A DNA stretch of 39,920 bases. Source: a virus. This document shows positions 1-39,920 of this stretch, in pieces. Within the stretch, counting starts at the first letter, position 1. Each line of letters starts with the position of its first letter. The DNA lies in the UHGV virus genome UHGV-1299713, one strand, 5' to 3'. The translations under genes were made by a program, and so were the position numbers. A model generated the notes under the pieces. That model was not told where the DNA came from. It searched no databases and worked only from the letters and a program-made list of their open reading frames with translations.

Positions 1-176
1 CTGCAGGGGACACCATTTATCAGTTCGCTCCCATCCGTACCAGTCCGCAAAATCCCCTGAATATCAAGCCTTCCTTAGATTCACAGTTCGTAATGGTTCG
101 CGTCAGATCGTTGACAGCCGCACTCCATGACGGGTAAAAAGTGGATAAAATAATTTTACCCACCGGATTTTTACCC

Positions 177-1334
177 ATGCTCACCGTTAAGCAGATTGAA
201 GCAGCAAAGCCGAAAGAAAAACCATACCGCCTTCTCGATGGTAATGGCCTGTACCTTTATGTTCCTGTATCCGGGAAAAAGGTATGGCAGCTTCGCTACA
301 AGATTGACGGTAAGGAGAAAATCCTGACCGTAGGAAAATATCCGCTAATGACTTTGCAGGAGGCAAGGGATAAAGCATGGACCGCGAGGAAAGACATCTC
401 GGTTGGCATCGATCCGGTAAAAGCGAAAAAGGCTTCGTCTAACAACAATTCATTTAGTGCGATTTACAAGGAATGGTACGAGCACAAGAAGCAAGTCTGG
501 TCAGTAGGCTATGCAACTGAACTTGCCAAAATGTTTGATGACGACATTTTACCCATCATCGGCGGTCTTGAGATTCAGGATATTGAGCCGATGCAACTGT
601 TGGAAGTAATCCGCAGATTTGAAGATCGCGGCGCAATGGAGCGAGCCAACAAAGCACGCAGAAGATGCGGCGAGGTTTTCCGTTACGCTATTGTCACTGG
701 TAGGGCTAAATATAACCCGGCACCTGACCTTGCTGACGCCATGAAGGGATACCGCAAGAAGAACTTCCCGTTTCTTCCTGCAGACCAGATCCCTGCATTC
801 AACAAAGCACTGGCAACATTTTCAGGAAGCATCGTATCGCTCATTGCGACTAAAGTTTTGCGCTACACAGCCCTAAGAACGAAAGAGCTTCGCTCCATGC
901 TATGGAAGAACGTCGATTTTGAAAACAGGATTATCACCATCGACGCCAGTGTGATGAAGGGTCGAAAAATTCATGTGGTTCCTATGTCAGACCAGGTGAT
1001 TGAACTTCTCACTACGCTAAGCTCAATCACTAAACCAGTGTCAGAGTTTGTTTTTGCCGGGCGCAACGATAAGAAGAAGCCAATTTGCGAGAACGCTGTA
1101 CTGCTTGTGATCAAACAAATCGGCTATGAAGGTCTGGAAAGCGGTCACGGATTCAGGCATGAATTCAGCACGATTATGAACGAGCACGAATGGCCTGCTG
1201 ACGCTATTGAAGTGCAACTGGCACATGCCAACGGCGGATCTGTGCGCGGAATTTACAACCATGCTCAGTATCTCGATAAGCGCAGAGAAATGATGCAGTG
1301 GTGGGCGGACTGGCTTGATGAAAAGGTGGAGTAA
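177..1334 (+). CDS. int: Tyrosine integrase, P4-like family (ATG at 177; the ORF track starts at an upstream GTG at 141)
   Basis: N-terminus MLTVKQIEAAKPKEKPYRLLDGNGLYLYV is typical of P4-type integrase arm-binding domains; C-terminal catalytic region present; transcribed from the xis side toward an AT-rich putative att region. Confidence 0.85.
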   Translation: MLTVKQIEAAKPKEKPYRLLDGNGLYLYVPVSGKKVWQLRYKIDGKEKILTVGKYPLMTLQEARDKAWTARKDISVGIDPVKAKKASSNNNSFSAIYKEWYEHKKQVWSVGYATELAKMFDDDILPIIGGLEIQDIEPMQLLEVIRRFEDRGAMERANKARRRCGEVFRYAIVTGRAKYNPAPDLADAMKGYRKKNFPFLPADQIPAFNKALATFSGSIVSLIATKVLRYTALRTKELRSMLWKNVDFENRIITIDASVMKGRKIHVVPMSDQVIELLTTLSSITKPVSEFVFAGRNDKKKPICENAVLLVIKQIGYEGLESGHGFRHEFSTIMNEHEWPADAIEVQLAHANGGSVRGIYNHAQYLDKRREMMQWWADWLDEKVE

Positions 1335-1510
1335 TCCACCTTAACTATCGAATATCACAAAGCCTTGCAATCTAGTGCAAAACTTTGTGTAAGATCATCT
1401 TGTTGTTTTAATTAACAAATAAATTATTTTGATTTTAGCAATCAAAATAAAATGTTAACAATAATGCACAAAAAAATCACTTGCAATTTAATTGTAACAG
1501 CAAATGTTCT

Positions 1511-3406
1511 TTACAATATTCTAACTTCACCGTATACGCTCAATATTTTATCAGGAACAAGGTCGCTTCTACCTTTAATTTGAACATATGGCAAATCATC
1601 AGTATTTAATTCCAAATTTGTAGAAAAGAACACTCCTCCACCACTCTGGATTGAGCTACTAAATTCAAAGAACTCACCAGACATGAATAATCCTTTCAGT
1701 CTTACACTTCCAGACTGATGGTTTACAACTATGTTCACACTTAATGTCTCAACTGCATTATGAATTGCAGATGTCTTTAGTAACAATGTTGAATTACCAA
1801 AATCTATCCACTCAAACCCATATTCACCATCAAGACCACCTGAAAATTTACCAGCATAATTACCAGTTAATATAGAGTTGACGACATTTCCGCTAACTCC
1901 ATTTATTTTCTTCCTCTGGTCTATTCTGTGATTAACTCCAAAATAACCTTCAGGAACAATTAAATCTCTGGTACTAGAAGCAACAGAGTCATAAAATTCA
2001 ACCCTTACACCATGACCATAAGTGTTTTCCTTTGTTTTTAATATCCTCCCAATGTTATCAGCATTTTCAAACCTGTTACTTCCAGAAATAAATATTTCAC
2101 TAGCTGGCGTATCTGCATACCCAACAAAAAACATTGAGTCCTTAGAGATAAAATTCACATAGTTATTTTCAAGTAATGATGAAAATACATAACTACCAAA
2201 ATAAACACCAACATCATCGACATTTTCGATGTATGAGTTACATAATTTGAAATCATAAACAGCGGCATTAAATTGTATGCCAACAGTGCAACCTTCAACA
2301 GAAATACCATCCATTACAAGCGATGTTACAGGCCCATCAAATCTATATTGCATTTGGGCATTTGTTGCAATCAGTCTTGTGAATTCGTTTAAATTATGCG
2401 CACCGCTAAAAACAAATCTATCTCCCAAATATTCCTGCGGATATTCAAAAACAATATTATCCAATTTAAGGTAGTAGTTATTGTGTGAGTGAATACCAAA
2501 TGATGAGCAATTACAAAATATATTTTTAATCTCACACCCATGATGCCAGTCTTGAATCCTTAGACAGGCTGAACTCAACCTATTATTATCTGTGCTTGAT
2601 ATAATAGAGAAATTTGATAATGAGATATACTTACTGTAATGTGAATCATCACTAGAACCAAAGTTGCTTACAAGCATACCGTTATCATTATAATATCCAC
2701 TCTCAAAAAGAGTAATATCTGAAAGCATGTTGAATACGCAACCGCATCCATCTATAATTTTTTGCTTTGCCCTCTCAAATGTTTCATCGAAATTTTGAGG
2801 TATAATTAATGTTTTTTTTATGCCATATACCTTACCTGGAACTCCAATTATTTTTTTGTTGCTATTAAATGCCTCTTTTATTCCTGCTTGAATGTAGTCA
2901 GAGCAGTCAATATCTGATGTATTCCCATTAATGTCTGGCGGTATGAAATCATCAAAAGAAAGTGTTTCCCTTAATTTAATTAATGATGTCGTGCCTTTTG
3001 CATTGTTTTCACTCTGAATGAATCCTATATATTTTGAACCATCGTTTCCAGACAATCTTTCTTCAAGCTGATCAGGGTCATACTTCAGCACATTTGGGAA
3101 TTTGAACTGCTGCGCACCGTACGCATCATAAACAGCCATGGAATGGCCTTGCACAGTTACGAACTTGGCAATCTGTCCGTTATATACCGGATATCCGGCA
3201 GCGTTAATAATGATTGGTTGCGAAACAGGAACGTGAGAGCCGTCTTCGTTCTCCACATAAACCTGAATCTGGTTTTCAGGGTTTACCGGGTCAGTGTCAA
3301 TTTTACCGATATAAATTTTACCATTGGCTACGGCTTTAAAAGAACGAGCCATAGTGAAGAGTTGCGAAGGCATGCTTACCACAACATTTGCGGTGATATC
3401 TGACAT
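1511..3406 (-). CDS. Tailspike protein with P22 gp9-like head-binding N-terminus and a divergent receptor-binding body (start at [13 protein letters not shown] 3406, GGAG 7 nt upstream)
   Basis: First ~120 aa closely resemble the P22/HK620-type tailspike head-binding domain; the remaining ~500 aa are unrelated to the P22 sequence and the DNA is visibly AT-rich. Confidence 0.85.
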
Positions 3407-3527
3407 TTCATTGCTCCAGACGAATGATATGATGCAACCATGATGTGATTGCATACCGAAATGGTACTATTGAGTATTTATCCAGTAGGTTACGATGCCA
3501 TTCCACCCAACTGGTGAGGCATCAAGG

Positions 3528-3794
3528 ATGTACAGCAAATACGACGAGGCGCAGTTTCACTTGAGACTTCCGCATGAACTCCACGCGAAAATTAAACAGC
3601 GTGCGAAGATGAATAACAGATCGCTGAACTCAGAGATAATTGCAGCGATTGAAGAATCATTGGCTAAACAAAGCTCTGCATCCGTTTACATTGACGATGC
3701 AGAGCGTATGGCAGAGCAACAATCTGATATGGTTAAGAAAATTGTTTTTGAAACGCTTAAGACCATGTATAGCAATAATAAAAAGGAAACATAG
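3528..3794 (+). CDS. mnt: Mnt-like ribbon-helix-helix repressor
   Basis: Resembles P22 Mnt as recalled (RMP-EV--KLK-RA--NGRSMNSE, C-terminal DAERLAEQQSDMVKKIVFETLK); ATG 3528 with upstream GAGG; no arc or ant genes nearby. Confidence 0.7.
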   Translation: MYSKYDEAQFHLRLPHELHAKIKQRAKMNNRSLNSEIIAAIEESLAKQSSASVYIDDAERMAEQQSDMVKKIVFETLKTMYSNNKKET

Positions 3795-3864
3795 AAATCT
3801 AGTTTCCGGCTAAAATGGCATTGCCTTCATGATATCCTGTGAAAAACTAAGGAGAGTTAACCAT

Positions 3865-4350
3865 ATGAAAAAATCACTGTTAATTATCCCTCTTCTGCTG
3901 GTTGGATGCGCAAAAGTAAGTGACTATCAAGCAAGTTGCGAGCAACGCTATCAAAAGCTTAGCGATATGGCTAATTGCCTTGATGCCAGCGTGAAGAACG
4001 ACTCACGCATGGCATCAGCACCAACACCTAAGCTGTATGTCCTTGCTGCAAAGATGCTCGGGCAAGGCGTCGATGAAGGCAAGATAAGTGACGCACAGGC
4101 AAGACTTGAGCTTCAGAATCTTTATGTTCAATTACAAAGCCAAGAACAAGCCCAACAAATAGCACAAAGCCAAGCATTCCAGCAGGCTTTATTGAATTAT
4201 CAGGCTGTAAACACAATGCAAGCGATCGAGCAAAAAGCGCGCCAGCCTGTTATAACTCAACCTTACCCAACACGCGTTGACACATATACAAACTGCAATT
4301 CAGGATTTGGAAACACGGTAACATGCAACAGTAGCAGTAGCATCAGATAA
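3865..4350 (+). CDS. Predicted lipoprotein, function unknown (candidate superinfection exclusion or moron protein)
   Basis: Signal peptide with lipobox MKKSLLIIPLLLVGC; AAGGAGAG RBS 8 nt upstream of ATG 3865; Gln-rich helical middle; Cys/Ser-rich tail. Confidence 0.7.
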   Translation: MKKSLLIIPLLLVGCAKVSDYQASCEQRYQKLSDMANCLDASVKNDSRMASAPTPKLYVLAAKMLGQGVDEGKISDAQARLELQNLYVQLQSQEQAQQIAQSQAFQQALLNYQAVNTMQAIEQKARQPVITQPYPTRVDTYTNCNSGFGNTVTCNSSSSIR

Positions 4351-4440
4351 CAATCAGCAAAGGTATCGCCTATGCAGAGGGATACGATAAACCTCGCGTT
4401 CTACATATTTGGTTTTTGCACGTTCCTGGTGTTTGAAAGG

Positions 4441-6438
4441 CTATTCTGACAACGAATCAGACTTCGCACCCTGCGTCAGTGCATTAATCGCTTTTTGCGC
4501 TTGCTGCATGGCTTTCTCAAACGCTGTCGATCCGCGTGGGGTGTTTGCCATTCGGAGCATTGCATTTCTGAATGGCTCGCTCTCATAGGCGCGAGTAAGA
4601 AGTCCGTAGCTTACTGCTGCGCCAGTTGTCGCCGGGTTCATTGCCGTCCCATACCCAATAATGAACGGGATGGTTTGCTGCCCTGTTGGTGTTGTTACTG
4701 CTGCTTTTGCAGCCTGCTGCGTGGATTGCAGGTAGTTTTTCAATCCTTTCAGATAAGCGGCTTCCTGACCTTTAAATGTGATGCCAGTCTGGTTTTGCAG
4801 GATATTAAGCTGCCGAAGGAACTGGTCAGGGGATCCGCCAGATTTCTCCATCGCCTTTCCAATGATGCCATTGCGCATTTGCGCCCTGCCAACACGACCA
4901 ACTGAGTTATACAGAGTCTTAATTTCCGATTTGTTCTTGCTGAATAGCATGTTGTTGACAACTTCTGGCGTCAGATCGCCTTTCATGAGAACATTCTTCA
5001 GCCTGGTATTCTTGAGTTTCGCTGCTTCGTCAGCATAGACGGCATTGGCCTGCTGATATTTACGGAGAGTATCGTTGCCAAGATTCTGACCAATGGCACC
5101 ATTGATATCGTCGGTCATTGCCTTGTAAACGCGCTGAATGGCAGCATCGGAACGGTTTGGTAACACTGGTCGCTCACCCTTCACGTCCATTCTGAACTGG
5201 CTGCGCAGGTCGCTTAATTGCTTCAAATCCAGATTTACAGGACCATCAGGACCAGCATTGCGAACAAGCTCATCACGATAGGACTGAAGTTTTGAAATAG
5301 TCTCGTTATCAGCGACCTTACCAAGCTTCTGCAGGTTAGATATTTCTGTATCAATCTGCTGAATTGCTCGCGCAGGCTGAATGTTTACTCCAGCCATAGC
5401 ATGCTGAACCTGCTCCAGTCGATTACCGGCGGCACGACGAATTCCTGATGTTTTCGCTTTAAGGCTGTCAATAACAACCGCTGGATCATACTCACCGAAT
5501 TTATCAGCAAATCTCTGAACCAACTGGCTTCTCGCTTCCTGTTGCGTTGCTCTCATTCCGCTTGTGCCAGCCAGAGGGATATTTTCTGCTATAGTCTGCG
5601 CCATTTTTCCGACGCGGGAAGTTGGTTGTAACAGGTCTGTGGTGTGCAGAGGAGTTCCTTCACGCTCTGCAAATCTGATAGCCTGCTGCGCTTCTGGCGC
5701 GATAGCACCACGAACGCCACGATAAGCAGCACCTAATCCACGTCCAGCAGCGTTAATAGCACCGCCAGCAAGTACACCAACGCCTAAATCGGTGGCGAGT
5801 GCTTCCGCATCATCTTTCGCACTATTTGCAGCAAGTGATCCAACTGCGTTTTCTGCTAGAAGGCGAGTCGCCCCCTGAGCAATTCGACCAGCAAGTGTTG
5901 GTGCCTGTACTGCCGCTCTCTCAACACCAGCAGGAGTGAGGTAAGGCAATGCTTCAGCAAATACCCTTCCCTCTGTCGTTTGTGGAGTCAGCGCGCCTTG
6001 CTGAAGGCCAAAGTCCTGCTCTAATCCCTGCGTTGTTACTCGTGGTGCTGGTTGATATGTGCCATCGCCAATACCGAGTTTACCTCCGGCCCATGCCGCT
6101 GCGCTTGTTACAGCATCGGCAACTGATGCAGGTATGTTTGCCACGTTCACGCCAGCCTGCACCAGTCCGCGACCAGTCTCTTTTACTGCTTCGCCAAGAT
6201 CAGACATAAATCTACTTTGCTGTGGTTGTTGCTGTGCTACTGGTTGCTGTGTCTCCACTTGCTGCACAGATGGCAATGGATAGGCAGCATAGAAAGCTTG
6301 CTTAGCCTGCTCTGCATTTTCTCCGGCTTGCGGGGCCACGACTTCATTGAAGTATTGCTCCTGAGCCTGCGCTTTTTGTTCTGGTGCTAACGCCTGATAC
6401 TGTGGAGAGGCGATAACATCTTTCCATGCTTTAGCCAT
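4441..6438 (-). CDS. Ejection (DNA transfer) protein, P22 gp16 homolog
   Basis: Position last in the P22-order ejection protein set 7-20-16; 665 aa; Ala/Gln-rich. Confidence 0.8.
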   Translation of the reverse strand: MAKAWKDVIASPQYQALAPEQKAQAQEQYFNEVVAPQAGENAEQAKQAFYAAYPLPSVQQVETQQPVAQQQPQQSRFMSDLGEAVKETGRGLVQAGVNVANIPASVADAVTSAAAWAGGKLGIGDGTYQPAPRVTTQGLEQDFGLQQGALTPQTTEGRVFAEALPYLTPAGVERAAVQAPTLAGRIAQGATRLLAENAVGSLAANSAKDDAEALATDLGVGVLAGGAINAAGRGLGAAYRGVRGAIAPEAQQAIRFAEREGTPLHTTDLLQPTSRVGKMAQTIAENIPLAGTSGMRATQQEARSQLVQRFADKFGEYDPAVVIDSLKAKTSGIRRAAGNRLEQVQHAMAGVNIQPARAIQQIDTEISNLQKLGKVADNETISKLQSYRDELVRNAGPDGPVNLDLKQLSDLRSQFRMDVKGERPVLPNRSDAAIQRVYKAMTDDINGAIGQNLGNDTLRKYQQANAVYADEAAKLKNTRLKNVLMKGDLTPEVVNNMLFSKNKSEIKTLYNSVGRVGRAQMRNGIIGKAMEKSGGSPDQFLRQLNILQNQTGITFKGQEAAYLKGLKNYLQSTQQAAKAAVTTPTGQQTIPFIIGYGTAMNPATTGAAVSYGLLTRAYESEPFRNAMLRMANTPRGSTAFEKAMQQAQKAINALTQGAKSDSLSE

Positions 6439-7826
6439 TAATCACCCCATAGTGAAGAAAAGTTACTGCTGGCTGCTGGCTGTGATACCTGTGCAGGTTG
6501 AGATTGCTGCCGCTGAGATTTACCAACATTAACGTTATATTGTTGGTTGTAATTGTTGGTGTATTCCTGAATCTCACGAATCGACTGCTGCATAGCCTCC
6601 GGGCTTGAATAGTCAACCTGCGGCATCCCCTGAAAATACATCTTCGCTTCTGCAACGGTGTTAATACCACTGGCACCCATGTCCCTTGCTGCCGCCACAC
6701 CCTGATTCTGCATTCTGCCCTGAATACGTTGTGCTGAGTTATATAACTGGCGCTGCTCTTTTCCTGTTAATCGGCTGCGAACATCAGCACCAATTGCTGG
6801 ATTACCTGCACCGCCTGTCATTCCTGTCATGAAATCGAGAGCAGAAGCGTCTGCATTTGCGATCGCGTCGATATCCTTCTTCATTGCATAGTTTTGTGCT
6901 GATGCAGACGATGTTGCAGGCGCTGCGATTGAACTGGCAGGAACGCGAACCATATTCCCCTCGTTGTCGATGCCTTCGTAGAACGCATTTGCCCCAGCGC
7001 CGTGAAGTTTCCCGCCTACCGTTACAGTTCTGCCATCTGATAACTGAACTGTACGCTCATCATTCCCAGCAGTTCCTCTTGTTGACGCTCGCTGCATTGC
7101 CAAATCCTGCCCGCGTCGCGCAGTAGAAGCAGATAAGTCCTGACCGCGCATCGTGATGTTCTGACCTCGTGCTGTTAGCGCCTCTCCAGCCTGATTGCTG
7201 CGGATTGTCTCTGCCAGCCTGCCTCGGTCAATTTCACGACCAGCCATCTTATCCTGAACATTGAAGTAATCAATCGGACCAAGAGCAGCCATCCCAAGGT
7301 GATCAACAAACTCACCAAATCCTGAAGGATTCTGCTGATACATCTGAGCAACGCTGTTAGGGTCAACACCGACGCGAGTCAGTTCCTTGGCGTTGTTTTG
7401 CAGCCATGATTGCATTGCTTCTGGAGACGATGACGCAAGGCGTGCGCCAGCCGCTAAGGTGCCGATAGAATTACGCTGATCTTCATCAATGAATCCCATG
7501 CCTTTACGAACGGATTCAATCTGGTCTGGATATTGAGTAGCCAACTGACGCAAAGCACCGCGATCACCAGACGCATAAGCATTAGCGTACGCCTGCTGAA
7601 ATTCTTTCTGCCGCTGAGCCTGCTTTTCCTGCTGAAACACCCCTGCAATACCTGAAAGGCCTTGCAAAGCAGTCAGCCCAACATTGTTAGCGCCTGAACG
7701 CTCAATATCATTGTTCTGCCTGATAAGCTGAAGCGTATTGCCGATGTCATTTACGCTCGGAGCGTTTGAGTTGACGCCGCCGATACCAGCCAACAATCCG
7801 CCGTTTGTTCCTTGCCAAGTAGCCAT
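6438..7826 (-). CDS. Ejection protein, P22 gp20 homolog
   Basis: Synteny and size (462 aa vs about 471 in P22). Confidence 0.8.
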
Positions 7827-7835
7827 GATTACCCC

Positions 7836-8528
7836 TTAAAACAACGAGCCAAGCAATCCGATACCAGCACCAATGCCAGCGCCCCAAGGCGTTGATGTTC
7901 CCAAAAGGCTGGCAAGACCTGCACCGGCAATCGCACCAGACGTGCCGCCGCTAATTGCAGTCTGAAGACTTGATGGTTTATTGGCATTTGCAGCGGCAAG
8001 AGCTGCGCTTTGCTGTGCAATGCTGCTCATGTTGTTGGCGTACGTCTGCCCGGCGTTTGCCTGACCTTGCAGAGCACCAAGCCCAACGTTTGCCAGATTG
8101 TTGTAATTGCTCATCTGGTTTGATAACCAAGACTGACCGAGTGTCGGCGCGATCGTAGCCAGTTGATTGCTTGTGGCTGTCGAACCAAGTCCTCCCGTAG
8201 CCTCCGCAGCAGCAAGACTCTGGTAACGCGCCTGACCTGCGAGGTCTTTATACTGCTGAGAGTTGTAATACTGATTAAGTGCCTGCCCCTGACCTTCTAA
8301 ACTGGAAAGGTTCTGAAGCTGGTTAACATACTGCTCCGCAAGAGGCGTGAACGGAGCAAGGTTTTTCATGATCGTCTGCCACTGCTGATTTTGCAGGTCT
8401 GCGGCATACTTCTGAGCTTCTGCTGCATACTTTGCGCTTTTATCAGAGCTGCCACCTTTCCCGCCTTTTTCAGGGCAATAAGGTTCCTCGCCGCGCAGTT
8501 TTCTGCCCAGCTTAAATGCATATAACAT
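7836..8528 (-). CDS. Ejection protein, P22 gp7 homolog
   Basis: Synteny and size (230 aa); N-terminus MLYAFKLGRKLRGEE. Confidence 0.8.
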   Translation of the reverse strand: MLYAFKLGRKLRGEEPYCPEKGGKGGSSDKSAKYAAEAQKYAADLQNQQWQTIMKNLAPFTPLAEQYVNQLQNLSSLEGQGQALNQYYNSQQYKDLAGQARYQSLAAAEATGGLGSTATSNQLATIAPTLGQSWLSNQMSNYNNLANVGLGALQGQANAGQTYANNMSSIAQQSAALAAANANKPSSLQTAISGGTSGAIAGAGLASLLGTSTPWGAGIGAGIGLLGSLF

Positions 8529-8530
8529 GG

Positions 8531-8989
8531 CTATCTCCCGTGATTCAGGAAGTCGGTTAGTTCTTCGCGTGTGGCGCTGTAAAAAGTCACGTCATCCACG
8601 CCTTTGAAGTATTTCTTGATGGTTCCTACACGCTTAAGGCCAATCATTGCGCAGTACATCTGACCGTGGCGGAATTTGCGTGCGGCGAACGATGTGACGC
8701 ACTGAACGGTGGTGTTAGTCAGAATGTATCGCCAGAACGCCAGCCCGATTTCCTTGCTGAAGCCACGAACCTCTGGCAGGTACATGGCGTGGCAATCGAA
8801 TGTAAGCGGCTGAATCTCCTGATAGTAAACAATGCCGCCAAACTGACCGTGCACGTTAACCTCAAAGTAACGGCATTCAGGCTTGTAGTCGTATCCATCA
8901 CCGTTGTTGCTACCGGCGATAATGTCAGGGTGATTTCCGACTGCTTCGATCAGGTCGATGTTTCGCGTTTGTTTGAACTGAATCATCAC
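8531..8989 (-). CDS. Tail/ejection accessory protein, P22 gp14 homolog
   Basis: Synteny between the tail needle and gp7; 4-nt ATGA overlap with the upstream gene. Confidence 0.7.
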
Positions 8990-9834
8990 TGCTCCGCGAT
9001 TATCTTGATGGTTGTGGCAGTAAACGCCGCACCATTTGACTGGATGGTTAACGTACTGCCATTTGTGGCAAGAAAGCCGTCTTTATCCACGCTGAAGAAC
9101 GTAGCTAACAGGATGTTGTCGGTTGTTGTCGCCGAGTTGCGACTGCTTACCAGAGTGTCAGGAACAGAGCCGGAAAAGGTTAGCTGCATTGACCTGTTGG
9201 AGGTTCCGCTGGGCCACGTCCCGACGATCGACAGCTTGAATAACAGGGTTTTGTTCTCGTTGAACACAACCATCTTGTTGTTAACGGTGTCGAAGAATGG
9301 TGCCAACGAGCCGGATGACGGCGTGAGCGTTTTCAGCAGGCTAACAAGGTTGGTCGGCGCTGTCGGAATGGTTACAGATACGCCAGAGTAAACAACCTCT
9401 GACTTTTTGCGAGTAGTGGCATACTCCAGAGCATCAATGCGCGTTTCATGGTCTGAAAGCGTGTTTTGAATGGCGACAACTTCATCAGTCAGATAATCAA
9501 TATCGTTTTCTGCTGTCGTTAATCGCGAATCAAGGCCGACTATCGCCGCTTCTGCGTTAGTGATCCTTGTTTCGTGGTCCTGTATCTTCGCTTCAGCCGA
9601 TGCCAGTCGAATTTCGTGATCGACCAGAATCACATCCTGCTCATCGTTCCTGACTTGTGCGTCATAAGCGCCCTGTCCGGCCTCGTTGGCCTTGTTCGCC
9701 ACGTTACCAACATCAGTACCCTGTGCGATAACGTACAGCAGATATGACTGCGAGAAGATATTGCGTGGAAGGACTGATGTGTCGAGCCGCGTAGCTTGGA
9801 TGATTACCGGCACATTGAGATTCGAATCAGCCAT
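8986..9834 (-). CDS. Tail needle (P22 gp26 homolog) with extended C-terminal knob, Sf6/HK620 type
   Basis: N-terminus [43 protein letters not shown] closely matches P22 gp26; 282 aa rather than 233, consistent with a knob-bearing needle. Confidence 0.85.
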
Positions 9835-11252
9835 TACTCGATCCTTATCTGGCAGCCTGACAGAGTGACAGGTGACTTAGTGATAACACGCAATTTGAAG
9901 CCGACATTTTTCCTGATGCGCCCAACTCGCTTCCACAAAACGCGTTTGTCGTAAACGAACGGTTCATTCTGCTCAATCATCTGCTCACGACCGTAATTTA
10001 TGCCGTCAGTGGTTGCAGAGAGAAAAAGGCGGTCGGCGTACTGAGCAACGCCAGTTGAAGATTCAACTTCAAGGTCGAAAACTCTGGCGTTATCCGCTTT
10101 GAACAGAGGAGTAAACAGCAGATGTTCCTGTTGCTTGTCGTACTGGCTGCTGATATCGAATTGCAATTTCCCGGTCACGGACTCCAGCTTATCGCCGCAC
10201 GTTATCTGATTGCCTTCGTAAATGAAGTCGATAGCGCGGTACACATCATCATACAGTCCTGTTTTCAGCACACACCATTGCGGACCATTGGCGCTTGAAG
10301 ATGCGTCGTACACGAGAACATGGCGCGGAAGGTGGATAATCAGCAACTCATGAGCATCAAAGCGCAACGATTCCATCACGCCATCAGCCAGTTCATCAGC
10401 AGTGTAGGAGCGAAGGATTTTCTCAATGCTCGCGCTGGCGATTGGTGATACCTGACCGGAGCCGATGATATACACAGACGGCGCACCCGTTGCCGGATTG
10501 CTGATGAACGCATACGAATCAGCGAATGGTGTTTTGCAGTAAGTCCCGGCAATACCTTTTTGCACCATCAGCGATGGCTGTGCGACATATAAAGCGGCAC
10601 CAACAGTGGTTGCGCTAGTCAGGGAGAAATATTCAATCGTCGATGAACCAAAGCAGACGATGAAGTCTCGCCATGTACCTATGCCGATGATTCCGTCAGG
10701 CTGAGACTCGGCACGATATTGTGCACTGTAGCGGTCAGGATGCGATTCGTCTTCAAGGTCAGTGATAAACCATGAATCAGTACCGTCTTTTGACCACGCA
10801 TAACGCCCACGTAAGCGCGTAATGTCACGGACCGAACCTAACTCATACTGCGTGAATCCGCTGTCTGTAGGCCAGTTTGAGACGGTTTTAACCGTGCCAT
10901 CATAGCGGTATTCGACCAGTTGACCATTAACGCCTACCGCCTGTGATGTTCTACCATGCGCCATTGATACGCGACCACTTCCGGCAACATCACCGACCTC
11001 ACTTTCTCCTTTGTACAGCTTGCCACCACATACGCGATAAACAGCATTCTGCGCCATGTTGTACTCGACGCCGCGCGATACACCATTCACATCAGAACGT
11101 TTGGCAATGCCCGGGAATGAGCGAAGATATCCGCTGCTGTTGAGTATTTCTTTGGGTGTAGCCAACATATTCACTGGCAGATAGTCGATATAGTCAGCGT
11201 TTCTAAAGTCTTTGCCGACACCTTTCATAAGCGGAAGTTGCTGAATCGGCAT
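9834..11252 (-). CDS. Tail hub protein, P22 gp10 homolog
   Basis: 472 aa, correct synteny. Confidence 0.85.
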
Positions 11253-11752
11253 TATTCGCTCCCGTTATCGCAAGGTTCCTTTCGCTGGAAGTAATTCCAA
11301 CAGTTCCACTTCGCCAACTGGTTACCACTACCAACAGGCATACGGTTTGGATAACCGGACTTACATTTAGCGGCTTTTGCTCTGTCCATTGCAGACAGTT
11401 TTACGAGTCGCTCTTTCCCGTATCTGGCAGTGGTTATAAGTTTTGCAGACGCTTCCAGCGCATAATCTGGAGCAATGCGGCAGGCAAGGTTGAAAATGAC
11501 GGCATTTATAGCGTTATTTGATAAGCCGTGCTCATCGCCAGGATCTGGAGCGACATCTGCATCAGCAAAAATGTAGCCAACGTTGATCCCAGGTGACACA
11601 TCACCGCCAAGCCATTCAGCCATCATCATTTCAAGGTCGTTGACGCCATCTTCCATGGACTGCGGTTCGACATCGGTTAACGTGGCATTTGATGCCACAC
11701 CGAGCTTACGTAATGCCGCAAGAACTAAATCACCCTTCGTTGTCAGGTTCAT
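11252..11752 (-). CDS. Head-to-tail adaptor, P22 gp4 homolog (start at [10 protein letters not shown], not the longer ORF)
   Basis: [43 protein letters not shown] matches P22 gp4; 166 aa. Confidence 0.85.
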
Positions 11753-12323
11753 CTGCTGCCGCCTTAGGTTTTCGACCAGGCTTTTTACGCTGTTTTTCTT
11801 CTGGCTCTGGCTCTGCAATAGCCGGACGCAAACTCAGGAGTCGTCCAAGAACATCATTTGCTTCATGACCATCCCACTCTTTCCCGAACTCAAGCTCAGT
11901 ACCTTCAGGAAGGAACTCGATTTCTTCAACAGGTAGGTGATAAGTGATTTCGCCTTCTGGAGTGGTGATACCAGCAATGATCCAGCCATCCCACTCTTCA
12001 CCGTCACTGTGTTTGCGAGACCACCACGAAAGCTCAGCGTAAGCATGCATCAGCGATGAGAAGAGGCGCACTCGGTGAGCGTAAAGCTCGTTAAAAGTGT
12101 GATAACCGTCGGACACTTCGCCCATATCAACTGGGGAAGTTTCACCTCCGCCAACACTCCCAATTTGATCACCAACAAGAGGATCATCAGGAACATCGTC
12201 AGGGTGCTTATACCAGCCATTTGCTAAGTGCACAGCTACATCATCAGGATCAACGGTTTTCGTTTTCAGCTTGCGTCCCCAGATTTTGGTATCTCCGCCA
12301 GCCTGAAAAATCATTACGCTCAT
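11730..12323 (-). CDS. Hypothetical protein between coat and gp4 (acidic body, basic Pro/Lys-rich tail)
   Basis: ATG at 12323 with GGAG 6 nt upstream; the ORF-track N-terminal extension overlaps the coat gene and is probably not translated. Confidence 0.6.
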
Positions 12324-12366
12324 TGGTATCTCCAATAGAAAAGGGAGCCGAAGCTCCCTCTGGTTA

Positions 12367-13662
12367 TCACGCGGTCTGGTTAGGCAGACCAACACCAATT
12401 GCCTCTGGTCGTACAGCACATGCTGAATACCACACAGCAATACGGCACTTACCAGACAGAGTGTTGATATCACCCTGCGTTGCGAAGATGCCGTTAACAC
12501 CAATGCCAGGAATGCTGAAGGAAGACGTTTTCATGCCAGCAAACAGTTCATGGGTTACCGGGATCGGCTGAGACAGCAGACGGATTGAGTCATCAGCCCA
12601 GAACACGTTAGCGGTGGTTGTTGCCACGTTCAGAACGTTTACCGGAGTGGTATCAGCAAGAGAGGTGTTTACGTTAGCGTAAGCCTTCTCTTCTTTTGTC
12701 AGTGACGCGTCATCCAGTGCAATCGGTTTCGGTGTGATTTCGATGTGAGTACCATCGATCACACGGGTGATTGAGAAAGTCGCATCATCAGTTAGCACGT
12801 TCTTCGCCATCTGAGACAGGAATTTCACACCAGTGAAGCTGATTTTGTCGCCGCGCTTAAACCCGGTGGTGGAGGATACGGTCACCGTTGCAACACGGTT
12901 GTCAACGTTCTCTTTGTTACCATCGGTATCAAGGGTGTATGCCTGCGGCTTAAACTTCTGCGCACCAGACACAGTTACACCAGTAGCGGTTGACTTGGTA
13001 ACTGCCGGAAGTTTCGGTGAGCGAAGAATTTCATCAAAGCCAGCAATCTGACGCTGAATAGTACCGTTGCGATACGCTTCTTCAGGAACGCGCCCAAAGA
13101 TGTCACCATCTACCAGGTTGCGGCCTGCTTTGCGGTAATCGTCAGGGTTCAGGAAGTAACTGATGCCCATATCGCGGTTTAGCTCACGGGAGAACATCAG
13201 GCGCTCTGCATCAGACACAAAATCCCAGCCAGACAGGCCAGTAGATGAACCAATTGCGCGGGTATCGTGAACAACAAGCGAGCCCATTTCAGTTGCCTGT
13301 TTGGCAATCGCTGACTCAATGTTATTCGCCAGTTTTTTGGCGGATGCCTGGATGCGGCGACGGTAAGAACGCTCATCACGCAGGTCATCTGCACGAAGCT
13401 CGAAAAAATCGTTATCCGGATCGCCCATGTTGCATTTCACGGAGAGTTCCAGAATCCCGGTTGCGTTGCCAGTTAAATCCCAACCAGTCTGGGTTGGCGC
13501 TTCCTGCTCAACAGGCATCCACACGGTGTTGCTTGAACGCTGCATGGATTCTGCCGGAGGGGTGTATTTTGTCACTTTGGACGCCATTGGCGTCAGGTTC
13601 TGGACGGTTTCGATGATTTCATCCAGAGCATACGTGACCAGTTGACCTTCATTTAATGCCAT
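12367..13662 (-). CDS. Major capsid (coat) protein, P22 gp5 homolog
   Basis: 431 aa; [20 protein letters not shown] and long stretches match P22 coat as recalled. Confidence 0.9.
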
Positions 13663-14573
13663 TATCGAATTCCTTTATTCAGTTGCGCCTTGAGCTTGCG
13701 GTATGTCTCTACATCCCCTTTGTTTGCTGCCGCTTCCATCTGCTTTTCAATCGCAGATATATTTGCAGCAACAGCGTGTCCCTGAATGGGTTCATCAGGT
13801 AGCGGGGCTTCTGAAACAGGTTTGGCTCGAGGCTTGAGAGTTAAACGTTCTGACAGTCGAGTGAGTTCAATCAGCGCGGATTGCCCGTCCATCGCCAGCA
13901 ACTGGCGTGTTTTCTCAGGATTAGCACCAAGGTGATACATGAGAGCGGCGGATTTCTCCGGGAAGAGGCGCATGATGTCGGCACCGACTGCTGGCGGCAC
14001 CAGTTGCATGAATGCATCCTCTTTCTCCTGATAGTCAGGGATATTGAGCTTTTCCGCTGCGTCGTAGTGCTTACGGGCTGCCTCGACGTATTGCGCTGAT
14101 TGCTGGGTGAACTCCTGAGTTTTGCGACCCTGCTCGGCGACAGCCTGGCTTCGTGCGTCCATAGCCTTGATCTGCCATTCACTGTTTGCCTGCTGGAAGG
14201 CAGCCAGTGCGCGGCTCTGGTCATAGTCGTACTTAGCCAGCGCATCTTCGGAAAGATAATCGTTAGGGTCTGGTTGTTTTGGTAACTCAGGGTTCACCCG
14301 CAGGTGCTCCGGCAATTCTCCACGCTTAACCGCTTCCATCTGCTGCTCAAGCTCACGCTGGCGTTTGCGTTCGATGCGGCGACGGGCAAATTCAGCATTA
14401 GTTGCCGGGTCTTGTTTTGGTTTCTCATCGTCTTTCAGGACAATCTCAAAGCCTTCTTCCTGACCTGCGCTGTCGTTGGCATTATCGACAACTAAGCCAT
14501 CAGCAGATGCCGCTGCATGATTGCCGGGCAGGGTTAATTCTTCAGAAGCCTGAATGTCGGTGGTTTGGTCCAT
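13662..14573 (-). CDS. Scaffolding protein, P22 gp8 homolog
   Basis: 303 aa, charged helical protein, correct synteny. Confidence 0.85.
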
Positions 14574-14586
14574 GATTAACTCTCTC

Positions 14587-16752
14587 TTATTGAGGTGTCT
14601 CGGCTACTCCGCCGGAGGGGATTTGAACTTGACGCATAAGATTCGCGAAATCCATGCGTTGTGAATGAGTCTGGTCTGCATCTTTAAGAAGCAGCTCAGC
14701 GTTAGCACGAGCATCTTTGCTGCGCTGTTGCTGGAATTGACCTACGAGCTTGAGGTACTCACGCAGTTCTGCCTGCTTGTCGAGGTCCATATTGTTGAAT
14801 ATTTCTGCAATCTTCGCGGCGTTGAGTTGGTTTTGGGCTTCAACCTTGGCAGCTTCAACCTGAATCTGCGCCTGTTGGTTCTCTGCCTTGAGCAATTCAG
14901 CCTGACCTTGCAGAAGGATACCCTGCGCCTGAATTTGCTCTGCTGATGGCTGCTGCGGCTGTTGTTGTGCCTGCTGCACCATCTCCATCTCTTCAGGTGT
15001 TTCTGGTTTCTTCAGCCCCATCATCACCAGTTGCTTGTTCGCGTACTCTCGCATCATCTCGACGCCTTTACCGTCAAGCAGCGTGAAGTATTGCAGCATC
15101 AGCATCTGGAACTCTGGAGTACCTTGCGGAACCTTGGTGAGTAACTCCTGAATCTCTGCGCGGTTCTGTTCCTTCATACTCTGGAAGGATGGTCCAACGT
15201 CTGTATAGCACTCATAGCGACCGCGAATGTCGTTGAGTGTGACCACATTGCCAGACTGGTAATCTACAACTTGCGCATAGAGTTGAATGTCTTTCTCGCT
15301 TCCATCTTCAAGTGTCAGCGTTACATGACGAGGAACGTCATAAATATCGTTGACCATTGAGGCATAAATCTCGCCATCACGTCGCATTGCGGTAGCCAGG
15401 TTATCCTGAAACACGTATGTCTCAAGGTCTGCCCGCATGTTCAGTTGATTGACGGTATCGAAAGCGACCTGAGAGTTTGCTGCCTGCGCATCCACGCCAA
15501 GACTAGCCACCTCTTTCACTGCGTTGGTGGCTGCCTCAAGCATGTAAGCGTTGGCTTGCGGCACTTCAGGGTTTTCCATGTAGGAGATTGGACCAATCGG
15601 CAGGTCGTTACCGTTTTCATCGGTCCTGTTCTGCAGATAGTACGGATAGTCGTCATTTCCACCGTACATGTATTCGTAGCCTTCTATTTGCTCAGGGAAG
15701 AAGGTCGGTTTCTTCTTCGGTGACCGAGCAACAATATCGGCGTTGAATGACATGATCATGTTACGAAGGCGTTGGCCGTCTTTCGTCAGCCTTACCACGC
15801 CTTCGTAGCACTCCTTGTCACCAGCAAATGACCATTCGCCATACACTGGAACGATTGGGATATGCTCTCCGGCTATCTTCTCTCGGTCTTTCAGTATCTG
15901 CGTGCAGGTGATGATCGACTTATACACACGCCGACGCTTCACCTTGCGCTCTGCTACCTTAATGAATCCACGATTAGCCAGGTCGTCGATAACGTCTTTA
16001 ATATCCTGCTGGTAATAGCTGACCGGCTCACCTGTCAGCGGGTCGCGATAGATGAAGACTTTCTCTTTCTTCTCTTCGACCTCGTAATACTCAGCGACGT
16101 AGACGACATCATTCGATACCCACGGAAACAGCCATGTATCGTTCGGATTCTGGAAAGATGGCAAGGCGTCCGGATCAATACCGTAATCCTCTGCGAACTC
16201 TTTCCAGCCATTGCGCGACAAGGCGTTAATCACCGTGCAATGCTTAGCGTCGCTCTTATCCATCTGCTTGCTGTTGGCGTCCCATATGACGTGTGAGCAG
16301 GCTTCATGGATTGGAAGGCGTCGGATTACCTGATTGTTGCTTGTTGGGTCGTTGTCTTCGTACTGCGTGACCAGACGCCATGCACCAACGCCAGACTCTA
16401 TCTGCTCACGAACGCCAACGTTAACGGCAATCTTTGCCGTGTTATGGCGCATATCAGTACGGTACATCCCCATCAACACATCGGCTGCATCAGGATTAGC
16501 ACCGTCTTTTGGTCGGAAGAGAACGTCGATAGGGTTCCGGCGCATCTCTGCGACCAGTTTCCTGACCACCGGGCGAACAACATCGAATTGTCCGCGATAT
16601 TGCAGGGTGGTGTAGTTTGATAGCCAGTCATCCCATTGCGACACTCGGCTAAAATACAGGTCATTTGTCGCCTCGGTTCTGGCTTCATCGCTCGCCATCC
16701 AGTCTGCGTCAAACTTACACAGAATGGAATTGAGTCTGTTTTCGTCGGCCAT
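14587..16752 (-). CDS. Portal protein, P22 gp1 homolog
   Basis: 721 aa, correct synteny, Gln-rich C-terminal barrel region. Confidence 0.9.
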
Positions 16753-18252
16753 TTAAGTTCTCCGTGCGATGGGCCTGATTGGGGCTGGTATCTTTTTCTC
16801 TTTTGGTTTTTTGATGTCGCGCATCATTTTTGCGAAGCGGCGCATCATGTATGCATAGCGAACGGCTGAGAGAACGTCGTCGTTAAGCTTGACGATTTTC
16901 CCGTTTTCATCACGGTGGTAGAGGCGGAACTCCTCAAAGAATGGCTCACAGGTGTTGAATACTTTGAAGCGACCATCGAGCATCATGTCGCGCAATTCAG
17001 TGATGCCAGGCTCAACAGCATTACCGCCATCAGGCCATGTCGCATGCTCCTGTAACATCATAAATCCAGCGTCTGCATACTGCCCTTTGAGCTGCTCACC
17101 GCCGCCCTTCTCATGCTGGTTTCCGTCATGAGGCCATGCTGTTGGCACTTTATGCGCCCATGATTTAACCGCTCCCCATGCCTGAACGGCTGTTTTTTCT
17201 TTCGCCTTCCACACGCGTGAAACGTAGATTGTGTCTGCGTCCTTATCCCACCAAAGCTGAACCTGCGCCTGAGGGTGATCCCATCCGAAATCCATCCCGC
17301 CAATTACGTAGAAGTGATCAGGACACTCGAACGGCTGGCACTTAATCGTCTCTTCCGGTATCTGGAAGATTCGACCGCTACCCATCGTAGGAATACCGCG
17401 AGCACGCGCCTCTCTCTCATGCTCGGGATAGGATGCGATGATTTGCTCTTTCTGCTCGTCGGTGTAGTGCTCAGCGTCATAGATGGTCATGTTGACCACT
17501 TTCTGAGACTTGCTGGGATTCTTCAGGAACTTGGTAACAACGTCAGACATCCCCATCAGCGGGGTAAACGTCAGAATTGAGAATTGCCCGTATTTGTTGG
17601 TACGGGTAAGACCTTCGCCATAAATGCTGTATGGTGGTTCTTCGTCAAACCACACGCCATGGATTGTGTCACCCTGCCAGCGAGCGCGGCCTTGCGAGTA
17701 TGGCTTGAAGTAGCAGATTGAAATGCCATCTTCAACGCCATCAGCCGTGTGATGCTTAACCAGAAGATGATCAACAAGGTTCGGAAAGAAAGGAGACTTC
17801 TTCCAGCTAATGATGTCCTCTTTCGGTATGGAGCCGTAGCCAGGCTCATCATTCTCTTCGATACGACCGCACAGGATGCGTTGAGTCGTTTTGGTTACAG
17901 TCTCGTTTGTCTCTCCACCAATCCAGAAGACAACAGGCTCATAGAAACGCTTACCTTTCCACTCCCCGCCATATTTACCATCAGCCGGATAGCCTTTTGT
18001 TCCCGGATAACGCCCGGTAAGGTGAAACGCGACTTCAGCAGCACCAGTAAATGACTTACCAAGCTGGTTACCAGCCATAAAACATCGCTCTGGATAGTCA
18101 TGTCCGGCGTCGATGAACTCACGCTGTTTGCTGTATGGCGTAAATTCATATAGCAGGTGTGTGTTCCGGTAGTTCTCTTCTTCTTCGAGTAGTTCGAGCA
18201 ATTCGATTTGCTCTTCGTCGCTCAGGTTATCAAGAATCGCGTCCAGTTCCAC
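16753..18252 (-). CDS. terL: Terminase large subunit, P22 gp2 homolog
   Basis: 499 aa, correct synteny. Confidence 0.9.
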
Positions 18253-18718
18253 GGTTGAATAGCTCCTTGATACGAGAGCGCCGCTTATCGCGATCTCCCT
18301 TATCAGGTGTCACGTCTTCAACTTGCGACTGCTCTTTGAGGCCCAAATCACGGGCGATGATGTTAGCGTTGAGAAGGTCAGCGGCTGCGCCAGAGAATTT
18401 CTGGTCGTAGATGACCTGTTCTGCTCGCGTAACGACTTCAGATAAATCTTCTCGCAGGCGATATGTGCGCCATGTTTCAAGCGTCACATCAATGAACAGA
18501 GTGAGGCCGGTAATGGTCATCGCTCGCATCTTGGCGATAGGCTCTTGTATCACTTCACCCTGATACGAGAACGCCTTCATCTCCCATAGCGGGTTAGCTT
18601 CCACCCACTCGAAGTATTCACAACAAGCAGCCCACAGCGCCTCAGGCGATTCGAATTTCGGGTTTCGCCCATGACTACTGCGGGCCTCCCAAAATCGGTT
18701 GCCCTTTGGTGCTGCCAT
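18230..18718 (-). CDS. terS: Terminase small subunit, P22 gp3 homolog
   Basis: 162 aa; contains a pac-like sequence. Confidence 0.85.
18430..18451 (-). promoter_or_regulatory. pac: Candidate pac site for headful packaging
   Basis: Minus-strand GAAGATTTATCTGAAGTCGTTA inside terS; 20 of 22 matches to the P22 pac sequence as I recall it. Confidence 0.5.
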
Positions 18719-18747
18719 ATTAATCTCACTTAATCGTTATTTCAGGT

Positions 18748-18918
18748 TGAGGACTCTTTCGCGCCTTCAATCAGTGACTGCTTCAGCAATTCGAGTGTGC
18801 CAATCGCCTCGCATAAACTGATTTCACCATCGTAATCATGGATAACGATTTCCAGCCGCTCGTATAGCTCTTGAGTAATTGGGAATTTCTTCTCCTTACC
18901 AAGATCAACGATGCTTGT
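18748..18918 (-). CDS. Small hypothetical protein (about 57 aa), below the ORF-track size cutoff
   Basis: ATG-initiated ORF read by eye between terS and the next gene; acidic. Confidence 0.3.
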
Positions 18919-18930
18919 CATAGAGGATTC

Positions 18931-19218
18931 CTATAATTTTGAATATCCAGACTCAAATACCTCAGCAGGAGAATATGATTCATATCCATCCTCATAGACA
19001 ACGTAATAGCCTCCAGACATTGGTCGGTGCTTACAGATATATTCCGCGCTAACATCAAATGCTGCGTATTTCTTATCATCCGGATGAATAATTGCCCCAT
19101 AACTAGAAGAGCCAGTCTTACCAGACTGATCTGGGTTTGGCTTATGTTCTATAGAGCCAATCTTCAGGGCGCGAACTTTTTTGTGGCACTGGTATCTCGG
19201 CATTTCTTGTTCAGTCAT
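18931..19218 (-). CDS. Hypothetical protein
   Basis: 95-aa ORF packed between small genes upstream of terS. Confidence 0.5.
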   Translation of the reverse strand: MTEQEMPRYQCHKKVRALKIGSIEHKPNPDQSGKTGSSSYGAIIHPDDKKYAAFDVSAEYICKHRPMSGGYYVVYEDGYESYSPAEVFESGYSKL

Positions 19219-19221
19219 CTC

Positions 19222-19464
19222 TTACACTCCGGTGGTGAACAGGTCTAACGCTTCCTTCGATTTACGCACCGCTTCGATAGTGCGGGTCGTGATATCTGAA
19301 TTAGCGCCACCTGACTGGAAGTGAATTTTGAATAGCTCAAGCTTCAGCTCGTCAGTGCCAATGAACTGAAATGCTTCCTCTGCGGCTGCGTTCTGGTTCA
19401 TGACCAGTTTGTAAATCTCTAACTGGAATTTCTGTTCTTCAGTCATGGGAATAATCTCTGCCAT
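19222..19464 (-). CDS. Hypothetical protein
   Basis: 80-aa ORF; AACGGAGCC upstream of the ATG. Confidence 0.5.
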   Translation of the reverse strand: MAEIIPMTEEQKFQLEIYKLVMNQNAAAEEAFQFIGTDELKLELFKIHFQSGGANSDITTRTIEAVRKSKEALDLFTTGV

Positions 19465-19564
19465 TGTTGGCTCCGTTTATCCGTTAAAAGGGATATCAGT
19501 TAAGTTATCCCGGGTATAAGCCATTATCAAAGCCACTCTGTAGGGAATGGCTTTTGTGATGGCA

Positions 19565-19590
19565 ATAAAAAAGGCCGCCTGAGCGACCTG
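19565..19590 (-). terminator. Rho-independent terminator (AGGUCGC-UCAG-GCGGCCU stem-loop with one G-U pair, then U6)
   Basis: Read directly from the sequence immediately downstream of the 19599..19784 ORF. Confidence 0.5.
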
Positions 19591-19598
19591 TTAGTTGT

Positions 19599-19784
19599 TC
19601 ACAACTTCCATTGAAGGTCCAGCATGTCGAAAAATGATCCGCATTTAGGGGGATTTTCCATTCTTGCCATCTCTTCAGCCGCTTTGTAATAAGCCATTGG
19701 CCTTTTCACACCATCAGCACCAGTGATGTATTCAACGCCTTCCTTCGGATCTTTGTTCACGGAAACCATCGCAACCTCTTCCAC
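19599..19784 (-). CDS. Small hypothetical protein (a shorter ATG start at MVSVNKD is possible)
   Basis: ORF directly followed by the terminator. Confidence 0.4.
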   Translation of the reverse strand: MEEVAMVSVNKDPKEGVEYITGADGVKRPMAYYKAAEEMARMENPPKCGSFFDMLDLQWKL

Positions 19785-20055
19785 TTGTTCATCATCGATT
19801 CAGCGGATGTCTTTCCATCAGTCCGCCACCACAAAGAATCTTTTTTGCCATAAGGCAGGAGGTTCATCTTTCAGTGGCTGCCAGTGTTATTTCCCCACTT
19901 ACTGGCTTGGGTTGCTTCGTGGTACTGCCGTAACTGGTGGTGCACAGATTTAGTTAAATCTGTTCTCGCCTGAACTATCTTTTACATACCCGGATTGTGG
20001 GGATGTAAATCACGGTTTCATTATCAAGCCCACCCGTAGATGGGCTTTGGAATGG

Positions 20056-20574
20056 TCACTTTGGCAGTCCGGGGATCGATATTTGCGCCTGCTGCTCAAG
20101 CCTTTCGATTCTTGCTATGAGTTGCGGTTTTTTGATCCTGCCCCAGCGGTTCAGCAAGCGTCCTGACATACTGGCAACATCCTTTTCCTTCATGAACTCC
20201 AGCATTAACTCGTTGTGCTCTCTTTGGTATGAGTGAGCCATCTCCATCAGCCTGTCACGCATCCAATTAAATGCTTTGATAAACGCCTCTTTGATGGCGG
20301 CAGCTTTTTTGCCGGTAAACGACATGATGATGTACATCGCGCCGTCTTTGGAAATTTCATATTCAACATACTGATTACCCTTGTGTTCATAGGTAACCCG
20401 CGAAAAGTTGCTGGTTAGAAATTCATCCGAACAGTCTAGCTTTTCGATTTTCTGAATGATGTGGTGATGCTGCTTGTCGAAGTAAGCTGCTACCTTGCGG
20501 GAGGTTGTGATCACGCGATCACCAGAAACAACCACCATGTCCCGGAAATCGAGATTAGCCAATTGATGATTCAT
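20056..20574 (-). CDS. rha: Rha-family phage regulatory protein (start at MNHQLANLDF, not the 253-aa ORF)
   Basis: Placement after the lysis genes as in P22; sequence reads as Rha-family (MNHQLANLDFRDMVVVSGDRVITTSRKVAAYFDKQHHHIIQKIEKL). Confidence 0.7.
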   Translation of the reverse strand: MNHQLANLDFRDMVVVSGDRVITTSRKVAAYFDKQHHHIIQKIEKLDCSDEFLTSNFSRVTYEHKGNQYVEYEISKDGAMYIIMSFTGKKAAAIKEAFIKAFNWMRDRLMEMAHSYQREHNELMLEFMKEKDVASMSGRLLNRWGRIKKPQLIARIERLEQQAQISIPGLPK

Positions 20575-20716
20575 AGCGTCTTTACCTTTTAGAAAGTGAG
20601 CCTGTCTCACAGAAAAGCCGCCCGAGAGAGGTCGCCACCTATAACGGCATTTCTCAGGCTCGCTTACTGAAAGGCTCTCGTTAATATGCGCGTGAGATGC
20701 GCTGTGAAATTCAGAT

Positions 20717-20741
20717 ATAAAAAGCCCCGCGAATGCGAGGC
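20717..20741 (-). terminator. Candidate terminator after the lysis cassette
   Basis: Minus-strand GCCUCGC-AUUC-GCGGGGC hairpin followed by UUUUUAUAU. Confidence 0.4.
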
Positions 20742-20916
20742 TAAATCCTGGTATTTGTAATGAACTGGCTCTTATCTCAACGCAGCCCCTTACCGCGCGC
20801 CAGATGCTCAATATCAAGCATCAGCAATGAGATGTTTAATCTGGATTCACTCCAGAAGTGATCACCACCCTGTCTACAGAGCCAGATGTGAAGGATGATG
20901 AGTAAAATTATCGCTA

Positions 20917-21384
20917 TCATCGAAGGCATTGCGTCCAGATGTATTCCTGAAGCGTTCTCAGTGCTGTTTGGTCGCGGATAATTCCGTCCCGGACACCGAG
21001 AACGTTTCGTCCAGCAACTGGAGAGAGTTCGACGGTGGCATCATTGCCCATGCCGGAGGCGCTGGAGGTTTCTGCTGAGGATGGCATAGGGCATTTTCCT
21101 TTGACGAACACCCGACCACCATTATCAAGCTTGCGCCGAAGAGCATCATTTTCAGCTTTCGCATCAGCTAACTCCTTCGTGTATTTAGCATCGAGTGCAT
21201 CAGCAGAACGCTGGCGCTGCTGCATGTCAGTAATGGTGGCAGTCGCCTGCTTCAGCTCTATGACTTTTTTATCGCGCTGCTCTTTGTAGGCGATTGCGTT
21301 ATCACGGTAATGATTAACCGCCCATGACAGACAGACGATGATACAGATAACCAGAGCAGAGATAATCGCGGTTACTCTGCTCAT
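20917..21384 (-). CDS. Rz: Spanin inner-membrane subunit Rz
   Basis: N-terminal ~75 aa near-identical to lambda Rz; C-terminus diverged. Confidence 0.85.
20958..21164 (-). CDS. Rz1: Spanin outer-membrane lipoprotein Rz1, embedded in Rz in the +1 frame
   Basis: Lipobox [16 protein letters not shown] and a Pro-rich stretch. Confidence 0.6.
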
Positions 21385-21857
21385 ACCTCAATCTCTCTGA
21401 CCGTTCCGCCTGCTTCTTTGAATTTTGCAATCAGACTGTCAGCCTTATGCTCGAACTGACCATAGCCAGCCCCCGGCAGTGAAGCCCAGATATTGCTGCA
21501 ACGGTCGATTGCCTGACGGATATCACCGCGATCAATCATGGGTAAAGCACCACGCTCTTTAATCTGCTGTAATGCCACAGCATCCTGGCTTTTCGGAGAG
21601 AAGTCTTTCAGGCCAAGCTGCTTACGATAGGCATCCCACCAACGGGAAAGAAGCTGGTAACGTCCGGCTGCTGTTGATTTGAGTTTTGGGTTTAGCGTGA
21701 CAAGTTTGCGAGGGTGATCGGAGTAATCAGTGAATAGCTCTCCGCCAACAATGACGTCATAACCATGATTTCTGGTTTTCTGCCGTCCGTTATCAGTTCC
21801 CTCTGACCACGCCAGCATATCGAGGAACGCCTTACGTTGATTATTGATTTCCACCAT
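21381..21857 (-). CDS. R: Endolysin, lambda R-type lytic transglycosylase
   Basis: 158 aa, near-identical to lambda R as recalled. Confidence 0.9.
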
Positions 21858-22164
21858 CTTCTACTCCGGCTTTTTTAGCAGCGAAGCGTTTGATAAGCGA
21901 ACCAATCGAGTCAGTACCGATGTAGCCGATGAACACGCTCGTTATATAAGCGAGATTGCTACTTAGTCCGGCGAAGTCGAGAAGGTCACGAATGAACCAG
22001 GCGATAATGGCGCACATCGTTGCGTCGATTACTGTTTTTGTAAACGCACCGCCATTATATCTGCCGCGAAGGTACGCCATTGCAAACGCAAGGATTGCCC
22101 CGATGCCTTGTTCCTTTGCCGCGAGAATGGCGGCTAACAGGTCATGTTTTTCTGGCATCTTCAT
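21841..22164 (-). CDS. S: Holin/antiholin S (dual start MKM)
   Basis: 107 aa, near-identical to lambda S, including the upstream GGGGGTAAGACATGAAGATG context. Confidence 0.9.
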
Positions 22165-22462
22165 GTCTTACCCCCAATAAGGGGATTTGCCCTATTTAAT
22201 TAGGAATAAGGTCGATTACTGATAGAACAAATCCAGGCTACTGTGTTTAGTAATCAGATTTGTTCGTGACCGATATGCACGGGCAAAACGGCAGGAGGTT
22301 GTTAGCGCAGCCTCTTGCCACCCGCTTTCACGAAGCCAGCCATTGCGCTGGTTTTCTTTTATGCAAAGCACACCGCACCGTAGCCACAGCGGATAAGGTG
22401 ATTATTTTTGTCTGTCTGGTATTTGGTTTGATGTGCTTTCAGAAAGGTCGTGCTTAAAACGC

Positions 22463-22491
22463 AAAAAGCCCCGAGCTATTAACTCAGGGCT
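22463..22491 (-). terminator. tR'-like intrinsic terminator about 30 to 60 nt downstream of PR'
   Basis: Minus-strand AGCCCUGAG-UUAAUAG-CUCGGGGCU then UUUUUGCGUUUU. Confidence 0.5.
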
Positions 22492-22526
22492 TTATTTAAC
22501 GAGTGCATTTATCCATCGTTGAGTCA

Positions 22527-22555
22527 AATTTACCCAATTTTATTCAATAAGTCAA
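22527..22555 (-). promoter_or_regulatory. Late promoter PR' with Q-utilisation region
   Basis: Minus strand TTGACTTATTGAATAAAATTGGGTAAATTTGACTCAACGATGG matches lambda PR' (-35 TTGACT, 17-nt spacer, -10 TAAATT, ACGAT pause element). Confidence 0.65.
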
Positions 22556-22597
22556 TATCATGCCGTTAATATGTTGCCATCCGTGGCAATCATGCTG

Positions 22598-23221
22598 CTA
22601 ACGTGTGACCGCATTCAAAATGTTGTCTGCGATTGACTCTTCTTTGTGGCATTGCACCACCAGAGCGTCATACAGTGGCTTAACAGTGCGTGACCAGGTG
22701 GGTTGAGTAAGGTTTGGGATTAGCATCGTCACAGCGCGATATGCTGCGCTTGCTGGCATCCTTGAATAGCCGACGCCTTTGCATCTTCCGCACTCTTTCT
22801 CAACAACTCTTCCCCACTGTTCTGTTTTTGCTATATCAACCGCACGACCTGTACCGTGGCAATCTCTGCATCTTGCGCCTGGCGTCGCGGCACTACGGCA
22901 ATAATCCGCATAAGCGAATGTTGCGAGCACTTGCAGTACCTTTGCCTTAGTATTTCCTTCGAGCTTTGCCACACCACGGTATTTCCCCGATACCTTGTGT
23001 GCAAATTGCATCAGATAGTTGATAGCCTTTTGTTTGTCGTTCTGGCTGAGTTCGTGCTTACCACAGAATGCAGCCATTCCGAATCCGGCTTGTGATTGCG
23101 CCATCCCCATAGCAGCCATCACATCAGTACCGGAAAGAGAGTCAGAAGCCGTGGCCCGTGGTGAGTCACTCATCATCGGGCTTTTTGGCGAATGAAATTT
23201 AGCTACGCTTTCGAGTCTCAT
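22598..23221 (-). CDS. Q: Late-gene antiterminator Q, lambda type
   Basis: 207 aa, essentially identical to lambda Q as recalled. Confidence 0.9.
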
Positions 23222-23883
23222 GCGCCTTCTCCCTGTACCTGAATCAATGTGAGGTTTCCGCAGAACACTGCGCCGGTATCGATATACATCTGGTTGGCAA
23301 ACTTGAGTGGTTTCACTGCTGGCGTATGACCAAAGATGAACGTGTCCGCTCCTTTGATTTCTTTCACGATCCCGTCTTGTGAGTTGCTGATTCGTTCGCG
23401 GTTCCAGATTACCTGCTGATGATCAACTGGCTTTCCGAACTCGTATTCATCACAGGGATAATCGGCGTGGCAGATGACGTATTTTTTATCTTTGCTCACC
23501 AGTTCGATGATTAACGGAAGTTCTTCTGCTTTATGGGCAAGAGCTTTAGCCAGAATTTCTTTGTCGTAATCGAGATTAAAGAACCAGCCACCGCCATTAA
23601 GCAGCCAGTGATTAACGTTTCCACGCTCTGATAAGCCATCAATCATCATTTGCTCATGGTTTCCACGTACAGCTCTGAACCAGGGGAATGTGATTAATTC
23701 CATACATTCGACGTTCTCTGTACCGCGATCAACCAAATCGCCAACCGAGATAAGCAGGTCTTTTTTGGTGTCGAATCCTATCGTCTCCAGTTTTTTCATC
23801 AGGTTCGTGTAGCATCCGTGCAGATCGCCAACTACCCAAATATTTCGGTATTTGCTGCCATCAATTTTTTCGTAATAGCGCAT
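23218..23883 (-). CDS. ninI: Ser/Thr protein phosphatase NinI (start at [12 protein letters not shown])
   Basis: Metallophosphatase motifs GDLHG, GDLVDRG, GNHE; matches lambda NinI. Confidence 0.85.
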
Positions 23884-24067
23884 CTCTTTCACTCCATCCG
23901 CGATGAACCATAAGAACGTCGTTGACGATGGCGTGCATTTTCCCGTCTTTATCATCAACGTATTTTCTGACCGTACCGCGACTACATTTCAGTCTGCGTG
24001 CTACTTCTGTCTGGTTTCCGTATGCTTCAACGAGCATGTCTGGAATGGTTTTTACTGAGAACGTCAT
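23861..24067 (-). CDS. ninH: NinH
   Basis: 68 aa, matches lambda NinH. Confidence 0.8.
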
Positions 24068-24669
24068 GCGGCCTCACTTCTGCTATTTCGCAGGTCTTTG
24101 AGTTTCTGTTGGTACTCTGCCTTGATCGCCTTGCACTCTTCGATAGTCCAGCGATGGCGGTTATGGTTTGATTCGATTTCGTCTACTGCTTCCTGCCCGA
24201 TGCGGCTAATCAGTTCGACGCGATACGGAACGAGATTTCCGCTTTTGTGCTGGTTGCACACCACGCATTGCTTGTGAATATTGCGTTCATCAAATCGGAG
24301 TTGAGGTGCCGCAGCAGTTGTCCGGTAATGTCCGGCATCCCACTGAGCAGACGTGAGCGTTCCGCACGAGATACATGGTAAGTCGCGGTCTCTTTCTCTG
24401 ATGAAGGCGTTTACTGCTTGTTGGGCTTGTTTAATCCAGTAACTGCGGGGCTTTAAGGCGAGTTTTCGAATCTTAAGTTTATCTTTCTGTTTCTGCTCCT
24501 CTCGTCGTCGTTTCTTCTCTGCTGCTTTTTCCGCTTTTTTTCGCTGTTTACTTTGTAGTTCGAGTGCTAACTGAGTTCCGTGTTCCGGGCAGCACCACCA
24601 CTGATTTGAGAATGCCGGGTGAAACCATTCCTTGCATATTTTGCATTTCCTTCGCGCTGGTTTAGCCAT
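24064..24669 (-). CDS. ninG: NinG (Rap) recombination-associated endonuclease
   Basis: 201 aa, Cys-rich N-terminus [16 protein letters not shown], matches lambda NinG. Confidence 0.85.
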
Positions 24670-24838
24670 CGTCTTCTTCCTCGTACATTGAGCTATTCGG
24701 ATCGCTCATCAGTTCTGCGCAGCAGTGCTCACACACGTGAACTTCCAGCACATGCAGCTTCTGACCGCAGTTAGCGCACGTTAAAGCTCGCTCGACGCTT
24801 TCTTTCTGGTATTGAAGGGATTGGGATGGACTAAGCAT
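24662..24838 (-). CDS. ninF: NinF (start at [10 protein letters not shown])
   Basis: Matches lambda NinF, CxxC pairs. Confidence 0.7.
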
Positions 24839-25238
24839 GGCTTTCACCATTAAAAAGTCGCTTGTAAGCATCAATGTCTCGTTTTGCTTCACCAAGCTTT
24901 CGTCTTAATTCCATGTTTTCTGATTCAAGCTTTTCCATGTCTTGTTGGTATCGATCGCGGTGTTCTTTCCATGCTTTTTGATACGCCTTCATGTATGTCG
25001 TATTGGCCTTTCTCTTTGCCTGACGAACTGCGTGGTGGTTTTTCACAAACCAGTCAGGGTCGTTAAATGCTGCTCTGGCGCATGTATACCAATAATTTGT
25101 TGCCTCCCTGTTTAGCCAATAAATACTGATAAATGGCAACTGTATCGACACCATTTTTCGTTGAGACTCTTTCTCGCCAAACATGTGTCCTTTTTTGATG
25201 CTAAGGCCAAATCCAGGTTGAATTAAAAGCATTGTCAT
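24831..25238 (-). CDS. NinX-like hypothetical protein inserted between ninE and ninF
   Basis: ATG overlaps the ninE stop (ATGA coupling); absent from lambda at this position; P22/HK97-type nin regions carry a ninX here (recalled, not verified). Confidence 0.55.
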
Positions 25239-25411
25239 TTCCTCGCACGATGTCTTAGCCACCGGATATCCCACAGGTGAGCCGTATAATTGAAGGTTTT
25301 TACGTCAGATTCTTTTGGGATTGGCTTTGGTTTATTTCTGGAGCGTTTCGTTGGAAGGTATTTGCAGTTTTCGCAGATTATGTCGGTGATACTTCGTCGC
25401 TGTCGTCTCAT
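25235..25411 (-). CDS. ninE: NinE (start at [10 protein letters not shown])
   Basis: Matches lambda NinE. Confidence 0.7.
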
Positions 25412-25935
25412 GCCGCCCTCCTGGCGCCCTGCCCGATCGCCATCAATGCCGATTTGGATACGGTAGTAAACATTCGTCGAGGACTGATGAACGGTCGCCA
25501 AATCAGCAGCATGGAACCTTTGCTGTTTCCCTTCTTCTCCAGCCCTGTCGATGGTTCGATAAAATTAATCCGTCCATCAGTGATGATGCGAACTTCGTCA
25601 ACACTCTCCAGAGCCTTGCTGAACCATCCGACAGACATATCCTCTGGCACAAGCATCACTACCGTCTGTCGCTGTTGTATGCACTGCTCAGCGGCTTTTT
25701 CCACCCACGGCCTGATATTGCTGTACGGTGGGTTATTCCAGATTGCACCGTGGCTTATCCACTCAGAATTTAGCGCGTCGTCGGCCTCAGTTAACCAGTG
25801 AGCGCACAGAGCATTTTTGTCGCTCGCTGCCGAATCCAGCCAGAATCCAAACTCAATATCCAGTGCATCAAAAAGCCAAAGCGGCGTTTGCCAGCAGTCC
25901 TTGTCGTGTGCTGGCGTATTTGATTTGATAGTCAT
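25408..25935 (-). CDS. Phage Dam-like DNA N6-adenine methyltransferase (orphan)
   Basis: Catalytic motif NPPY in WNNPPYSN; small size typical of phage Dam-family methylases; ATGA coupling to ninB and to ninE. Confidence 0.7.
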
Positions 25936-26378
25936 GCAGCCCTCCCTTTTCGTTGTGACCATTCATACTCTCGCCGGGAGTCATCACTCCACCGCACGTT
26001 GCGCTCTGAGCCGAACCAGAACATGATTTCGATAAGCTCAGTCATGCTGGCCTTTCGCATTTTGCTGGTACGCACGCCAAGCATGACAACGCCACCGTCG
26101 ATACCAGGCACACTTCGTTGCTCCAGTTTTTTGGTCTTAAGCCACAGGGCAGTGAACAGGTCTTTCCAGTCCTCCGGCGCAAGTCTCTGTCCATGCCAAA
26201 GCACCTGACGTGATACGTCCTGTAATAACTCCCACATAAGGCGGTTTTGAGGATTACTCCGCTTGGGTTCTTTTACGTGGACTTCGTGAGGTGACTTGTC
26301 GTCGATGGGAAGTGAGAGTATTGCGTCTATGGCGTTGTTTCTGATTGCTTCGTTGCGAAGCATGTATATTTGCTTCAT
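25932..26378 (-). CDS. ninB: NinB (Orf) recombination mediator
   Basis: 148 aa; QNR-LW-L-DVSRQV-WHG and WSD-R-EWK-RWGDRAA-like C-terminus match lambda NinB. Confidence 0.8.
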   Translation of the reverse strand: MKQIYMLRNEAIRNNAIDAILSLPIDDKSPHEVHVKEPKRSNPQNRLMWELLQDVSRQVLWHGQRLAPEDWKDLFTALWLKTKKLEQRSVPGIDGGVVMLGVRTSKMRKASMTELIEIMFWFGSERNVRWSDDSRREYEWSQRKGRAA

Positions 26379-26390
26379 TGTTACCTCGAC

Positions 26391-26726
26391 TTAATTCTGC
26401 TCATTGATACCCCTCTCACTTAATCGCCTCCACGCTTCGTTAAACTCTTCTCGGGTTGCGCCGGATTTTCTTTCTTCAAACATCATGCATTCGCTGATGT
26501 CTCCCCATGACTTTGGTCGCTTTTCAGCAAACAGATCATCCCATTCGAATACCCAGCGTCCTGATTTTCGGTAGTGGTAAATGGTCAGCCATGTTGTGCT
26601 GTTCGCTGGATACCCATAGAGAACTTCGACTTTTTGATCACGGTCTTTATGCTTTTTCAGCAGGATAAAGCCAGCAACCAGCGAAGCTCCGGCAAGAATG
26701 ATGATTGGTATTTGCCAGTCAGCCAC
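26391..26726 (-). CDS. Hypothetical single-pass membrane protein
   Basis: N-terminal hydrophobic helix IPIIILAGASLVAGFILL; occupies the ren/ninA position. Confidence 0.5.
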   Translation of the reverse strand: MADWQIPIIILAGASLVAGFILLKKHKDRDQKVEVLYGYPANSTTWLTIYHYRKSGRWVFEWDDLFAEKRPKSWGDISECMMFEERKSGATREEFNEAWRRLSERGINEQN

Positions 26727-26741
26727 GATTTACTCTCCCCC

Positions 26742-26772
26742 AAATAAAAAAGCCTGCGATTACCAGCAGGCC
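26742..26772 (-). terminator. Rho-independent terminator downstream of the helicase gene (tR2 position)
   Basis: Minus-strand GCCUGCUGG-UAAUC-GCAGGC stem-loop followed by UUUUUUAUUU. Confidence 0.55.
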
Positions 26773-26798
26773 TGTTATTAGCTCAGTGATGTAGATGG

Positions 26799-28175
26799 TC
26801 ATACGTCAGCCCCTTGTGCATATCGTCTGCCACGTGCAGCGGGTGCATTTGATGCTGTGCAAATCTGTCTGGCTTCATCCTGGTCACATGCAACAAAGTG
26901 TCCGTTGCAGAACCGCTGGTAAACCGTACCAAGTGAGCCAAAACGGTTTTTTGTCACAATGATTTCAGCAAATGGCGCGGCACTACTGTTCTCGTCATAT
27001 ACTGCTTCCCGATAGAGCATGATGATTGAGTCTGCGTCCTGTTCAATGCTTCCTGAATCACGCAAATCTGCGTTTGTCGGGCGTTTGTTTGGTCGCTTCT
27101 CAACATCGCGCGAAAGCTGACTCAGGGAGATAACCGGTGTTTTCAGGTCTTTCGCCATCGCCTTCAGGCTTCCGGAGATGTGAGCAATTGCGAGGTCGTT
27201 GCGGTCTGCTTTCGGCTTCTCAATCAGGCCAAGATAATCCGCCATGATGAGTGAGAGGTTTGGATTTTCCTGTTTGTGCCGTTCTGCGATTGAGCGTATT
27301 TCTTCGACCGATAACCGCGAGGCATCGACTACCCATACATCCAAATCTGCAAGCTGACTCATGCCGTTAGCAACACGTGCCCAGCCCTCGTCATCCATCG
27401 ATGCAGGATTTCGCAGTACGCTAACCGACATCCTCCCGGCGTTGGCAATGCTTCGCTCTGCAATCTGCAATGCGCTCATTTCCATTGAGAAAATCAATAC
27501 CCCGCGCCGGACGTCAGAACCAGGAATAACGCGGCTTGCAACGCCTTCGGCAATCTTCAGCGCCAGTTCGGTTTTCCCCATACCAGGACGAGCAGCGATT
27601 ATCACCAGGTCTTCCGCGTTCATCCCTCCGGTGATGGCATCAAGTTCTTCGATTCCGGTCTTCAGGGTATCTGACTCTTCTCCGTTCCTCAGACGCCTGT
27701 CAAGCGTGTCAGTGTAGTCAGTAATGATTTCCCCTAACCGTACAGGTTTAACCTCGTCACGGGGCTTTCTGATGGCTGAAAGACGCTTTACGAGCTCGTC
27801 CATCGCCTGACTCGATGTATCGATGGTTCCGCTCTGAATTGGTTCACGCATTTCATCCATGATTTCCAGCACCAGACGGCGGTGATAGTTATCCGCGACC
27901 ATTCCGGCATATCCCTTCAGGTTTGCGGCACTCGGGCAGTTTTTGCTGGTCATCAGGATTGACGTGAAATGCTCCTCTCCGCACGCCTCGGCAACCATCA
28001 GCGCGTCGATTAAATTTCTGTTTCGCGCCTGCTTGCGGATAACCTCGAAGGCTTTCCGGTAGAGCGGAATTGAAAACGCTTCCGGCTCCAGCGTTGCCAA
28101 AACGTCACTGGCAGTTGGTGTTAATCCACCAATCAGCAGGCCACCGATAACGCTCGCTTCGATATCCTGTCTCAT
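26799..28175 (-). CDS. Replicative DNA helicase, DnaB family (P22 gene 12-like)
   Basis: 458 aa; Walker A GMGKT; DnaB-type layout. Confidence 0.9.
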
Positions 28176-29002
28176 GCAATCCCCCTGTCTGCAAACTTCC
28201 CTTCCCGAACTCCCGTTAACGAATCTTCTCTCAGCAAGTAATCAAAATCAGCCGTCCAGCCCGTGTCGTTGTCTCCGAAGTAAAACGGCTTGGCCTGATG
28301 CACAAACGCCCTGACATACGCTCTGAAACCGTCCACGTTTGGCGTTTTCAGTTGCGGAATGATTTTCTTCAGGCGGCGTTTTCGTTTCTCGTTGACCGCA
28401 ACAGCGTGTGGCAGTCTGTCACCGACTTCGGTGTTGTAGGCGTTCAGGAAGGATTCGTAGTCGATTCGTTCTGCCTTGCGACGTTCAGGTTTAACCTGCC
28501 CATCGCCGCCCCCGTTAGGGGGTAAGGGGGTATTTGTATTTATTGTCTTTTGTATATTGTCTTTTGTGTTTGACTGATTCGGTAAATTGCTTTTTACCGA
28601 TTTGGTGAAGGTTTGTTTTACCGAATTGGTAAATGTTTTACCGAATCCGTTAACTTTCGTTTTCCACTCGGAAATGTTTGTATTCATACCAACTTGACGC
28701 CCCACCTGAATGAGAACTCCCATTCTGATAAGCTCGTTTTTGGCGGTAGAGCATTTGGTTGGTGCCATGCCAGTGAGTTCAGCGAACTGTTCGTTTCCGA
28801 TCCAATCTATTTTTTTGTTGTAACCGTATGTCTTGCGCCACACAGCCATAACAATCAGTAACTGATGTAGAGTAAGTCCAGAAAGCATGGCGGCTTCTAA
28901 CAGTGTGTTTGCAGTCCGAGTGTAGCCATCTTCGAGTTCTGCCACGCGATGCTCCACGACCTCCAGTTGAGGCCTGTAATCAGCTAACTTAACGACGCCC
29001 AT
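28172..29002 (-). CDS. Replication initiator, lambda O-like N-terminal domain (P22 gene 18-like)
   Basis: N-terminal region resembles lambda O ([24 protein letters not shown]); iteron repeats lie inside the gene. Confidence 0.8.
28530..28650. repeat. ori: Candidate replication origin iterons inside the O-like gene
   Basis: ATTGTCTTTTGT twice and TTTTACCGA(A)TT three times, plus an inverted copy, next to a G-rich tract. Confidence 0.5.
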
Positions 29003-29150
29003 GTTTCACTCCTGCTTTGGCTAGTCTGTAAACACCAACAAGGCGCTCTGCGAACGCCCTGTTATTTGCTGCGGCTACCACTAATCCCTCAGGTGAATCA
29101 GGGTGTCGAATCTCTTCTTTTTCCTGGTATTTCTTACGACGTTTTGTCAT
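28989..29150 (-). CDS. Small basic hypothetical protein (about 53 aa) between cII and O
   Basis: ATG with AGGAG 6 nt upstream; ORF read by eye, not in the track. Confidence 0.3.
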   Translation of the reverse strand: MTKRRKKYQEKEEIRHPDSPEGLVVAAANNRAFAERLVGVYRLAKAGVKHGRR

Positions 29151-29182
29151 AATTACTCCTGTGGATTGATCCAGTAATGACC

Positions 29183-29479
29183 TCAGAATTCCATCTGGAT
29201 TTGTTCAGAACGCTCGGTTGCCGCCGGGCGTTTTTTATTGGTGAGTCCATCAAGCGCATACTTAAAAGCCCTGCTAATCGGACTGATGTCTGATGCCATT
29301 CCGAAAGCACACAAGACCGAAGCAATAAATCTCCAGTCCGTTCTGCTTATCTTCGATTCATGACAGCCAATCATCTTTGCCAGACCGCGCTGGGTAAGCG
29401 TTGACAGGTTGATGAGTAAATCTGTTTCTGCGCGATCAACGTCGCGTTGTGATAGTTTGCTGTAACTTGTTTGTTCCAT
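29183..29479 (-). CDS. cII: cII-like transcriptional activator
   Basis: C-terminal LTNKKRPAATERSEQIQMEF matches lambda CII; N-terminal half differs. Confidence 0.8.
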   Translation of the reverse strand: MEQTSYSKLSQRDVDRAETDLLINLSTLTQRGLAKMIGCHESKISRTDWRFIASVLCAFGMASDISPISRAFKYALDGLTNKKRPAATERSEQIQMEF

Positions 29480-29543
29480 TTCTTACTATTTCCATAGGTA
29501 AATAATCACTAATACTCATCTTTCGATGAGTGCTTAATTAGTT

Positions 29544-29578
29544 ACCGCGTTGTCGGCGGTGCAGATTGATAAAGAGCG
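29544..29578 (-). promoter_or_regulatory. nutR: nutR (boxA CGCTCTTTA and boxB ACCGC-CGACAAC-GCGGT)
   Basis: Read directly from the minus strand just downstream of cro; a palindrome at 29514..29531 may be a tR1-like element. Confidence 0.5.
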
Positions 29579-29588
29579 GATCCGCTTA

Positions 29589-29804
29589 TTAAGCGGATTT
29601 GTGTTCCGGTGGGAACACGTCATCAAGACTGACTTTTGCGCCTAACTTGTTTAGGCACGCAACAAGAGCACGGCATGTTTTAAGGTCTGGGAAGCGACGA
29701 CCAGATTCCCAATGTCCGATAGCTCCCTGTGTGCATCCAACCGCCTTAGCAAGTGTTGTTTGAGAGATATTCAGTGACTCTCGATATTTTCGTAGGTTGC
29801 TCAT
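29589..29804 (-). CDS. cro: Cro-like HTH repressor (start at MSNLRKYRES)
   Basis: XRE-type HTH; recognition-helix region TQGAIGHWESGRRFP parallels c[16 protein letters not shown]. Confidence 0.7.
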   Translation of the reverse strand: MSNLRKYRESLNISQTTLAKAVGCTQGAIGHWESGRRFPDLKTCRALVACLNKLGAKVSLDDVFPPEHKSA

Positions 29805-29830
29805 ATGCCCTCCATAGTAACCATGAAACA

Positions 29831-29906
29831 ATAATACGATATGTACTTTTGGAATGCAAACAAAAAATACATCTTGTGCATGGATGGCTTTAGTACAGAG
29901 CGTAAT
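29831..29906. promoter_or_regulatory. OR operator region with PR (minus strand -35 TTGCAT, -10 TATTAT, 17-nt spacer)
   Basis: Three candidate 15-bp operators with half-sites A(A/G)TAC-N5-GT(A/G)(C/A)(T/A) at 29833..29847, 29866..29880 and 29892..29906. Confidence 0.45.
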
Positions 29907-29915
29907 AATAAGGAT

Positions 29916-30575
29916 ATGAAAATGAAATGGTATGAACTGGCTAGATCCAGAATGAAAGAACTCGGCATAACTCAAGAGAAGTTAGCTGAAGAGCTTGGTA
30001 TGACGCAGGGTGGAATTGGTCACTGGTTGCGAGGATCTCGTCATCCATCTCTTGACGAGATTGGTGTGGTGTTTAAATACCTTGGTATTGATAACGTCTC
30101 ATTCAACCACGACGGTACATTTTCACCTGTTGGCGAATACTCATCTGCCCCCGTTAAAAAACAATATGAGTACCCTGTTTTTTCTCATGTTCAGGCCGGG
30201 ATGTTCTCGCCTGAGCTTAGAACCTTTACCAAAGGTGATGCGGAGAGATGGGTCAGCACAACCAAAAAAGCCAGTGATTGTGCGTTTTGGCTTGAAGTTG
30301 AAGGTAATTCCATGACAGCACCAACAGGATCCAAGCCAAGCTTTCCTGACGGGATGTTAATTCTAGTTGACCCTGAGCAGGCTGTTGAGCCAGGTGATTT
30401 CTGCATAGCCAGACTTGGTGGTGACGAGTTTACCTTCAAGAAACTGATCAGGGATAGCGGTCAGGTGTTCCTACAACCACTAAACCCGCAATATCCAATG
30501 ATCCCATGCAATGATAGCTGTTCCGTAGTAGGGAAAGTTATCGCCAGCCAGTGGCCTGAAGAGACATTTAGTTAA
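29916..30575 (+). CDS. cI: cI repressor: lambda-type C-terminal domain with a different N-terminal HTH domain
   Basis: C-terminal ~130 aa near-identical to lambda CI; ATG 29916 preceded by AAGGA; the ORF-track start at 29841 lies inside the operator region. Confidence 0.8.
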
Positions 30576-30607
30576 CAGTCTCACCACTCTAAAACACACA
30601 ACAATAA

Positions 30608-30635
30608 CCCGACCTTAGCGTCGGGTTTTCTTTTT
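30608..30635 (+). terminator. Rho-independent terminator after cI
   Basis: CCCGAC-CTTAGC-GTCGGG stem-loop followed by TTTTCTTTTT. Confidence 0.6.
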
Positions 30636-30654
30636 CCAAAATATAAATCAATAA

Positions 30655-30729
30655 AATACAAAGTGTTATAAAAAACCAACCACATTTAGAACATTTTGTA
30701 TTGACTCAATAAAGTACACATCGTACTAT
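30655..30729 (+). promoter_or_regulatory. OL operator region with PL (-35 TTGACT 30701..30706, -10 TACTAT 30724..30729)
   Basis: Operator-like 15-mers at 30655..30669 and 30713..30727 (a perfect palindrome), plus an inverted copy near 30687..30701. Confidence 0.5.
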
Positions 30730-30775
30730 CTAGCCATCAGCAGGAAGCTGGAAGCCAAACGGAACAGATTGGCAG

Positions 30776-30809
30776 GCTCTTTAACTTCGATGGGGCGCTG
30801 ACAAAGCGC
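30776..30809 (+). promoter_or_regulatory. nutL: nutL (boxA GCTCTTTAA and boxB GCGCTGACAAAGCGC)
   Basis: boxB matches the P22-type boxB as recalled; lies between PL and the N-like gene. Confidence 0.55.
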
Positions 30810-30928
30810 AAACAGATACCAAACGAGATGGGTTTGGCGGTGATGTGAATTGCAGCTGCAACGACAGCAACCAGAAGATCAGCATCTGGCGCATCACCAC
30901 CAAAGCCATTTCACATGAGGAAAACATC

Positions 30929-31270
30929 ATGACGGTAATCGTGTACGGGAAATCAACATTCGCAGGAAATGCCAAAACTCGCCGTCATGAGCGGCGCAGA
31001 AAACTGGCTATCGAGCGTGATGCTATATGCAACATCATTGATTCTATCTTCGGCACAGACAGTGAGGAACCTGTTCAGGAAGCCCCAAGAAAGCGTTTAA
31101 GCATTTCTGAAAAAGCAATATCACTCGGAAGCCTTCGCTGCAAGAAGGCAGATGAAGTCGAGCGTAAACAGAACCGTATTTACTACCGCAAGCCACGCAG
31201 TGAAATGGGTGTGACATGCTCAGGCCGCCAGAAGCAACGCGGAAAATCAATTCCAGCTTATTACGATTGA
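30929..31270 (+). CDS. N-like transcription antiterminator (P22 gp24-type)
   Basis: Starts MTVIVYGKSTFAGNAKTRRHERRRKLAIERD, an arginine-rich motif as in N proteins; GAGG 8 nt upstream. Confidence 0.75.
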   Translation: MTVIVYGKSTFAGNAKTRRHERRRKLAIERDAICNIIDSIFGTDSEEPVQEAPRKRLSISEKAISLGSLRCKKADEVERKQNRIYYRKPRSEMGVTCSGRQKQRGKSIPAYYD

Positions 31271-31278
31271 GGTGAGCC

Positions 31279-31416
31279 ATGCTCAAGAAAGTCAAACGCC
31301 GACTTTACAAAGAAGGTAGATATTCATGCCAATTGCCAAAATGCGACACAGCAAAATGGAGTGTCGACGATTGGTGTAACTGGATAGATAGATACGGAAC
31401 TTGGTGGGATAAATAA
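31279..31416 (+). CDS. Small hypothetical protein (45 aa, Trp/Cys-containing)
   Basis: ATG 9 nt after the N stop with GAGGTGAG upstream; read by eye. Confidence 0.3.
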   Translation: MLKKVKRRLYKEGRYSCQLPKCDTAKWSVDDWCNWIDRYGTWWDK

Positions 31417-31471
31417 CAGGTAACTTAAGCGGATTTATTTTCGCAGCAAACCACTGTATGAGGGGTGAGAT

Positions 31472-31603
31472 ATGAGCTACCAAATTCAATACAGAAGTTG
31501 CGGTAGATGGGTTTGCGGAAACTCTTTCAAAACAAAAGAACAGGCTGAGCAATACGCAAAACAAACAGGTCAGGATTATCAAATTGTAAAGACAAGGAGA
31601 TAA
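31472..31603 (+). CDS. Small Cys-containing protein (43 aa) whose stop overlaps the RBS of the next gene
   Basis: MSYQIQYRSCGRWVCGNSF...; stop TAA at 31601..31603 directly precedes ATG 31605. Confidence 0.35.
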   Translation: MSYQIQYRSCGRWVCGNSFKTKEQAEQYAKQTGQDYQIVKTRR

Positions 31604-31604
31604 C

Positions 31605-32462
31605 ATGCCAGGATTTACAAGTAAATTCATACCAAGAAGAGAATTCAAGCATAATCCAGAAAGACTAAATGTTATTTCTTCCGGTGGTGGAACTCAAAGT
31701 AACGCAATAATCTGCTTAGTACATGCTGGCGTTCTTCCAAAGCCTGACATTATCGTTATGTCAGATACAGAACGTGAGGCAAGTAATGTATTTGAATATC
31801 AGAAAAAATATATAGCTCCTATTTGTGAAGATATGGGTGTTGATTACCTGATTGTTCCTAAAAGTAGATTTGCTACCTACGACATTGATGGGCCTGATCC
31901 AGACGTTCCTCTACCTGGATATTTCACAGAATACGAGGGAAGGGATTCAAAAGGAATGTGCGCTGGAAAGCAACCAGCATTTTGTTCTATAAAGTGGAAA
32001 ACTGAAGTTATTCAGAGATTTTTAAATGAAAGATATGGAGAGAAGTATCTTACAGCAAGAGGAGTGGATAGTTGGATGGGGATAAGCATTGAAGAGGCTA
32101 AACGAAGAGCGAAATACCCAACTGGCAAGTGGCAGAGGCGCTATCCACTTATTGAAATGCTAATGACTAAACAGATGGCAATTCAATGTGTCGAGGATTA
32201 TGGTCTTCCTACACCACCTGCCTCGCTTTGCTGGATGTGCCCTAACAGAGATGATGATCTGTGGCTTTATATGAAAAATAACGTCCCATCTGATTTTGAA
32301 AGAGCATGTCAGCATGAAAAAGAGATACAAATGAAGTGGCCTCATTTGTGGCTTACTAAATATGGTGTTCCACTATCTGAGGCACCACTAACACCTAGTG
32401 GTGGTAAAAATGCACAAATGGATCTTATACAATTCTGCGATTCTGGACTGTGCTTCGCTTAA
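31605..32462 (+). CDS. PAPS-reductase-like / PP-loop ATP pyrophosphatase family protein
   Basis: PP-loop-like SSGGGTQSNAI near the N-terminus and C-terminal Cys motifs (CAGKQPAFC, CWMCPN); AAGGAGA RBS; AT-rich DNA. Confidence 0.7.
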   Translation: MPGFTSKFIPRREFKHNPERLNVISSGGGTQSNAIICLVHAGVLPKPDIIVMSDTEREASNVFEYQKKYIAPICEDMGVDYLIVPKSRFATYDIDGPDPDVPLPGYFTEYEGRDSKGMCAGKQPAFCSIKWKTEVIQRFLNERYGEKYLTARGVDSWMGISIEEAKRRAKYPTGKWQRRYPLIEMLMTKQMAIQCVEDYGLPTPPASLCWMCPNRDDDLWLYMKNNVPSDFERACQHEKEIQMKWPHLWLTKYGVPLSEAPLTPSGGKNAQMDLIQFCDSGLCFA

Positions 32463-32598
32463 GCCGCATAACCCATTAGAGCAGAAATATTCGCTAATTA
32501 AAATTGAAAGAATAATTTCATTTATAAACCAGTTCCCTGAATCTTACCTGTTTTGCGATGGTGACCGGGAAATAGCAGAGATTAAGTTTGAGGAATGA
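32410..32598 (+). CDS. Small hypothetical protein (62 aa) overlapping the 3' end of the upstream gene
   Basis: Stop codon 2 nt before a palindromic terminator; weak RBS. Confidence 0.3.
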   Translation: MHKWILYNSAILDCASLKPHNPLEQKYSLIKIERIISFINQFPESYLFCDGDREIAEIKFEE

Positions 32599-32599
32599 A

Positions 32600-32625
32600 G
32601 CCGAATATTCGGCCTTTACTTTTGG
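32600..32625 (+). terminator. Rho-independent terminator (perfect palindrome GCCGAATATTCGGC then CTTTACTTTT)
   Basis: Read directly from the sequence. Confidence 0.5.
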
Positions 32626-32742
32626 CATAAATAACAGAATAAATACTGCACTGTGTATTCATTCCAACGAGTGAATACACGGAGCAATGTCGCTCGTAAC
32701 TAAACAGGAGCCGACTTGTTCTGATTATTGGAAATCTTCTTT

Positions 32743-32769
32743 GCCCTCCAGTGTGAGGGCAATTTTTTT
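32743..32769 (+). terminator. Second intrinsic terminator (GCCCTC-CAGTGT-GAGGGC then AATTTTTTT)
   Basis: Read directly; lies inside the N-terminal extension of ORF 32728..33198, arguing for the later start. Confidence 0.45.
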
Positions 32770-32781
32770 GATGGAGGAATG

Positions 32782-33198
32782 ATGGAAATTACAGATATTC
32801 TGGTTAATCCAGATAATTACGACCAATTCAATATCTCTACTCAATCAGTTGATTTGGGATGTGCAACTGTCAGCGCATGGCTACTTAATGGTAAACAGTT
32901 GGATAAATGCCTTGATGCACATATGACGGTTAACAGCTTCCTTGCAGAAAAAACACACTGGCAAGATGCTGGAGGGAAATATGCTGGATGGCTTGAAAGC
33001 ATGGGGTTTGAATATCAATCTGATGAAGGTTGGTGGAGCCTCATAGCTGTAACGCCTGAGACAATAGAATGCTTCGTTAAATACTCAAACGACGATGACT
33101 ATAAACACCAGGTGGATTCTGCGATAGAAAGATACAAAAGAAAATCGTTCAACCACGAAATATCATCAGTTCTTGATTTCATAGAAATCTTCAAATAA
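32782..33198 (+). CDS. Hypothetical acidic protein (start at MEITDILVNPD)
   Basis: GGAGG 4 nt upstream of the ATG. Confidence 0.5.
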   Translation: MEITDILVNPDNYDQFNISTQSVDLGCATVSAWLLNGKQLDKCLDAHMTVNSFLAEKTHWQDAGGKYAGWLESMGFEYQSDEGWWSLIAVTPETIECFVKYSNDDDYKHQVDSAIERYKRKSFNHEISSVLDFIEIFK

Positions 33199-33281
33199 GC
33201 CGCCAAGCGCGGCTTTACCGCATACCAATAACGCTTCACTCGAGGCGTTTTCGTTATGCAATCAAACAGAAGGAGCATCCT

Positions 33282-33452
33282 ATGCAACAGTTCGCTATTG
33301 CAGGGGCGGCATCGGTTCGCCCTTTCAACCCGATTTTATCGGTACAGCATTCACGAAAAAATATTCTAACCGGAGCAGACTTTAAACAACCAAGAATGAA
33401 AAGCTTGCTCGAAAAGCTTTGGGATATTTTGAAACAACAAGGCCGTCCATGA
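33282..33452 (+). CDS. cIII: cIII-like protein (56 aa)
   Basis: MQQFAIAGAAS...SLLEKLWDILKQQGRP resembles lambda CIII (MQYAIAG...LLERITRKLRDGWKRLIDILNQPG); AGGAG RBS; below the ORF-track cutoff. Confidence 0.5.
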   Translation: MQQFAIAGAASVRPFNPILSVQHSRKNILTGADFKQPRMKSLLEKLWDILKQQGRP

Positions 33453-33607
33453 GTTTTACAGATAACTGGTCAGACGAAGAATTCATTCGTCAGATGAAAG
33501 AATTAATCGGTAACGAAGGAGATATGCATGTCACTTGCAACCACAGTGAAGGAGAGCAAGTTACAGAGACGCATGTACACGCAGAAAGCTCTCTGGTATC
33601 GCCATAA
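33449..33607 (+). CDS. Small acidic protein in the kil position (52 aa)
   Basis: ATG overlaps the cIII stop (ATGA). Confidence 0.3.
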   Translation: MSFTDNWSDEEFIRQMKELIGNEGDMHVTCNHSEGEQVTETHVHAESSLVSP

Positions 33608-33706
33608 TGGCGACCGCGAAGGAATGCGGGTATGCCTTAATTTGTCACGAGTCGAAGTATTAAACCAGCGTTATTTCCTTGGGCCATGTCCATTCTGAGG
33701 TGAATT

Positions 33707-34414
33707 ATGGATTTGAATAAATTCGATGAGCCATTCAGCCCTGAAGATATCGAATGGCGAATACAGCAAAGCGGTAAAACACGCGATGGCAAAGTGTGGG
33801 CTATGGTGCTGGCTTATGTCACGAACAGGGCAATCATGAAACGCCTGGACGATGTTTGTGGCAAAGCAGGATGGCGCAATGAATACCGCGATATTCCTAA
33901 CAACGGCGGCGTTGAATGCGGCATATCAATCAGGATTGATTCCGAATGGGTAACCAAATGGGATGCCGCTGAAAACACGCAGGTAGAAGCCGTAAAAGGT
34001 GGTCGTTCCGGTGCAATGAAGCGCGCTGCCGTTCAGTGGGGAATCGGTCGGTATCTGTATAACCTTGGGGAAGGTTTCGCACAAACATCTCTCGATAAAA
34101 AGCAGGGATGGCACAGGGCAAAACTCAAGGATGGAACAGGGTTTTACTGGCTCCCTCCATCGCTGCCGGGATGGGCAGTCCCAGAATCAGATAACAAACC
34201 ATCACCAGAAAATACCAACCAGAAATCTCCATCGGTTGACTGCGAACAAATCCTGAAAGACTTCAGCGATTATGCGTCAACAGAAACTGACAAGAAAAAA
34301 CTCATCGAGCGTTATCAGCGTGACTGGCAATTAATGGCTGGCAACGAGGAGGCGCAGGCTAAATGCGTTCAGGTAATGAACATCAGAGTTAACGAACTAA
34401 AACAGGCGGCATAA
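33707..34414 (+). CDS. Putative single-strand annealing protein, Rad52/Sak-like
   Basis: Sits in the erf/bet position immediately upstream of ssb; GIGRYLYNL-like motif; family assignment from memory. Confidence 0.65.
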   Translation: MDLNKFDEPFSPEDIEWRIQQSGKTRDGKVWAMVLAYVTNRAIMKRLDDVCGKAGWRNEYRDIPNNGGVECGISIRIDSEWVTKWDAAENTQVEAVKGGRSGAMKRAAVQWGIGRYLYNLGEGFAQTSLDKKQGWHRAKLKDGTGFYWLPPSLPGWAVPESDNKPSPENTNQKSPSVDCEQILKDFSDYASTETDKKKLIERYQRDWQLMAGNEEAQAKCVQVMNIRVNELKQAA

Positions 34415-34888
34415 ATGGCAAGCAGAGGCGTAAATAAGGTGATCATTATTGGTCGCCTTGGGCATGATCCAGAAATCAGATATTCACCATCAGGAACGGC
34501 ATTTGCAAACCTTACAGTTGCTACGTCAGAACAATGGCGTGATAAGCAAACTGGAGAGCAAAAGGAGCAGACGGAGTGGCACCGTGTGGTAATGAGCGGG
34601 AAACTAGCAGAAATTGCCAGCGAGTACCTGCGAAAAGGCTCAGAGGTTTATCTTGAAGGCAAATTGCGGACAAGAAAATGGCAGGATCAAAGCGGACAGG
34701 ATCGGTTCACTACCGAAATCATCGTGGGCGTTGGTGGAACCATGCAAATGCTTGGTGGCAAGCAAGGAGGCAATGAACAGTCTTCACCTCAGCGAAATAA
34801 CGGTCAGCAACAAAGACAGCAACCTCAGCAGCAGGGAAATCACAGCGAACCACCTATGAACTTCGACGATTCGGATATTCCGTTCTAG
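34415..34888 (+). CDS. ssb: Single-stranded DNA-binding protein
   Basis: OB-fold N-terminus [27 protein letters not shown], Gly/Gln-rich linker, acidic tip DDSDIPF. Confidence 0.9.
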
Positions 34889-34897
34889 GAGCTGAAT

Positions 34898-35377
34898 ATG
34901 AAAATCTGCTCAAGATGCCATCAACAGAAGGAAGAAAGGGACTTTCAAATCAGAAGAGCATCCAGAGATGGATTAACTGCCGCTTGCCGGGCTTGCCTGG
35001 CTGAATACGACAAAGAGCGCGCGGGATTGCCACATCGAGTATCAGCAAGGAGAGAATATCAATCATCGGAACGCGGCAGAGAACGGTGTAACGCAGCCAA
35101 AAAGCGGTTCATTCAGAGCAACCCATGGAAAAGAAAAGCCCACATCATCGTGGGTAATTTTTTGCGCGACGGTAAGCTAATCCGACCACCACAATGTGAG
35201 TGCTGCGGATCAGAATGTAAACCACAGGCGCACCACTGCGACTACAGCAAACCAACCGATGTGATGTGGCTCTGCAAGTCATGTCATGTCGAGTGGCACA
35301 AACATAACAAACCTATCTACCCAGACGAGGAGCCAGTAACGCTCCCCTTCCCTCGTCACGCTATTCACGCAATTTAA
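34898..35377 (+). CDS. HNH-type (His-Me finger) nuclease-like zinc-binding protein
   Basis: Paired CxxC motifs flanking HHCDYS...H. Confidence 0.55.
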   Translation: MKICSRCHQQKEERDFQIRRASRDGLTAACRACLAEYDKERAGLPHRVSARREYQSSERGRERCNAAKKRFIQSNPWKRKAHIIVGNFLRDGKLIRPPQCECCGSECKPQAHHCDYSKPTDVMWLCKSCHVEWHKHNKPIYPDEEPVTLPFPRHAIHAI

Positions 35378-35385
35378 GGACCTAC

Positions 35386-35934
35386 ATGAATCACTTAATG
35401 GTTGACCTTGAAACAATGGGCAACGGGCCATACGCGCCTGTTATTTCTATTGGGGCGGTGTTCTTTGACCCGAATACCGGAGAAACAGGAGAAGAGTTCT
35501 CGGTAAATATCTCGCTTGAGTCATCAATGCGATATCGGGCGCGTCCTGACGCTTCAACGATTTTATGGTGGATGGAACAGAGTGAAGAAGCCAGAAAATC
35601 GTTAACCAGCAACACTCAGGAGCTTTCAACGGCTCTTTCATGGTTATCTGAATTCATCATAAAGAACGCTAACCACAAATTCGTTCAGGTTTGGGGGAAT
35701 GGAGCATCATTTGACTGCGTTATTCTCCGCAACAGTTATTCGCTGACAGGGCAGCCAGTTCCGTGGCAGTGGTGGAATGACCGCGACGTAAGAACAATCG
35801 TCGAGCTTGGAAAGGTAATAGGATTCGACCCTAAGCGAGATATGCCATTCAAAGGAACTCGCCACAACGCGCTTGATGATGCCATCCACCAAGCCAAATA
35901 CGTTTCAGCAATCTGGAAAAAATTAGCTAAATAA
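35386..35934 (+). CDS. DnaQ-like DEDDh 3'-5' exonuclease
   Basis: Exo I VDLET, Exo II GNGASFD, Exo III HNALDDA. Confidence 0.7.
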   Translation: MNHLMVDLETMGNGPYAPVISIGAVFFDPNTGETGEEFSVNISLESSMRYRARPDASTILWWMEQSEEARKSLTSNTQELSTALSWLSEFIIKNANHKFVQVWGNGASFDCVILRNSYSLTGQPVPWQWWNDRDVRTIVELGKVIGFDPKRDMPFKGTRHNALDDAIHQAKYVSAIWKKLAK

Positions 35935-35950
35935 TCAACAGGAGAAAAAT

Positions 35951-36247
35951 ATGCCAGCGCCTCTGTATGGTGCGGATGACCCGCGCCGCTGTTCCGGCAA
36001 TTCCGTATCGGAGGTGCTGGATAAATTCAGGAAAAACTACGACCGGATAATGTCGCTACCGCAGGAAACGAAAGAGGAAAAGGAATTTCGCCACTGTATA
36101 TGGCTTGCAGAGAAAGAAGAACGCGAGCGAATTTACCAGACATCAATCCGACCATTCCGCAAAGCCACATATACCCACTTCCCTGAATATATCGACCCGC
36201 GCCTGCGTAATTACCGCTCACGCTATGGCGCTATCAGTAATGACTGA
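35951..36247 (+). CDS. Hypothetical protein
   Basis: 98-aa ORF in the early-left operon. Confidence 0.45.
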
Positions 36248-36258
36248 GGAATTCACCA

Positions 36259-36422
36259 TGAGAGGACTTGCATACAATCCCGGCATTCTTCCGGCAGAAA
36301 TGATTATTCGCCAACGCGTAAAGCCAATGCCATCGAGAGAGGAATTGCTTAAGAGAAATTCTTTTCCGTCAGTAAATCAAAACAAATATCTGAATGCGAT
36401 GTTGCGGAGTGGGAAAAAATGA
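36259..36422 (+). CDS. Small hypothetical protein (about 54 aa; start at MRGLAYNPG)
   Basis: ATG with GAGGA upstream; the longer track ORF 36105..36422 overlaps the preceding gene. Confidence 0.3.
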
Positions 36423-36901
36423 AAAAAATGTCACTAATTGAGATGGATGGATTCCTGAAAGGTAAATGCATCCCACGAGATTTAAAGGTTAACGAAACAA
36501 ACGCTGAATATCTGGTGCGTAAATTTGCTGAAGCGGAGGCCAAGATTTCGGCTCTGTACGAAGACCACCAGAAAGCGATTGAGTCAATTAAGCAGGCTGA
36601 TGCAGCTGTTAAGTTGGCACACGAGAAGTTTTCGGCGCTGGCAGCAGAGAATGCGGAGCTTAAACAGTCGGAGAAGGAATTTAATAACTTCTGTCGTCAG
36701 GAGTACTACGGTTGGGAGGACAACTTCACGGAAACCCCAGCCACCGACGCTTTCCTGGCTGAAATTGAACGCAAAGCAATCCGCAAGTTCATTAACAGCA
36801 TTGAACACATCCTGCGTGACAAGTTGCCACCGTATGACACCGAAGAGATGCTTGAGGCTATGCGTATTTTTCTGGAAGAACAGGAAGGTGAGCAAAAATG
36901 A
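36419..36901 (+). CDS. Hypothetical coiled-coil protein
   Basis: 160-aa ORF; ATGA overlap with the upstream gene. Confidence 0.5.
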
Positions 36902-37209
36902 CGATCACAAAACAACGTGTAGAAGAAATCATATCCCGTATTGAAATGTATGGGCATGGTGCCGGGTATACCGCTGATGAGGTTTATGACCTTGCTGTAC
37001 TGGCGCTGAATTTATCAAATATCGCAAAACTCAAGCGATACGAGCTTGATATGGATGGTTGTGACTCGTTCGGTCAGGATTGTGGCGCTGACATGACTGA
37101 AGATTCTGATGGCGATTATGTCCTGTTTGATGACGTGGTTAAGTTGTTTGAGTTTGATACAACCACTCAGAAGTTAGAAAGCCCAGCAAAGGAGGCAACC
37201 AGTGAGTAA
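36898..37209 (+). CDS. Hypothetical acidic protein
   Basis: 103-aa ORF; 3' end lies in a duplicated 17-nt junction sequence. Confidence 0.5.
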   Translation: MTITKQRVEEIISRIEMYGHGAGYTADEVYDLAVLALNLSNIAKLKRYELDMDGCDSFGQDCGADMTEDSDGDYVLFDDVVKLFEFDTTTQKLESPAKEATSE

Positions 37210-37456
37210 TTCAGCACGACTACAGCTTGGTTTTTCACCGCTATCAAAAACTATCATGCTGGCAAAAATGCGCGATGTTGAAGGTGGATGTATGCGCGTT
37301 GGCAATGATCCAGGTCGTGATGTTACCAATGAGGCTGCTCAATTGGTGTGGCGACTGGTCATGGCTGAAGGTGGTGAGATCGCGTGGGATCTGGATGATG
37401 GTTCTCGCATGGTTTTGAAGGCAGAAAAGCAGGAGGCAACCAGTGAGCGAAATTAA
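37202..37456 (+). CDS. Hypothetical protein (GTG start)
   Basis: 84-aa ORF flanked on both sides by the 17-nt junction repeat. Confidence 0.4.
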   Translation: MSNSARLQLGFSPLSKTIMLAKMRDVEGGCMRVGNDPGRDVTNEAAQLVWRLVMAEGGEIAWDLDDGSRMVLKAEKQEATSERN

Positions 37457-38042
37457 TTACCAGGCACTGCGTGAGGCGGCAGAAGCAATAAAAATAGCAG
37501 CCACACCACAAAAATTGCTGGCATTTCGTATGAAGGTCACACCTCAGGTTGTGCTGGCACTGCTGGATGAACGGGAAAGAAACCAGCAATACATAAAACG
37601 CCGCGATCAGGAGAACGAGGAAATTGCGCTAACGGTAGGGAAGCTGCGCGTTGATCTGGAAGGCAAAGACAGCAAAATAGCCAATCTTACCGCCGAACGC
37701 GATGCTCTTCGTGAAGGTGAGATGGGCGACGCTAGGTATAGCAACACACGGGCCGCAGCTGATATCTACTTCCAACTGGTCGAGGAGTGCGAAATTCCTG
37801 CTGGCGGATCTCTGGTCGAGTACGTTGACGATATGCGCGAGAAGCTGGAAGCCGCAGAGAAGCGCATTGCTGAGCTGGAGTTGCGGGAGGTTGTGCTTCC
37901 GCAATGCTATAGCATGTTGCATCGCGTCGATTTTGACGAGCCTTACCACACTGAAATGGTTTACAGGCAGCATCAGGTTCTTGAGGCACTGCACAACGCT
38001 GGAATAAACGTCACCGAAGCAGGTAAAGGGGAGGCATCATGA
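37443..38042 (+). CDS. Hypothetical coiled-coil protein (GTG start)
   Basis: 199-aa ORF, heptad-rich. Confidence 0.5.
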   Translation: MSEINYQALREAAEAIKIAATPQKLLAFRMKVTPQVVLALLDERERNQQYIKRRDQENEEIALTVGKLRVDLEGKDSKIANLTAERDALREGEMGDARYSNTRAAADIYFQLVEECEIPAGGSLVEYVDDMREKLEAAEKRIAELELREVVLPQCYSMLHRVDFDEPYHTEMVYRQHQVLEALHNAGINVTEAGKGEAS

Positions 38043-38824
38043 GCACTATCACAAGAGAATGGCTGCAGCAGGCTATCAACGATTATGAAAGCGTTCGTGA
38101 TGAGCTTCCTTTCGGGCTTGATGATTACCAGGGGAATATCCTGGCTGCCCTGCGTATCGCACTGGCATCGCTGGAAGCAGAGCCGGTGGCGTGGAAGGTA
38201 ACATTCACGCAAATTGACCGTGAATATAACACGTTCACTGGTATGTATTCTGACAAAGCAGAAGTCGAACGGTGGGTGCGGCTGCATAAAGCATGTAATT
38301 TTCGGGCAGATATAACACCGCTTTATACCGCCAAGCCAGTGCCGGTAACTCCGGATGGTTGGATAAGCTGTAGTGAGCGAATGCCTGAAATTAGACAAAC
38401 AGTTATTGGATGGAATGGATATGCAGTTAGACAATGCGTATATACAAGGAATGAATATGCCAAGACACAGAAAGGCAGAGAGCCAAGGTTTGAAACCTTA
38501 ACTGGTATATGGCATGGAGGTAACCCACTGGATGCCGCTACCGGAACCGCCGCAGGAGGTGAAATGATGGATGTGAAAGAGAAGATTTTGCAGGTGATGC
38601 GTTCCCGTGCAGCCCTGCAAGAGAAAGTTCTCGGCGGGGAATATCCATTCAGGATGGCAACCTGGAGTCTGCGGTTGGCAATGGAGAAGGAATTTCCTGA
38701 TGAAGAATGGCGTTCGGCAGATTTGCGCAAAATTCTTATGGAGATGGCTAAAGACGGAACAGTACACAAAGATACCTATGCCAGCCGGATTGGTCAGGCG
38801 GTATGGAGACTGGATGTGAGGTAA
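38039..38824 (+). CDS. Hypothetical protein, possibly DUF551-containing
   Basis: 261-aa ORF; PDGWISCSERMPE segment resembles the phage DUF551 signature as recalled. Confidence 0.5.
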   Translation: MSTITREWLQQAINDYESVRDELPFGLDDYQGNILAALRIALASLEAEPVAWKVTFTQIDREYNTFTGMYSDKAEVERWVRLHKACNFRADITPLYTAKPVPVTPDGWISCSERMPEIRQTVIGWNGYAVRQCVYTRNEYAKTQKGREPRFETLTGIWHGGNPLDAATGTAAGGEMMDVKEKILQVMRSRAALQEKVLGGEYPFRMATWSLRLAMEKEFPDEEWRSADLRKILMEMAKDGTVHKDTYASRIGQAVWRLDVR

Positions 38825-39108
38825 TGGCTAACCTGCAACTTGCCGTCAAAGGTGAATACTTCGATGCCATGATTCGCGGAGATAAAACGGAAGAGTATCG
38901 CCTGTGTAATGACTACTGGAATAAGCGAATTATGTTCCGGGAATATGACCGCCTAATTATCACAAAGGGATATCCGAAGCGCGAAGACTCCATCCGCAGA
39001 ATTGATATTCCGTATGACGGATATGAAGTGAAGACAATCACACATCCGCACTTCGGCGATAAACCGGTAAAGGTTTACGCGATAAAGGTGAATATCGGCA
39101 ATGAATAA
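38824..39108 (+). CDS. Hypothetical protein (start at MANLQLAVKG)
   Basis: ATG overlaps the upstream stop (TAATG). Confidence 0.45.
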   Translation: MANLQLAVKGEYFDAMIRGDKTEEYRLCNDYWNKRIMFREYDRLIITKGYPKREDSIRRIDIPYDGYEVKTITHPHFGDKPVKVYAIKVNIGNE

Positions 39109-39180
39109 CAATCCTCGCTCTCGCGGGGATTTCTTTTATCTGAACTCGCTACGGCGGGTTTTGTTTTATGGAGACAAGAA

Positions 39181-39525
39181 ATGTCAGATTTGGCTATGAA
39201 GGTTTTGAAATGGCAATCGACTGGCGATGTCGGCATAAGTAGCGCAACTCTTGCCTCAATCGCATGTGGACTGAAAAAGAATATCTATGGTCATCACTTC
39301 GGCGCTCCACATGACGCAGCCGATTTCCGGCGATGCGTTGCACTTGTTGAGCAGATTCCAGAAATCAGAGATTCATTCGACAAGGTTGCAAAGCGCGTTC
39401 CGGGATTCAAAGGAATCCTCAACGAATGGGATTCACTCGTTGCTCTGTTGAAGTCTGAAATGAAGATACACGGAAACAAAGCACCAGAGACTTACAGAAG
39501 AATTAGCGAGCTACGCAAGGACTAA
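39181..39525 (+). CDS. Hypothetical protein
   Basis: 114-aa ORF followed by a hairpin. Confidence 0.45.
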   Translation: MSDLAMKVLKWQSTGDVGISSATLASIACGLKKNIYGHHFGAPHDAADFRRCVALVEQIPEIRDSFDKVAKRVPGFKGILNEWDSLVALLKSEMKIHGNKAPETYRRISELRKD

Positions 39526-39526
39526 C

Positions 39527-39555
39527 GCCTCACACTCGATGAGGCATTTTCATTT
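39527..39555 (+). terminator. Candidate terminator (GCCTCA-CACTCGA-TGAGGC then ATTTTCATTT)
   Basis: Read directly. Confidence 0.4.
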
Positions 39556-39646
39556 ATCAAGATATCCAGACCTACCATCGGCGCATCAATGCGGTTTTTT
39601 TATTACCTGATTTGCAGGTTCGATTCCCTATTCGGAGATAGCACTC

Positions 39647-39847
39647 ATGCAACACGAACTACAGCCTGATTCCCTGGTTGATTTGAAATTCATCATGGCT
39701 GATACTGGCTTCGGTAAAACCTTCATCTATGACCGGATTAAGTCCGGCGACCTGCCAAAAGCCAAAGTTATCCACGGGCGAGCAAGATGGTTATATCGTG
39801 ACCATTGTGAATTCAAAAATAAGCTCTTAAGCCGCGCCAATGGGTAA
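39647..39847 (+). CDS. xis: AlpA-family excisionase or transcriptional regulator
   Basis: Small HTH protein of the kind paired with P4-type integrases; int follows across the window junction; a shorter start at MADTGFGK is possible. Confidence 0.55.
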   Translation: MQHELQPDSLVDLKFIMADTGFGKTFIYDRIKSGDLPKAKVIHGRARWLYRDHCEFKNKLLSRANG

Positions 39848-39920
39848 AATAGCGGGTAAAATATTTCTCACATCTAAAAAACACCATTCCAATCAATCCC
39901 CTGCCTCGTCAAGTAGATGT
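39843..39920. repeat. Direct GGGTAAAAT repeats (two copies) and AATCCCCTG, half of a candidate att or int-regulatory region continuing at 1..176
   Basis: Read directly; matching GGGTAAAAA and inverted TTTTACCC copies at 131..176. Confidence 0.35.

Follow-up and report, generated by a model that had tools for sequence, protein, structure and literature searches.

The joined ends of a P22-like phage genome very probably form attP and the self-repressed integrase promoter of the argW recombination module

The stretch of viral DNA analyzed here (UHGV virus genome UHGV-1299713; 39,920 bp, referred to below as the window) starts shortly upstream of an integrase gene, int, and ends shortly downstream of an excisionase gene, xis. 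This raises the question of what the sequence between the two genes represents once the ends are joined. An initial annotation, made without database searches, had proposed either a phage attachment site (attP) with arm-type sites or an autoregulated int promoter, located in a region of ~250 bp that is flanked by repeats. Between the stop codon of xis (39847) and the ATG of int (177), the joined interval measured 249 bp, as anticipated, and it was collinear with the uninterrupted sequence of phage HK620. We are highly confident that the joined ends constitute attP together with the self-repressed integrase promoter of the argW recombination module known from KplE1, HK620, and Sf6. The two halves of the earlier proposal apply at once, as reflected in the att core, the repeat annotations of HK620, and the P' sites of KplE1. 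The region is another copy of a known, experimentally characterized, and published module and is nothing new in itself. Its order was rebuilt as pI - xis (torI) - P arm - core - P' arm/PintS - int, with the following features.

39600 to 39646, + strand: left edge of the recombination module, with the putative cII-activated "phage integration" promoter pI of HK620 and its cII box, placed by alignment to the HK620 annotation
39603 to 39606 (TTAC) and 39612 to 39615 (TTGC), + strand: cII box, upstream of xis
39647 to 39847, + strand: xis, recombination directionality factor (RDF) of 66 codons, identical to TorI (KplE1), HkaC (HK620), and gp18 (Sf6)
39842 to 39850 and 39854 to 39862, + strand: predicted arm-type Int sites of the P arm, two direct copies of GGGTAAAAT at 12-bp spacing, equivalent to the HK620 "attP" repeat_region at 1421 to 1443 of L001
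39898 to 39904, + strand: CCCCTGC, part of the left AATCCCCTG copy and inverted complement of GCAGGGG in the core (window 3 to 9), 18 nt apart
1 to 16, + strand: att core CTGCAGGGGACACCAT, crossover region, equal to the 3' terminus of argW, a gene for tRNA-Arg(CCU)
19 to 111, + strand: predicted TorI binding blocks of the P' arm, at ~19 to 46 and ~82 to 109, taken from KplE1 (PMC2951348)
23 to 27, + strand: I1, predicted TorI pentamer GTTCG
43 to 47, + strand: I2, predicted TorI pentamer GTCCG
86 to 90, + strand: I3, predicted TorI pentamer GTTCG
96 to 100, + strand: I4, predicted TorI pentamer GTTCG, which together with I5 abuts the -35 box
106 to 110, + strand: I5, predicted TorI pentamer GATCG, which together with I4 abuts the -35 box
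111 to 147, + strand: PintS, putative integrase promoter used in the prophage, identical in sequence to that of KplE1
111 to 116, + strand: -35 box of PintS, TTGACA, 100% conserved in relatives
135 to 140, + strand: -10 box of PintS, TAAAAA, overlapped by P'1
~146/147, + strand: probable transcription start of PintS, transferred from KplE1
132 to 140, + strand: P'1, GGGTAAAAA, predicted arm-type Int site over the -10 box
143 to 151, + strand: P'2, GGATAAAAT, a degenerate fourth P' copy
154 to 161 and 169 to 176, inverted: P'3 and P'4, TTTTACCC, the second abutting the int ATG at 177
177 to 1334, + strand: int, IntS-type heterobivalent tyrosine integrase of 385 amino acids, from Pfam domains and identity with IntS

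The first 16 bp of the window did not differ from the attP core annotated in HK620 and Sf6 or from the core of Escherichia coli K-12; the "attP core" of HK620 (AF335538, 1368 to 1383) and the window share the sequence CTGCAGGGGACACCAT. In K-12, KplE1 resides in argW and is flanked by a duplication of this 16-nt core (PMC2951348). A search for a tRNA 3' end matching a stretch of 15 to 40 bp, suggested by the initial annotation as a check, therefore succeeded: window 1 to 16 is the 3' end of argW. Neither ARAGORN nor Rfam found a tRNA or other RNA in the window, the 16-nt tRNA fragment being too short for both programs. The core, its tRNA target, the TorI sites, and the fourth P' site had not been recognized in the initial annotation.

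The position of the crossover was assessed with a junction query, in which window 39500 to 39920 was joined to window 1 to 400, searched in 5,426 complete E. coli genomes. Matches were obtained in 1,954 of them, at a median of two places per genome. On the xis side, the match extended over torI from query position 1 (or 28) to 436/437, corresponding to window position 15/16. The match on the int side covered query positions 422 to 821, starting from window position 1, and included intS and tRNA-Arg. The two overlapped by exactly the 16-bp core. Lysogen junctions in the 1,954 genomes thus break exactly at window 1 to 16, beside tRNA-Arg, which places the crossover in the xis-int region, as had been proposed. 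In UTI89 and a K-12 derivative, the layout was yfdC - tRNA-Arg - intS ... torI - dsdC. In prophage contigs from IMG/VR, the P arm and core were joined to several host sequences that differed from one another and that diverge immediately after ...GGGGACACCA. Site-specific integration at argW with junctions at the core was consequently found for this module both in E. coli genomes and at the attR junctions of IMG/VR contigs. Approximately 36% of complete E. coli genomes carry the argW module.

An uninterrupted torI-core-intS junction was present in 17 E. coli genomes. In E. coli ET151 (L088, 3001 to 3823) it lies within the chromosome, which indicates tandem argW prophages. Circular contigs of ~39.4 kb with the uninterrupted junction (NZ_CP081786.1 and NZ_CP081778.1, 39,448 bp) are probably excised phage genomes. 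The same junction occurs in the free phage genome of HK620.

The window is a complete genome of a P22-like (Lederbergvirus) temperate phage, opened exactly at the att core: its text runs from the first base of the core to the base just before the core. Its joined ends are attP by construction, whether the sequence derives from a virion genome or from a prophage that was cut core to core, and the prophage boundaries are exact, from core to core. Megablast against phage records matched window 1 to 1390 and 39600 to 39920 to HK620, Sf6, CUS-3, HK633, IME10, Kapi1, and others at 95 to 97% identity; matches to HK022, 434, and Stx phages ended at approximately window 39600. Over window 1300 to 20000, the closest phage was IME10, with 72% coverage and 95.5% identity. 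The phage is a new, otherwise unrecorded mosaic, which the findings at its ends place in the group that integrates at argW. Beyond window position ~1390, megablast returned no matching genome among the 5,426 complete E. coli genomes, and a lysogen of this exact phage was absent from the same set. Little new biology is added by this assignment.

The evidence obtained here consists of identity with the characterized module, the lysogen junctions, and a phylogenetic footprint. With regard to identity, the closest experimentally studied counterpart is KplE1 (CPS-53) of E. coli K-12. It has the same 16-bp core, an identical TorI, and an IntS that differs at 1 of 385 amino acids. The P' arm (window 1 to 176) matched K-12 attL at 171 of 176 nt, and the 320 nt upstream of the core, comprising xis and the P arm, matched K-12 attR at 314 of 320 nt. 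The arms are thus 97 to 98% identical to attL and attR of KplE1, with no mismatch in the core, the arm-type sites, the TorI pentamers, or the -35 and -10 boxes. The five substitutions in the P' arm all fall outside these pentamers, arm-type sites, and promoter boxes, and three substitutions in the P arm lie just left of the core (39905, 39906, and 39908). The xis-attP-int order and the TorI pentamers, -35 and -10 boxes, and arm-type sites are the same. KplE1 differs in being a 10-kb defective remnant without a repressor, whereas the window is a full-length 39.9-kb P22-like genome.

The KplE1 module is common to HK620, Sf6, and CUS-3 (PMC2951348, PMC3509656), and attP lies between int and xis in Kapi1, HK620, Sf6, and KplE1, with the same core in Kapi1 (PMC8787464). 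HK620 (AF335538) and Sf6 (AF547987) share with the window a contiguous attP with the same core and annotated arm repeats, the same pI and excision promoters, hkaC or gp18 in the place of xis, and the P22-like genome type. Int was identical at 379 of 385 amino acids in HK620 and at 382 of 385 in Sf6. Downstream of int, Sf6 carries oac; in the window, int and a tailspike gene unlike that of Sf6 are separated only by an AT-rich gap of 176 bp. The xis-attP-int layout is also that of Klebsiella phage Chronis, in which the identity block, TGCAGGGGACAC, is shorter. Among more distant systems, lambda resembles the module in its heterobivalent tyrosine integrase, its core and arm-type sites in both arms, its small DNA-bending excisionase, and its IHF requirement. 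In contrast to lambda, xis and int are here separated by attP, and an autoregulated promoter within the P' arm serves int. The lambda-type order, in which attP is downstream of int and the two genes are cotranscribed, was not found, since the core lies upstream of int. The tRNA target of satellite phage P4 is leuX, unlike that of the argW module. P4 shares with the module a tRNA 3'-end target, an int promoter overlapping an att arm, and repression of int by the integrase and the RDF, but its RDF is a different protein, Vis, which was proposed to act on int mRNA and not on DNA (PMC2951348).

The protein encoded by xis was identical to TorI, HkaC, and gp18 at 66 of 66 amino acids, and RefSeq labels the homologous gene torI. 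Pfam assigned no family to Xis, so that its identity derives from direct comparison with TorI, whose RDF role was shown in KplE1 (PMC3509656, PMC2951348). In Int, Pfam detected Arm-DNA-bind_3 (amino acids 2 to 86), Phage_int_M, and Phage_integrase, and 384 of its 385 amino acids were identical to K-12 IntS. A GTG at 141 is only the most upstream in-frame start of int and precedes the position homologous to the KplE1 transcription start.

The repeats were examined as candidate arm-type sites. The motif GGGTAAAA had 6 exact copies on both strands of the 39,920 bp, compared with 0.75 expected, and none of 100 shuffles reached 6. Copies are located at 132 to 139 (+), 154 to 161 (-), 169 to 176 (-), 547 to 554 (-), 39842 to 39849 (+), and 39854 to 39861 (+). 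Five of the six fall in the joined xis-int interval, and the sixth lies inside int. All repeats listed in the initial annotation exist, with coordinates that were 1 to 7 nt off. The doubled GGGTAAAAT is found at 39842 to 39850 and 39854 to 39862, not 39847 to 39868, and its first copy overlaps the xis stop codon (GGG-TAA). GGGTAAAAA occupies 132 to 140 rather than 131 to 139. The inverted TTTTACCC copies are at 154 to 161 and 169 to 176, and the second abuts the int ATG without the overlap with the int start that had been described. The shared 9-mer AATCCCCTG is present twice, at 51 to 59 and 39895 to 39903 instead of 50 to 58 and 39892 to 39900.

All four repeat_regions labeled "attP" in HK620 coincide exactly with the six GGGTAAAA copies, those of the P' arm corresponding to L001 1631 to 1652 and 1652 to 1677. 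In KplE1, TAAA forms the core of the IntS P' sites, of which P'1 extends over the -10 box of PintS (PMC2951348). By analogy with KplE1 and HK620, the GGGTAAA repeats on both arms are likely to be IntS arm-type sites; those of the P arm are assigned, as predictions, from the HK620 annotation and conservation. The copy inside int (547 to 554) carries an attP repeat annotation in HK620 and was rejected as an arm site: relatives have other codons for the conserved peptide D-I-L-P, of which the motif encodes I-L-P, and the match is probably fortuitous. The AATCCCCTG pair was weaker, with 0.26 copies expected and at least two in 1 of 100 shuffles. It was discarded as a repeated functional unit, given that conservation of the right copy in relatives (0.62) is that of a spacer and the left copy is kept only in CCCCTGC. 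Despite divergence of the P arm around it, this heptamer is retained in Chronis and IMG/VR locus L188, and CCCCTGC at 39898 to 39904 is a possible core-proximal protein site.

Similarly to the arm sites, the promoter of int could be placed by transfer from KplE1, in which the start of PintS was mapped by primer extension (PMC2951348). KplE1 coordinates were transferred using ATG = 2464567, which was derived from the "-223 to +64" clone. The "prophage excision" promoter annotated in HK620 covers window 111 to 160. A consensus promoter scan did not report PintS, as the scanner requires a -10 box ending in T and that of PintS ends in A; its sole match on the + strand of the region, ATGACG/AATAAT at 127 to 154, was at chance level. 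In KplE1, IntS represses its own gene ~5-fold, TorI represses PintS through I4/I5, and single P' mutations left the repression of PintS unrelieved (PMC2951348). The five TorI pentamers sit at their KplE1 positions in the window, as transferred through the 171/176-nt identity with K-12 attL. Negative autoregulation of int by IntS and TorI was shown for KplE1 and, given that the promoter and operator sequences are identical, would be expected here. Excision between attL and attR of KplE1 in vitro needs IntS, TorI, and IHF (PMC2951348). IHF-like strings were limited to AATCAATCCCCTG at 39892 to 39904 and TATCAAGCCTTCC at 62 to 74, neither of which is a full match to WATCAANNNNTTR.

To what extent these elements are maintained was evaluated outside E. 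coli. A genome scan with Int identified intS-like loci at 58 to 83% amino acid identity in other Enterobacterales, including Citrobacter, Dryocola, Pantoea, Edwardsiella, Rouxiella, Tatumella, Mixta, Xenorhabdus, Erwinia, Serratia, and others. In these Enterobacterales, int was downstream of tRNA-Arg(CCT) in 22 of the 24 loci checked, at a distance of ~160 nt in 20. A footprint of the core-to-ATG interval was derived from a 13-sequence alignment with 12 of these relatives, scored relative to the window. Columns within sites were conserved at a mean of 0.90, compared with 0.55 for spacers (Mann-Whitney P = 7e-16). The individual values were as follows.

Core: 0.94
-35 box: 1.00
P'1: 1.00
P'2: 0.70
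P'3: 0.98
P'4: 0.88
TorI pentamers: 0.80 to 0.93
Spacers: 0.37 to 0.75

Next to the TorI pentamers, at 80 to 93% in the 12 relatives, the spacers at 28 to 42, 60 to 85, 91 to 95, and 101 to 105 reached only 37 to 61%. In the P arm, both GGGTAAA sites are kept in Chronis and L188, and the other P-arm sequence has diverged. Scans of viral contigs with TorI and the Chronis Xis recovered almost only identical copies and added little power to the P-arm footprint.

Lineages with 58 to 62% Int identity keep the -35 box, two direct repeats 11 bp apart, and one or two inverted repeats, which stop 2 nt short of the ATG. Their arm motif is GGGCAT/ATGCCC, and their upstream RDF-type repeats differ (GTAAAC, GTTACC, and TGAACC). 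These switched motifs were read in loci L020, L028 to L031, and L035, ~70 nt upstream of the int ATG at 1201, beside tRNA-Arg(CCT). A layout that is kept when the motif is switched is the pattern expected of protein-DNA coevolution, and the sequences are consistent with it. Related modules with switched arm motifs form a natural specificity series that could serve the engineering of integrase specificity. Furthermore, an attP with an autoregulated int promoter can be recognized by its repeat geometry from the sequence alone.

Three other explanations for the repeats were weighed against this evidence. The initial annotation had named the AT-rich convergent gap between int and the tailspike gene (1335 to 1510) as the alternative location of attP, which would leave the xis-int repeats with a role in regulating int only. 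The canonical attP of lambda and P22 is downstream of int, and the gap is indeed noncoding and AT-rich. However, ARAGORN and Rfam found neither a tRNA nor a tRNA fragment in it, host junctions are at window 1 to 16 and not in the gap, and the int-distal side runs into phage genes in every related prophage examined, namely, oac in Sf6, a tailspike and an acyltransferase gene in UTI89, and yfdGHI in KplE1. Because the homology of the conserved module ends at ~1390, the gap is a mosaic joint and moron locus and not a part of the module. This alternative was rejected, and we regard it as extremely improbable.

It is also very unlikely that the GGGTAAA repeats serve only as operators of an autoregulated int promoter, without a role in recombination. 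The overlap of P'1 with the -10 box and the repression of PintS by Int in KplE1 speak for an operator function. Yet two copies are in the P arm, across the core and ~210 bp upstream of the promoter, and in a prophage they would be ~40 kb away from it. These P-arm copies are the ones kept in Chronis and L188. Moreover, Int has a dedicated arm-binding domain, single P' mutations did not relieve the repression in KplE1, and attL and attR of KplE1 recombine in vitro with IntS, TorI, and IHF. The probability of a merely fortuitous occurrence of the repeats in intergenic DNA rich in A+T is smaller still and practically negligible. Both the shortness of the motif (8 nt) and the marginal standing of the 9-mer pair by itself would fit chance, but 6 copies against 0.75 expected, none of 100 shuffles at 6, and the clustering of five copies within 249 bp argue otherwise. 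The positions of the repeats are kept across genera while spacers drift, and in distant lineages the motif covaries.

The preferred reading, attP combined with a self-repressed integrase promoter, suggests how the module would operate in this phage, which we infer to behave as KplE1 and HK620 do. Protein binding, the transcription start, repression, and the requirement for TorI are carried over from what experiments showed for KplE1 and HK620, whose sites are nearly identical. The N-terminal arm-binding domain of the integrase would bind the GGGTAAA sites, two direct ones in P and two direct plus two inverted ones in P', and its catalytic domain would bind the 16-bp core. Together with IHF, Int would catalyze strand exchange between the phage core and the 3' end of argW, which is identical to it; after integration, tRNA-Arg would be restored by the core that the phage brings in. 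The int gene would thereby come to lie at the left prophage end beside argW, and xis at the right end. With attP situated between xis and int, integration would uncouple their transcription. In the prophage, int would be read from its own promoter (TTGACA at 111 to 116 and TAAAAA at 135 to 140) inside the P' arm. Repression of PintS would come from two proteins, Int at P'1, which covers the -10 box, and excisionase at the GTTCG/GATCG sites (I4/I5) adjacent to the -35 box, so that Int would be kept low and constant. Synthesis of excisionase would then trigger excision.

Upstream of xis, the first half of the cII box is TTAC in the window and in KplE1, and TTGC in HK620, Sf6, and UTI89. Activation of pI by cII may therefore be weaker or different, judging from this half-box. 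The same region contains TTGCAGGTTCGATTCC at 39612 to 39627, an exact 16-nt copy of the T arm of argW that in the tRNA immediately precedes the att core. Its position is within the pI/cII-box region, 11 nt inward from the left mosaic boundary of the module and 20 nt upstream of xis. The copy was found in HK620, Sf6, KplE1, UTI89, and ET151 and was absent from Klebsiella phage Chronis. As a recombination substrate it was dismissed: chimeric argW::16-mer::torI and pI::16-mer::core queries yielded 0 true recombinants in the 5,426 genomes, and 13 "full-length" matches consisted of two pieces ~430 bp apart, i.e., normal contiguous attP junctions. We consider it rather unlikely that the copy is more than a mere relic, be it a functional element (a B-type half-site or a GTTCG TorI site, with IntS/TorI feedback on the torI/pI promoter) or the scar of an ancestral attP with at least 31 nt of argW, into which a xis-plus-P-arm cassette was inserted.

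The CUS-3 record CP000711 is bounded by this T-arm 16-mer (L003/L004, 1 to 16 and 40192 to 40207), which is labeled "attL/attR core." In UTI89 (L005, 40500 to 40970), the T-arm 16-mer is followed by torI, two GGGTAAAAT sites, and an att core that is one G shorter, CTGCAGGGACACCAT. CP000711 appears to be misdelimited at the look-alike 16-mer, with ends that are ~310 bp off, and it is without torI/xis and the P arm.

Two open reading frames spanning attP were evaluated by their substitutions at the three codon positions, using xis (13/3/22) for comparison. A frame resembling hkaB of HK620 and gp17 of Sf6 (39840 to 39920 plus 1 to 60, + strand) gave 14/11/9. The antisense frame at 20 to 184 (- strand), in the position of Chronis gp28, gave 13/14/11 and is lost in relatives. 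Since neither displayed an excess of third-position substitutions, frames across attP, including those like hkaB and Chronis gp28, were rejected and are probably not genes.

Downstream of int, the 176-bp AT-rich gap is followed by the convergent tailspike gene, which encodes 647 amino acids with a P22 head-binding domain; the receptor-binding part of the protein could not be placed. Megablast of the AT-rich gap and the 3' end of the tailspike gene (1391 to 1750) found no match in the 5,426 complete E. coli genomes.

Among the intS-like loci, that of Xenorhabdus hominickii (L025, ~990 to 1110) contained, between RDF-type sites 2 and 3 of the P' arm, ~8 tandem copies of the 10-mer AAATCCCTTA. 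These repeats lengthen the P' arm of X. hominickii by ~70 bp.

Follow-up and report, generated by a model that had tools for sequence, protein, structure and literature searches.

A mosaic P22-type tailspike with an AT-rich body of predicted β-helical fold

Locus and gene

The window analysed here is the whole of the UHGV virus genome UHGV-1299713 (39,920 nt), a complete P22-like genome in prophage gene order. Its backbone is ~96% identical to those of phages IME10 and APC_JM3.2 and ~82% identical to that of P22. The complete tailspike gene lies on the minus strand at 1511..3406, encodes a protein of 631 residues and ends in a stop codon at 1511–1513. In the list of open reading frames it was called as 1511..3454 on the minus strand, beginning at an upstream in-frame ATG at 3454 that is not used by homologues. 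The start was instead placed at the ATG at 3406–3404, because homologues begin with MSDITAN, a Shine–Dalgarno sequence read from the DNA (GGAG, 3414..3417, minus strand) lies 7 nt upstream and the exact 631-residue product is already catalogued in public assemblies.

The tailspike gene follows int (integrase; 141–1334). On its other side it is adjoined by an Arc/Mnt-like gene (3495–3794, plus strand, 99 residues), a small lipoprotein ORF (3829–4350, plus strand, 173 residues) and the gene for a gp16-type DNA transfer protein (4441–6438; phrog_770). The gp16 homologue is followed by the remaining virion genes and then by the lysis, replication and immunity genes. The tailspike gene is the last of the virion module and is located between the ejection-protein/immI region and int, the position of a P22-like tailspike gene. 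E. coli prophages integrated at argW also encode the identical protein. In one such assembly (L015), the prophage abuts the gene for tRNA-Arg(CCT) (argW; 13392–13466 in L015) and lies beside yfdC, mlaA, fadL and fadIJ, a neighbourhood that is the E. coli argW attachment site. No tRNA gene was found in the window itself, of which positions 1–140 form the start; the window therefore appears to begin inside the attachment region.

Between the tailspike gene and int (1335–1510) there is no O-antigen-modifying gene (gtr, oac or polymerase). The comparators carry other bodies in the same slot, sometimes together with an O-antigen acyltransferase or polymerase-like gene; Sf6, Sf101, HK620 and the E. 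coli 22KM0354 prophage have an O-antigen-modifying gene between tailspike and int, whereas the window does not. A hairpin read by eye at 1321..1340 (minus strand), GGTGGA-TTAC-TCCACC with TTTT behind it, overlaps the int stop codon (1332–1334) and is probably a terminator common to the tailspike and int transcripts. A consensus scan missed this hairpin and found no convincing terminator 3′ of the tailspike gene, and an Rfam scan of the window gave no matches.

Several other genes of the window were recorded. The 99-residue product of 3495–3794 joins an Arc-like ribbon–helix–helix domain (PF03869) to an Mnt C-terminal motif (PF11423); its homologues are named 'partition protein ATPase' in PHROGs and in the Sf101 record, a label that looks like a propagated misannotation. 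The ORF at 3829–4350, between the Arc/Mnt-like gene and gp16, carries a lipoprotein-type signal (MKKSLLIIPLLLVGC) and matches phrog_6067 (unknown function; E = 8.5e-110), with no Pfam or PADLOC match; a role as a moron or in superinfection exclusion is conceivable. At 20056–20817 (minus strand), with the lysis genes on one side and the terminase region on the other, lies the gene for a regulatory protein of the Rha family (PF09669 with an ORF11CD3 domain). The ORF at 31605–32459 (plus strand, 285 residues), situated immediately downstream of the gene for the N antiterminator (30845–31270), has a match to phrog_424 'PAPS reductase' (E = 6e-35) and a weak one to PADLOC SspD (E = 3e-7). It lies in a low-GC patch (~31250–31700) that is, besides the tailspike locus, the only stretch of the window with a GC content below 0.40, and could represent a moron or a gene of defence or counter-defence.

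Head-binding domain and cassette boundaries

Residues 1–113 of the tailspike (3068..3406, minus strand) form a P22-type head-binding (tail-attachment) domain. Pfam entry PF09008 (Head_binding) is matched over profile positions 1–113 of 113 with E = 3.7e-66, as expected of a P22-like tailspike, and the segment is 91% identical to Sf6 gp14 over residues 1–113 and 74% identical to P22 gp9 over 114 residues. When PDB sequences were searched using phmmer, only residues 1–118 were matched, by Sf6 gp14 (PDB entry 7sg7; E = 1e-63) and by P22 gp9 (PDB entries 2xc1, 8tvr and 1lkt; E ~1e-44 to 1e-49). The DNA encoding this domain is 93–97% identical in nucleotides to that of IME10 and of many E. coli prophages. 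The original prediction, made from the DNA letters, that the first ~120 residues are a head-binding domain of the P22 type was borne out by the full-length PF09008 match and by the identities to Sf6 and P22.

The window is 94–97% identical to the E. coli 22KM0354 prophage and to IME10 across the head-binding domain and the region upstream of it, after which the identity stops abruptly. In blastn alignments the upstream homology ends at 3061 (22KM0354) and 3050 (IME10), which places a 5′ recombination breakpoint at 3050..3061 (minus strand), within codons ~116–119 and just after KYDPDQLE. Megablast matches in 28 phage records and in 1,109 of the 5,426 complete E. coli genomes cover only the first 430–450 nt, and all of them end within ~20 nt of this breakpoint. 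Homology resumes downstream of the stop codon, at 1390 in 22KM0354 and 1344 in IME10 (blastn); the untranslated 3′ part of the imported cassette, at 1391..1510 (minus strand), is AT-rich (GC 0.21). Because DNA homology stops at 3050–3061 and resumes at 1344–1390, the replaced cassette is taken to be ~1.7 kb in length and to run from codon ~116 to the stop codon together with ~120–170 nt of 3′ untranslated DNA.

Another E. coli prophage, L001, has this body as well, with eight differences in 1,584 nt (99.5% nucleotide identity), while its head-binding segment differs from that of the window at 25 of 312 nt (8%). Near-identical bodies thus stand on head-binding alleles that diverge by 8%, which indicates recent shuffling within E. 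coli phages.

Body family and its relatives

By its sequence relationships the body is a member of a small, rare and uncharacterised family of phage receptor-binding modules. It has no match in Pfam and, by phmmer, no match to a PDB sequence beyond residue 118. Neither the phage collection nor the 5,426 complete E. coli genomes, the latter searched at blastn sensitivity, gave a match past the head-binding part. Among 5.8 billion clustered proteins it falls into a single 90%-identity cluster of 75 sequences, and every named member listed in that cluster is a 'phage head-binding domain-containing protein' from an E. coli draft genome; the next relative is 52% identical. HMMER, run exhaustively over 1.84 billion representatives, returned only 80 clusters at E ≤ 1e-3, of which 42 were at E ≤ 1e-30. 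A near-identical donor was found in no database searched, the best relative outside E. coli being 52–53% identical. Among isolated phages, the closest of the matches listed by tblastn were unannotated Vibrio phage tail proteins of ~25% identity; a further match was to one Proteus phage record. A scan of GTDB species representatives with a pattern derived from an eight-sequence alignment gave three confirmed cases (Xenorhabdus ehlersii, a Lentisphaeria MAG and Paenibacillus).

Relatives of the body occupy tail-fibre or tailspike positions in other phages, and in the relatives the helix and the C-terminal domain are conserved as one unit up to the terminal GEIR(L/I)(I/L). The anchors to which the unit is attached are varied and include Head_binding (Xenorhabdus), a T7 tail-fibre N-terminus, an endosialidase N-terminal extension, a prophage tail-fibre N-terminus and Mtd_N; others are those of a baseplate-J-adjacent myovirus fibre and of one of four tailspikes on an Agtrevirus-like Ackermannviridae contig. 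The Xenorhabdus ehlersii prophage 'head binding protein' (WP_244208742/A0A2D0IX98; P0004), likewise uncharacterised, also combines Head_binding with this body family and is 48% identical across the whole body, including the C-terminal GEIR motif, but it differs in its host genus and in having a body GC (0.406) that equals that of its flanks (0.409). The Agtrevirus-like tailspike (P0003) and the myovirus baseplate fibre (P0002) belong to the same body family, with 49–53% identity over the full length. Like the window tailspike they hold receptor-binding positions, P0003 in the four-tailspike cluster beside VriC and P0002 just downstream of Baseplate_J; unlike it, they have unrelated N-terminal anchors and a body GC of 0.42–0.44, and they are known from metagenome assemblies only. 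In the Paenibacillus sp. relative (L018, 3001–4431; 37% identical) the body has a GC content of 0.321 and the flanks 0.457. This Gram-positive case suggests that low GC recurs within the module family.

Base composition and module exchange

The DNA of the body (1511–3054) has a GC content of 0.334 (0.40, 0.35 and 0.25 at the three codon positions), compared with 0.44–0.45 in the head-binding part and 0.482 in the rest of the window; in the 3′ untranslated tail (1391–1510) it is 0.208. The background was calculated from 1,399 windows of body length taken elsewhere in the window (mean 0.484, s.d. 0.028, minimum 0.392), relative to which the body has z = −5.4. The original prediction had described the body DNA as conspicuously AT-rich and had proposed a calculation of GC along the gene; the composition is indeed non-uniform, with a step at ~3000–3100 as stated there. 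The GC3 of the body is 0.25 as against 0.37–0.44 in three measured relatives of 48–53% amino-acid identity, so that the low GC cannot be put down to the amino-acid sequence. Among nine E. coli/Shigella P22-like tailspikes, body GC ranges from 0.334 (the window, the lowest) to 0.457, with the eight others at 0.383–0.457. AT-rich bodies are common in E. coli P22-like tailspikes, and AT-richness alone therefore does not date the exchange.

The composition could also be read as a long-standing trait of receptor-binding modules, in which case the gene would be a long-term resident of E. coli P22-like phages. Such a history, which we regard as rather unlikely, would fit the other bodies that fall below backbone GC (0.383 in 22KM0354, 0.408 in Gally and 0.412 in IME10), the similar offset between body and flanks in the Paenibacillus relative and the failure to find a donor closer than the relatives of 52–53% identity outside E. 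coli. Yet the body has the most extreme GC of the nine compared, at third codon positions as well as in the untranslated tail (0.25 and 0.21, respectively), and a search as sensitive as blastn found no copy of it in the 5,426 complete E. coli genomes, while the near-identical copies on 8%-divergent head-binding alleles point to recent spread within E. coli phages. Module exchange, as had been proposed from the DNA of the window, is supported by the sharp breakpoints, the allele mismatch with the second prophage, the varied anchors of the relatives and GC3.

Predicted fold of the body

The body was modelled as a monomer with AlphaFold2 from a 53-sequence alignment, with pLDDT values of 89–98 for residues ~150–631. 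The head-binding part is absent from this alignment and was consequently poorly modelled. The model has many short strands with a period of ~23 residues followed by a strand-rich C-terminal domain. A neck or linker (residues ~120–149; 2960..3049, minus strand) is of low model confidence (pLDDT <70 up to residue ~150) and carries a motif, L..L.s.dG...(I/V)G, that is common to the relatives and to other tailspikes. It leads into a predicted right-handed parallel β-helix (residues ~150–470; 1997..2959, minus strand), which contains the candidate catalytic residues E371, E394 and D286-W287-H288. The C-terminal β-strand domain (residues ~471–631; 1514..1996, minus strand) has pLDDT values that are mostly above 90 and ends in the family-wide motif GE(I/V)R(I/L)(I/L). 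The predicted structure is that of a right-handed three-sheet β-helix succeeded by a C-terminal β domain.

Structural comparison with Foldseek placed the Sf6, P22 and HK620 tailspikes at the top ranks, with structural identities of 9–14%. The family profile matches the 'DFGA.GDG.TDD..AIQ' cap motif of Sf6 TSP and GH55. PF12708 (Pect-lyase_RHGA_epim) is reached by 24 of the 53 relatives (best E = 8.8e-14), but not by the query itself, even with E values of up to 1 allowed; the query is thus assigned to the superfamily by its fold and by transitive homology. Members of this pectate-lyase-like superfamily (PF12708; PfbA, AlgE4, GH110 and GH28) are at most 17% identical to the body, in which the cap motif is degenerate and below the Pfam threshold, and no known catalytic signature was recognised. 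The model predicts with high confidence that the body has a right-handed β-helix depolymerase fold. It is of the same fold class as other tailspikes, yet forms a separate sequence family.

Sf6 gp14, HK620 gp9 and P22 gp9 (PDB entries 7sg7/2vbk, 2vji and 2xc1, respectively) resemble the window tailspike in the N-terminal head-binding domain, in the hinge (KYDPDQ), in being encoded beside int and in a design of anchor, neck, right-handed β-helix and C-terminal β domain. After residue ~118, however, the window body has no detectable sequence similarity to them except for a generic helix-cap motif shared with Sf6. The endorhamnosidase body of P22 gp9 (residues ~125–666) was rejected as a homologue, as the phmmer alignment to 2xc1/8tvr ends at residue 115. 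The original claim that the body is unrelated to P22 gp9 thus stands for the sequence and fails for the fold class: remote homology and structure prediction from residue ~120 onwards, the check proposed with it, gave a β-helix with Sf6, P22 and HK620 ranked first.

Conserved residues and proposed function

Eight residues (N338, L339, E371, Y392, E394, Y517, T545 and R629) are invariant across the 53 sequences, and D286-W287-H288, R330, N349, Y354 and Y416 are conserved in at least 80–90% of them (~90% for D286-W287-H288). The glutamates E371 (in SxEG) and E394 (in YxEN), present in 53 of 53 sequences, are 23 residues apart, which corresponds to one helix rung. In the strand pattern of the model they take equivalent positions on consecutive rungs, on the strand preceding one sheet; D286/H288, N309, N338 and D357 are placed along this sheet from rung to rung. 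Judged from strand periodicity rather than from coordinates, the conserved polar residues would line both edges of a groove. The active sites of β-helices are usually located in such a groove. Catalytic residues could not be mapped by homology, as hhalign aligned the family profile with the Sf6 and HK620 tailspikes only in the head-binding and cap regions, and sequence searches of the body returned no characterised relative with a substrate or a demonstrated activity.

The head-binding domain (residues 1–113) docks the spike, presumably a homotrimer of which a P22-like virion carries six, onto the tail hub, and beyond the KYDPDQ hinge the ~1.7-kb cassette has taken the place of the earlier body of the backbone. 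P22-like tailspikes cleave or deacetylate the surface polysaccharide of the host, and the invariance of E371 and E394 is consistent with catalysis. In the mechanism that we propose, on the model of P22, Sf6 and HK620, the helix would bind a repeating surface polysaccharide, either O-antigen or capsule. The polysaccharide would be cleaved in the groove lined by the conserved polar residues, with E371 and E394 as the likeliest carboxylate pair, and cleavage would open a path for the virion to the outer membrane. The domain architecture, the breakpoints, the composition, the fold class, the rarity and the modular distribution are results of the analysis, whereas the trimeric state, an enzymatic activity, the identity of the catalytic residues and control of host range by the body are inferences. 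That the body is specifically a hydrolase acting through E371 and E394 we hold to be about an even proposition.

Of the other functions considered, action as a polysaccharide lyase or epimerase-like enzyme on a uronic-acid-containing capsule or O-antigen is unlikely: glycoside hydrolases (GH110, GH28, GH87 and HK620 TSP) score equally well, no Ca-binding or Arg/Lys Brønsted-base signature was identified, and both invariant residues are carboxylates, as expected of a hydrolase. The same two glutamates, unchanged across 53 sequences that diverge down to 20–25% identity, speak together with the conserved D-W-H and several Tyr, Asn and Arg residues against an adhesin-like β-helix that would bind and have no enzymatic activity. 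All characterised P22-like tailspikes of such architecture (P22, Sf6, HK620 and CUS-3) are, to our knowledge, enzymes, and a binding-only body is very unlikely. A third possibility comes from the name of a PHROG family, since the body matches phrog_8280, 'tail spike protein with colonic acid degradation activity', with E = 6.3e-83. It is highly improbable that the body is a colanic-acid depolymerase, and the name was rejected as a function: it could not be traced to an experiment, the phrase was found in no paper by full-text search and full-length homology to the colanidase Phi92 gp150 is absent. The latter, a structurally characterised enzyme (PDB entry 6e0v), aligns with the family profile in no more than the generic cap motif (E = 2e-5, positions 73–124) and was not found by tblastn, which gave no match to any coliphage. 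Relatives are found in Vibrio phages, Xenorhabdus, Paenibacillus and a Lentisphaeria MAG, and colanic acid production is not known from any of these.

For the gene as a whole, we are fairly confident that it encodes the functional tailspike of a P22-like (Lederbergvirus-type) E. coli prophage at argW, receptor-binding and, by prediction, receptor-destroying, with the architecture and module exchange described above. The surface sugar of E. coli to which the phage responds is probably determined by the body, and the distinct glycan specificity suggested in the original prediction is a reasonable inference. A further reading, possible but doubtful, is that the body founds an unclassified depolymerase family outside the current GH/PL classes, targets a rare O-antigen or capsule and has recently entered coliphages from an AT-rich pool. 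Such a family would be marked by the E...E pair on adjacent rungs, the QDWH motif and the C-terminal GEIR(L/I)(I/L) domain, and if this reading is true, the target of the E. coli allele would be an O-antigen or capsule that no known phage enzyme attacks.

Significance

In P22-like phages, the tailspike body determines the O-antigen or capsule that is open to attack; such bodies are also employed in serotyping, in depolymerase therapy and in the engineering of host range. An anchor with an exchangeable body, recombined where the ~120-residue head-binding domain ends, is an established pattern in Lederbergvirus tailspikes (P22, Sf6, HK620 and CUS-3). The design of an anchor with a swapped body has been described in Lederbergvirus prophages and has served to connect their receptor-binding proteins systematically with the O-serogroups of the E. 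coli hosts (Pas et al., 2023; PMC10408124). The mosaic tailspike of the window is one more case of well-documented Lederbergvirus mosaic evolution and introduces no new principle. What is new is the particular body, which comes from a rare and uncharacterised family, is unusually AT-rich and is absent from the isolated coliphages and the complete E. coli genomes searched. It is a clean, portable cassette with defined junctions, and its characterisation would add a specificity and possibly a new depolymerase family.

Follow-up and report, generated by a model that had tools for sequence, protein, structure and literature searches.

An orphan Mnt-like repressor and a predicted lipoprotein in the interval between genes 16 and 9 of a P22-like prophage

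Prophages of the P22 type abound in E. coli, Shigella and Salmonella. What stands in the variable interval between their genes 16 and 9, and what an Mnt repressor does there when no antirepressor gene accompanies it, are the questions raised by the virus genome UHGV-1299713, a stretch of 39,920 nucleotides that is referred to here as the window. In P22-like phages this interval goes by the name "ant moron" (Villafane et al., 2008; PMC2629481), and in P22 itself gene 9 is followed by ant, arc, Omnt, mnt, orf59a, sieA and gene 16. The sieA gene is found in only about a third of sequenced P22-like phages (PMC10883804), and the occupants of its position in the other phages bear on phage host range and phage therapy. 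In the window, the interval is best explained as two independent cassettes, mnt and a lipoprotein gene, expressed from the prophage on the strand opposite to the late operon, a reading to which, with the functions proposed below included, we assign a probability of roughly 0.4.

The tailspike gene lies on the minus strand (1511-3407), starts with MSDITANVV at 3407 and encodes a P22-type head-binding N-terminus (Pfam Head_binding, E=3.9e-66; 75% identity to residues 1-113 of P22 gp9), followed by a receptor-binding part of low G+C content (30-35%). After a gap of 120 bp (3408-3527), the mnt-like open reading frame (3528-3794, plus strand, 88 aa) is separated by 70 bp from the lipoprotein gene (3865-4350, plus strand, 161 aa), and another 90 bp further a gene for a gp16-type DNA-injection (ejection) protein runs convergently on the minus strand (4441-6438; 33% identity to P22 gp16, E=2e-74). 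Order and strands are those of the annotated P22 map, bearing out the correspondence with P22 immI that was proposed in the first-pass annotation, and it follows from the P22 order that the lipoprotein sits exactly at the place of orf59a and sieA. Hence, the region is very probably a minimal ant moron, that is, the immI/sieA interval of a P22-like E. coli prophage. The Mnt-like gene, the lipoprotein and the absence of arc and ant, all reported from the first reading of the letters, were recovered by open reading frame analysis, Pfam and tblastn. Searched across the whole window, P22 Ant, Arc, SieA and orf59a gave no match (best E=0.24), an Rfam search of positions 3000-4700 returned zero RNA families, sar included, and no Pant-like leftward promoter was predicted in the interval; of the complete P22 immI set (mnt, arc, ant, sar), mnt alone is present. 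Elsewhere in the window, a minus-strand frame (20056-20817, likely start about 20574) encodes a Rha-like protein with additional matches to anti-repressor PHROG families. P22 too carries a Rha-like gene of this kind, and no site resembling the Mnt operator was found near the one in the window.

Both genes of the interval are real rather than chance open reading frames, because they have many homologues, the lipoprotein shows a dN/dS of about 0.05 and the mnt frame is intact in 80 of 80 related IMG/VR loci among the matches listed. The Mnt-like protein joins an N-terminal ribbon-helix-helix domain (Pfam PF03869 Arc, residues 7-49, E=8.2e-15, 54.8 bits; curated cut-off 20.4) to the C-terminal tetramerisation helix (PF11423 Repressor_Mnt, residues 57-81, E=3e-11, 43.3 bits; curated cut-off 20.9), and is 46% identical to P22 Mnt. 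Twelve residues of the fold are invariant among eight Mnt proteins of three classes, while the recognition strand reads Q-F-H-L-R in the window and H-F-N-F-R in P22. Distinct codon changes in mnt comprise 20 synonymous and 10 nonsynonymous ones in one allele group and 26 and 21, respectively, in the other. Being intact and constrained, mnt is therefore not a remnant. The PHROG label "partition protein ATPase" (phrog_795) was rejected as a propagated misannotation of this 88-aa protein, which has no ATPase domain. A toxin-antitoxin pair, with the ribbon-helix-helix protein as antitoxin and a toxin downstream, was likewise rejected, the downstream product being an exported lipoprotein and the two genes occurring independently of each other.

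The segment 3407-3527, to which the first-pass annotation had pointed for an operator, does contain a candidate palindrome. The 17-mer CATACC-GAAAT-GGTACT (3452-3468, centre 3460) abuts the -35 element of the putative mnt promoter and occupies the position of P22 Omnt, directly 5' of an ATTG.. -35 element. Its exact core occurs only once in the window, and no convincing further copy of the pattern that might serve as a second Mnt target was found there. Among relatives the arms of the operator are constant, whereas the spacer and the upstream flank vary, the arms persisting even where the flank is wholly different. The candidate promoter on the plus strand (3470-3496) consists of TTGAGT (3470-3475), a 15-nt spacer and TACGAT (3491-3496), and aligns with the annotated P22 Pmnt (TTGAGA-17-TATCAT). 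In VSe13 and Serratia the spacer is longer by 2 nt; the window promoter was missed by the consensus scan because that scan requires a spacer of 16-18 nt. Two further elements surround this unit. Between the tailspike ribosome-binding site and the operator lies an imperfect 23-bp palindrome, ATGCAACCA-N5-TGATTGCAT (3432-3454), which occurs once in the window (chance expectation 0.07), is shared with Sf101-type relatives and is absent from VSe13, L and Serratia. In the mnt leader, the GAGG Shine-Dalgarno sequence lies inside a conserved inverted repeat GATGCC...GGCATC (3494-3523, plus strand), which was delineated by sequence comparison and by folding the complementary strand with RNAfold.

The candidate operator co-varies in sequence with the DNA-reading strand of Mnt across three classes. 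In the P22 class, HFNFR is paired with AGGTCCAC-C-GTGGACCT, and in the class of L, Gally and 720R6, QFNLR is paired with AGACCAC-N-GTGGTCT. In the third class, QFHLR goes with AGTACC-N5-GGTACT in three Serratia prophages (spacers ATTAT, ATGTT and ATTTT) and with CATACC-N5-GGTAC(T/G) in the window, VSe13, HS1 and MDR_56. The left arm CATACC of the window is thus degenerate relative to the Serratia consensus AGTACC, and it is polymorphic in a few loci. A tetramer of Mnt would bind CATACC-N5-GGTACT, an operator of a new sequence class, so that it touches the -35 element of its own promoter, forming a self-regulating unit, and would have ceased to control an antirepressor. The window probably encodes a functional, autoregulated Mnt.

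For the second gene, ATG 3865 was chosen as the start of a frame that opens at 3829, because AAGGAG stands at 3849-3854. The N-terminus, MKKSLLIIPLLLVG/C, can be read as MKK-SLLIIPLL-LVGC, with a basic n-region, a hydrophobic h-region and a lipobox LVGC that agrees with the pattern [LVI][ASTVI][GAS]C, Cys15 being encoded at 3907-3909 and followed by Ala at +2. This signal peptide is the only hydrophobic segment of the protein. Throughout the close family Cys15 is invariant, in the wide one at least 90% of the members have it, and the further cysteines C25, C38, C144 and C154 are conserved across the family. Lipidation and sorting to the outer membrane are inferred from these features, the latter from Ala at +2. 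The Gln-rich helix and the Cys/Ser-rich tail noticed in the first-pass annotation are seen in the sequence as described, and an AF2 model (pLDDT 88.7) predicts a compact disulfide-containing helical head, a helix of 50 residues (about 75 Angstrom) and a C-terminal disulfide-stapled beta-hairpin. The picture would accordingly be that of a protein which, after export and lipidation at Cys15, ends up in the outer membrane while its head, helix and hairpin reach into the periplasm. It matches phrog_6067, a PHROG of unknown function, over its full length (E=6.5e-110; residues 1-161 against profile positions 1-161 of 161), and no other PHROG at E below 1e-3. Pfam, NCBIfam and PADLOC gave no match, Pfam being blank for 22 diverse family members as well, searches of PDB and BFVD found no similar fold, and a second, profile-based homology search added no named relatives, so that the lipoprotein is without any relative of known function or fold. 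A weak hit to GspK (E=8.6e-4; 18.9 bits, cut-off 130) was discarded, since both this match and a database entry called "GspK" are artefacts that stem from the Gln-rich region. Antisense open reading frames within the gene (e.g. 4028-4216, 62 aa) are not considered genes; they recur in relatives only because the DNA is conserved. With dN/dS values of 0.047 and 0.052, the lipoprotein is under strong purifying selection.

The arrangement of mnt plus lipoprotein occurs in 105 of 5426 complete E. coli genomes (about 2%), and the lipoprotein extends to P22-like elements of E. coli, Salmonella, Serratia, Yersinia, Morganella and Proteus. In all P22-like loci examined in which both flanks are visible, it lies between gene 9 and gene 16 and converges with gene 16. 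It is a free-standing cassette beside gene 16, found along with an orphan mnt or a complete immI region, and also where mnt is absent. For instance, mnt is missing in Yersinia, Morganella and the loci L253 and L309, and in Gally and 720R6 the lipoprotein stands behind a terminator with promoter-like sites of its own. In other cases it follows complete immI regions, and in locus L304 it comes after a P22-type mnt and orf59a, i.e. in the place of P22 sieA; the lipoprotein and ant share about 17 of 80 loci among the matches listed. Window-type Mnt, for its part, always adjoins gene 9 divergently, whatever else the interval holds, with the insertion of an HNH gene as the sole exception. Other occupants of the interval are lipoproteins too, namely orf62 of L and the 139-aa ORF of Gally and 720R6. 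A narrower scan of a genome collection brought up five loci. The wider family comprises 247 representative clusters, and its distant members stand in ordinary chromosomal contexts near housekeeping genes or on a P4-like element. The fold is therefore not specific to phages and may serve host physiology.

What the lipoprotein does can be approached from its position and from its transcription. As a lysogenic-conversion protein, it would keep incoming phages from entering, acting at the outer membrane or in the periplasm through interference either with a surface receptor or with the conduit of ejection proteins. Superinfection exclusion, which the first-pass annotation had also proposed and which stays plausible, is the leading guess, a tentative one that is based on gene position and predicted cell location. 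The lipoprotein stands in the sieA position, and SieA of types A and B had no match in 172 listed loci with window-type lipoprotein or window-type Mnt, a pattern that could merely reflect competition for one insertion site. Similarity to known exclusion proteins is lacking. Cor, Llp and Bor, which had been named at the outset as lipoproteins to compare, showed no similarity in PHROG, NCBIfam, Pfam, PADLOC and PDB profile searches; T5 Llp (8a60_B) made contact over the signal peptide only (E=0.19) in the PDB profile search, and blastp against P22 and HS1 SieA gave no meaningful match (E=0.21 over 9 residues). It is conceivable, if rather doubtful, that the locus combines a new SieA-replacing class of exclusion proteins (phrog_6067) on the outer-membrane side with a naturally re-specified pair of ribbon-helix-helix protein and operator, Q-F-H-L-R Mnt with TACC-N5-GGTA. 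In such a class, recruited from a widespread family of proteobacterial envelope lipoproteins, helix and hairpin would intercept the tail needle or the trans-periplasmic conduit of gp7, gp20 and gp16, or mask a secondary receptor.

Alternatively, the lipoprotein may be a conversion factor of the host-fitness or virulence type, Bor-like in role, that modifies envelope physiology under stress or in macrophages rather than excluding phages. Its 97%-identical orthologue GALLYPH_13, in the Gally prophage of E. coli LF82, shows increases over its level in LB of about 16-fold in macrophages (1 h) and of about 4-fold in conditions B1/B6, with log2(fpkm+5) values of 6.0-6.3 in LB, about 8 in B1/B6 and 10.3 in macrophages, while the neighbouring gp16 gene stays at 3.6-4.1 (PMC9928086). 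In LB the orthologue lies 4.5-fold above the prophage background and thus below the 5-fold cut-off, so that it was not classed as a moron (PMC9928086). The chromosomal, non-phage members of the wider family and the lack of resemblance to any known exclusion protein point in the same direction. Nevertheless, the five rightmost Gally genes, including tailspike and mnt, all rise together (PMC9928086), so the macrophage induction may be regional rather than specific, and GALLYPH_13 is not mentioned in the searched text of the LF82 gut CRISPRi preprint. A role in host fitness also leaves unexplained why, across six genera, P22-like phages strictly keep the gene where sieA would stand. It is considered possible, though hardly probable.

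Whether mnt and the lipoprotein form one Mnt-controlled operon is a separate question. According to the first-pass annotation, Mnt could have been re-purposed as a dedicated regulator of the lipoprotein, and part of the evidence is consistent with this: the genes are co-directional, no terminator is predicted between them in the window, window-type mnt lies directly upstream in 41 of 80 lipoprotein loci among the matches listed, and in Serratia prophages and Proteus phage Brookers the spacing is just 17 bp, giving an operonic look. However, the lipoprotein also occurs without mnt, after other genes, or behind a terminator with its own promoter-like sites, and conversely window-type mnt is found without it in at least 29 of 80 listed loci as well as in phages Sf101 and IME10. 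The operator is located upstream of the -35 element and centred near -45, from where repression is not a given. In LF82, in which the two are set apart by a terminator plus an intervening gene, transcripts of the lipoprotein orthologue in LB are about 5-fold over those of mnt, which argues against an operon. The proposal is thus weakened by independent occurrence and the LF82 levels, and dedicated control is unlikely. In the window, transcription of the lipoprotein probably comes from read-through out of the mnt promoter together with a weak extended -10 of its own. The candidate for the latter, TGaTATCCT (3830-3838, plus strand), is kept in four different upstream contexts and missing in four others. 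The region upstream of the Gally orthologue differs from that of the window, in which this candidate extended -10 is all that was seen.

The constant position of window-type Mnt as divergent neighbour of gene 9 has suggested a further role. Mnt bound 45-60 bp upstream of gene 9, along with transcription from Pmnt against the late operon, might chiefly tune tailspike expression, by limiting how much of the transcription that begins at the late promoter or in genes of the interval runs on into gene 9. Neither a strong terminator nor a minus-strand promoter was predicted in 3300-4500, and gene 9 would therefore have to be reached by read-through. Villafane et al. (PMC2629481) note that the P22 interval is believed to influence how frequently late transcription extends to the tailspike gene, with a possible contribution of Mnt and Arc. 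Nevertheless, the argument is purely positional, Sf6, the APSE phages and others do without such an interval (PMC2629481), and deletion of mnt in Gally gave no reported phenotype, as scored by macrophage survival (PMC9928086). Tuning of the tailspike as the main role is accordingly improbable.

P22 Mnt acts in trans on Pant. The orphan protein might therefore serve as a decoy immunity factor, which represses the antirepressor promoter of incoming P22-like phages and protects the lysogen from induction. Such a role would account for a repressor that is intact and constrained without a local ant target, and ant-carrying phages are common in the same hosts. The first-pass annotation had similarly envisaged a remnant still able to repress ant of a superinfecting relative. 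That idea is not favoured, as Mnt is intact and constrained and the operator class of the window never stands at an arc/ant promoter in 49 operator-bearing and 80 Mnt-bearing IMG/VR loci listed (about 130), in which ant was probed with P22-type and one P22AR-type Ant only. In HS1 and MDR_56, moreover, the same Mnt class lies beside gene 9, whereas ant has a different neighbouring regulator and palindrome. A decoy is thus very unlikely. Finally, that the two genes are decaying leftovers of a complete immI/sieA region with no current function has next to no probability and is largely refuted: it is true that fuller versions of the interval contain arc and ant, both clearly lost here, and that the operator has an imperfect left arm and the promoter a short spacer, but mnt is intact in every listed locus with synonymous changes in excess, the lipoprotein is conserved across six genera at its low dN/dS, its orthologue is transcribed and the full arrangement persists in 105 complete E. 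coli genomes.

Taken as two independent cassettes, the interval represents one common form of a locus already known to vary, and current understanding is left intact. What is new is the retention of a palindromic candidate operator by the orphan Mnt, and the independence, selection and orthologue transcription of the lipoprotein cassette. The latter is among the frequent occupants of the sieA position, and its family has members in P22-like elements of at least six genera. The three classes of Mnt and operator constitute a small natural data set on changes in the DNA specificity of ribbon-helix-helix proteins. If the lipoprotein serves host physiology, it would be the prophage copy of an unstudied family of envelope lipoproteins that is strongly induced in macrophages.

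Compared with known systems, the orphan mnt as such is not new, having already been described for phages L and ST64T. It is known beside one gene of unknown function in ST64T, ST104 and Para1 (PMC2629481), and in phage L (PMC8022706). The mnt plus orf62 loci of L, ST64T and ST104 resemble the window in the absence of arc and ant, in an mnt divergent from gene 9, in a small lipoprotein companion and, for the L type, in a retained operator palindrome. They differ in that orf62 is unrelated in sequence to the window lipoprotein and lies on the late strand, and in that L-type Mnt (QFNLR) reads AGACCAC-N-GTGGTCT rather than TACC-N5-GGTA. Like T5 Llp, phi80/N15 Cor, TP-J34 Ltp and lambda Bor, the window protein belongs to the small phage-encoded envelope lipoproteins of the lysogen or infected cell, but it has no homology to any of them. 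With P22 immI/sieA, the window shares the position between genes 16 and 9, the orientation of mnt and of the gene-16 neighbour against the late operon, a homologous mnt (46%) and, with respect to the mnt promoter, an identically placed operator. It lacks arc, ant, sar, orf59a and sieA as well as a Pant-like leftward promoter, uses another class of operator sequence and carries the lipoprotein in SieA's stead. SieA (P22 type A and HS1 type B; PMC10883804) likewise is an envelope protein whose gene adjoins gene 16 convergently, and prophage expression has been shown for P22 sieA itself and, on the lipoprotein side, for an orthologue. Whereas SieA is a multi-pass protein of the inner membrane with the motif FxRYPxEAxxFNK, the window lipoprotein has a cleavable signal peptide and a predicted outer-membrane location; should it exclude phages, it would be the outer-membrane counterpart of inner-membrane SieA.

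The window is a P22-like (Lederbergvirus-type) prophage with an integrase gene at 141-1334, a minus-strand tailspike gene (gene 9) starting at 3407 and minus-strand genes for the ejection proteins gp16, gp20 and gp7 from 4441. The interval between the tailspike and gp16 genes holds two genes, both on the plus strand. The product of the first (3528-3794, 88 aa) exceeds the curated cut-offs of two Pfam families, Arc (54.8 bits) and Repressor_Mnt (43.3 bits), and is 46% identical to P22 Mnt. The second (3865-4350, 161 aa) is preceded by AAGGAG at 3849-3854 and its N-terminus, MKKSLLIIPLLLVG followed by C, reads as a textbook lipobox. Both genes lie where the first-pass annotation had placed them, and its statement that arc and ant are missing was borne out, with no counterpart of P22 Ant, Arc, SieA or orf59a found across the whole window. 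No RNA families were found by Rfam within 3000-4700. The anatomy is solid and ordinary for the P22-like group, a minimal version of what Villafane et al. named the "ant moron" (PMC2629481). The receptor-binding part of the tailspike gene (1600-3000) has 30-35% G+C versus 48-54% in the neighbouring injection genes, which suggests a recently acquired specificity domain. In the early region, a PAPS-reductase-like gene (31605-32462; phrog_424, E=6e-35) lies downstream of an N-like antiterminator gene (30845-31270).

Conservation is strong over the N-terminal 100 residues of the lipoprotein; alignments show no variation at Cys25 and Cys38 and almost none at Cys144 and Cys154, and dN/dS is 0.047 against VSe13 and 0.052 against 720R6. 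The AlphaFold2 model (pLDDT 88.7, 121-sequence alignment) comprises short helices over residues 18-70, a single long helix spanning 76-125 and, at 139-159, a hairpin bearing the last two cysteines. In E. coli, Ala at position +2 directs lipoproteins to the outer membrane, and this residue predicts the same sorting here. A full HMMER scan recovered 247 representative clusters that share the head domain and the C-terminal motif TxC..G..xCxS(Y/R). Of three members on sufficiently long contigs, one was chromosomal and adjoined uvrC and earP, one had no clear context and one lay in a P4-like integrative element; the chromosomal and P4-like contexts indicate that the fold is not restricted to phages.

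Expression could be read for the copy in Gally, a prophage of E. coli LF82 (GALLYPH_13, 97% identical). In the supplementary tables of Misson et al. 2023, its log2(fpkm+5) values in two replicates are 6.29/5.96 in LB overnight, 7.87/8.15 in B1, 8.02/8.22 in B6, and 10.29/10.30 and 8.70/8.54 in macrophages at 1 h and 6 h, against 3.6-4.1 for the adjoining gp16 gene in all conditions (PMC9928086). This shows transcription of the lipoprotein gene from a repressed prophage for the Gally copy, whose upstream region differs from that of the window. Its LB level is 4.5-fold over the prophage median, just below the 5-fold cut-off of that study, so it was not listed there as a moron. The same source gives a 40-fold rise of Gally mnt in macrophages, and survival unchanged upon mnt deletion (PMC9928086).

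Superinfection exclusion, as proposed by the first-pass annotation, is the best single guess for the lipoprotein, at a probability of about one in three, and rests on position, cell location and analogy. Prophage HS1 of E. coli HS encodes a type B SieA of 212 aa that contains FNRYPGEARKFNK, from a gene directly beside gene 16 and convergent with it. The lipoprotein resembles neither this protein nor P22 SieA. Tblastn with these two SieA proteins (type A from P22, type B from HS1) gave no match in 172 loci carrying the lipoprotein or a window-type Mnt, a count that overstates independent events since many loci are near-identical. The lipoprotein and sieA thus behave as alternatives at one site beside gene 16, which fits an analogous function and is also compatible with plain competition for position. 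A role in host physiology, instead of exclusion, is nearly as likely.

The proposal that Mnt controls the lipoprotein, the two forming a unit, is weakly supported. Phages Gally, vB_EcoP-720R6, VSe13 and Brookers carry close relatives of the lipoprotein, as do prophages of Serratia, Yersinia, Morganella, Klebsiella aerogenes, Citrobacter, Pectobacterium and others. A gap of 17 bp follows mnt in Serratia and Brookers, where the genes are probably co-transcribed, and no terminator was predicted in the 70-bp gap of the window. Against a unit, Gally and 720R6 carry a terminator after mnt and promoter-like sites of the lipoprotein's own, and the genes are separable in many loci. In a set of 80 IMG/VR loci whose lipoprotein is at least 96% identical, window-type mnt is directly upstream in 41, Gally-type mnt in 18 (some with an opposite-strand 139-aa lipoprotein gene between), a full ant-arc-mnt region in 17, a VSe13-like context in one and no mnt in three, one of them truncated. 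Locus L304 has P22-type mnt and orf59a, then the lipoprotein at the P22 sieA site. Conversely, mnt leads straight to gene 16 in at least 29 of 80 loci with window-type Mnt, as in phages Sf101 and IME10. Since each gene occurs without the other or with other partners, the lipoprotein behaves as an independent cassette beside gene 16, and its association with mnt in the window is one of many combinations. In every P22-like locus examined with both flanks visible, the lipoprotein lies between tailspike and gp16 and is convergent with gp16, whose type varies. A candidate extended -10 element, TGaTATCCT (3830-3838), lies inside the gap of the window; of the upstream contexts compared, four different ones share it and four lack it.

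The interval also encodes other lipoproteins in related phages (L002, 2464-2883; L005, 2947-3366; L008, 2761-3054); their sequences are unrelated and their genes lie on the late strand. The 139-aa protein of Gally and 720R6 has lipobox LSGC, and its gene ranks with the most highly expressed of Gally in LF82; phage L orf62 has lipobox LAGC. The nearest complete-genome match to the interval (98.8% identity; E. coli ZY22049, NZ_CP103329.1 1450386-1469762) lies in a degraded prophage at tRNA-Arg, beside intS and yfdC, which has lost most head genes and kept tail and injection genes, mnt and the lipoprotein.

Regions 5' of mnt were aligned for P22, L, Gally, 720R6, Brookers, VSe13, Sf101, three Serratia prophages, HS1 and MDR_56. 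A palindrome occupies one shared site in all, directly 5' of the ATTG.. -35 element of the mnt promoter, and its sequence tracks the outward-facing residues of the Mnt recognition strand. H-F-N-F-R (P22) goes with AGGTCCAC-C-GTGGACCT, and Q-F-N-L-R (L, Gally, 720R6) with AGACCAC-N-GTGGTCT. Q-F-H-L-R goes with AGTACC-N5-GGTACT in the Serratia prophages (perfect arms; spacers ATTAT, ATGTT, ATTTT) and with CATACC-N5-GGTAC(T/G) in VSe13, HS1, MDR_56 and the window, where the sought-after operator candidate lies at 3452-3468. When the three classes are aligned on their central base, GG at +3 and +4 is common to all, and loss of the inner GT accompanies the change of Asn8 to His. In the work of Sauer and Susskind, residues 6, 8 and 10 of P22 Mnt are reported to read the operator. 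Q-F-H-L-R and its putative operator would form a third, previously undescribed specificity class, supported by this co-variation. The exact core occurs once in the window; the left arm there is imperfect, with variants in a few loci. The candidate mnt promoter of the window is TTGAGT, 15 nt, TACGAT; VSe13 and Serratia have 2 nt more between the two elements, and a consensus promoter scan did not call the window promoter. An imperfect 23-bp palindrome, ATGCAACCA-N5-TGATTGCAT (3432-3454), shares 3 bp with the left edge of the operator; it has no second copy in the window and is confined to Sf101- and window-type upstream regions. In the mnt leader, an inverted repeat GATGCC...GGCATC (3494-3523), with Shine-Dalgarno GAGG inside, is kept in L, 720R6, VSe13 and Serratia and not in P22, and may control mnt translation or be a structure in the late-strand transcript.

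That Mnt might act on the ant of an incoming relative is disfavoured. Promoter scan and alignment left no Pant-like leftward promoter in the window interval, and this operator class was not seen at an arc/ant promoter among the matches listed (80 loci by Mnt similarity, 49 by operator pattern). In E. coli MDR_56 (L230, 2710-5374), window-type Mnt and operator adjoin gene 9, and a second mnt/arc/ant module, whose palindrome differs, is found deeper in the interval; HS1 (L313, 30463-35140) has the order sieA, helix-turn-helix gene, ant, then window-type Mnt adjoining gene 9. In these larger versions of the interval, which keep the Q-F-H-L-R Mnt and operator beside gene 9, ant would be governed by another neighbouring regulator, the helix-turn-helix protein in HS1 and the second mnt with arc in MDR_56. 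Because the position of Mnt beside gene 9 is fixed, an effect on tailspike transcription is worth considering, as already suggested for the P22 interval (PMC2629481). In E. coli 23CRST042 the tailspike gene and mnt are separated by an inserted HNH endonuclease gene (L232, 2698-3207), with a duplication of the start region of the tailspike gene at the junction. Elsewhere in the window, a Rha-like regulator (20056-20817, minus strand, likely start near 20574; phrog_518, 8e-80, with further matches to several PHROGs that bear an anti-repressor label) sits between the Rz spanin and small terminase genes, where P22 also has a gene; no Mnt-operator-like site was found upstream of it. Least tenable is the view of Mnt as a remnant, as its ORF is intact in all 80 IMG/VR loci with window-type Mnt (distinct synonymous to nonsynonymous changes 20:10 and 26:21) and the palindrome is retained at the promoter in loci with an entirely different upstream flank; Mnt, with its operator assigned by alignment, appears to be a working unit.

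The annotated P22 map, tailspike left, reads gene 9, ant, arc, Omnt with Pant and Pmnt, mnt, orf59a, terminator, PsieA, sieA, gene 16. The window keeps this frame, but of the interval contents has only mnt and the lipoprotein, which therefore takes the position of P22 orf59a and sieA. Located between genes 16 and 9, sieA is present in only 22 of 66 P22-like phages (Leavitt et al., PMC10883804). An orphan mnt is not new, since ST64T, ST104 and Para1 were described with only mnt and one uncharacterised gene in the interval (Villafane et al., PMC2629481). To these known arrangements the present locus adds a putative third class of Mnt and operator specificity, and a common, conserved, prophage-expressed and predicted outer-membrane lipoprotein that alternates with sieA beside gene 16.

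Follow-up and report, generated by a model that had tools for sequence, protein, structure and literature searches.

The interval between the late antiterminator gene Q and the holin gene S of virus genome UHGV-1299713 (22597..22165, minus strand) is, with a probability of about 0.9, the region from which a lambdoid prophage controls its late genes, in the configuration of P22, HK022 and HK97. Compared at the sequence level, the arrangement is one already known, a standard and widespread mosaic variant and not a local rearrangement. A promoter PR' and qut site of lambda type are followed by an early terminator, tR', and by a predicted leader RNA far shorter than the 6S RNA of lambda. This corrects a lambda-centred expectation, as the longer 6S RNA of lambda is one of two common variants. 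It carries little weight as a discovery, since the arrangement is annotated in P22 and found in dozens of sequenced phages. The window referred to below is the whole stretch of DNA analysed, 39,920 nt in length.

Layout of the Q-S region

The late genes around the Q-S region all lie on the minus strand, and 22165..22597 coincides exactly with the 433-nt intergenic interval between Q and S (Table 1). The Q protein is identical to lambda Q at 206 of 207 residues (99.5%) and matches Pfam PF03589 (E = 1e-57), which places a lambda-family Q directly upstream of PR'. S is the first late gene under the control of the switch. Taken whole, the window is a mosaic P22-like/IME10-like lambdoid prophage, and the best phage match to it covers 50% of 25 kb at 96.8% identity.

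The plus strand inside Q has features of its own. The segments 22921..22953 and 23154..23186 hold an antisense promoter of Q (lambda PaQ / P22 a23) and a terminator. The CII/C1 box of this promoter, TTGCGAGCACTTGC, is the same as the annotated site of P22 and as lambda 44173..44186, and the terminator of the antisense transcript, GCCCGTGGTGAGTCACTCATCATCGGGCTTTTT, is also found in the window.

Table 1. Positions of the features in and around the Q-S interval, numbered as in the window.
Feature	Position	Strand	Basis
Q antiterminator gene, 207 aa	22598..23221	-	ORF, lambda Q alignment, Pfam PF03589
PR' promoter: -35 TTGACT (22555..22550), 17-nt spacer, -10 TAAATT (22532..22527)	22527..22555	-	promoter scan
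qut: Q-binding element in spacer and early transcribed segment	22504..22549	-	lambda alignment
Expected pause position, +16/+17	22505/22504	-	positions per PMC4005639
Predicted terminated leader RNA, ~58 nt, counterpart of lambda 6S	22463..22520	-	+1 by lambda/P22 identity, fold
Intrinsic terminator tR': hairpin 22493..22465, U-run 22467..22463, then GCGUUUU	22456..22493	-	terminator scan, folds
Segment without lambda counterpart, 162 nt, replacing lambda 44610..45014	22336..22497	-	blastn, junction alignments
Conserved stem-loop, ~80 nt, right after tR'	22362..22441	-	per-class folds, RNAalifold
Leader upstream of S common with lambda, 171 nt at 98.5% identity	22165..22335	-	alignment
Holin S, lambda-type, dual start (ATG AAG ATG)	21841..22164	-	ORF, Pfam PF05106 (E = 2e-30)
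R	21857..21381	-	ORF
Rz	21384..20917	-	ORF

The PR' promoter and the qut site

PR' is the sole promoter-like match of a consensus scan on the minus strand within 3 kb. Its -35 and -10 had been predicted to read as in lambda, and alignment finds them base-for-base identical. The identity starts at the Q stop codon, reaches +8 in the PR' transcript and takes in the -35, the lambda-identical spacer with the Q-binding element between -35 and -10, the -10 and the AACGAT element. The same site is annotated as PR' or Plate in the HK140 and P22 records. The start base of the transcript, +1 at 22520, corresponds to lambda 44587 and to the base marked as the late RNA 5' nucleotide in the P22 record.

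AACGAT, the -10-like sigma70-binding inducer of the pause, occupies +1..+6 (22520..22515) as in lambda. Its position, that of the GGG discriminator-like sequence and that of the +16 pause are taken from PMC4005639, and the GGG sequence and the +17 base contribute to the pause (PMC4005639; PMC5001585). The original prediction had the pause element reading as in lambda, which stands for AACGAT, with a nuance further along, where the lambda GGG (+7..+9) reads GGA in the window and +17 is A, not G, both as in P22. In total, bases +9, +11, +15 and +17 are unlike lambda and identical to P22. The strength or position of the pause could therefore differ from lambda, although these bases are those of P22. 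The effect of NusA and nascent RNA length described in PMC4914094 concerns the position of the pause, not that of the terminator.

The terminator tR' and the predicted short leader RNA

A strong hairpin with a U-run had been anticipated roughly 30 to 60 nt downstream, and one is found at +28..+58. The hairpin (+28..+56) comprises 13 pairs, six of them G-C, and is the strongest match of the terminator scan. The U-run at +54..+58 consists of just five U before a G, with GCGUUUU next. With the 3' end taken from this U-run, the terminated RNA is predicted to be ~58 nt long, which agrees with the very short Q-controlled terminated leader that had been proposed. In this leader an A/U-rich linker joins a 5' stem (+1..+23) to the terminator hairpin, and a U-tail closes it. 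Taken as 65 nt, it folds at -23.3 kcal/mol (z = -4.6), with none of 200 shuffles folding as well, and the tR' hairpin alone reaches -19.1 kcal/mol versus -20.4 for lambda tR'.

The hairpin is maintained among relatives. Of 22 distinct variants, 21 retain it, with energies of -15 to -21 kcal/mol in per-sequence folds, which were used because the left arm of the terminator variants is out of register in the MAFFT alignment. Two-sided substitutions occur in the upper stem (GAG/CTC, GCA/TGC, GAGG/CCTC, GGG/CCT). The hairpin is also annotated as a terminator in the records of P22, Emek (rho-independent) and ES18.

The first 23 nt of the transcript (22520..22498, minus strand) can form a 5' stem, AACGA.../...UCGUU. 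In a comparison that took in loci L065, L007 and L115, AATGAT-type leaders keep this stem by a double change from C3-G21 to U3-A21. Pair 4-20 is mismatched in a few relatives (Emek-like, mEp213-like), and support for the stem is weak.

The hairpin lies 105 nt past the Q stop codon, a location that would also suit a hairpin whose main task is to end unmodified rightward early transcription leaving Q, or a bidirectional terminator. The AAA 5' of the stem and the U-run 3' of it make weak activity in the reverse direction conceivable. However, only three T follow the stem on the opposite strand, and in the scan the hairpin scored as a terminator for the late strand alone. It moreover keeps a constant place with respect to the late promoters of several Q types, and P22 annotates it as the target of gp23, so that a main role for another transcript is very improbable. 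Ending early transcripts would be compatible with the role of the hairpin as tR' and does not exclude it.

Replacement of the lambda 6S module

The lambda reference used for comparison was NC_001416, with blastn and junction alignments. Positions 23300..22498 of the window correspond to lambda 43807..44609 at 97.3% identity. Past the mismatches at +9, +11, +15 and +17 the two are identical again over +18..+23, after which alignable lambda homology stops (22498 = lambda 44609). It is back at 22335 (= lambda 45015), and 22335..21750 corresponds to lambda 45015..45600 at 98.5% identity. Between these points 162 nt stand in for 405 nt of lambda, the part with the 6S body, with tR' and orf-64 and with the target of the LPR2 probe. 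The 6S body had been described as replaced and the sequence as returning to lambda-like context upstream of S, and the alignments agree on both counts. The recombination junction read from this sequence is genuine in so far as lambda homology has two mosaic boundaries, one after +23 and one at 22335, but the arrangement is neither new nor local.

The PR' promoter and 5' end are those of the lambda 6S RNA, with the same base at +1 and identity over +1..+8 and +18..+23. Homology to the 6S body and tR' of lambda (lambda 44610..44780) was not detected, as no alignment extends past +23. Counted from the same +1, the T-run of lambda falls at +188..+193, in agreement with the published 194-nt 6S RNA. 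Because the 162-nt module occupies the place of the lambda 405-nt module, the predicted leader is ~58 nt and not 194 nt.

This exchange also bears on the small RNAs described from the lambda late region. 6S and LPR2 of lambda are Hfq-bound (Silverman et al., bioRxiv 10.1101/2024.10.31.621285), and the probe targets of both are missing from the window. The LPR2 northern probe of Silverman et al. has its target at lambda 44816..44850, within the lambda segment that the window lacks. As short-leader phages are without both RNAs, no function proposed for 6S and LPR2 can be general to phages that rely on lambda Q. The lambda-shared segment upstream of S was considered as a candidate for PreS/LPR1 and rejected, the paper placing PreS in the early left operon.

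Distribution among phages and E. coli genomes

The 433-nt interval is 94-98% identical to the corresponding region of HK140, ECP1, HK544, Gally, HK106, mEp234, mEp213, mEp043, Sf101, HK542, mEpX1, HK022, mEpX2, HK97 and Emek, the last of these a P22-like Salmonella phage. At least 80% of the interval is covered by 64 phage records. A PR' promoter and a lambda-like qut are annotated in the records of several relatives, HK140 among them. The 162-nt segment taken separately has matches in 99 phage records, among them that of P22, where the identity is 75%.

For P22 the evidence consists of GenBank annotation and a secondary citation. Annotated features of the P22 record include 'P late or P R'', the 5' nucleotide of the late RNA and a qut-like site, and the homologous hairpin at +31..+59 is labelled 't late or t R'', antiterminated by the gene 23 protein so that late transcription can be complete. 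Sy et al. (PMC7547250) cite short antitermination-regulated late-promoter RNAs of phages 21, phi80, 82 and P22. A six-way alignment finds the window and P22 collinear over the full Q-to-holin interval, from gene 23 to gene 13. The Q proteins of lambda and P22 are interchangeable (PMC8022706).

The short arrangement is also frequent in bacterial genomes. Out of 5426 complete E. coli genomes, 261 (about 5%) carry the 162-nt module at a coverage of at least 80%, and 217 carry the lambda 405-nt module, many of these being laboratory lysogens. The short leader is thus at least as common in natural E. coli prophages as the lambda 194-nt 6S configuration (261 versus 217). In IMG/VR, seven contigs have a lambda-identical PR'/qut fused to this leader exactly as in the window.

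The original prediction saw in this region a recombination junction behind a very short Q-dependent leader. Taken further, an event peculiar to this genome would have exchanged the 6S body for a novel leader of unusual shortness. Sharp breaks of homology after +23 and at 22335 speak for such an event when lambda alone is the reference, as does the PR'/Q-binding spacer, which is the exact lambda allele where most HK/P22 relatives differ by one or two bases. This reading is already contradicted by the recurrence of the same arrangement in the 64 records, of the module in the 99 records and 261 E. coli genomes, and of the identical promoter-leader combination in the seven contigs. The homologous short leader is annotated in P22, and the lambda form, with its 217 genomes, is not the commoner one. 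A leader newly created here is accordingly scarcely tenable against a 433-nt interval shared at 94-98% identity with many sequenced phages. Alignment with characterised lambdoid phages instead returns the known P22/HK022 late region, the outcome that had been named as speaking against a new junction, given that the P22 hairpin is annotated as tlate/tR' and the short late-promoter RNA of P22 is cited (PMC7547250).

The same terminator module behind different Q types

The invariant block beginning with the U-run, TTTTTGCGTTTTAAGCACGNCNTTTCTGAAAGC, was used to scan IMG/VR. The U-run together with the block GCGTTTTAAGCACGNCNTTTCTGAAAGC (window 22467..22435, minus strand) occurs in at least 120 IMG/VR contigs (loci L007-L126). 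Several Q/promoter cassettes stand ahead of this same terminator. They include the lambda-Q type, the ES18 type (254-259 aa), two further cassettes with proteins of 254 and 273-274 aa and the early transcribed region AATGATGGAGTAGTGCAGTCATT, and another with a 211-aa protein without a Pfam match. All four of the diverged proteins of 254-274 aa that were tested belong to PF03589.

In all classes but one, 120-134 nt separate the Q stop codon from the U-run, the exception being L084 with 242 nt; in L088 the upstream region is rearranged. This near-constant distance across classes indicates that a short leader is the rule in the group. Mosaic boundaries sit immediately before the terminator stem.

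These cassettes also inform on whether the ~58-nt PR' leader might additionally act in trans as a small RNA in lysogens, like StxS and as has been suspected of lambda 6S. The leader has a typical shape for such an RNA, with a 5' stem, the single-stranded A/U-rich linker UAAAUAAA, a terminator hairpin and a U-tail. StxS has exactly such an origin and regulates rpoS and stx1 (PMC7547250), and the Hfq binding of lambda 6S and LPR2 (bioRxiv 10.1101/2024.10.31.621285) points the same way. However, merely ~8 nt are predicted to be single-stranded, and +1..+23 is already constrained at the DNA level by qut. A conserved seed is also made less likely by the 5' part of the leader, which has nothing in common from one Q type to another even where the terminator is the same. 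Searches of 20000..25000 against Rfam at E <= 1 assigned the leader to no family and gave a chance snoU85 match only, and its sequence was not found in a literature search. Full-text literature searches likewise returned neither the terminator sequence nor the tandem late terminators of Luk and Szybalski. A trans-acting role of the leader, over and above its being a by-product of the switch, is unlikely.

The structured leader downstream of tR'

The 356-nt leader has a fold with z = -5.2, and RNAalifold over 11 diverse leaders gives 48 pairs, eight of them with compensatory double changes. The most prominent element is the ~80-nt stem-loop that follows tR' directly, in which a long-range helix, GAAAGCACAUC / GGUGUGCUUUG, surrounds a C-rich, G-poor loop. 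It is the minimum-energy fold of every sequence class, though the sequences of the arms differ. Its closing helix has double changes at four of ten pairs in a MAFFT alignment that is blind to structure. The C/G ratio is 2-2.7 at +61..+135 in the loop, with the same found in P22. The stem-loop matches no Rfam family. Speculatively, Rho could load at such a C-rich loop and so back up tR', or the loop could belong to some other RNA element.

Further elements lie closer to S. An invariant UUCGUGA/UCACGAA helix encloses a hairpin at 22319..22290, which covaries too, and a stem-loop is positioned just ahead of the S start codons (CCCC 22184..22181 / GGGG 22175..22172). The segment GGAUUUGUUC (22234..22225, minus strand) can pair upstream with GAACAAAUC (22265..22257) in the fold of the window, or alternatively with (G)CAAAUCC at 22190..22183, adjoining the stem-loop before the dual start of S. 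In this structural model the two pairings would be mutually exclusive and might affect translation of the holin. The upstream and middle arms of the GGAUUUGUUC pairing flank a variable insert in some relatives.

On the late strand the conserved AAAAGAAAA comes ahead of a hairpin at 22355..22332 (CCAGC GCAATG GCTGG). This hairpin has the shape of an intrinsic terminator solely on the plus strand, antisense to the late operon, and a consensus scan of 22165..22335 found no plus-strand promoter that would feed it. P22, ES18 and others keep the hairpin with covarying arms (CCAGC/GCTGG, CCCAG/CTGGG, CCCGC/GCGGG). Lambda homology restarts at the base directly after it.

From tR' to the holin gene the leader has a mosaic make-up of its own. 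Among 97 distinct leaders, breakpoints recur at ~30, ~130 and ~270 nt past the U-run. Some phages have a given 3' part of the leader fused to lambda-type S, and others have that same part fused to a holin gene whose sequence differs.

Two open reading frames in the leader were considered as genes and rejected. A 51-aa ORF (22371..22216, minus strand), labelled 'hypothetical protein' in HK140, is broken in 40 of 40 homologues below 90% identity. Among 57 close relatives, 30 have an interruption in the other frame, a 65-aa ORF (22260..22457, plus strand) that PGAP calls in a 60-aa version in E. coli W46. Neither has a Pfam match. The ORFs of the leader given as hypothetical proteins in HK140, ECP1, Sf101 and E. 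coli W46 are probably annotation artefacts.

The ~300-nt leader past tR' is conserved behind different Q types and before at least two holin types and might act in cis as a regulatory RNA not yet characterised, marked by the 80-nt covarying stem-loop, the hairpin with a conserved A-run and the GGAUUUGUUC segment. Possible roles are those of a Rho-dependent back-up terminator in the absence of Q or of a timer of holin translation. That either the short leader is a functional Hfq-dependent small RNA or the downstream leader a cis-regulatory RNA is, on balance, rather unlikely. The covarying leader past tR' is a modest lead on the silencing of lysis genes in lysogens.

Proposed mechanism

The working of the switch can be sketched from the mechanisms of lambda and P22. 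PR' would be constitutive. As transcription begins, sigma70 would rebind at AACGAT and the polymerase would pause at about +16. Without Q, transcription would terminate at tR' to give the ~58-nt RNA, leaving the lysis and morphogenesis genes silent in the lysogen. Once Q accumulates, it would bind between -35 and -10 and load onto the sigma70-paused complex. Polymerase carrying Q and NusA would then resist tR' and later terminators, so that S, R, Rz and the morphogenetic genes are transcribed. By homology with P22, Q-dependent readthrough of tR' is to be expected in this prophage.

Comparison with known systems

Lambda has a Q that is 99.5% identical, shares the regulatory logic and differs at no base between the Q stop and +8. 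The systems differ in the terminator, as the lambda U-run at +188..+193 yields a 194-nt RNA, whereas the U-run at +54..+58 in the window is predicted to yield one of ~58 nt.

The coliphages HK022, HK97, HK140, HK544 and the mEp group have the same Q-S interval over 433 nt, with lambda-type S, R and Rz downstream, and differ by point changes and small indels only. The window carries the Q-binding spacer of lambda exactly, whereas most HK/mEp phages have one or two mismatches in it. The annotations of mEp213 and mEp043 give the lambda qut sequence and state no mismatch.

P22 shares with the window a lambda-type Q (gp23), the same -35, -10 and RNA start base, and identity over +1..+27. A homologous terminator hairpin follows at ~+30..+59 and the leader is collinear up to the holin gene. 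In contrast, the 162-nt module is only 75% identical, the Q-binding spacer differs by two bases (TTTTTGAATAAAG versus TTATTGAATAAAA), and the last part of the leader and the sequence of the holin gene differ (gene 13 versus lambda-type S).

StxS of Shiga-toxin phages is likewise a short constitutive PR' transcript, ended at tR' and 74 nt in length (PMC7547250). It belongs to another Q/qut type than that of the window, however, and the likeness drawn between the two leaders is one of origin and size.

Follow-up and report, generated by a model that had tools for sequence, protein, structure and literature searches.

The window, a stretch of 39,920 nucleotides, is a P22/lambda-like prophage of E. 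coli (lambdoid/P22-like) with a 1.1-kb early-gene cassette, which encodes a stand-alone 285-aa enzyme of PAPS-reductase-like (SspD-like) fold. By sequence it is a distant relation of the PAPS reductases and of the DNA-phosphorothioation protein SspD, a divergent, highly conserved member of the phage 'PAPS reductase' genes, of uncharacterised function. It is probably a counter-defence enzyme, although a putative one. The role that we predict for it is that of an early, pL-expressed and probably iron-sulfur enzyme of sulfur transfer used against restriction, a tentative reading to which we give a probability of about 0.42. For the family, the most tractable setting is this one, the ral slot within the immediate-early pL operon of a lambdoid/P22-like prophage in E. 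coli.

The cassette occupies an exchangeable slot

The features of the region are as follows.
30701..30729, plus strand: pL-like promoter, TTGACT-17-TACTAT (consensus scan only; the site agrees with the annotated PL of Sf6)
30845..31270, plus strand: gene of an N-like antiterminator, backbone context (Pfam N_peptide, 1.1e-25; PHROG 271, 1.5e-48)
31279..31416, plus strand: 45-aa DUF5484 protein, backbone, outside the cassette (Pfam DUF5484, 1.3e-11; homologue of Sf6 gene 36, 98% identical)
31472..31603, plus strand: 43-aa small early protein (56% amino-acid identity in L018; PHROG 15891, 5e-5)
31475..32599, no strand assigned: mosaic cassette, DNA without Sf6 counterpart that substitutes for ral and gene 34
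31605..32462, plus strand: 285-aa enzyme (motifs, profile matches, AF2 model, dN/dS)
32410..32598, plus strand: 62-aa small protein with an ATG start, overlapping the 3' end of the enzyme gene
32600..32623, plus strand: short GC hairpin (32600-32613) with T-rich tail, weakly terminator-like, at base 1 of the conserved right flank
32647..32686, no strand assigned: inverted repeat (arms 32647-32664 and 32669-32686) in conserved boundary sequence
32741..32769, plus strand: canonical intrinsic terminator, 8-bp stem and T7 (hairpin 32741-32762; homologue of Sf6/lambda tL2A)

Alignment with the relative Sf6 sets the limits of the cassette. Homology stops at 31474 and restarts at 32600, and the Sf6 segment with ral and gene 34 (L002 2696-3450) found no counterpart in the window by DNA alignment. 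The cassette, with the N-like gene directly upstream of its region, therefore lies in the ral/gene 34 slot of Sf6, in agreement with the ral position that the original prediction had assigned to it. The slot between N/DUF5484 and the tL2 boundary is exchangeable: relatives such as Sf6 hold ral there, and other backbones (L001, L009-L014) carry the same cassette, with the match to the window beginning at 31443. The cassette shares its slot and its early-left operon with Ral (lambda; Sf6 gene 35), but the slot itself shows no homology at the DNA level, and a 285-aa enzyme stands in place of the small protein of Sf6's 201-bp ral. The mobile unit is 31475-32599 and not the wider module proposed before, whose start at 31279 belongs to the separate backbone gene for DUF5484. 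The cassette is AT-rich, as had been noted, with a G+C content of 36-42% vs 44-51% in the flanks. It is also rare and uncharacterised: DNA-level searches retrieved it from 2 of 5,426 complete E. coli genomes and from none of 50,697 phage records.

The cassette lies on the same strand as the pL operon, and its likely source of transcription is the pL-like promoter between the cI-like gene and N. No terminator-like site was seen between pL and 32600, and for a promoter of the cassette's own there were only weak 9-of-12 matches, no more than in shuffles, in scans that work at consensus level and are blind to Rho-dependent termination. Because there is neither a convincing promoter of its own nor a terminator-like site after pL, the cassette is most likely read together with N, as soon as infection or induction begins.

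The scanned region holds eight terminator-like sites vs 2.6 +/- 1.4 in shuffles, and the segment 32590-32780 folds with z = -5.8. Both terminator-like hairpins and the inverted repeat (18-nt arms, 83% complementary, with a 9-bp perfect core) are located where they had been predicted; the further description of the cassette as bounded by terminators is misleading. Both hairpins and the repeat are parts of the bsq4/tL2A backbone, a conserved segment also found 3' of ral in Sf6 (where the annotated 'terminator tL2A' lies within or adjoining bsq4), and no terminator lies upstream of the cassette. Other phages (L009, L011) have extra DNA between 32638 and 32648. An Rfam scan of the window gave no match.

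The three ORFs of the cassette are real genes under purifying selection, each at its predicted site. Compared with the 83%-identical cassette of L013, dN/dS is 0.015 for the 43-aa protein, 0.029 for the enzyme and 0.126 for the conserved core of the 62-aa protein, vs values above 1.6 in the control frames, those of the 62-aa core included. An antisense 118-aa ORF at 31292-31648 was judged spurious, because it is nested over three genes with purifying selection in their own frames.

Sequence and fold of the 285-aa enzyme

The enzyme has the fold of the adenine-nucleotide alpha-hydrolase (PP-loop/PAPS-reductase) superfamily, a Rossmann-like alpha/beta architecture with a glycine-rich loop after the first strand. 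The AF2 model (pLDDT 90) shows a single domain with a disordered C-terminal tail. Twenty-five positions, five cysteines among them, are invariant in the family down to 24% identity. The motifs comprise a modified P-loop (SxGxGxQS), DTxxE, Cys127, Cys209-x-x-Cys212, and Cys278 and Cys283 of the C-terminal tail. The SSGGGTQS and the C-terminal CxxC noted in the original prediction are residues 25-32 and 209-212 (CWMC), respectively, and both are invariant among homologues. The loop, described there as PP-loop-like, is not the canonical motif: SGGxDS with its Mg-binding Asp is absent, the invariant form is S-[SLM]-G-[GA]-G-[TV]-Q-S, and Gln31 takes the position of the expected Asp. Since this Asp is replaced, adenylation at the expense of ATP, as DndC or TtuA perform it, is not assured. 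The two invariant tail cysteines are embedded in FCDSGxCF or, in relatives, in ECEGMCG.

Profile searches place the enzyme outside the existing models. A match to Pfam PF01507 (PAPS_reduct), named beforehand as a test of the PAPS-reductase assignment, was not obtained at E <= 0.1, and formally that test failed; only 4 of 42 homologues gave sub-threshold matches, with a best E of 0.002. What stands of the assignment is the superfamily fold and the relation to SspD described below. Searches with the single protein in Pfam, NCBIfam and the PDB returned nothing usable. A PDB profile search returned only a weak match to 'PptA' (21fy_C; E 0.02 to 4e-5), and a PDB profile match to 'CAP REPEAT' was discarded as a repeat artefact. 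PHROG 424 matches over the entire enzyme (6e-35), and the best structural matches in BFVD are phage PAPS reductases.

SspD as the apparent nearest relative among defence-related proteins

SspD is the PAPS-reductase-like subunit of the SspABCD system of single-strand DNA phosphorothioation. At the HMM level, and with weak scores, it appears to be the nearest relative of the enzyme among defence-related proteins. The PADLOC model of SspD matches all 42 family members (best 8e-21; model positions 3-220 of 277). The 285-aa enzyme itself matches with 3.1e-7 and 28 bits, and the best score outside the 42 is 69 bits. No other PADLOC model is matched, besides a marginal methyltransferase match in one of the 42 (E 0.0095). 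Lengths are alike (about 250-285 aa vs the 277-position model), and the C...CxxC region is common to both. Family scores of only 28-69 bits nevertheless suggest a relative rather than an orthologue. Further differences are that the family is never beside sspA, sspB, sspC or sspE, that phages and plasmids encode it in early or leading regions, and that its P-loop reads SxGxGxQS.

DndC and BrxP, iron-sulfur proteins implicated in DNA sulfur insertion (PMC8569181; PMC12839542), belong to the same superfamily. Neither DndC nor BrxP (BREX type 4) was matched by the 42 members in PADLOC at E <= 0.01, and DndC had no NCBIfam match and no dnd neighbours. BrxP, to which a DUF4007 domain is fused (PMC12839542), is also far larger than the enzyme, which is a single domain with no linked partner genes. 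The relation to DndC, TtcA and CysH that had been envisaged found no matching model.

The resemblance to phage 'PAPS reductase' genes (PHROG 424; PF01507-type) is broader and includes the full-length PHROG 424 match, the BFVD neighbours and the occurrence in variable regions. The enzyme differs in that it fails PF01507 and lies on a separate, very large branch with its own set of invariant motifs. A statement that PAPS reductase homologues occur in lambda, for which Thomason & Court 2022 is named, was rejected: the proteins meant are said to be sulfur-assimilation proteins of the host that interact with Ren and Rex, and not lambda-encoded. Virome papers constantly report phage 'PAPS reductase' genes, usually read as auxiliary genes of sulfur metabolism (PMC13369170; bioRxiv 10.64898/2026.02.18.706556). 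Such genes are also known from variable regions and from operons that are Aca-regulated and putatively anti-defence, and one phage PAPS reductase, left unspecified, is stated there to promote Dnd evasion (bioRxiv 10.64898/2026.07.27.740549). Apart from this statement, the literature examined reports no biochemical or genetic test of phage PAPS-reductase function.

A large family in DNA-centred neighbourhoods

By sequence comparison, the enzyme forms an outlying branch within a family that is very large and lacks Pfam coverage. The family comprises at least 7,780 protein clusters from phages and plasmids, and none of its listed members has a precomputed Pfam domain. Phages of many hosts carry relatives, and there the enzyme is mostly alone in early operons, without the small ORFs. 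The upstream neighbour at viral loci is mostly co-stranded (58 of 83; median gap -4 nt), and most loci place the enzyme gene in an operon with genes of replication or recombination. Within 4 kb of the family gene, a ParB-like gene is found at 14 of 87 loci, a DNA methyltransferase at 15 and a DpdA-like gene at 3, associations that are moderate and partly confounded by lineage. Clustering of all neighbours in the 87 loci revealed no obligatory partner gene. Within 4 kb, no family recurs except phage-backbone, ParB-like, DpdA-like and methyltransferase genes, and most one-off neighbours are unannotated. No cysteine desulfurase was present among the neighbours scanned by Pfam or PHROGs, and no SspA/B/C/E or DndA/D/E partner gene adjoins the family gene in the loci examined.

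Several individual loci are informative. Matches were obtained in 110 Agrobacterium plasmid records, and in one of these, a conjugative plasmid, the family gene begins at the stop of ArdC (ArdcN and zincin domains). A Mesorhizobium phage-plasmid ORF fuses a C5-methyltransferase fragment to a family member, as a single annotated ORF that may be a frameshift artefact. In a Serratia prophage, the family gene lies directly 3' of a DpdA-like gene (PHROG 887, 6e-92), and another DpdA-like gene lies near the family gene in L044; the association with DpdA is real in these two lineages, but rare. Distant relatives adjoin genes of nucleotide metabolism (nucleoside 2-deoxyribosyltransferase, ThyX-like and dNMP kinase).

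Proposed role and alternatives

In the role that we propose, the modified P-loop S-x-G-x-G-x-Q-S and DTxxE would bind an adenine nucleotide or a sulfonucleotide. The sequence pattern puts Cys127, Cys209 and Cys212 in the contexts of the [4Fe-4S] ligands of APS reductase, and they probably hold a predicted iron-sulfur cluster. The invariant cysteines of the disordered C-terminus may form a mobile arm that carries a thiol or persulfide, in the manner of the ECGLH tail of CysH, and the sulfur donors would be those of the host, such as IscS. As a counter-restriction factor, the enzyme would perform or subvert a sulfur-type modification of nucleic acid, most likely of DNA, and could shield phage DNA as it enters or replicates, or could neutralise restriction, whether phosphorothioate-based (Dnd/Ssp) or of another type. 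The adjacency to ArdC on a plasmid and the DNA-modification genes nearby in phages argue for such a restriction or anti-restriction role. If counter-defence is true, thousands of proteins missed by Pfam and NCBIfam would be re-annotated, and new, compact chemistry of DNA or RNA sulfur modification could be revealed. It is rather unlikely that the enzyme acts as a single-polypeptide sulfur modifier with housekeeping donors, which installs a phosphorothioate or thio-base on the DNA of the mobile element or erases or mimics the host mark. Were it to do so, it would provide broad and self-contained anti-restriction, and many 'viral PAPS reductase AMGs' would be counter-defence genes and not genes of sulfur metabolism.

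Other readings of the same features have to be weighed. We consider it doubtful that the enzyme is a stand-alone iron-sulfur thiolase (TtuA, TtcA or NcsA-like) that acts on host or phage RNA early in infection, where it could tune translation or render tRNAs resistant to anticodon nucleases. Three cysteines that could ligate a [4Fe-4S] cluster and leave one iron site open, the further cysteines of the tail and the lack of conserved partner genes would suit such a thiolase. However, the similarity to TtcA and TtuA is structural only, with no Pfam or NCBIfam match; SGGxDS, needed to adenylate the target base, is altered; the cysteines follow the order C...CxxC and not the CxxC...C of TtuA; and no PUA or THUMP RNA-binding domain was matched. 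Pfam also finds no zinc ribbon in the enzyme (one of the 42 members has one), so the flanking zinc fingers of the TtuA type are probably absent. The neighbours, moreover, are DNA-centred (methyltransferases, ParB, DpdA, ArdC). A prophage module for defence or superinfection exclusion to the benefit of the lysogen, which had been offered as an equal alternative, is disfavoured and in our estimation quite unlikely. The N-to-cIII region of lambdoid phages is a hot spot of accessory genes, and sieB and the Stk of 933W are lysogen-benefit genes of the same general region. SspD-like proteins are part of defence systems, and PANGU-like candidate systems pair a PAPS reductase with a sensor (bioRxiv 10.64898/2026.04.06.716658). 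Against this, repression in lysogens is to be expected of a cassette that points the same way as pL and lacks a convincing promoter; it comes with neither an effector nor a sensor partner; and the relatives reside in phages of many hosts, mostly operonic with replication or recombination genes, and on conjugative plasmids beside an antirestriction gene.

A genuine APS/PAPS reductase, an auxiliary metabolic gene of sulfur assimilation, would be equally surprising here. CysH and APS reductase have a catalytic cysteine in a C-terminal ECG(L/I)H, and APS reductase has CC...CxxC iron-sulfur ligands in addition. The P-loop variant and the DT motif of the enzyme align with E. coli CysH, and the C...CxxC together with the C-terminal EC-x-G-x-CG tail of relatives recalls APS reductase; genes of this kind are treated as auxiliary metabolic ones (PMC13369170; bioRxiv 10.64898/2026.02.18.706556). 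The enzyme nevertheless fails the HMMs of CysH and APS reductase: it has no NCBIfam match, one of the 42 members weakly matches PRK02090 (E 0.0014), and hhalign against E. coli CysH covers only 44 N-terminal columns at 17% probability. The enzyme has a single Cys vs the Cys-Cys dyad of APS reductase, and its tail is FCDSGxCF or ECEGMCG vs ECGLH. E. coli already has cysH, no sulfur-assimilation gene is linked, and the context (an immediate-early operon, with ArdC, methyltransferase and ParB neighbours in the family) is not metabolic. Very unlikely is a function accessory to 7-deazaguanine (DpdA-type) or other base hypermodification. It would accommodate the Serratia and L044 loci, the fold relative QueC and the nucleotide-metabolism genes beside distant relatives, but a DpdA-like gene occurs in so few loci (3/87) and none was found in this window. 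Least credible of all is a non-catalytic decoy, a look-alike of SspD or DndC that would poison the host's complexes for phosphorothioation or restriction by binding to them. The resemblance to SspD and the missing canonical ATP-pyrophosphatase Asp would fit a decoy, whereas 25 invariant residues down to 24% identity, with pocket-type motifs and five cysteines, form the pattern of a working enzyme and not of a mimic.

The 43-aa and 62-aa proteins

The three-gene arrangement, which had been proposed as a module, holds for the closest clade only (10 of 87 loci); at other loci the small ORFs are missing beside the enzyme gene, and early regions of Autographiviridae carry homologues of the 43-aa protein and no enzyme gene. 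The two small proteins, confined as a pair with the enzyme to this clade, were ruled out as its general partners. As predicted, the 43-aa ORF ends inside the ribosome-binding site of the enzyme gene: its TAA (31601-31603) follows the AAGGAG Shine-Dalgarno (31594-31599) and precedes the ATG at 31605. The 43-aa protein, described before as containing Cys, has two cysteines, which are not kept in L018. The 62-aa protein has no family match and no homologue among phage records. Its ORF extends to 66 aa from a GTG at 32398, the overlapping N-terminal part is unconstrained (dN/dS 1.1) and the conserved core starts at about 32464; in L018 the protein has 46 aa, and its ATG overlaps the TGA stop of the enzyme gene. 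Neither of the two is likely to be an obligatory subunit of the enzyme; they are probably small early proteins that act independently, or helpers specific to the clade.

A cassette in the ral slot of a P22/lambda-like prophage

The window is a P22/lambda-like prophage, and the cassette occupies its early-left operon. All features described in the original prediction were found in the sequence.

Features of the cassette and its surroundings (window coordinates)
141-1334, integrase
29841-30575, cI-like repressor
30701-30729, pL-like promoter match
30845-31270, N-like antiterminator (Pfam N_peptide, 1e-25)
31279-31416, backbone DUF5484 gene (Sf6 gene 36)
31472-31603, 43-aa ORF (TAA stop at 31601-31603)
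31605-32462, enzyme gene, 285 aa (ATG at 31605)
32410-32598, 62-aa ORF, overlapping the 3' end of the enzyme gene
32600-32623, short hairpin with a T-rich tail
32647-32686, inverted repeat with 18-nt arms and a 9-bp perfect core
32741-32769, canonical terminator

Alignment with Shigella phage Sf6 defines the limits of the cassette. Homology runs to 31474 and restarts at 32600, and the 1,125 bp between these flanks stand in place of ral (gene 35) and gene 34 of Sf6, as expected from the proposed ral position. The module start proposed at 31279 belongs instead to the DUF5484 gene. The cassette is indeed AT-rich (36-42% G+C, compared with 44-51% in the flanks). Both predicted terminator-like hairpins and the 9-bp perfect inverted repeat are present downstream, and the 190 nt 3' of the cassette fold far better than shuffled sequences (z = -5.8). 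The right flank is annotated in Sf6 as the "bsq4 boundary sequence" and terminator tL2A; thus both terminators and the inverted repeat are conserved backbone, outside the mobile unit. The description of the module as terminator-bounded is not sustained, as no terminator lies upstream of the cassette either. Two related phages (L009 and L011) carry extra DNA between 32638 and 32648, precisely at the gap that separates the first hairpin from the long inverted repeat, which suggests that the hairpin block is a recombination joint for cassette exchange.

This is a rare cassette, with DNA-level matches in none of 50,697 phage records and in two of 5,426 complete E. coli genomes, while 2,241 genomes have its flanks, commonly with ral between them. 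Seven IMG/VR contigs with varied backbones also carry it, with enzymes of 93-100% amino-acid identity. It is an early-operon accessory cassette in the ral slot. From pL to 32600 there is no terminator-like site, and promoter-like matches occur no more often than in shuffled sequences, so the cassette would most likely be read from pL along with N.

Three genes, one widespread

All three ORFs are real genes. Compared with the 83%-identical cassette of locus L013, the 43-aa ORF has a dN/dS of 0.015, the enzyme one of 0.029 and the downstream ORF, in its non-overlapping core, one of 0.126, against values above 1.6 in control frames. The stop of the 43-aa ORF falls at the enzyme's ribosome-binding site as had been described: the TAA follows the AAGGAG Shine-Dalgarno sequence (31594-31599) and precedes the ATG. 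Both small proteins are kept in L018, whose cassette has 72% DNA identity; there, the downstream ORF has an ATG start overlapping the enzyme's TGA stop, and conservation of the 43-aa protein does not extend to its two cysteines.

The three-gene module holds in the closest clade and dissolves elsewhere. When all fetched loci were translated in six frames and searched by BLAST and HMM, 87 of the 88 yielded the enzyme and only 10 the small proteins, each of these 10 with at least 80% enzyme identity. Virulent Autographiviridae encode homologues of the 43-aa protein among the first of their early genes, with no enzyme alongside, so the protein looks like an independent small early family (PHROG 15891); homologues of 42-60% identity are found in Pantoea phage Nufs112 (ORF6, L088 1857-1988) and 12 further phage records. 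For the 62-aa protein, phage records contain no other homologue. Clustering of all neighbours within 4 kb of the enzyme gene found no conserved partner.

A divergent PAPS-reductase fold

The enzyme, labelled a hypothetical protein in RefSeq, matches nothing in NCBIfam, nor any Pfam profile at E ≤ 0.1; the predicted relation to PF01507 thus fails at the profile level. It matches PHROG 424 "PAPS reductase" (6e-35) and the PADLOC SspD model (3e-7). The latter is matched by all 42 diverse homologues (best 8e-21, model positions 3-220 of 277), and the DndC and BrxP models by none of them. The suggested kinship with DNA sulfur modification therefore stands for SspD, a distant relative of the enzyme but the nearest among defence-related proteins, and not for DndC. 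An AlphaFold model built from the 42 homologues (pLDDT 90, pTM 0.87, disordered C-terminal tail) has phage PAPS reductases as its top viral structural neighbours. The enzyme has a PAPS-reductase fold with a highly conserved putative active site.

A single-sequence search retrieves 97 clusters and a profile search 530; a distant-member query retrieves at least 7,780, with no precomputed Pfam domain in any of the 120 matches listed. Across aligned sequences with identities as low as 24%, 25 positions are invariant (S25, G27, G29, Q31, G42, D54, T55, E58, P104, C127, K132, G159, E164, R168, P181, L182, P204, S207, C209, C212, P213, P256, C278, G281 and C283). The predicted motifs are in place, SSGGGTQS at residues 25-32 and CWMC (CxxC) at 209-212.

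PP-loop ATP pyrophosphatases have an Asp in the P-loop where the enzyme has Gln, and its loop appears to resemble the CysH variant. APS reductases bind their iron-sulfur cluster through CC...CxxC ligands, and C127 and C209xxC212 stand in what seem to be the same sequence contexts; alternatively, three cysteines may hold the cluster and leave one iron site open, as in TtuA. The enzyme's two tail cysteines, which in most relatives lie in ECEGMCG, may be the counterpart of the mobile ECGLH tail in CysH. Alignment with E. coli CysH by hhalign (sequence confirmed against PDB 2o8v) is limited to the N-terminal P-loop and DT motif. Among solved structures, the nearest relative in sequence is a 270-aa "PptA" (PDB 21fy chain C; E 0.02 (A1), 4e-5 (A2)), which has the GxSxDE..R and CxxC region in common with the enzyme.

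Genomic context of the family

Family members are carried on mobile elements, repeatedly near antirestriction and DNA-modification genes. Temperate phages of Enterobacterales, Vibrio and other hosts have them in early operons, including a Serratia lambdoid prophage, a P2-like Vibrio prophage (just 5' of gpA) and unknown phages. The preceding gene shares the strand of the family member in 58 of 83 loci (median gap -4 nt). Within 4 kb lie ParB-like genes (14/87 loci), DNA methyltransferases (15/87) and DpdA-like genes (3/87).

The family also appears on 231 plasmid records, and tblastn matched 110 Agrobacterium plasmid records. On an Agrobacterium pAt conjugative plasmid (L092 6018-7810) the member's start overlaps the stop of ArdC (ArdcN, 6e-42, plus a zincin metallopeptidase domain), with traG close by. 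In a Mesorhizobium phage-plasmid (L093 5479-6798), one annotated 439-aa ORF joins a C5 cytosine methyltransferase part (N-terminal third, PF00145 positions 4-115) to a full-length member; this single case could be a real fusion or a frameshift. Distant relatives of about 25% identity (L090 7818-8270 and L091 2592-8883) lie beside genes for nucleoside 2-deoxyribosyltransferase, SAM synthetase, ThyX-like protein, dNMP kinase and deoxynucleoside kinase (dNK), a set characteristic of phages with remodelled nucleotide pools or modified DNA.

Proposed function

We are highly confident of the positional and structural description. For function, our tentative reading (probability about 0.4) is counter-restriction, directed at nucleic acid, most likely DNA. 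The enzyme would bind a nucleotide, carry an iron-sulfur cluster and transfer sulfur via its tail cysteines. Phage PAPS reductases occur in Aca-regulated putative anti-defence operons (2026 preprint, 10.64898/2026.07.27.740549), and that preprint states, second-hand, that one of them promotes Dnd evasion. PAPS reductase goes unmentioned in the main text of the preprint on EVADES, which catalogues 268 anti-defence proteins.

Thiolation of RNA or tRNA is an unlikely alternative. Defence of the lysogen by the cassette, which the SspD relationship would also fit, is rather improbable. So is a true sulfonucleotide reductase serving as a metabolic gene. Phage PAPS-reductase homologues are usually interpreted as auxiliary genes of sulfur metabolism (PMC13369170; bioRxiv 10.64898/2026.02.18.706556), and some authors consider another role probable (PMC11437467). 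In the Serratia prophage (L003 4202-6858) the order is ParB-like, ParE-like, DpdA-like transglycosylase (PHROG 887, 6e-92) and enzyme homologue, the last starting one base past the DpdA-like stop; L044 holds a second, independent co-occurrence. The arrangement hints at a connection with 7-deazaguanine DNA modification in the Serratia lineage; as a general account, an accessory role in deazaguanine or other base modification has a slim chance, with DpdA-like genes at the three loci only. A catalytically dead decoy is very improbable beside the invariant residues. Phage PAPS-reductase homologues are already widely noted as accessory genes; this member belongs to a divergent branch missed by curated libraries and lies in a classic anti-restriction slot of a tractable coliphage.

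Other reading frames in the window

A 118-aa antisense ORF (31292-31648, minus strand) runs opposite the DUF5484 gene, the 43-aa ORF and the beginning of the enzyme gene. It turns up again in related loci solely through conservation of the sense genes and is unlikely to be a gene. Further down the strand of N and the cassette, the operon encodes a Rad52-family recombinase (annealase), SSB, an Rv2179c-like 3'-5' exonuclease and a P22-type Abc2 anti-RecBCD protein (33707-36247). A 156-aa ORF (32728-33198) replaces Sf6 gene 33 and matches PHROG 8967 (6e-87). The family alignment begins only at residue 19, so its true start is probably at about 32770-32782, directly past the tL2A-like terminator.
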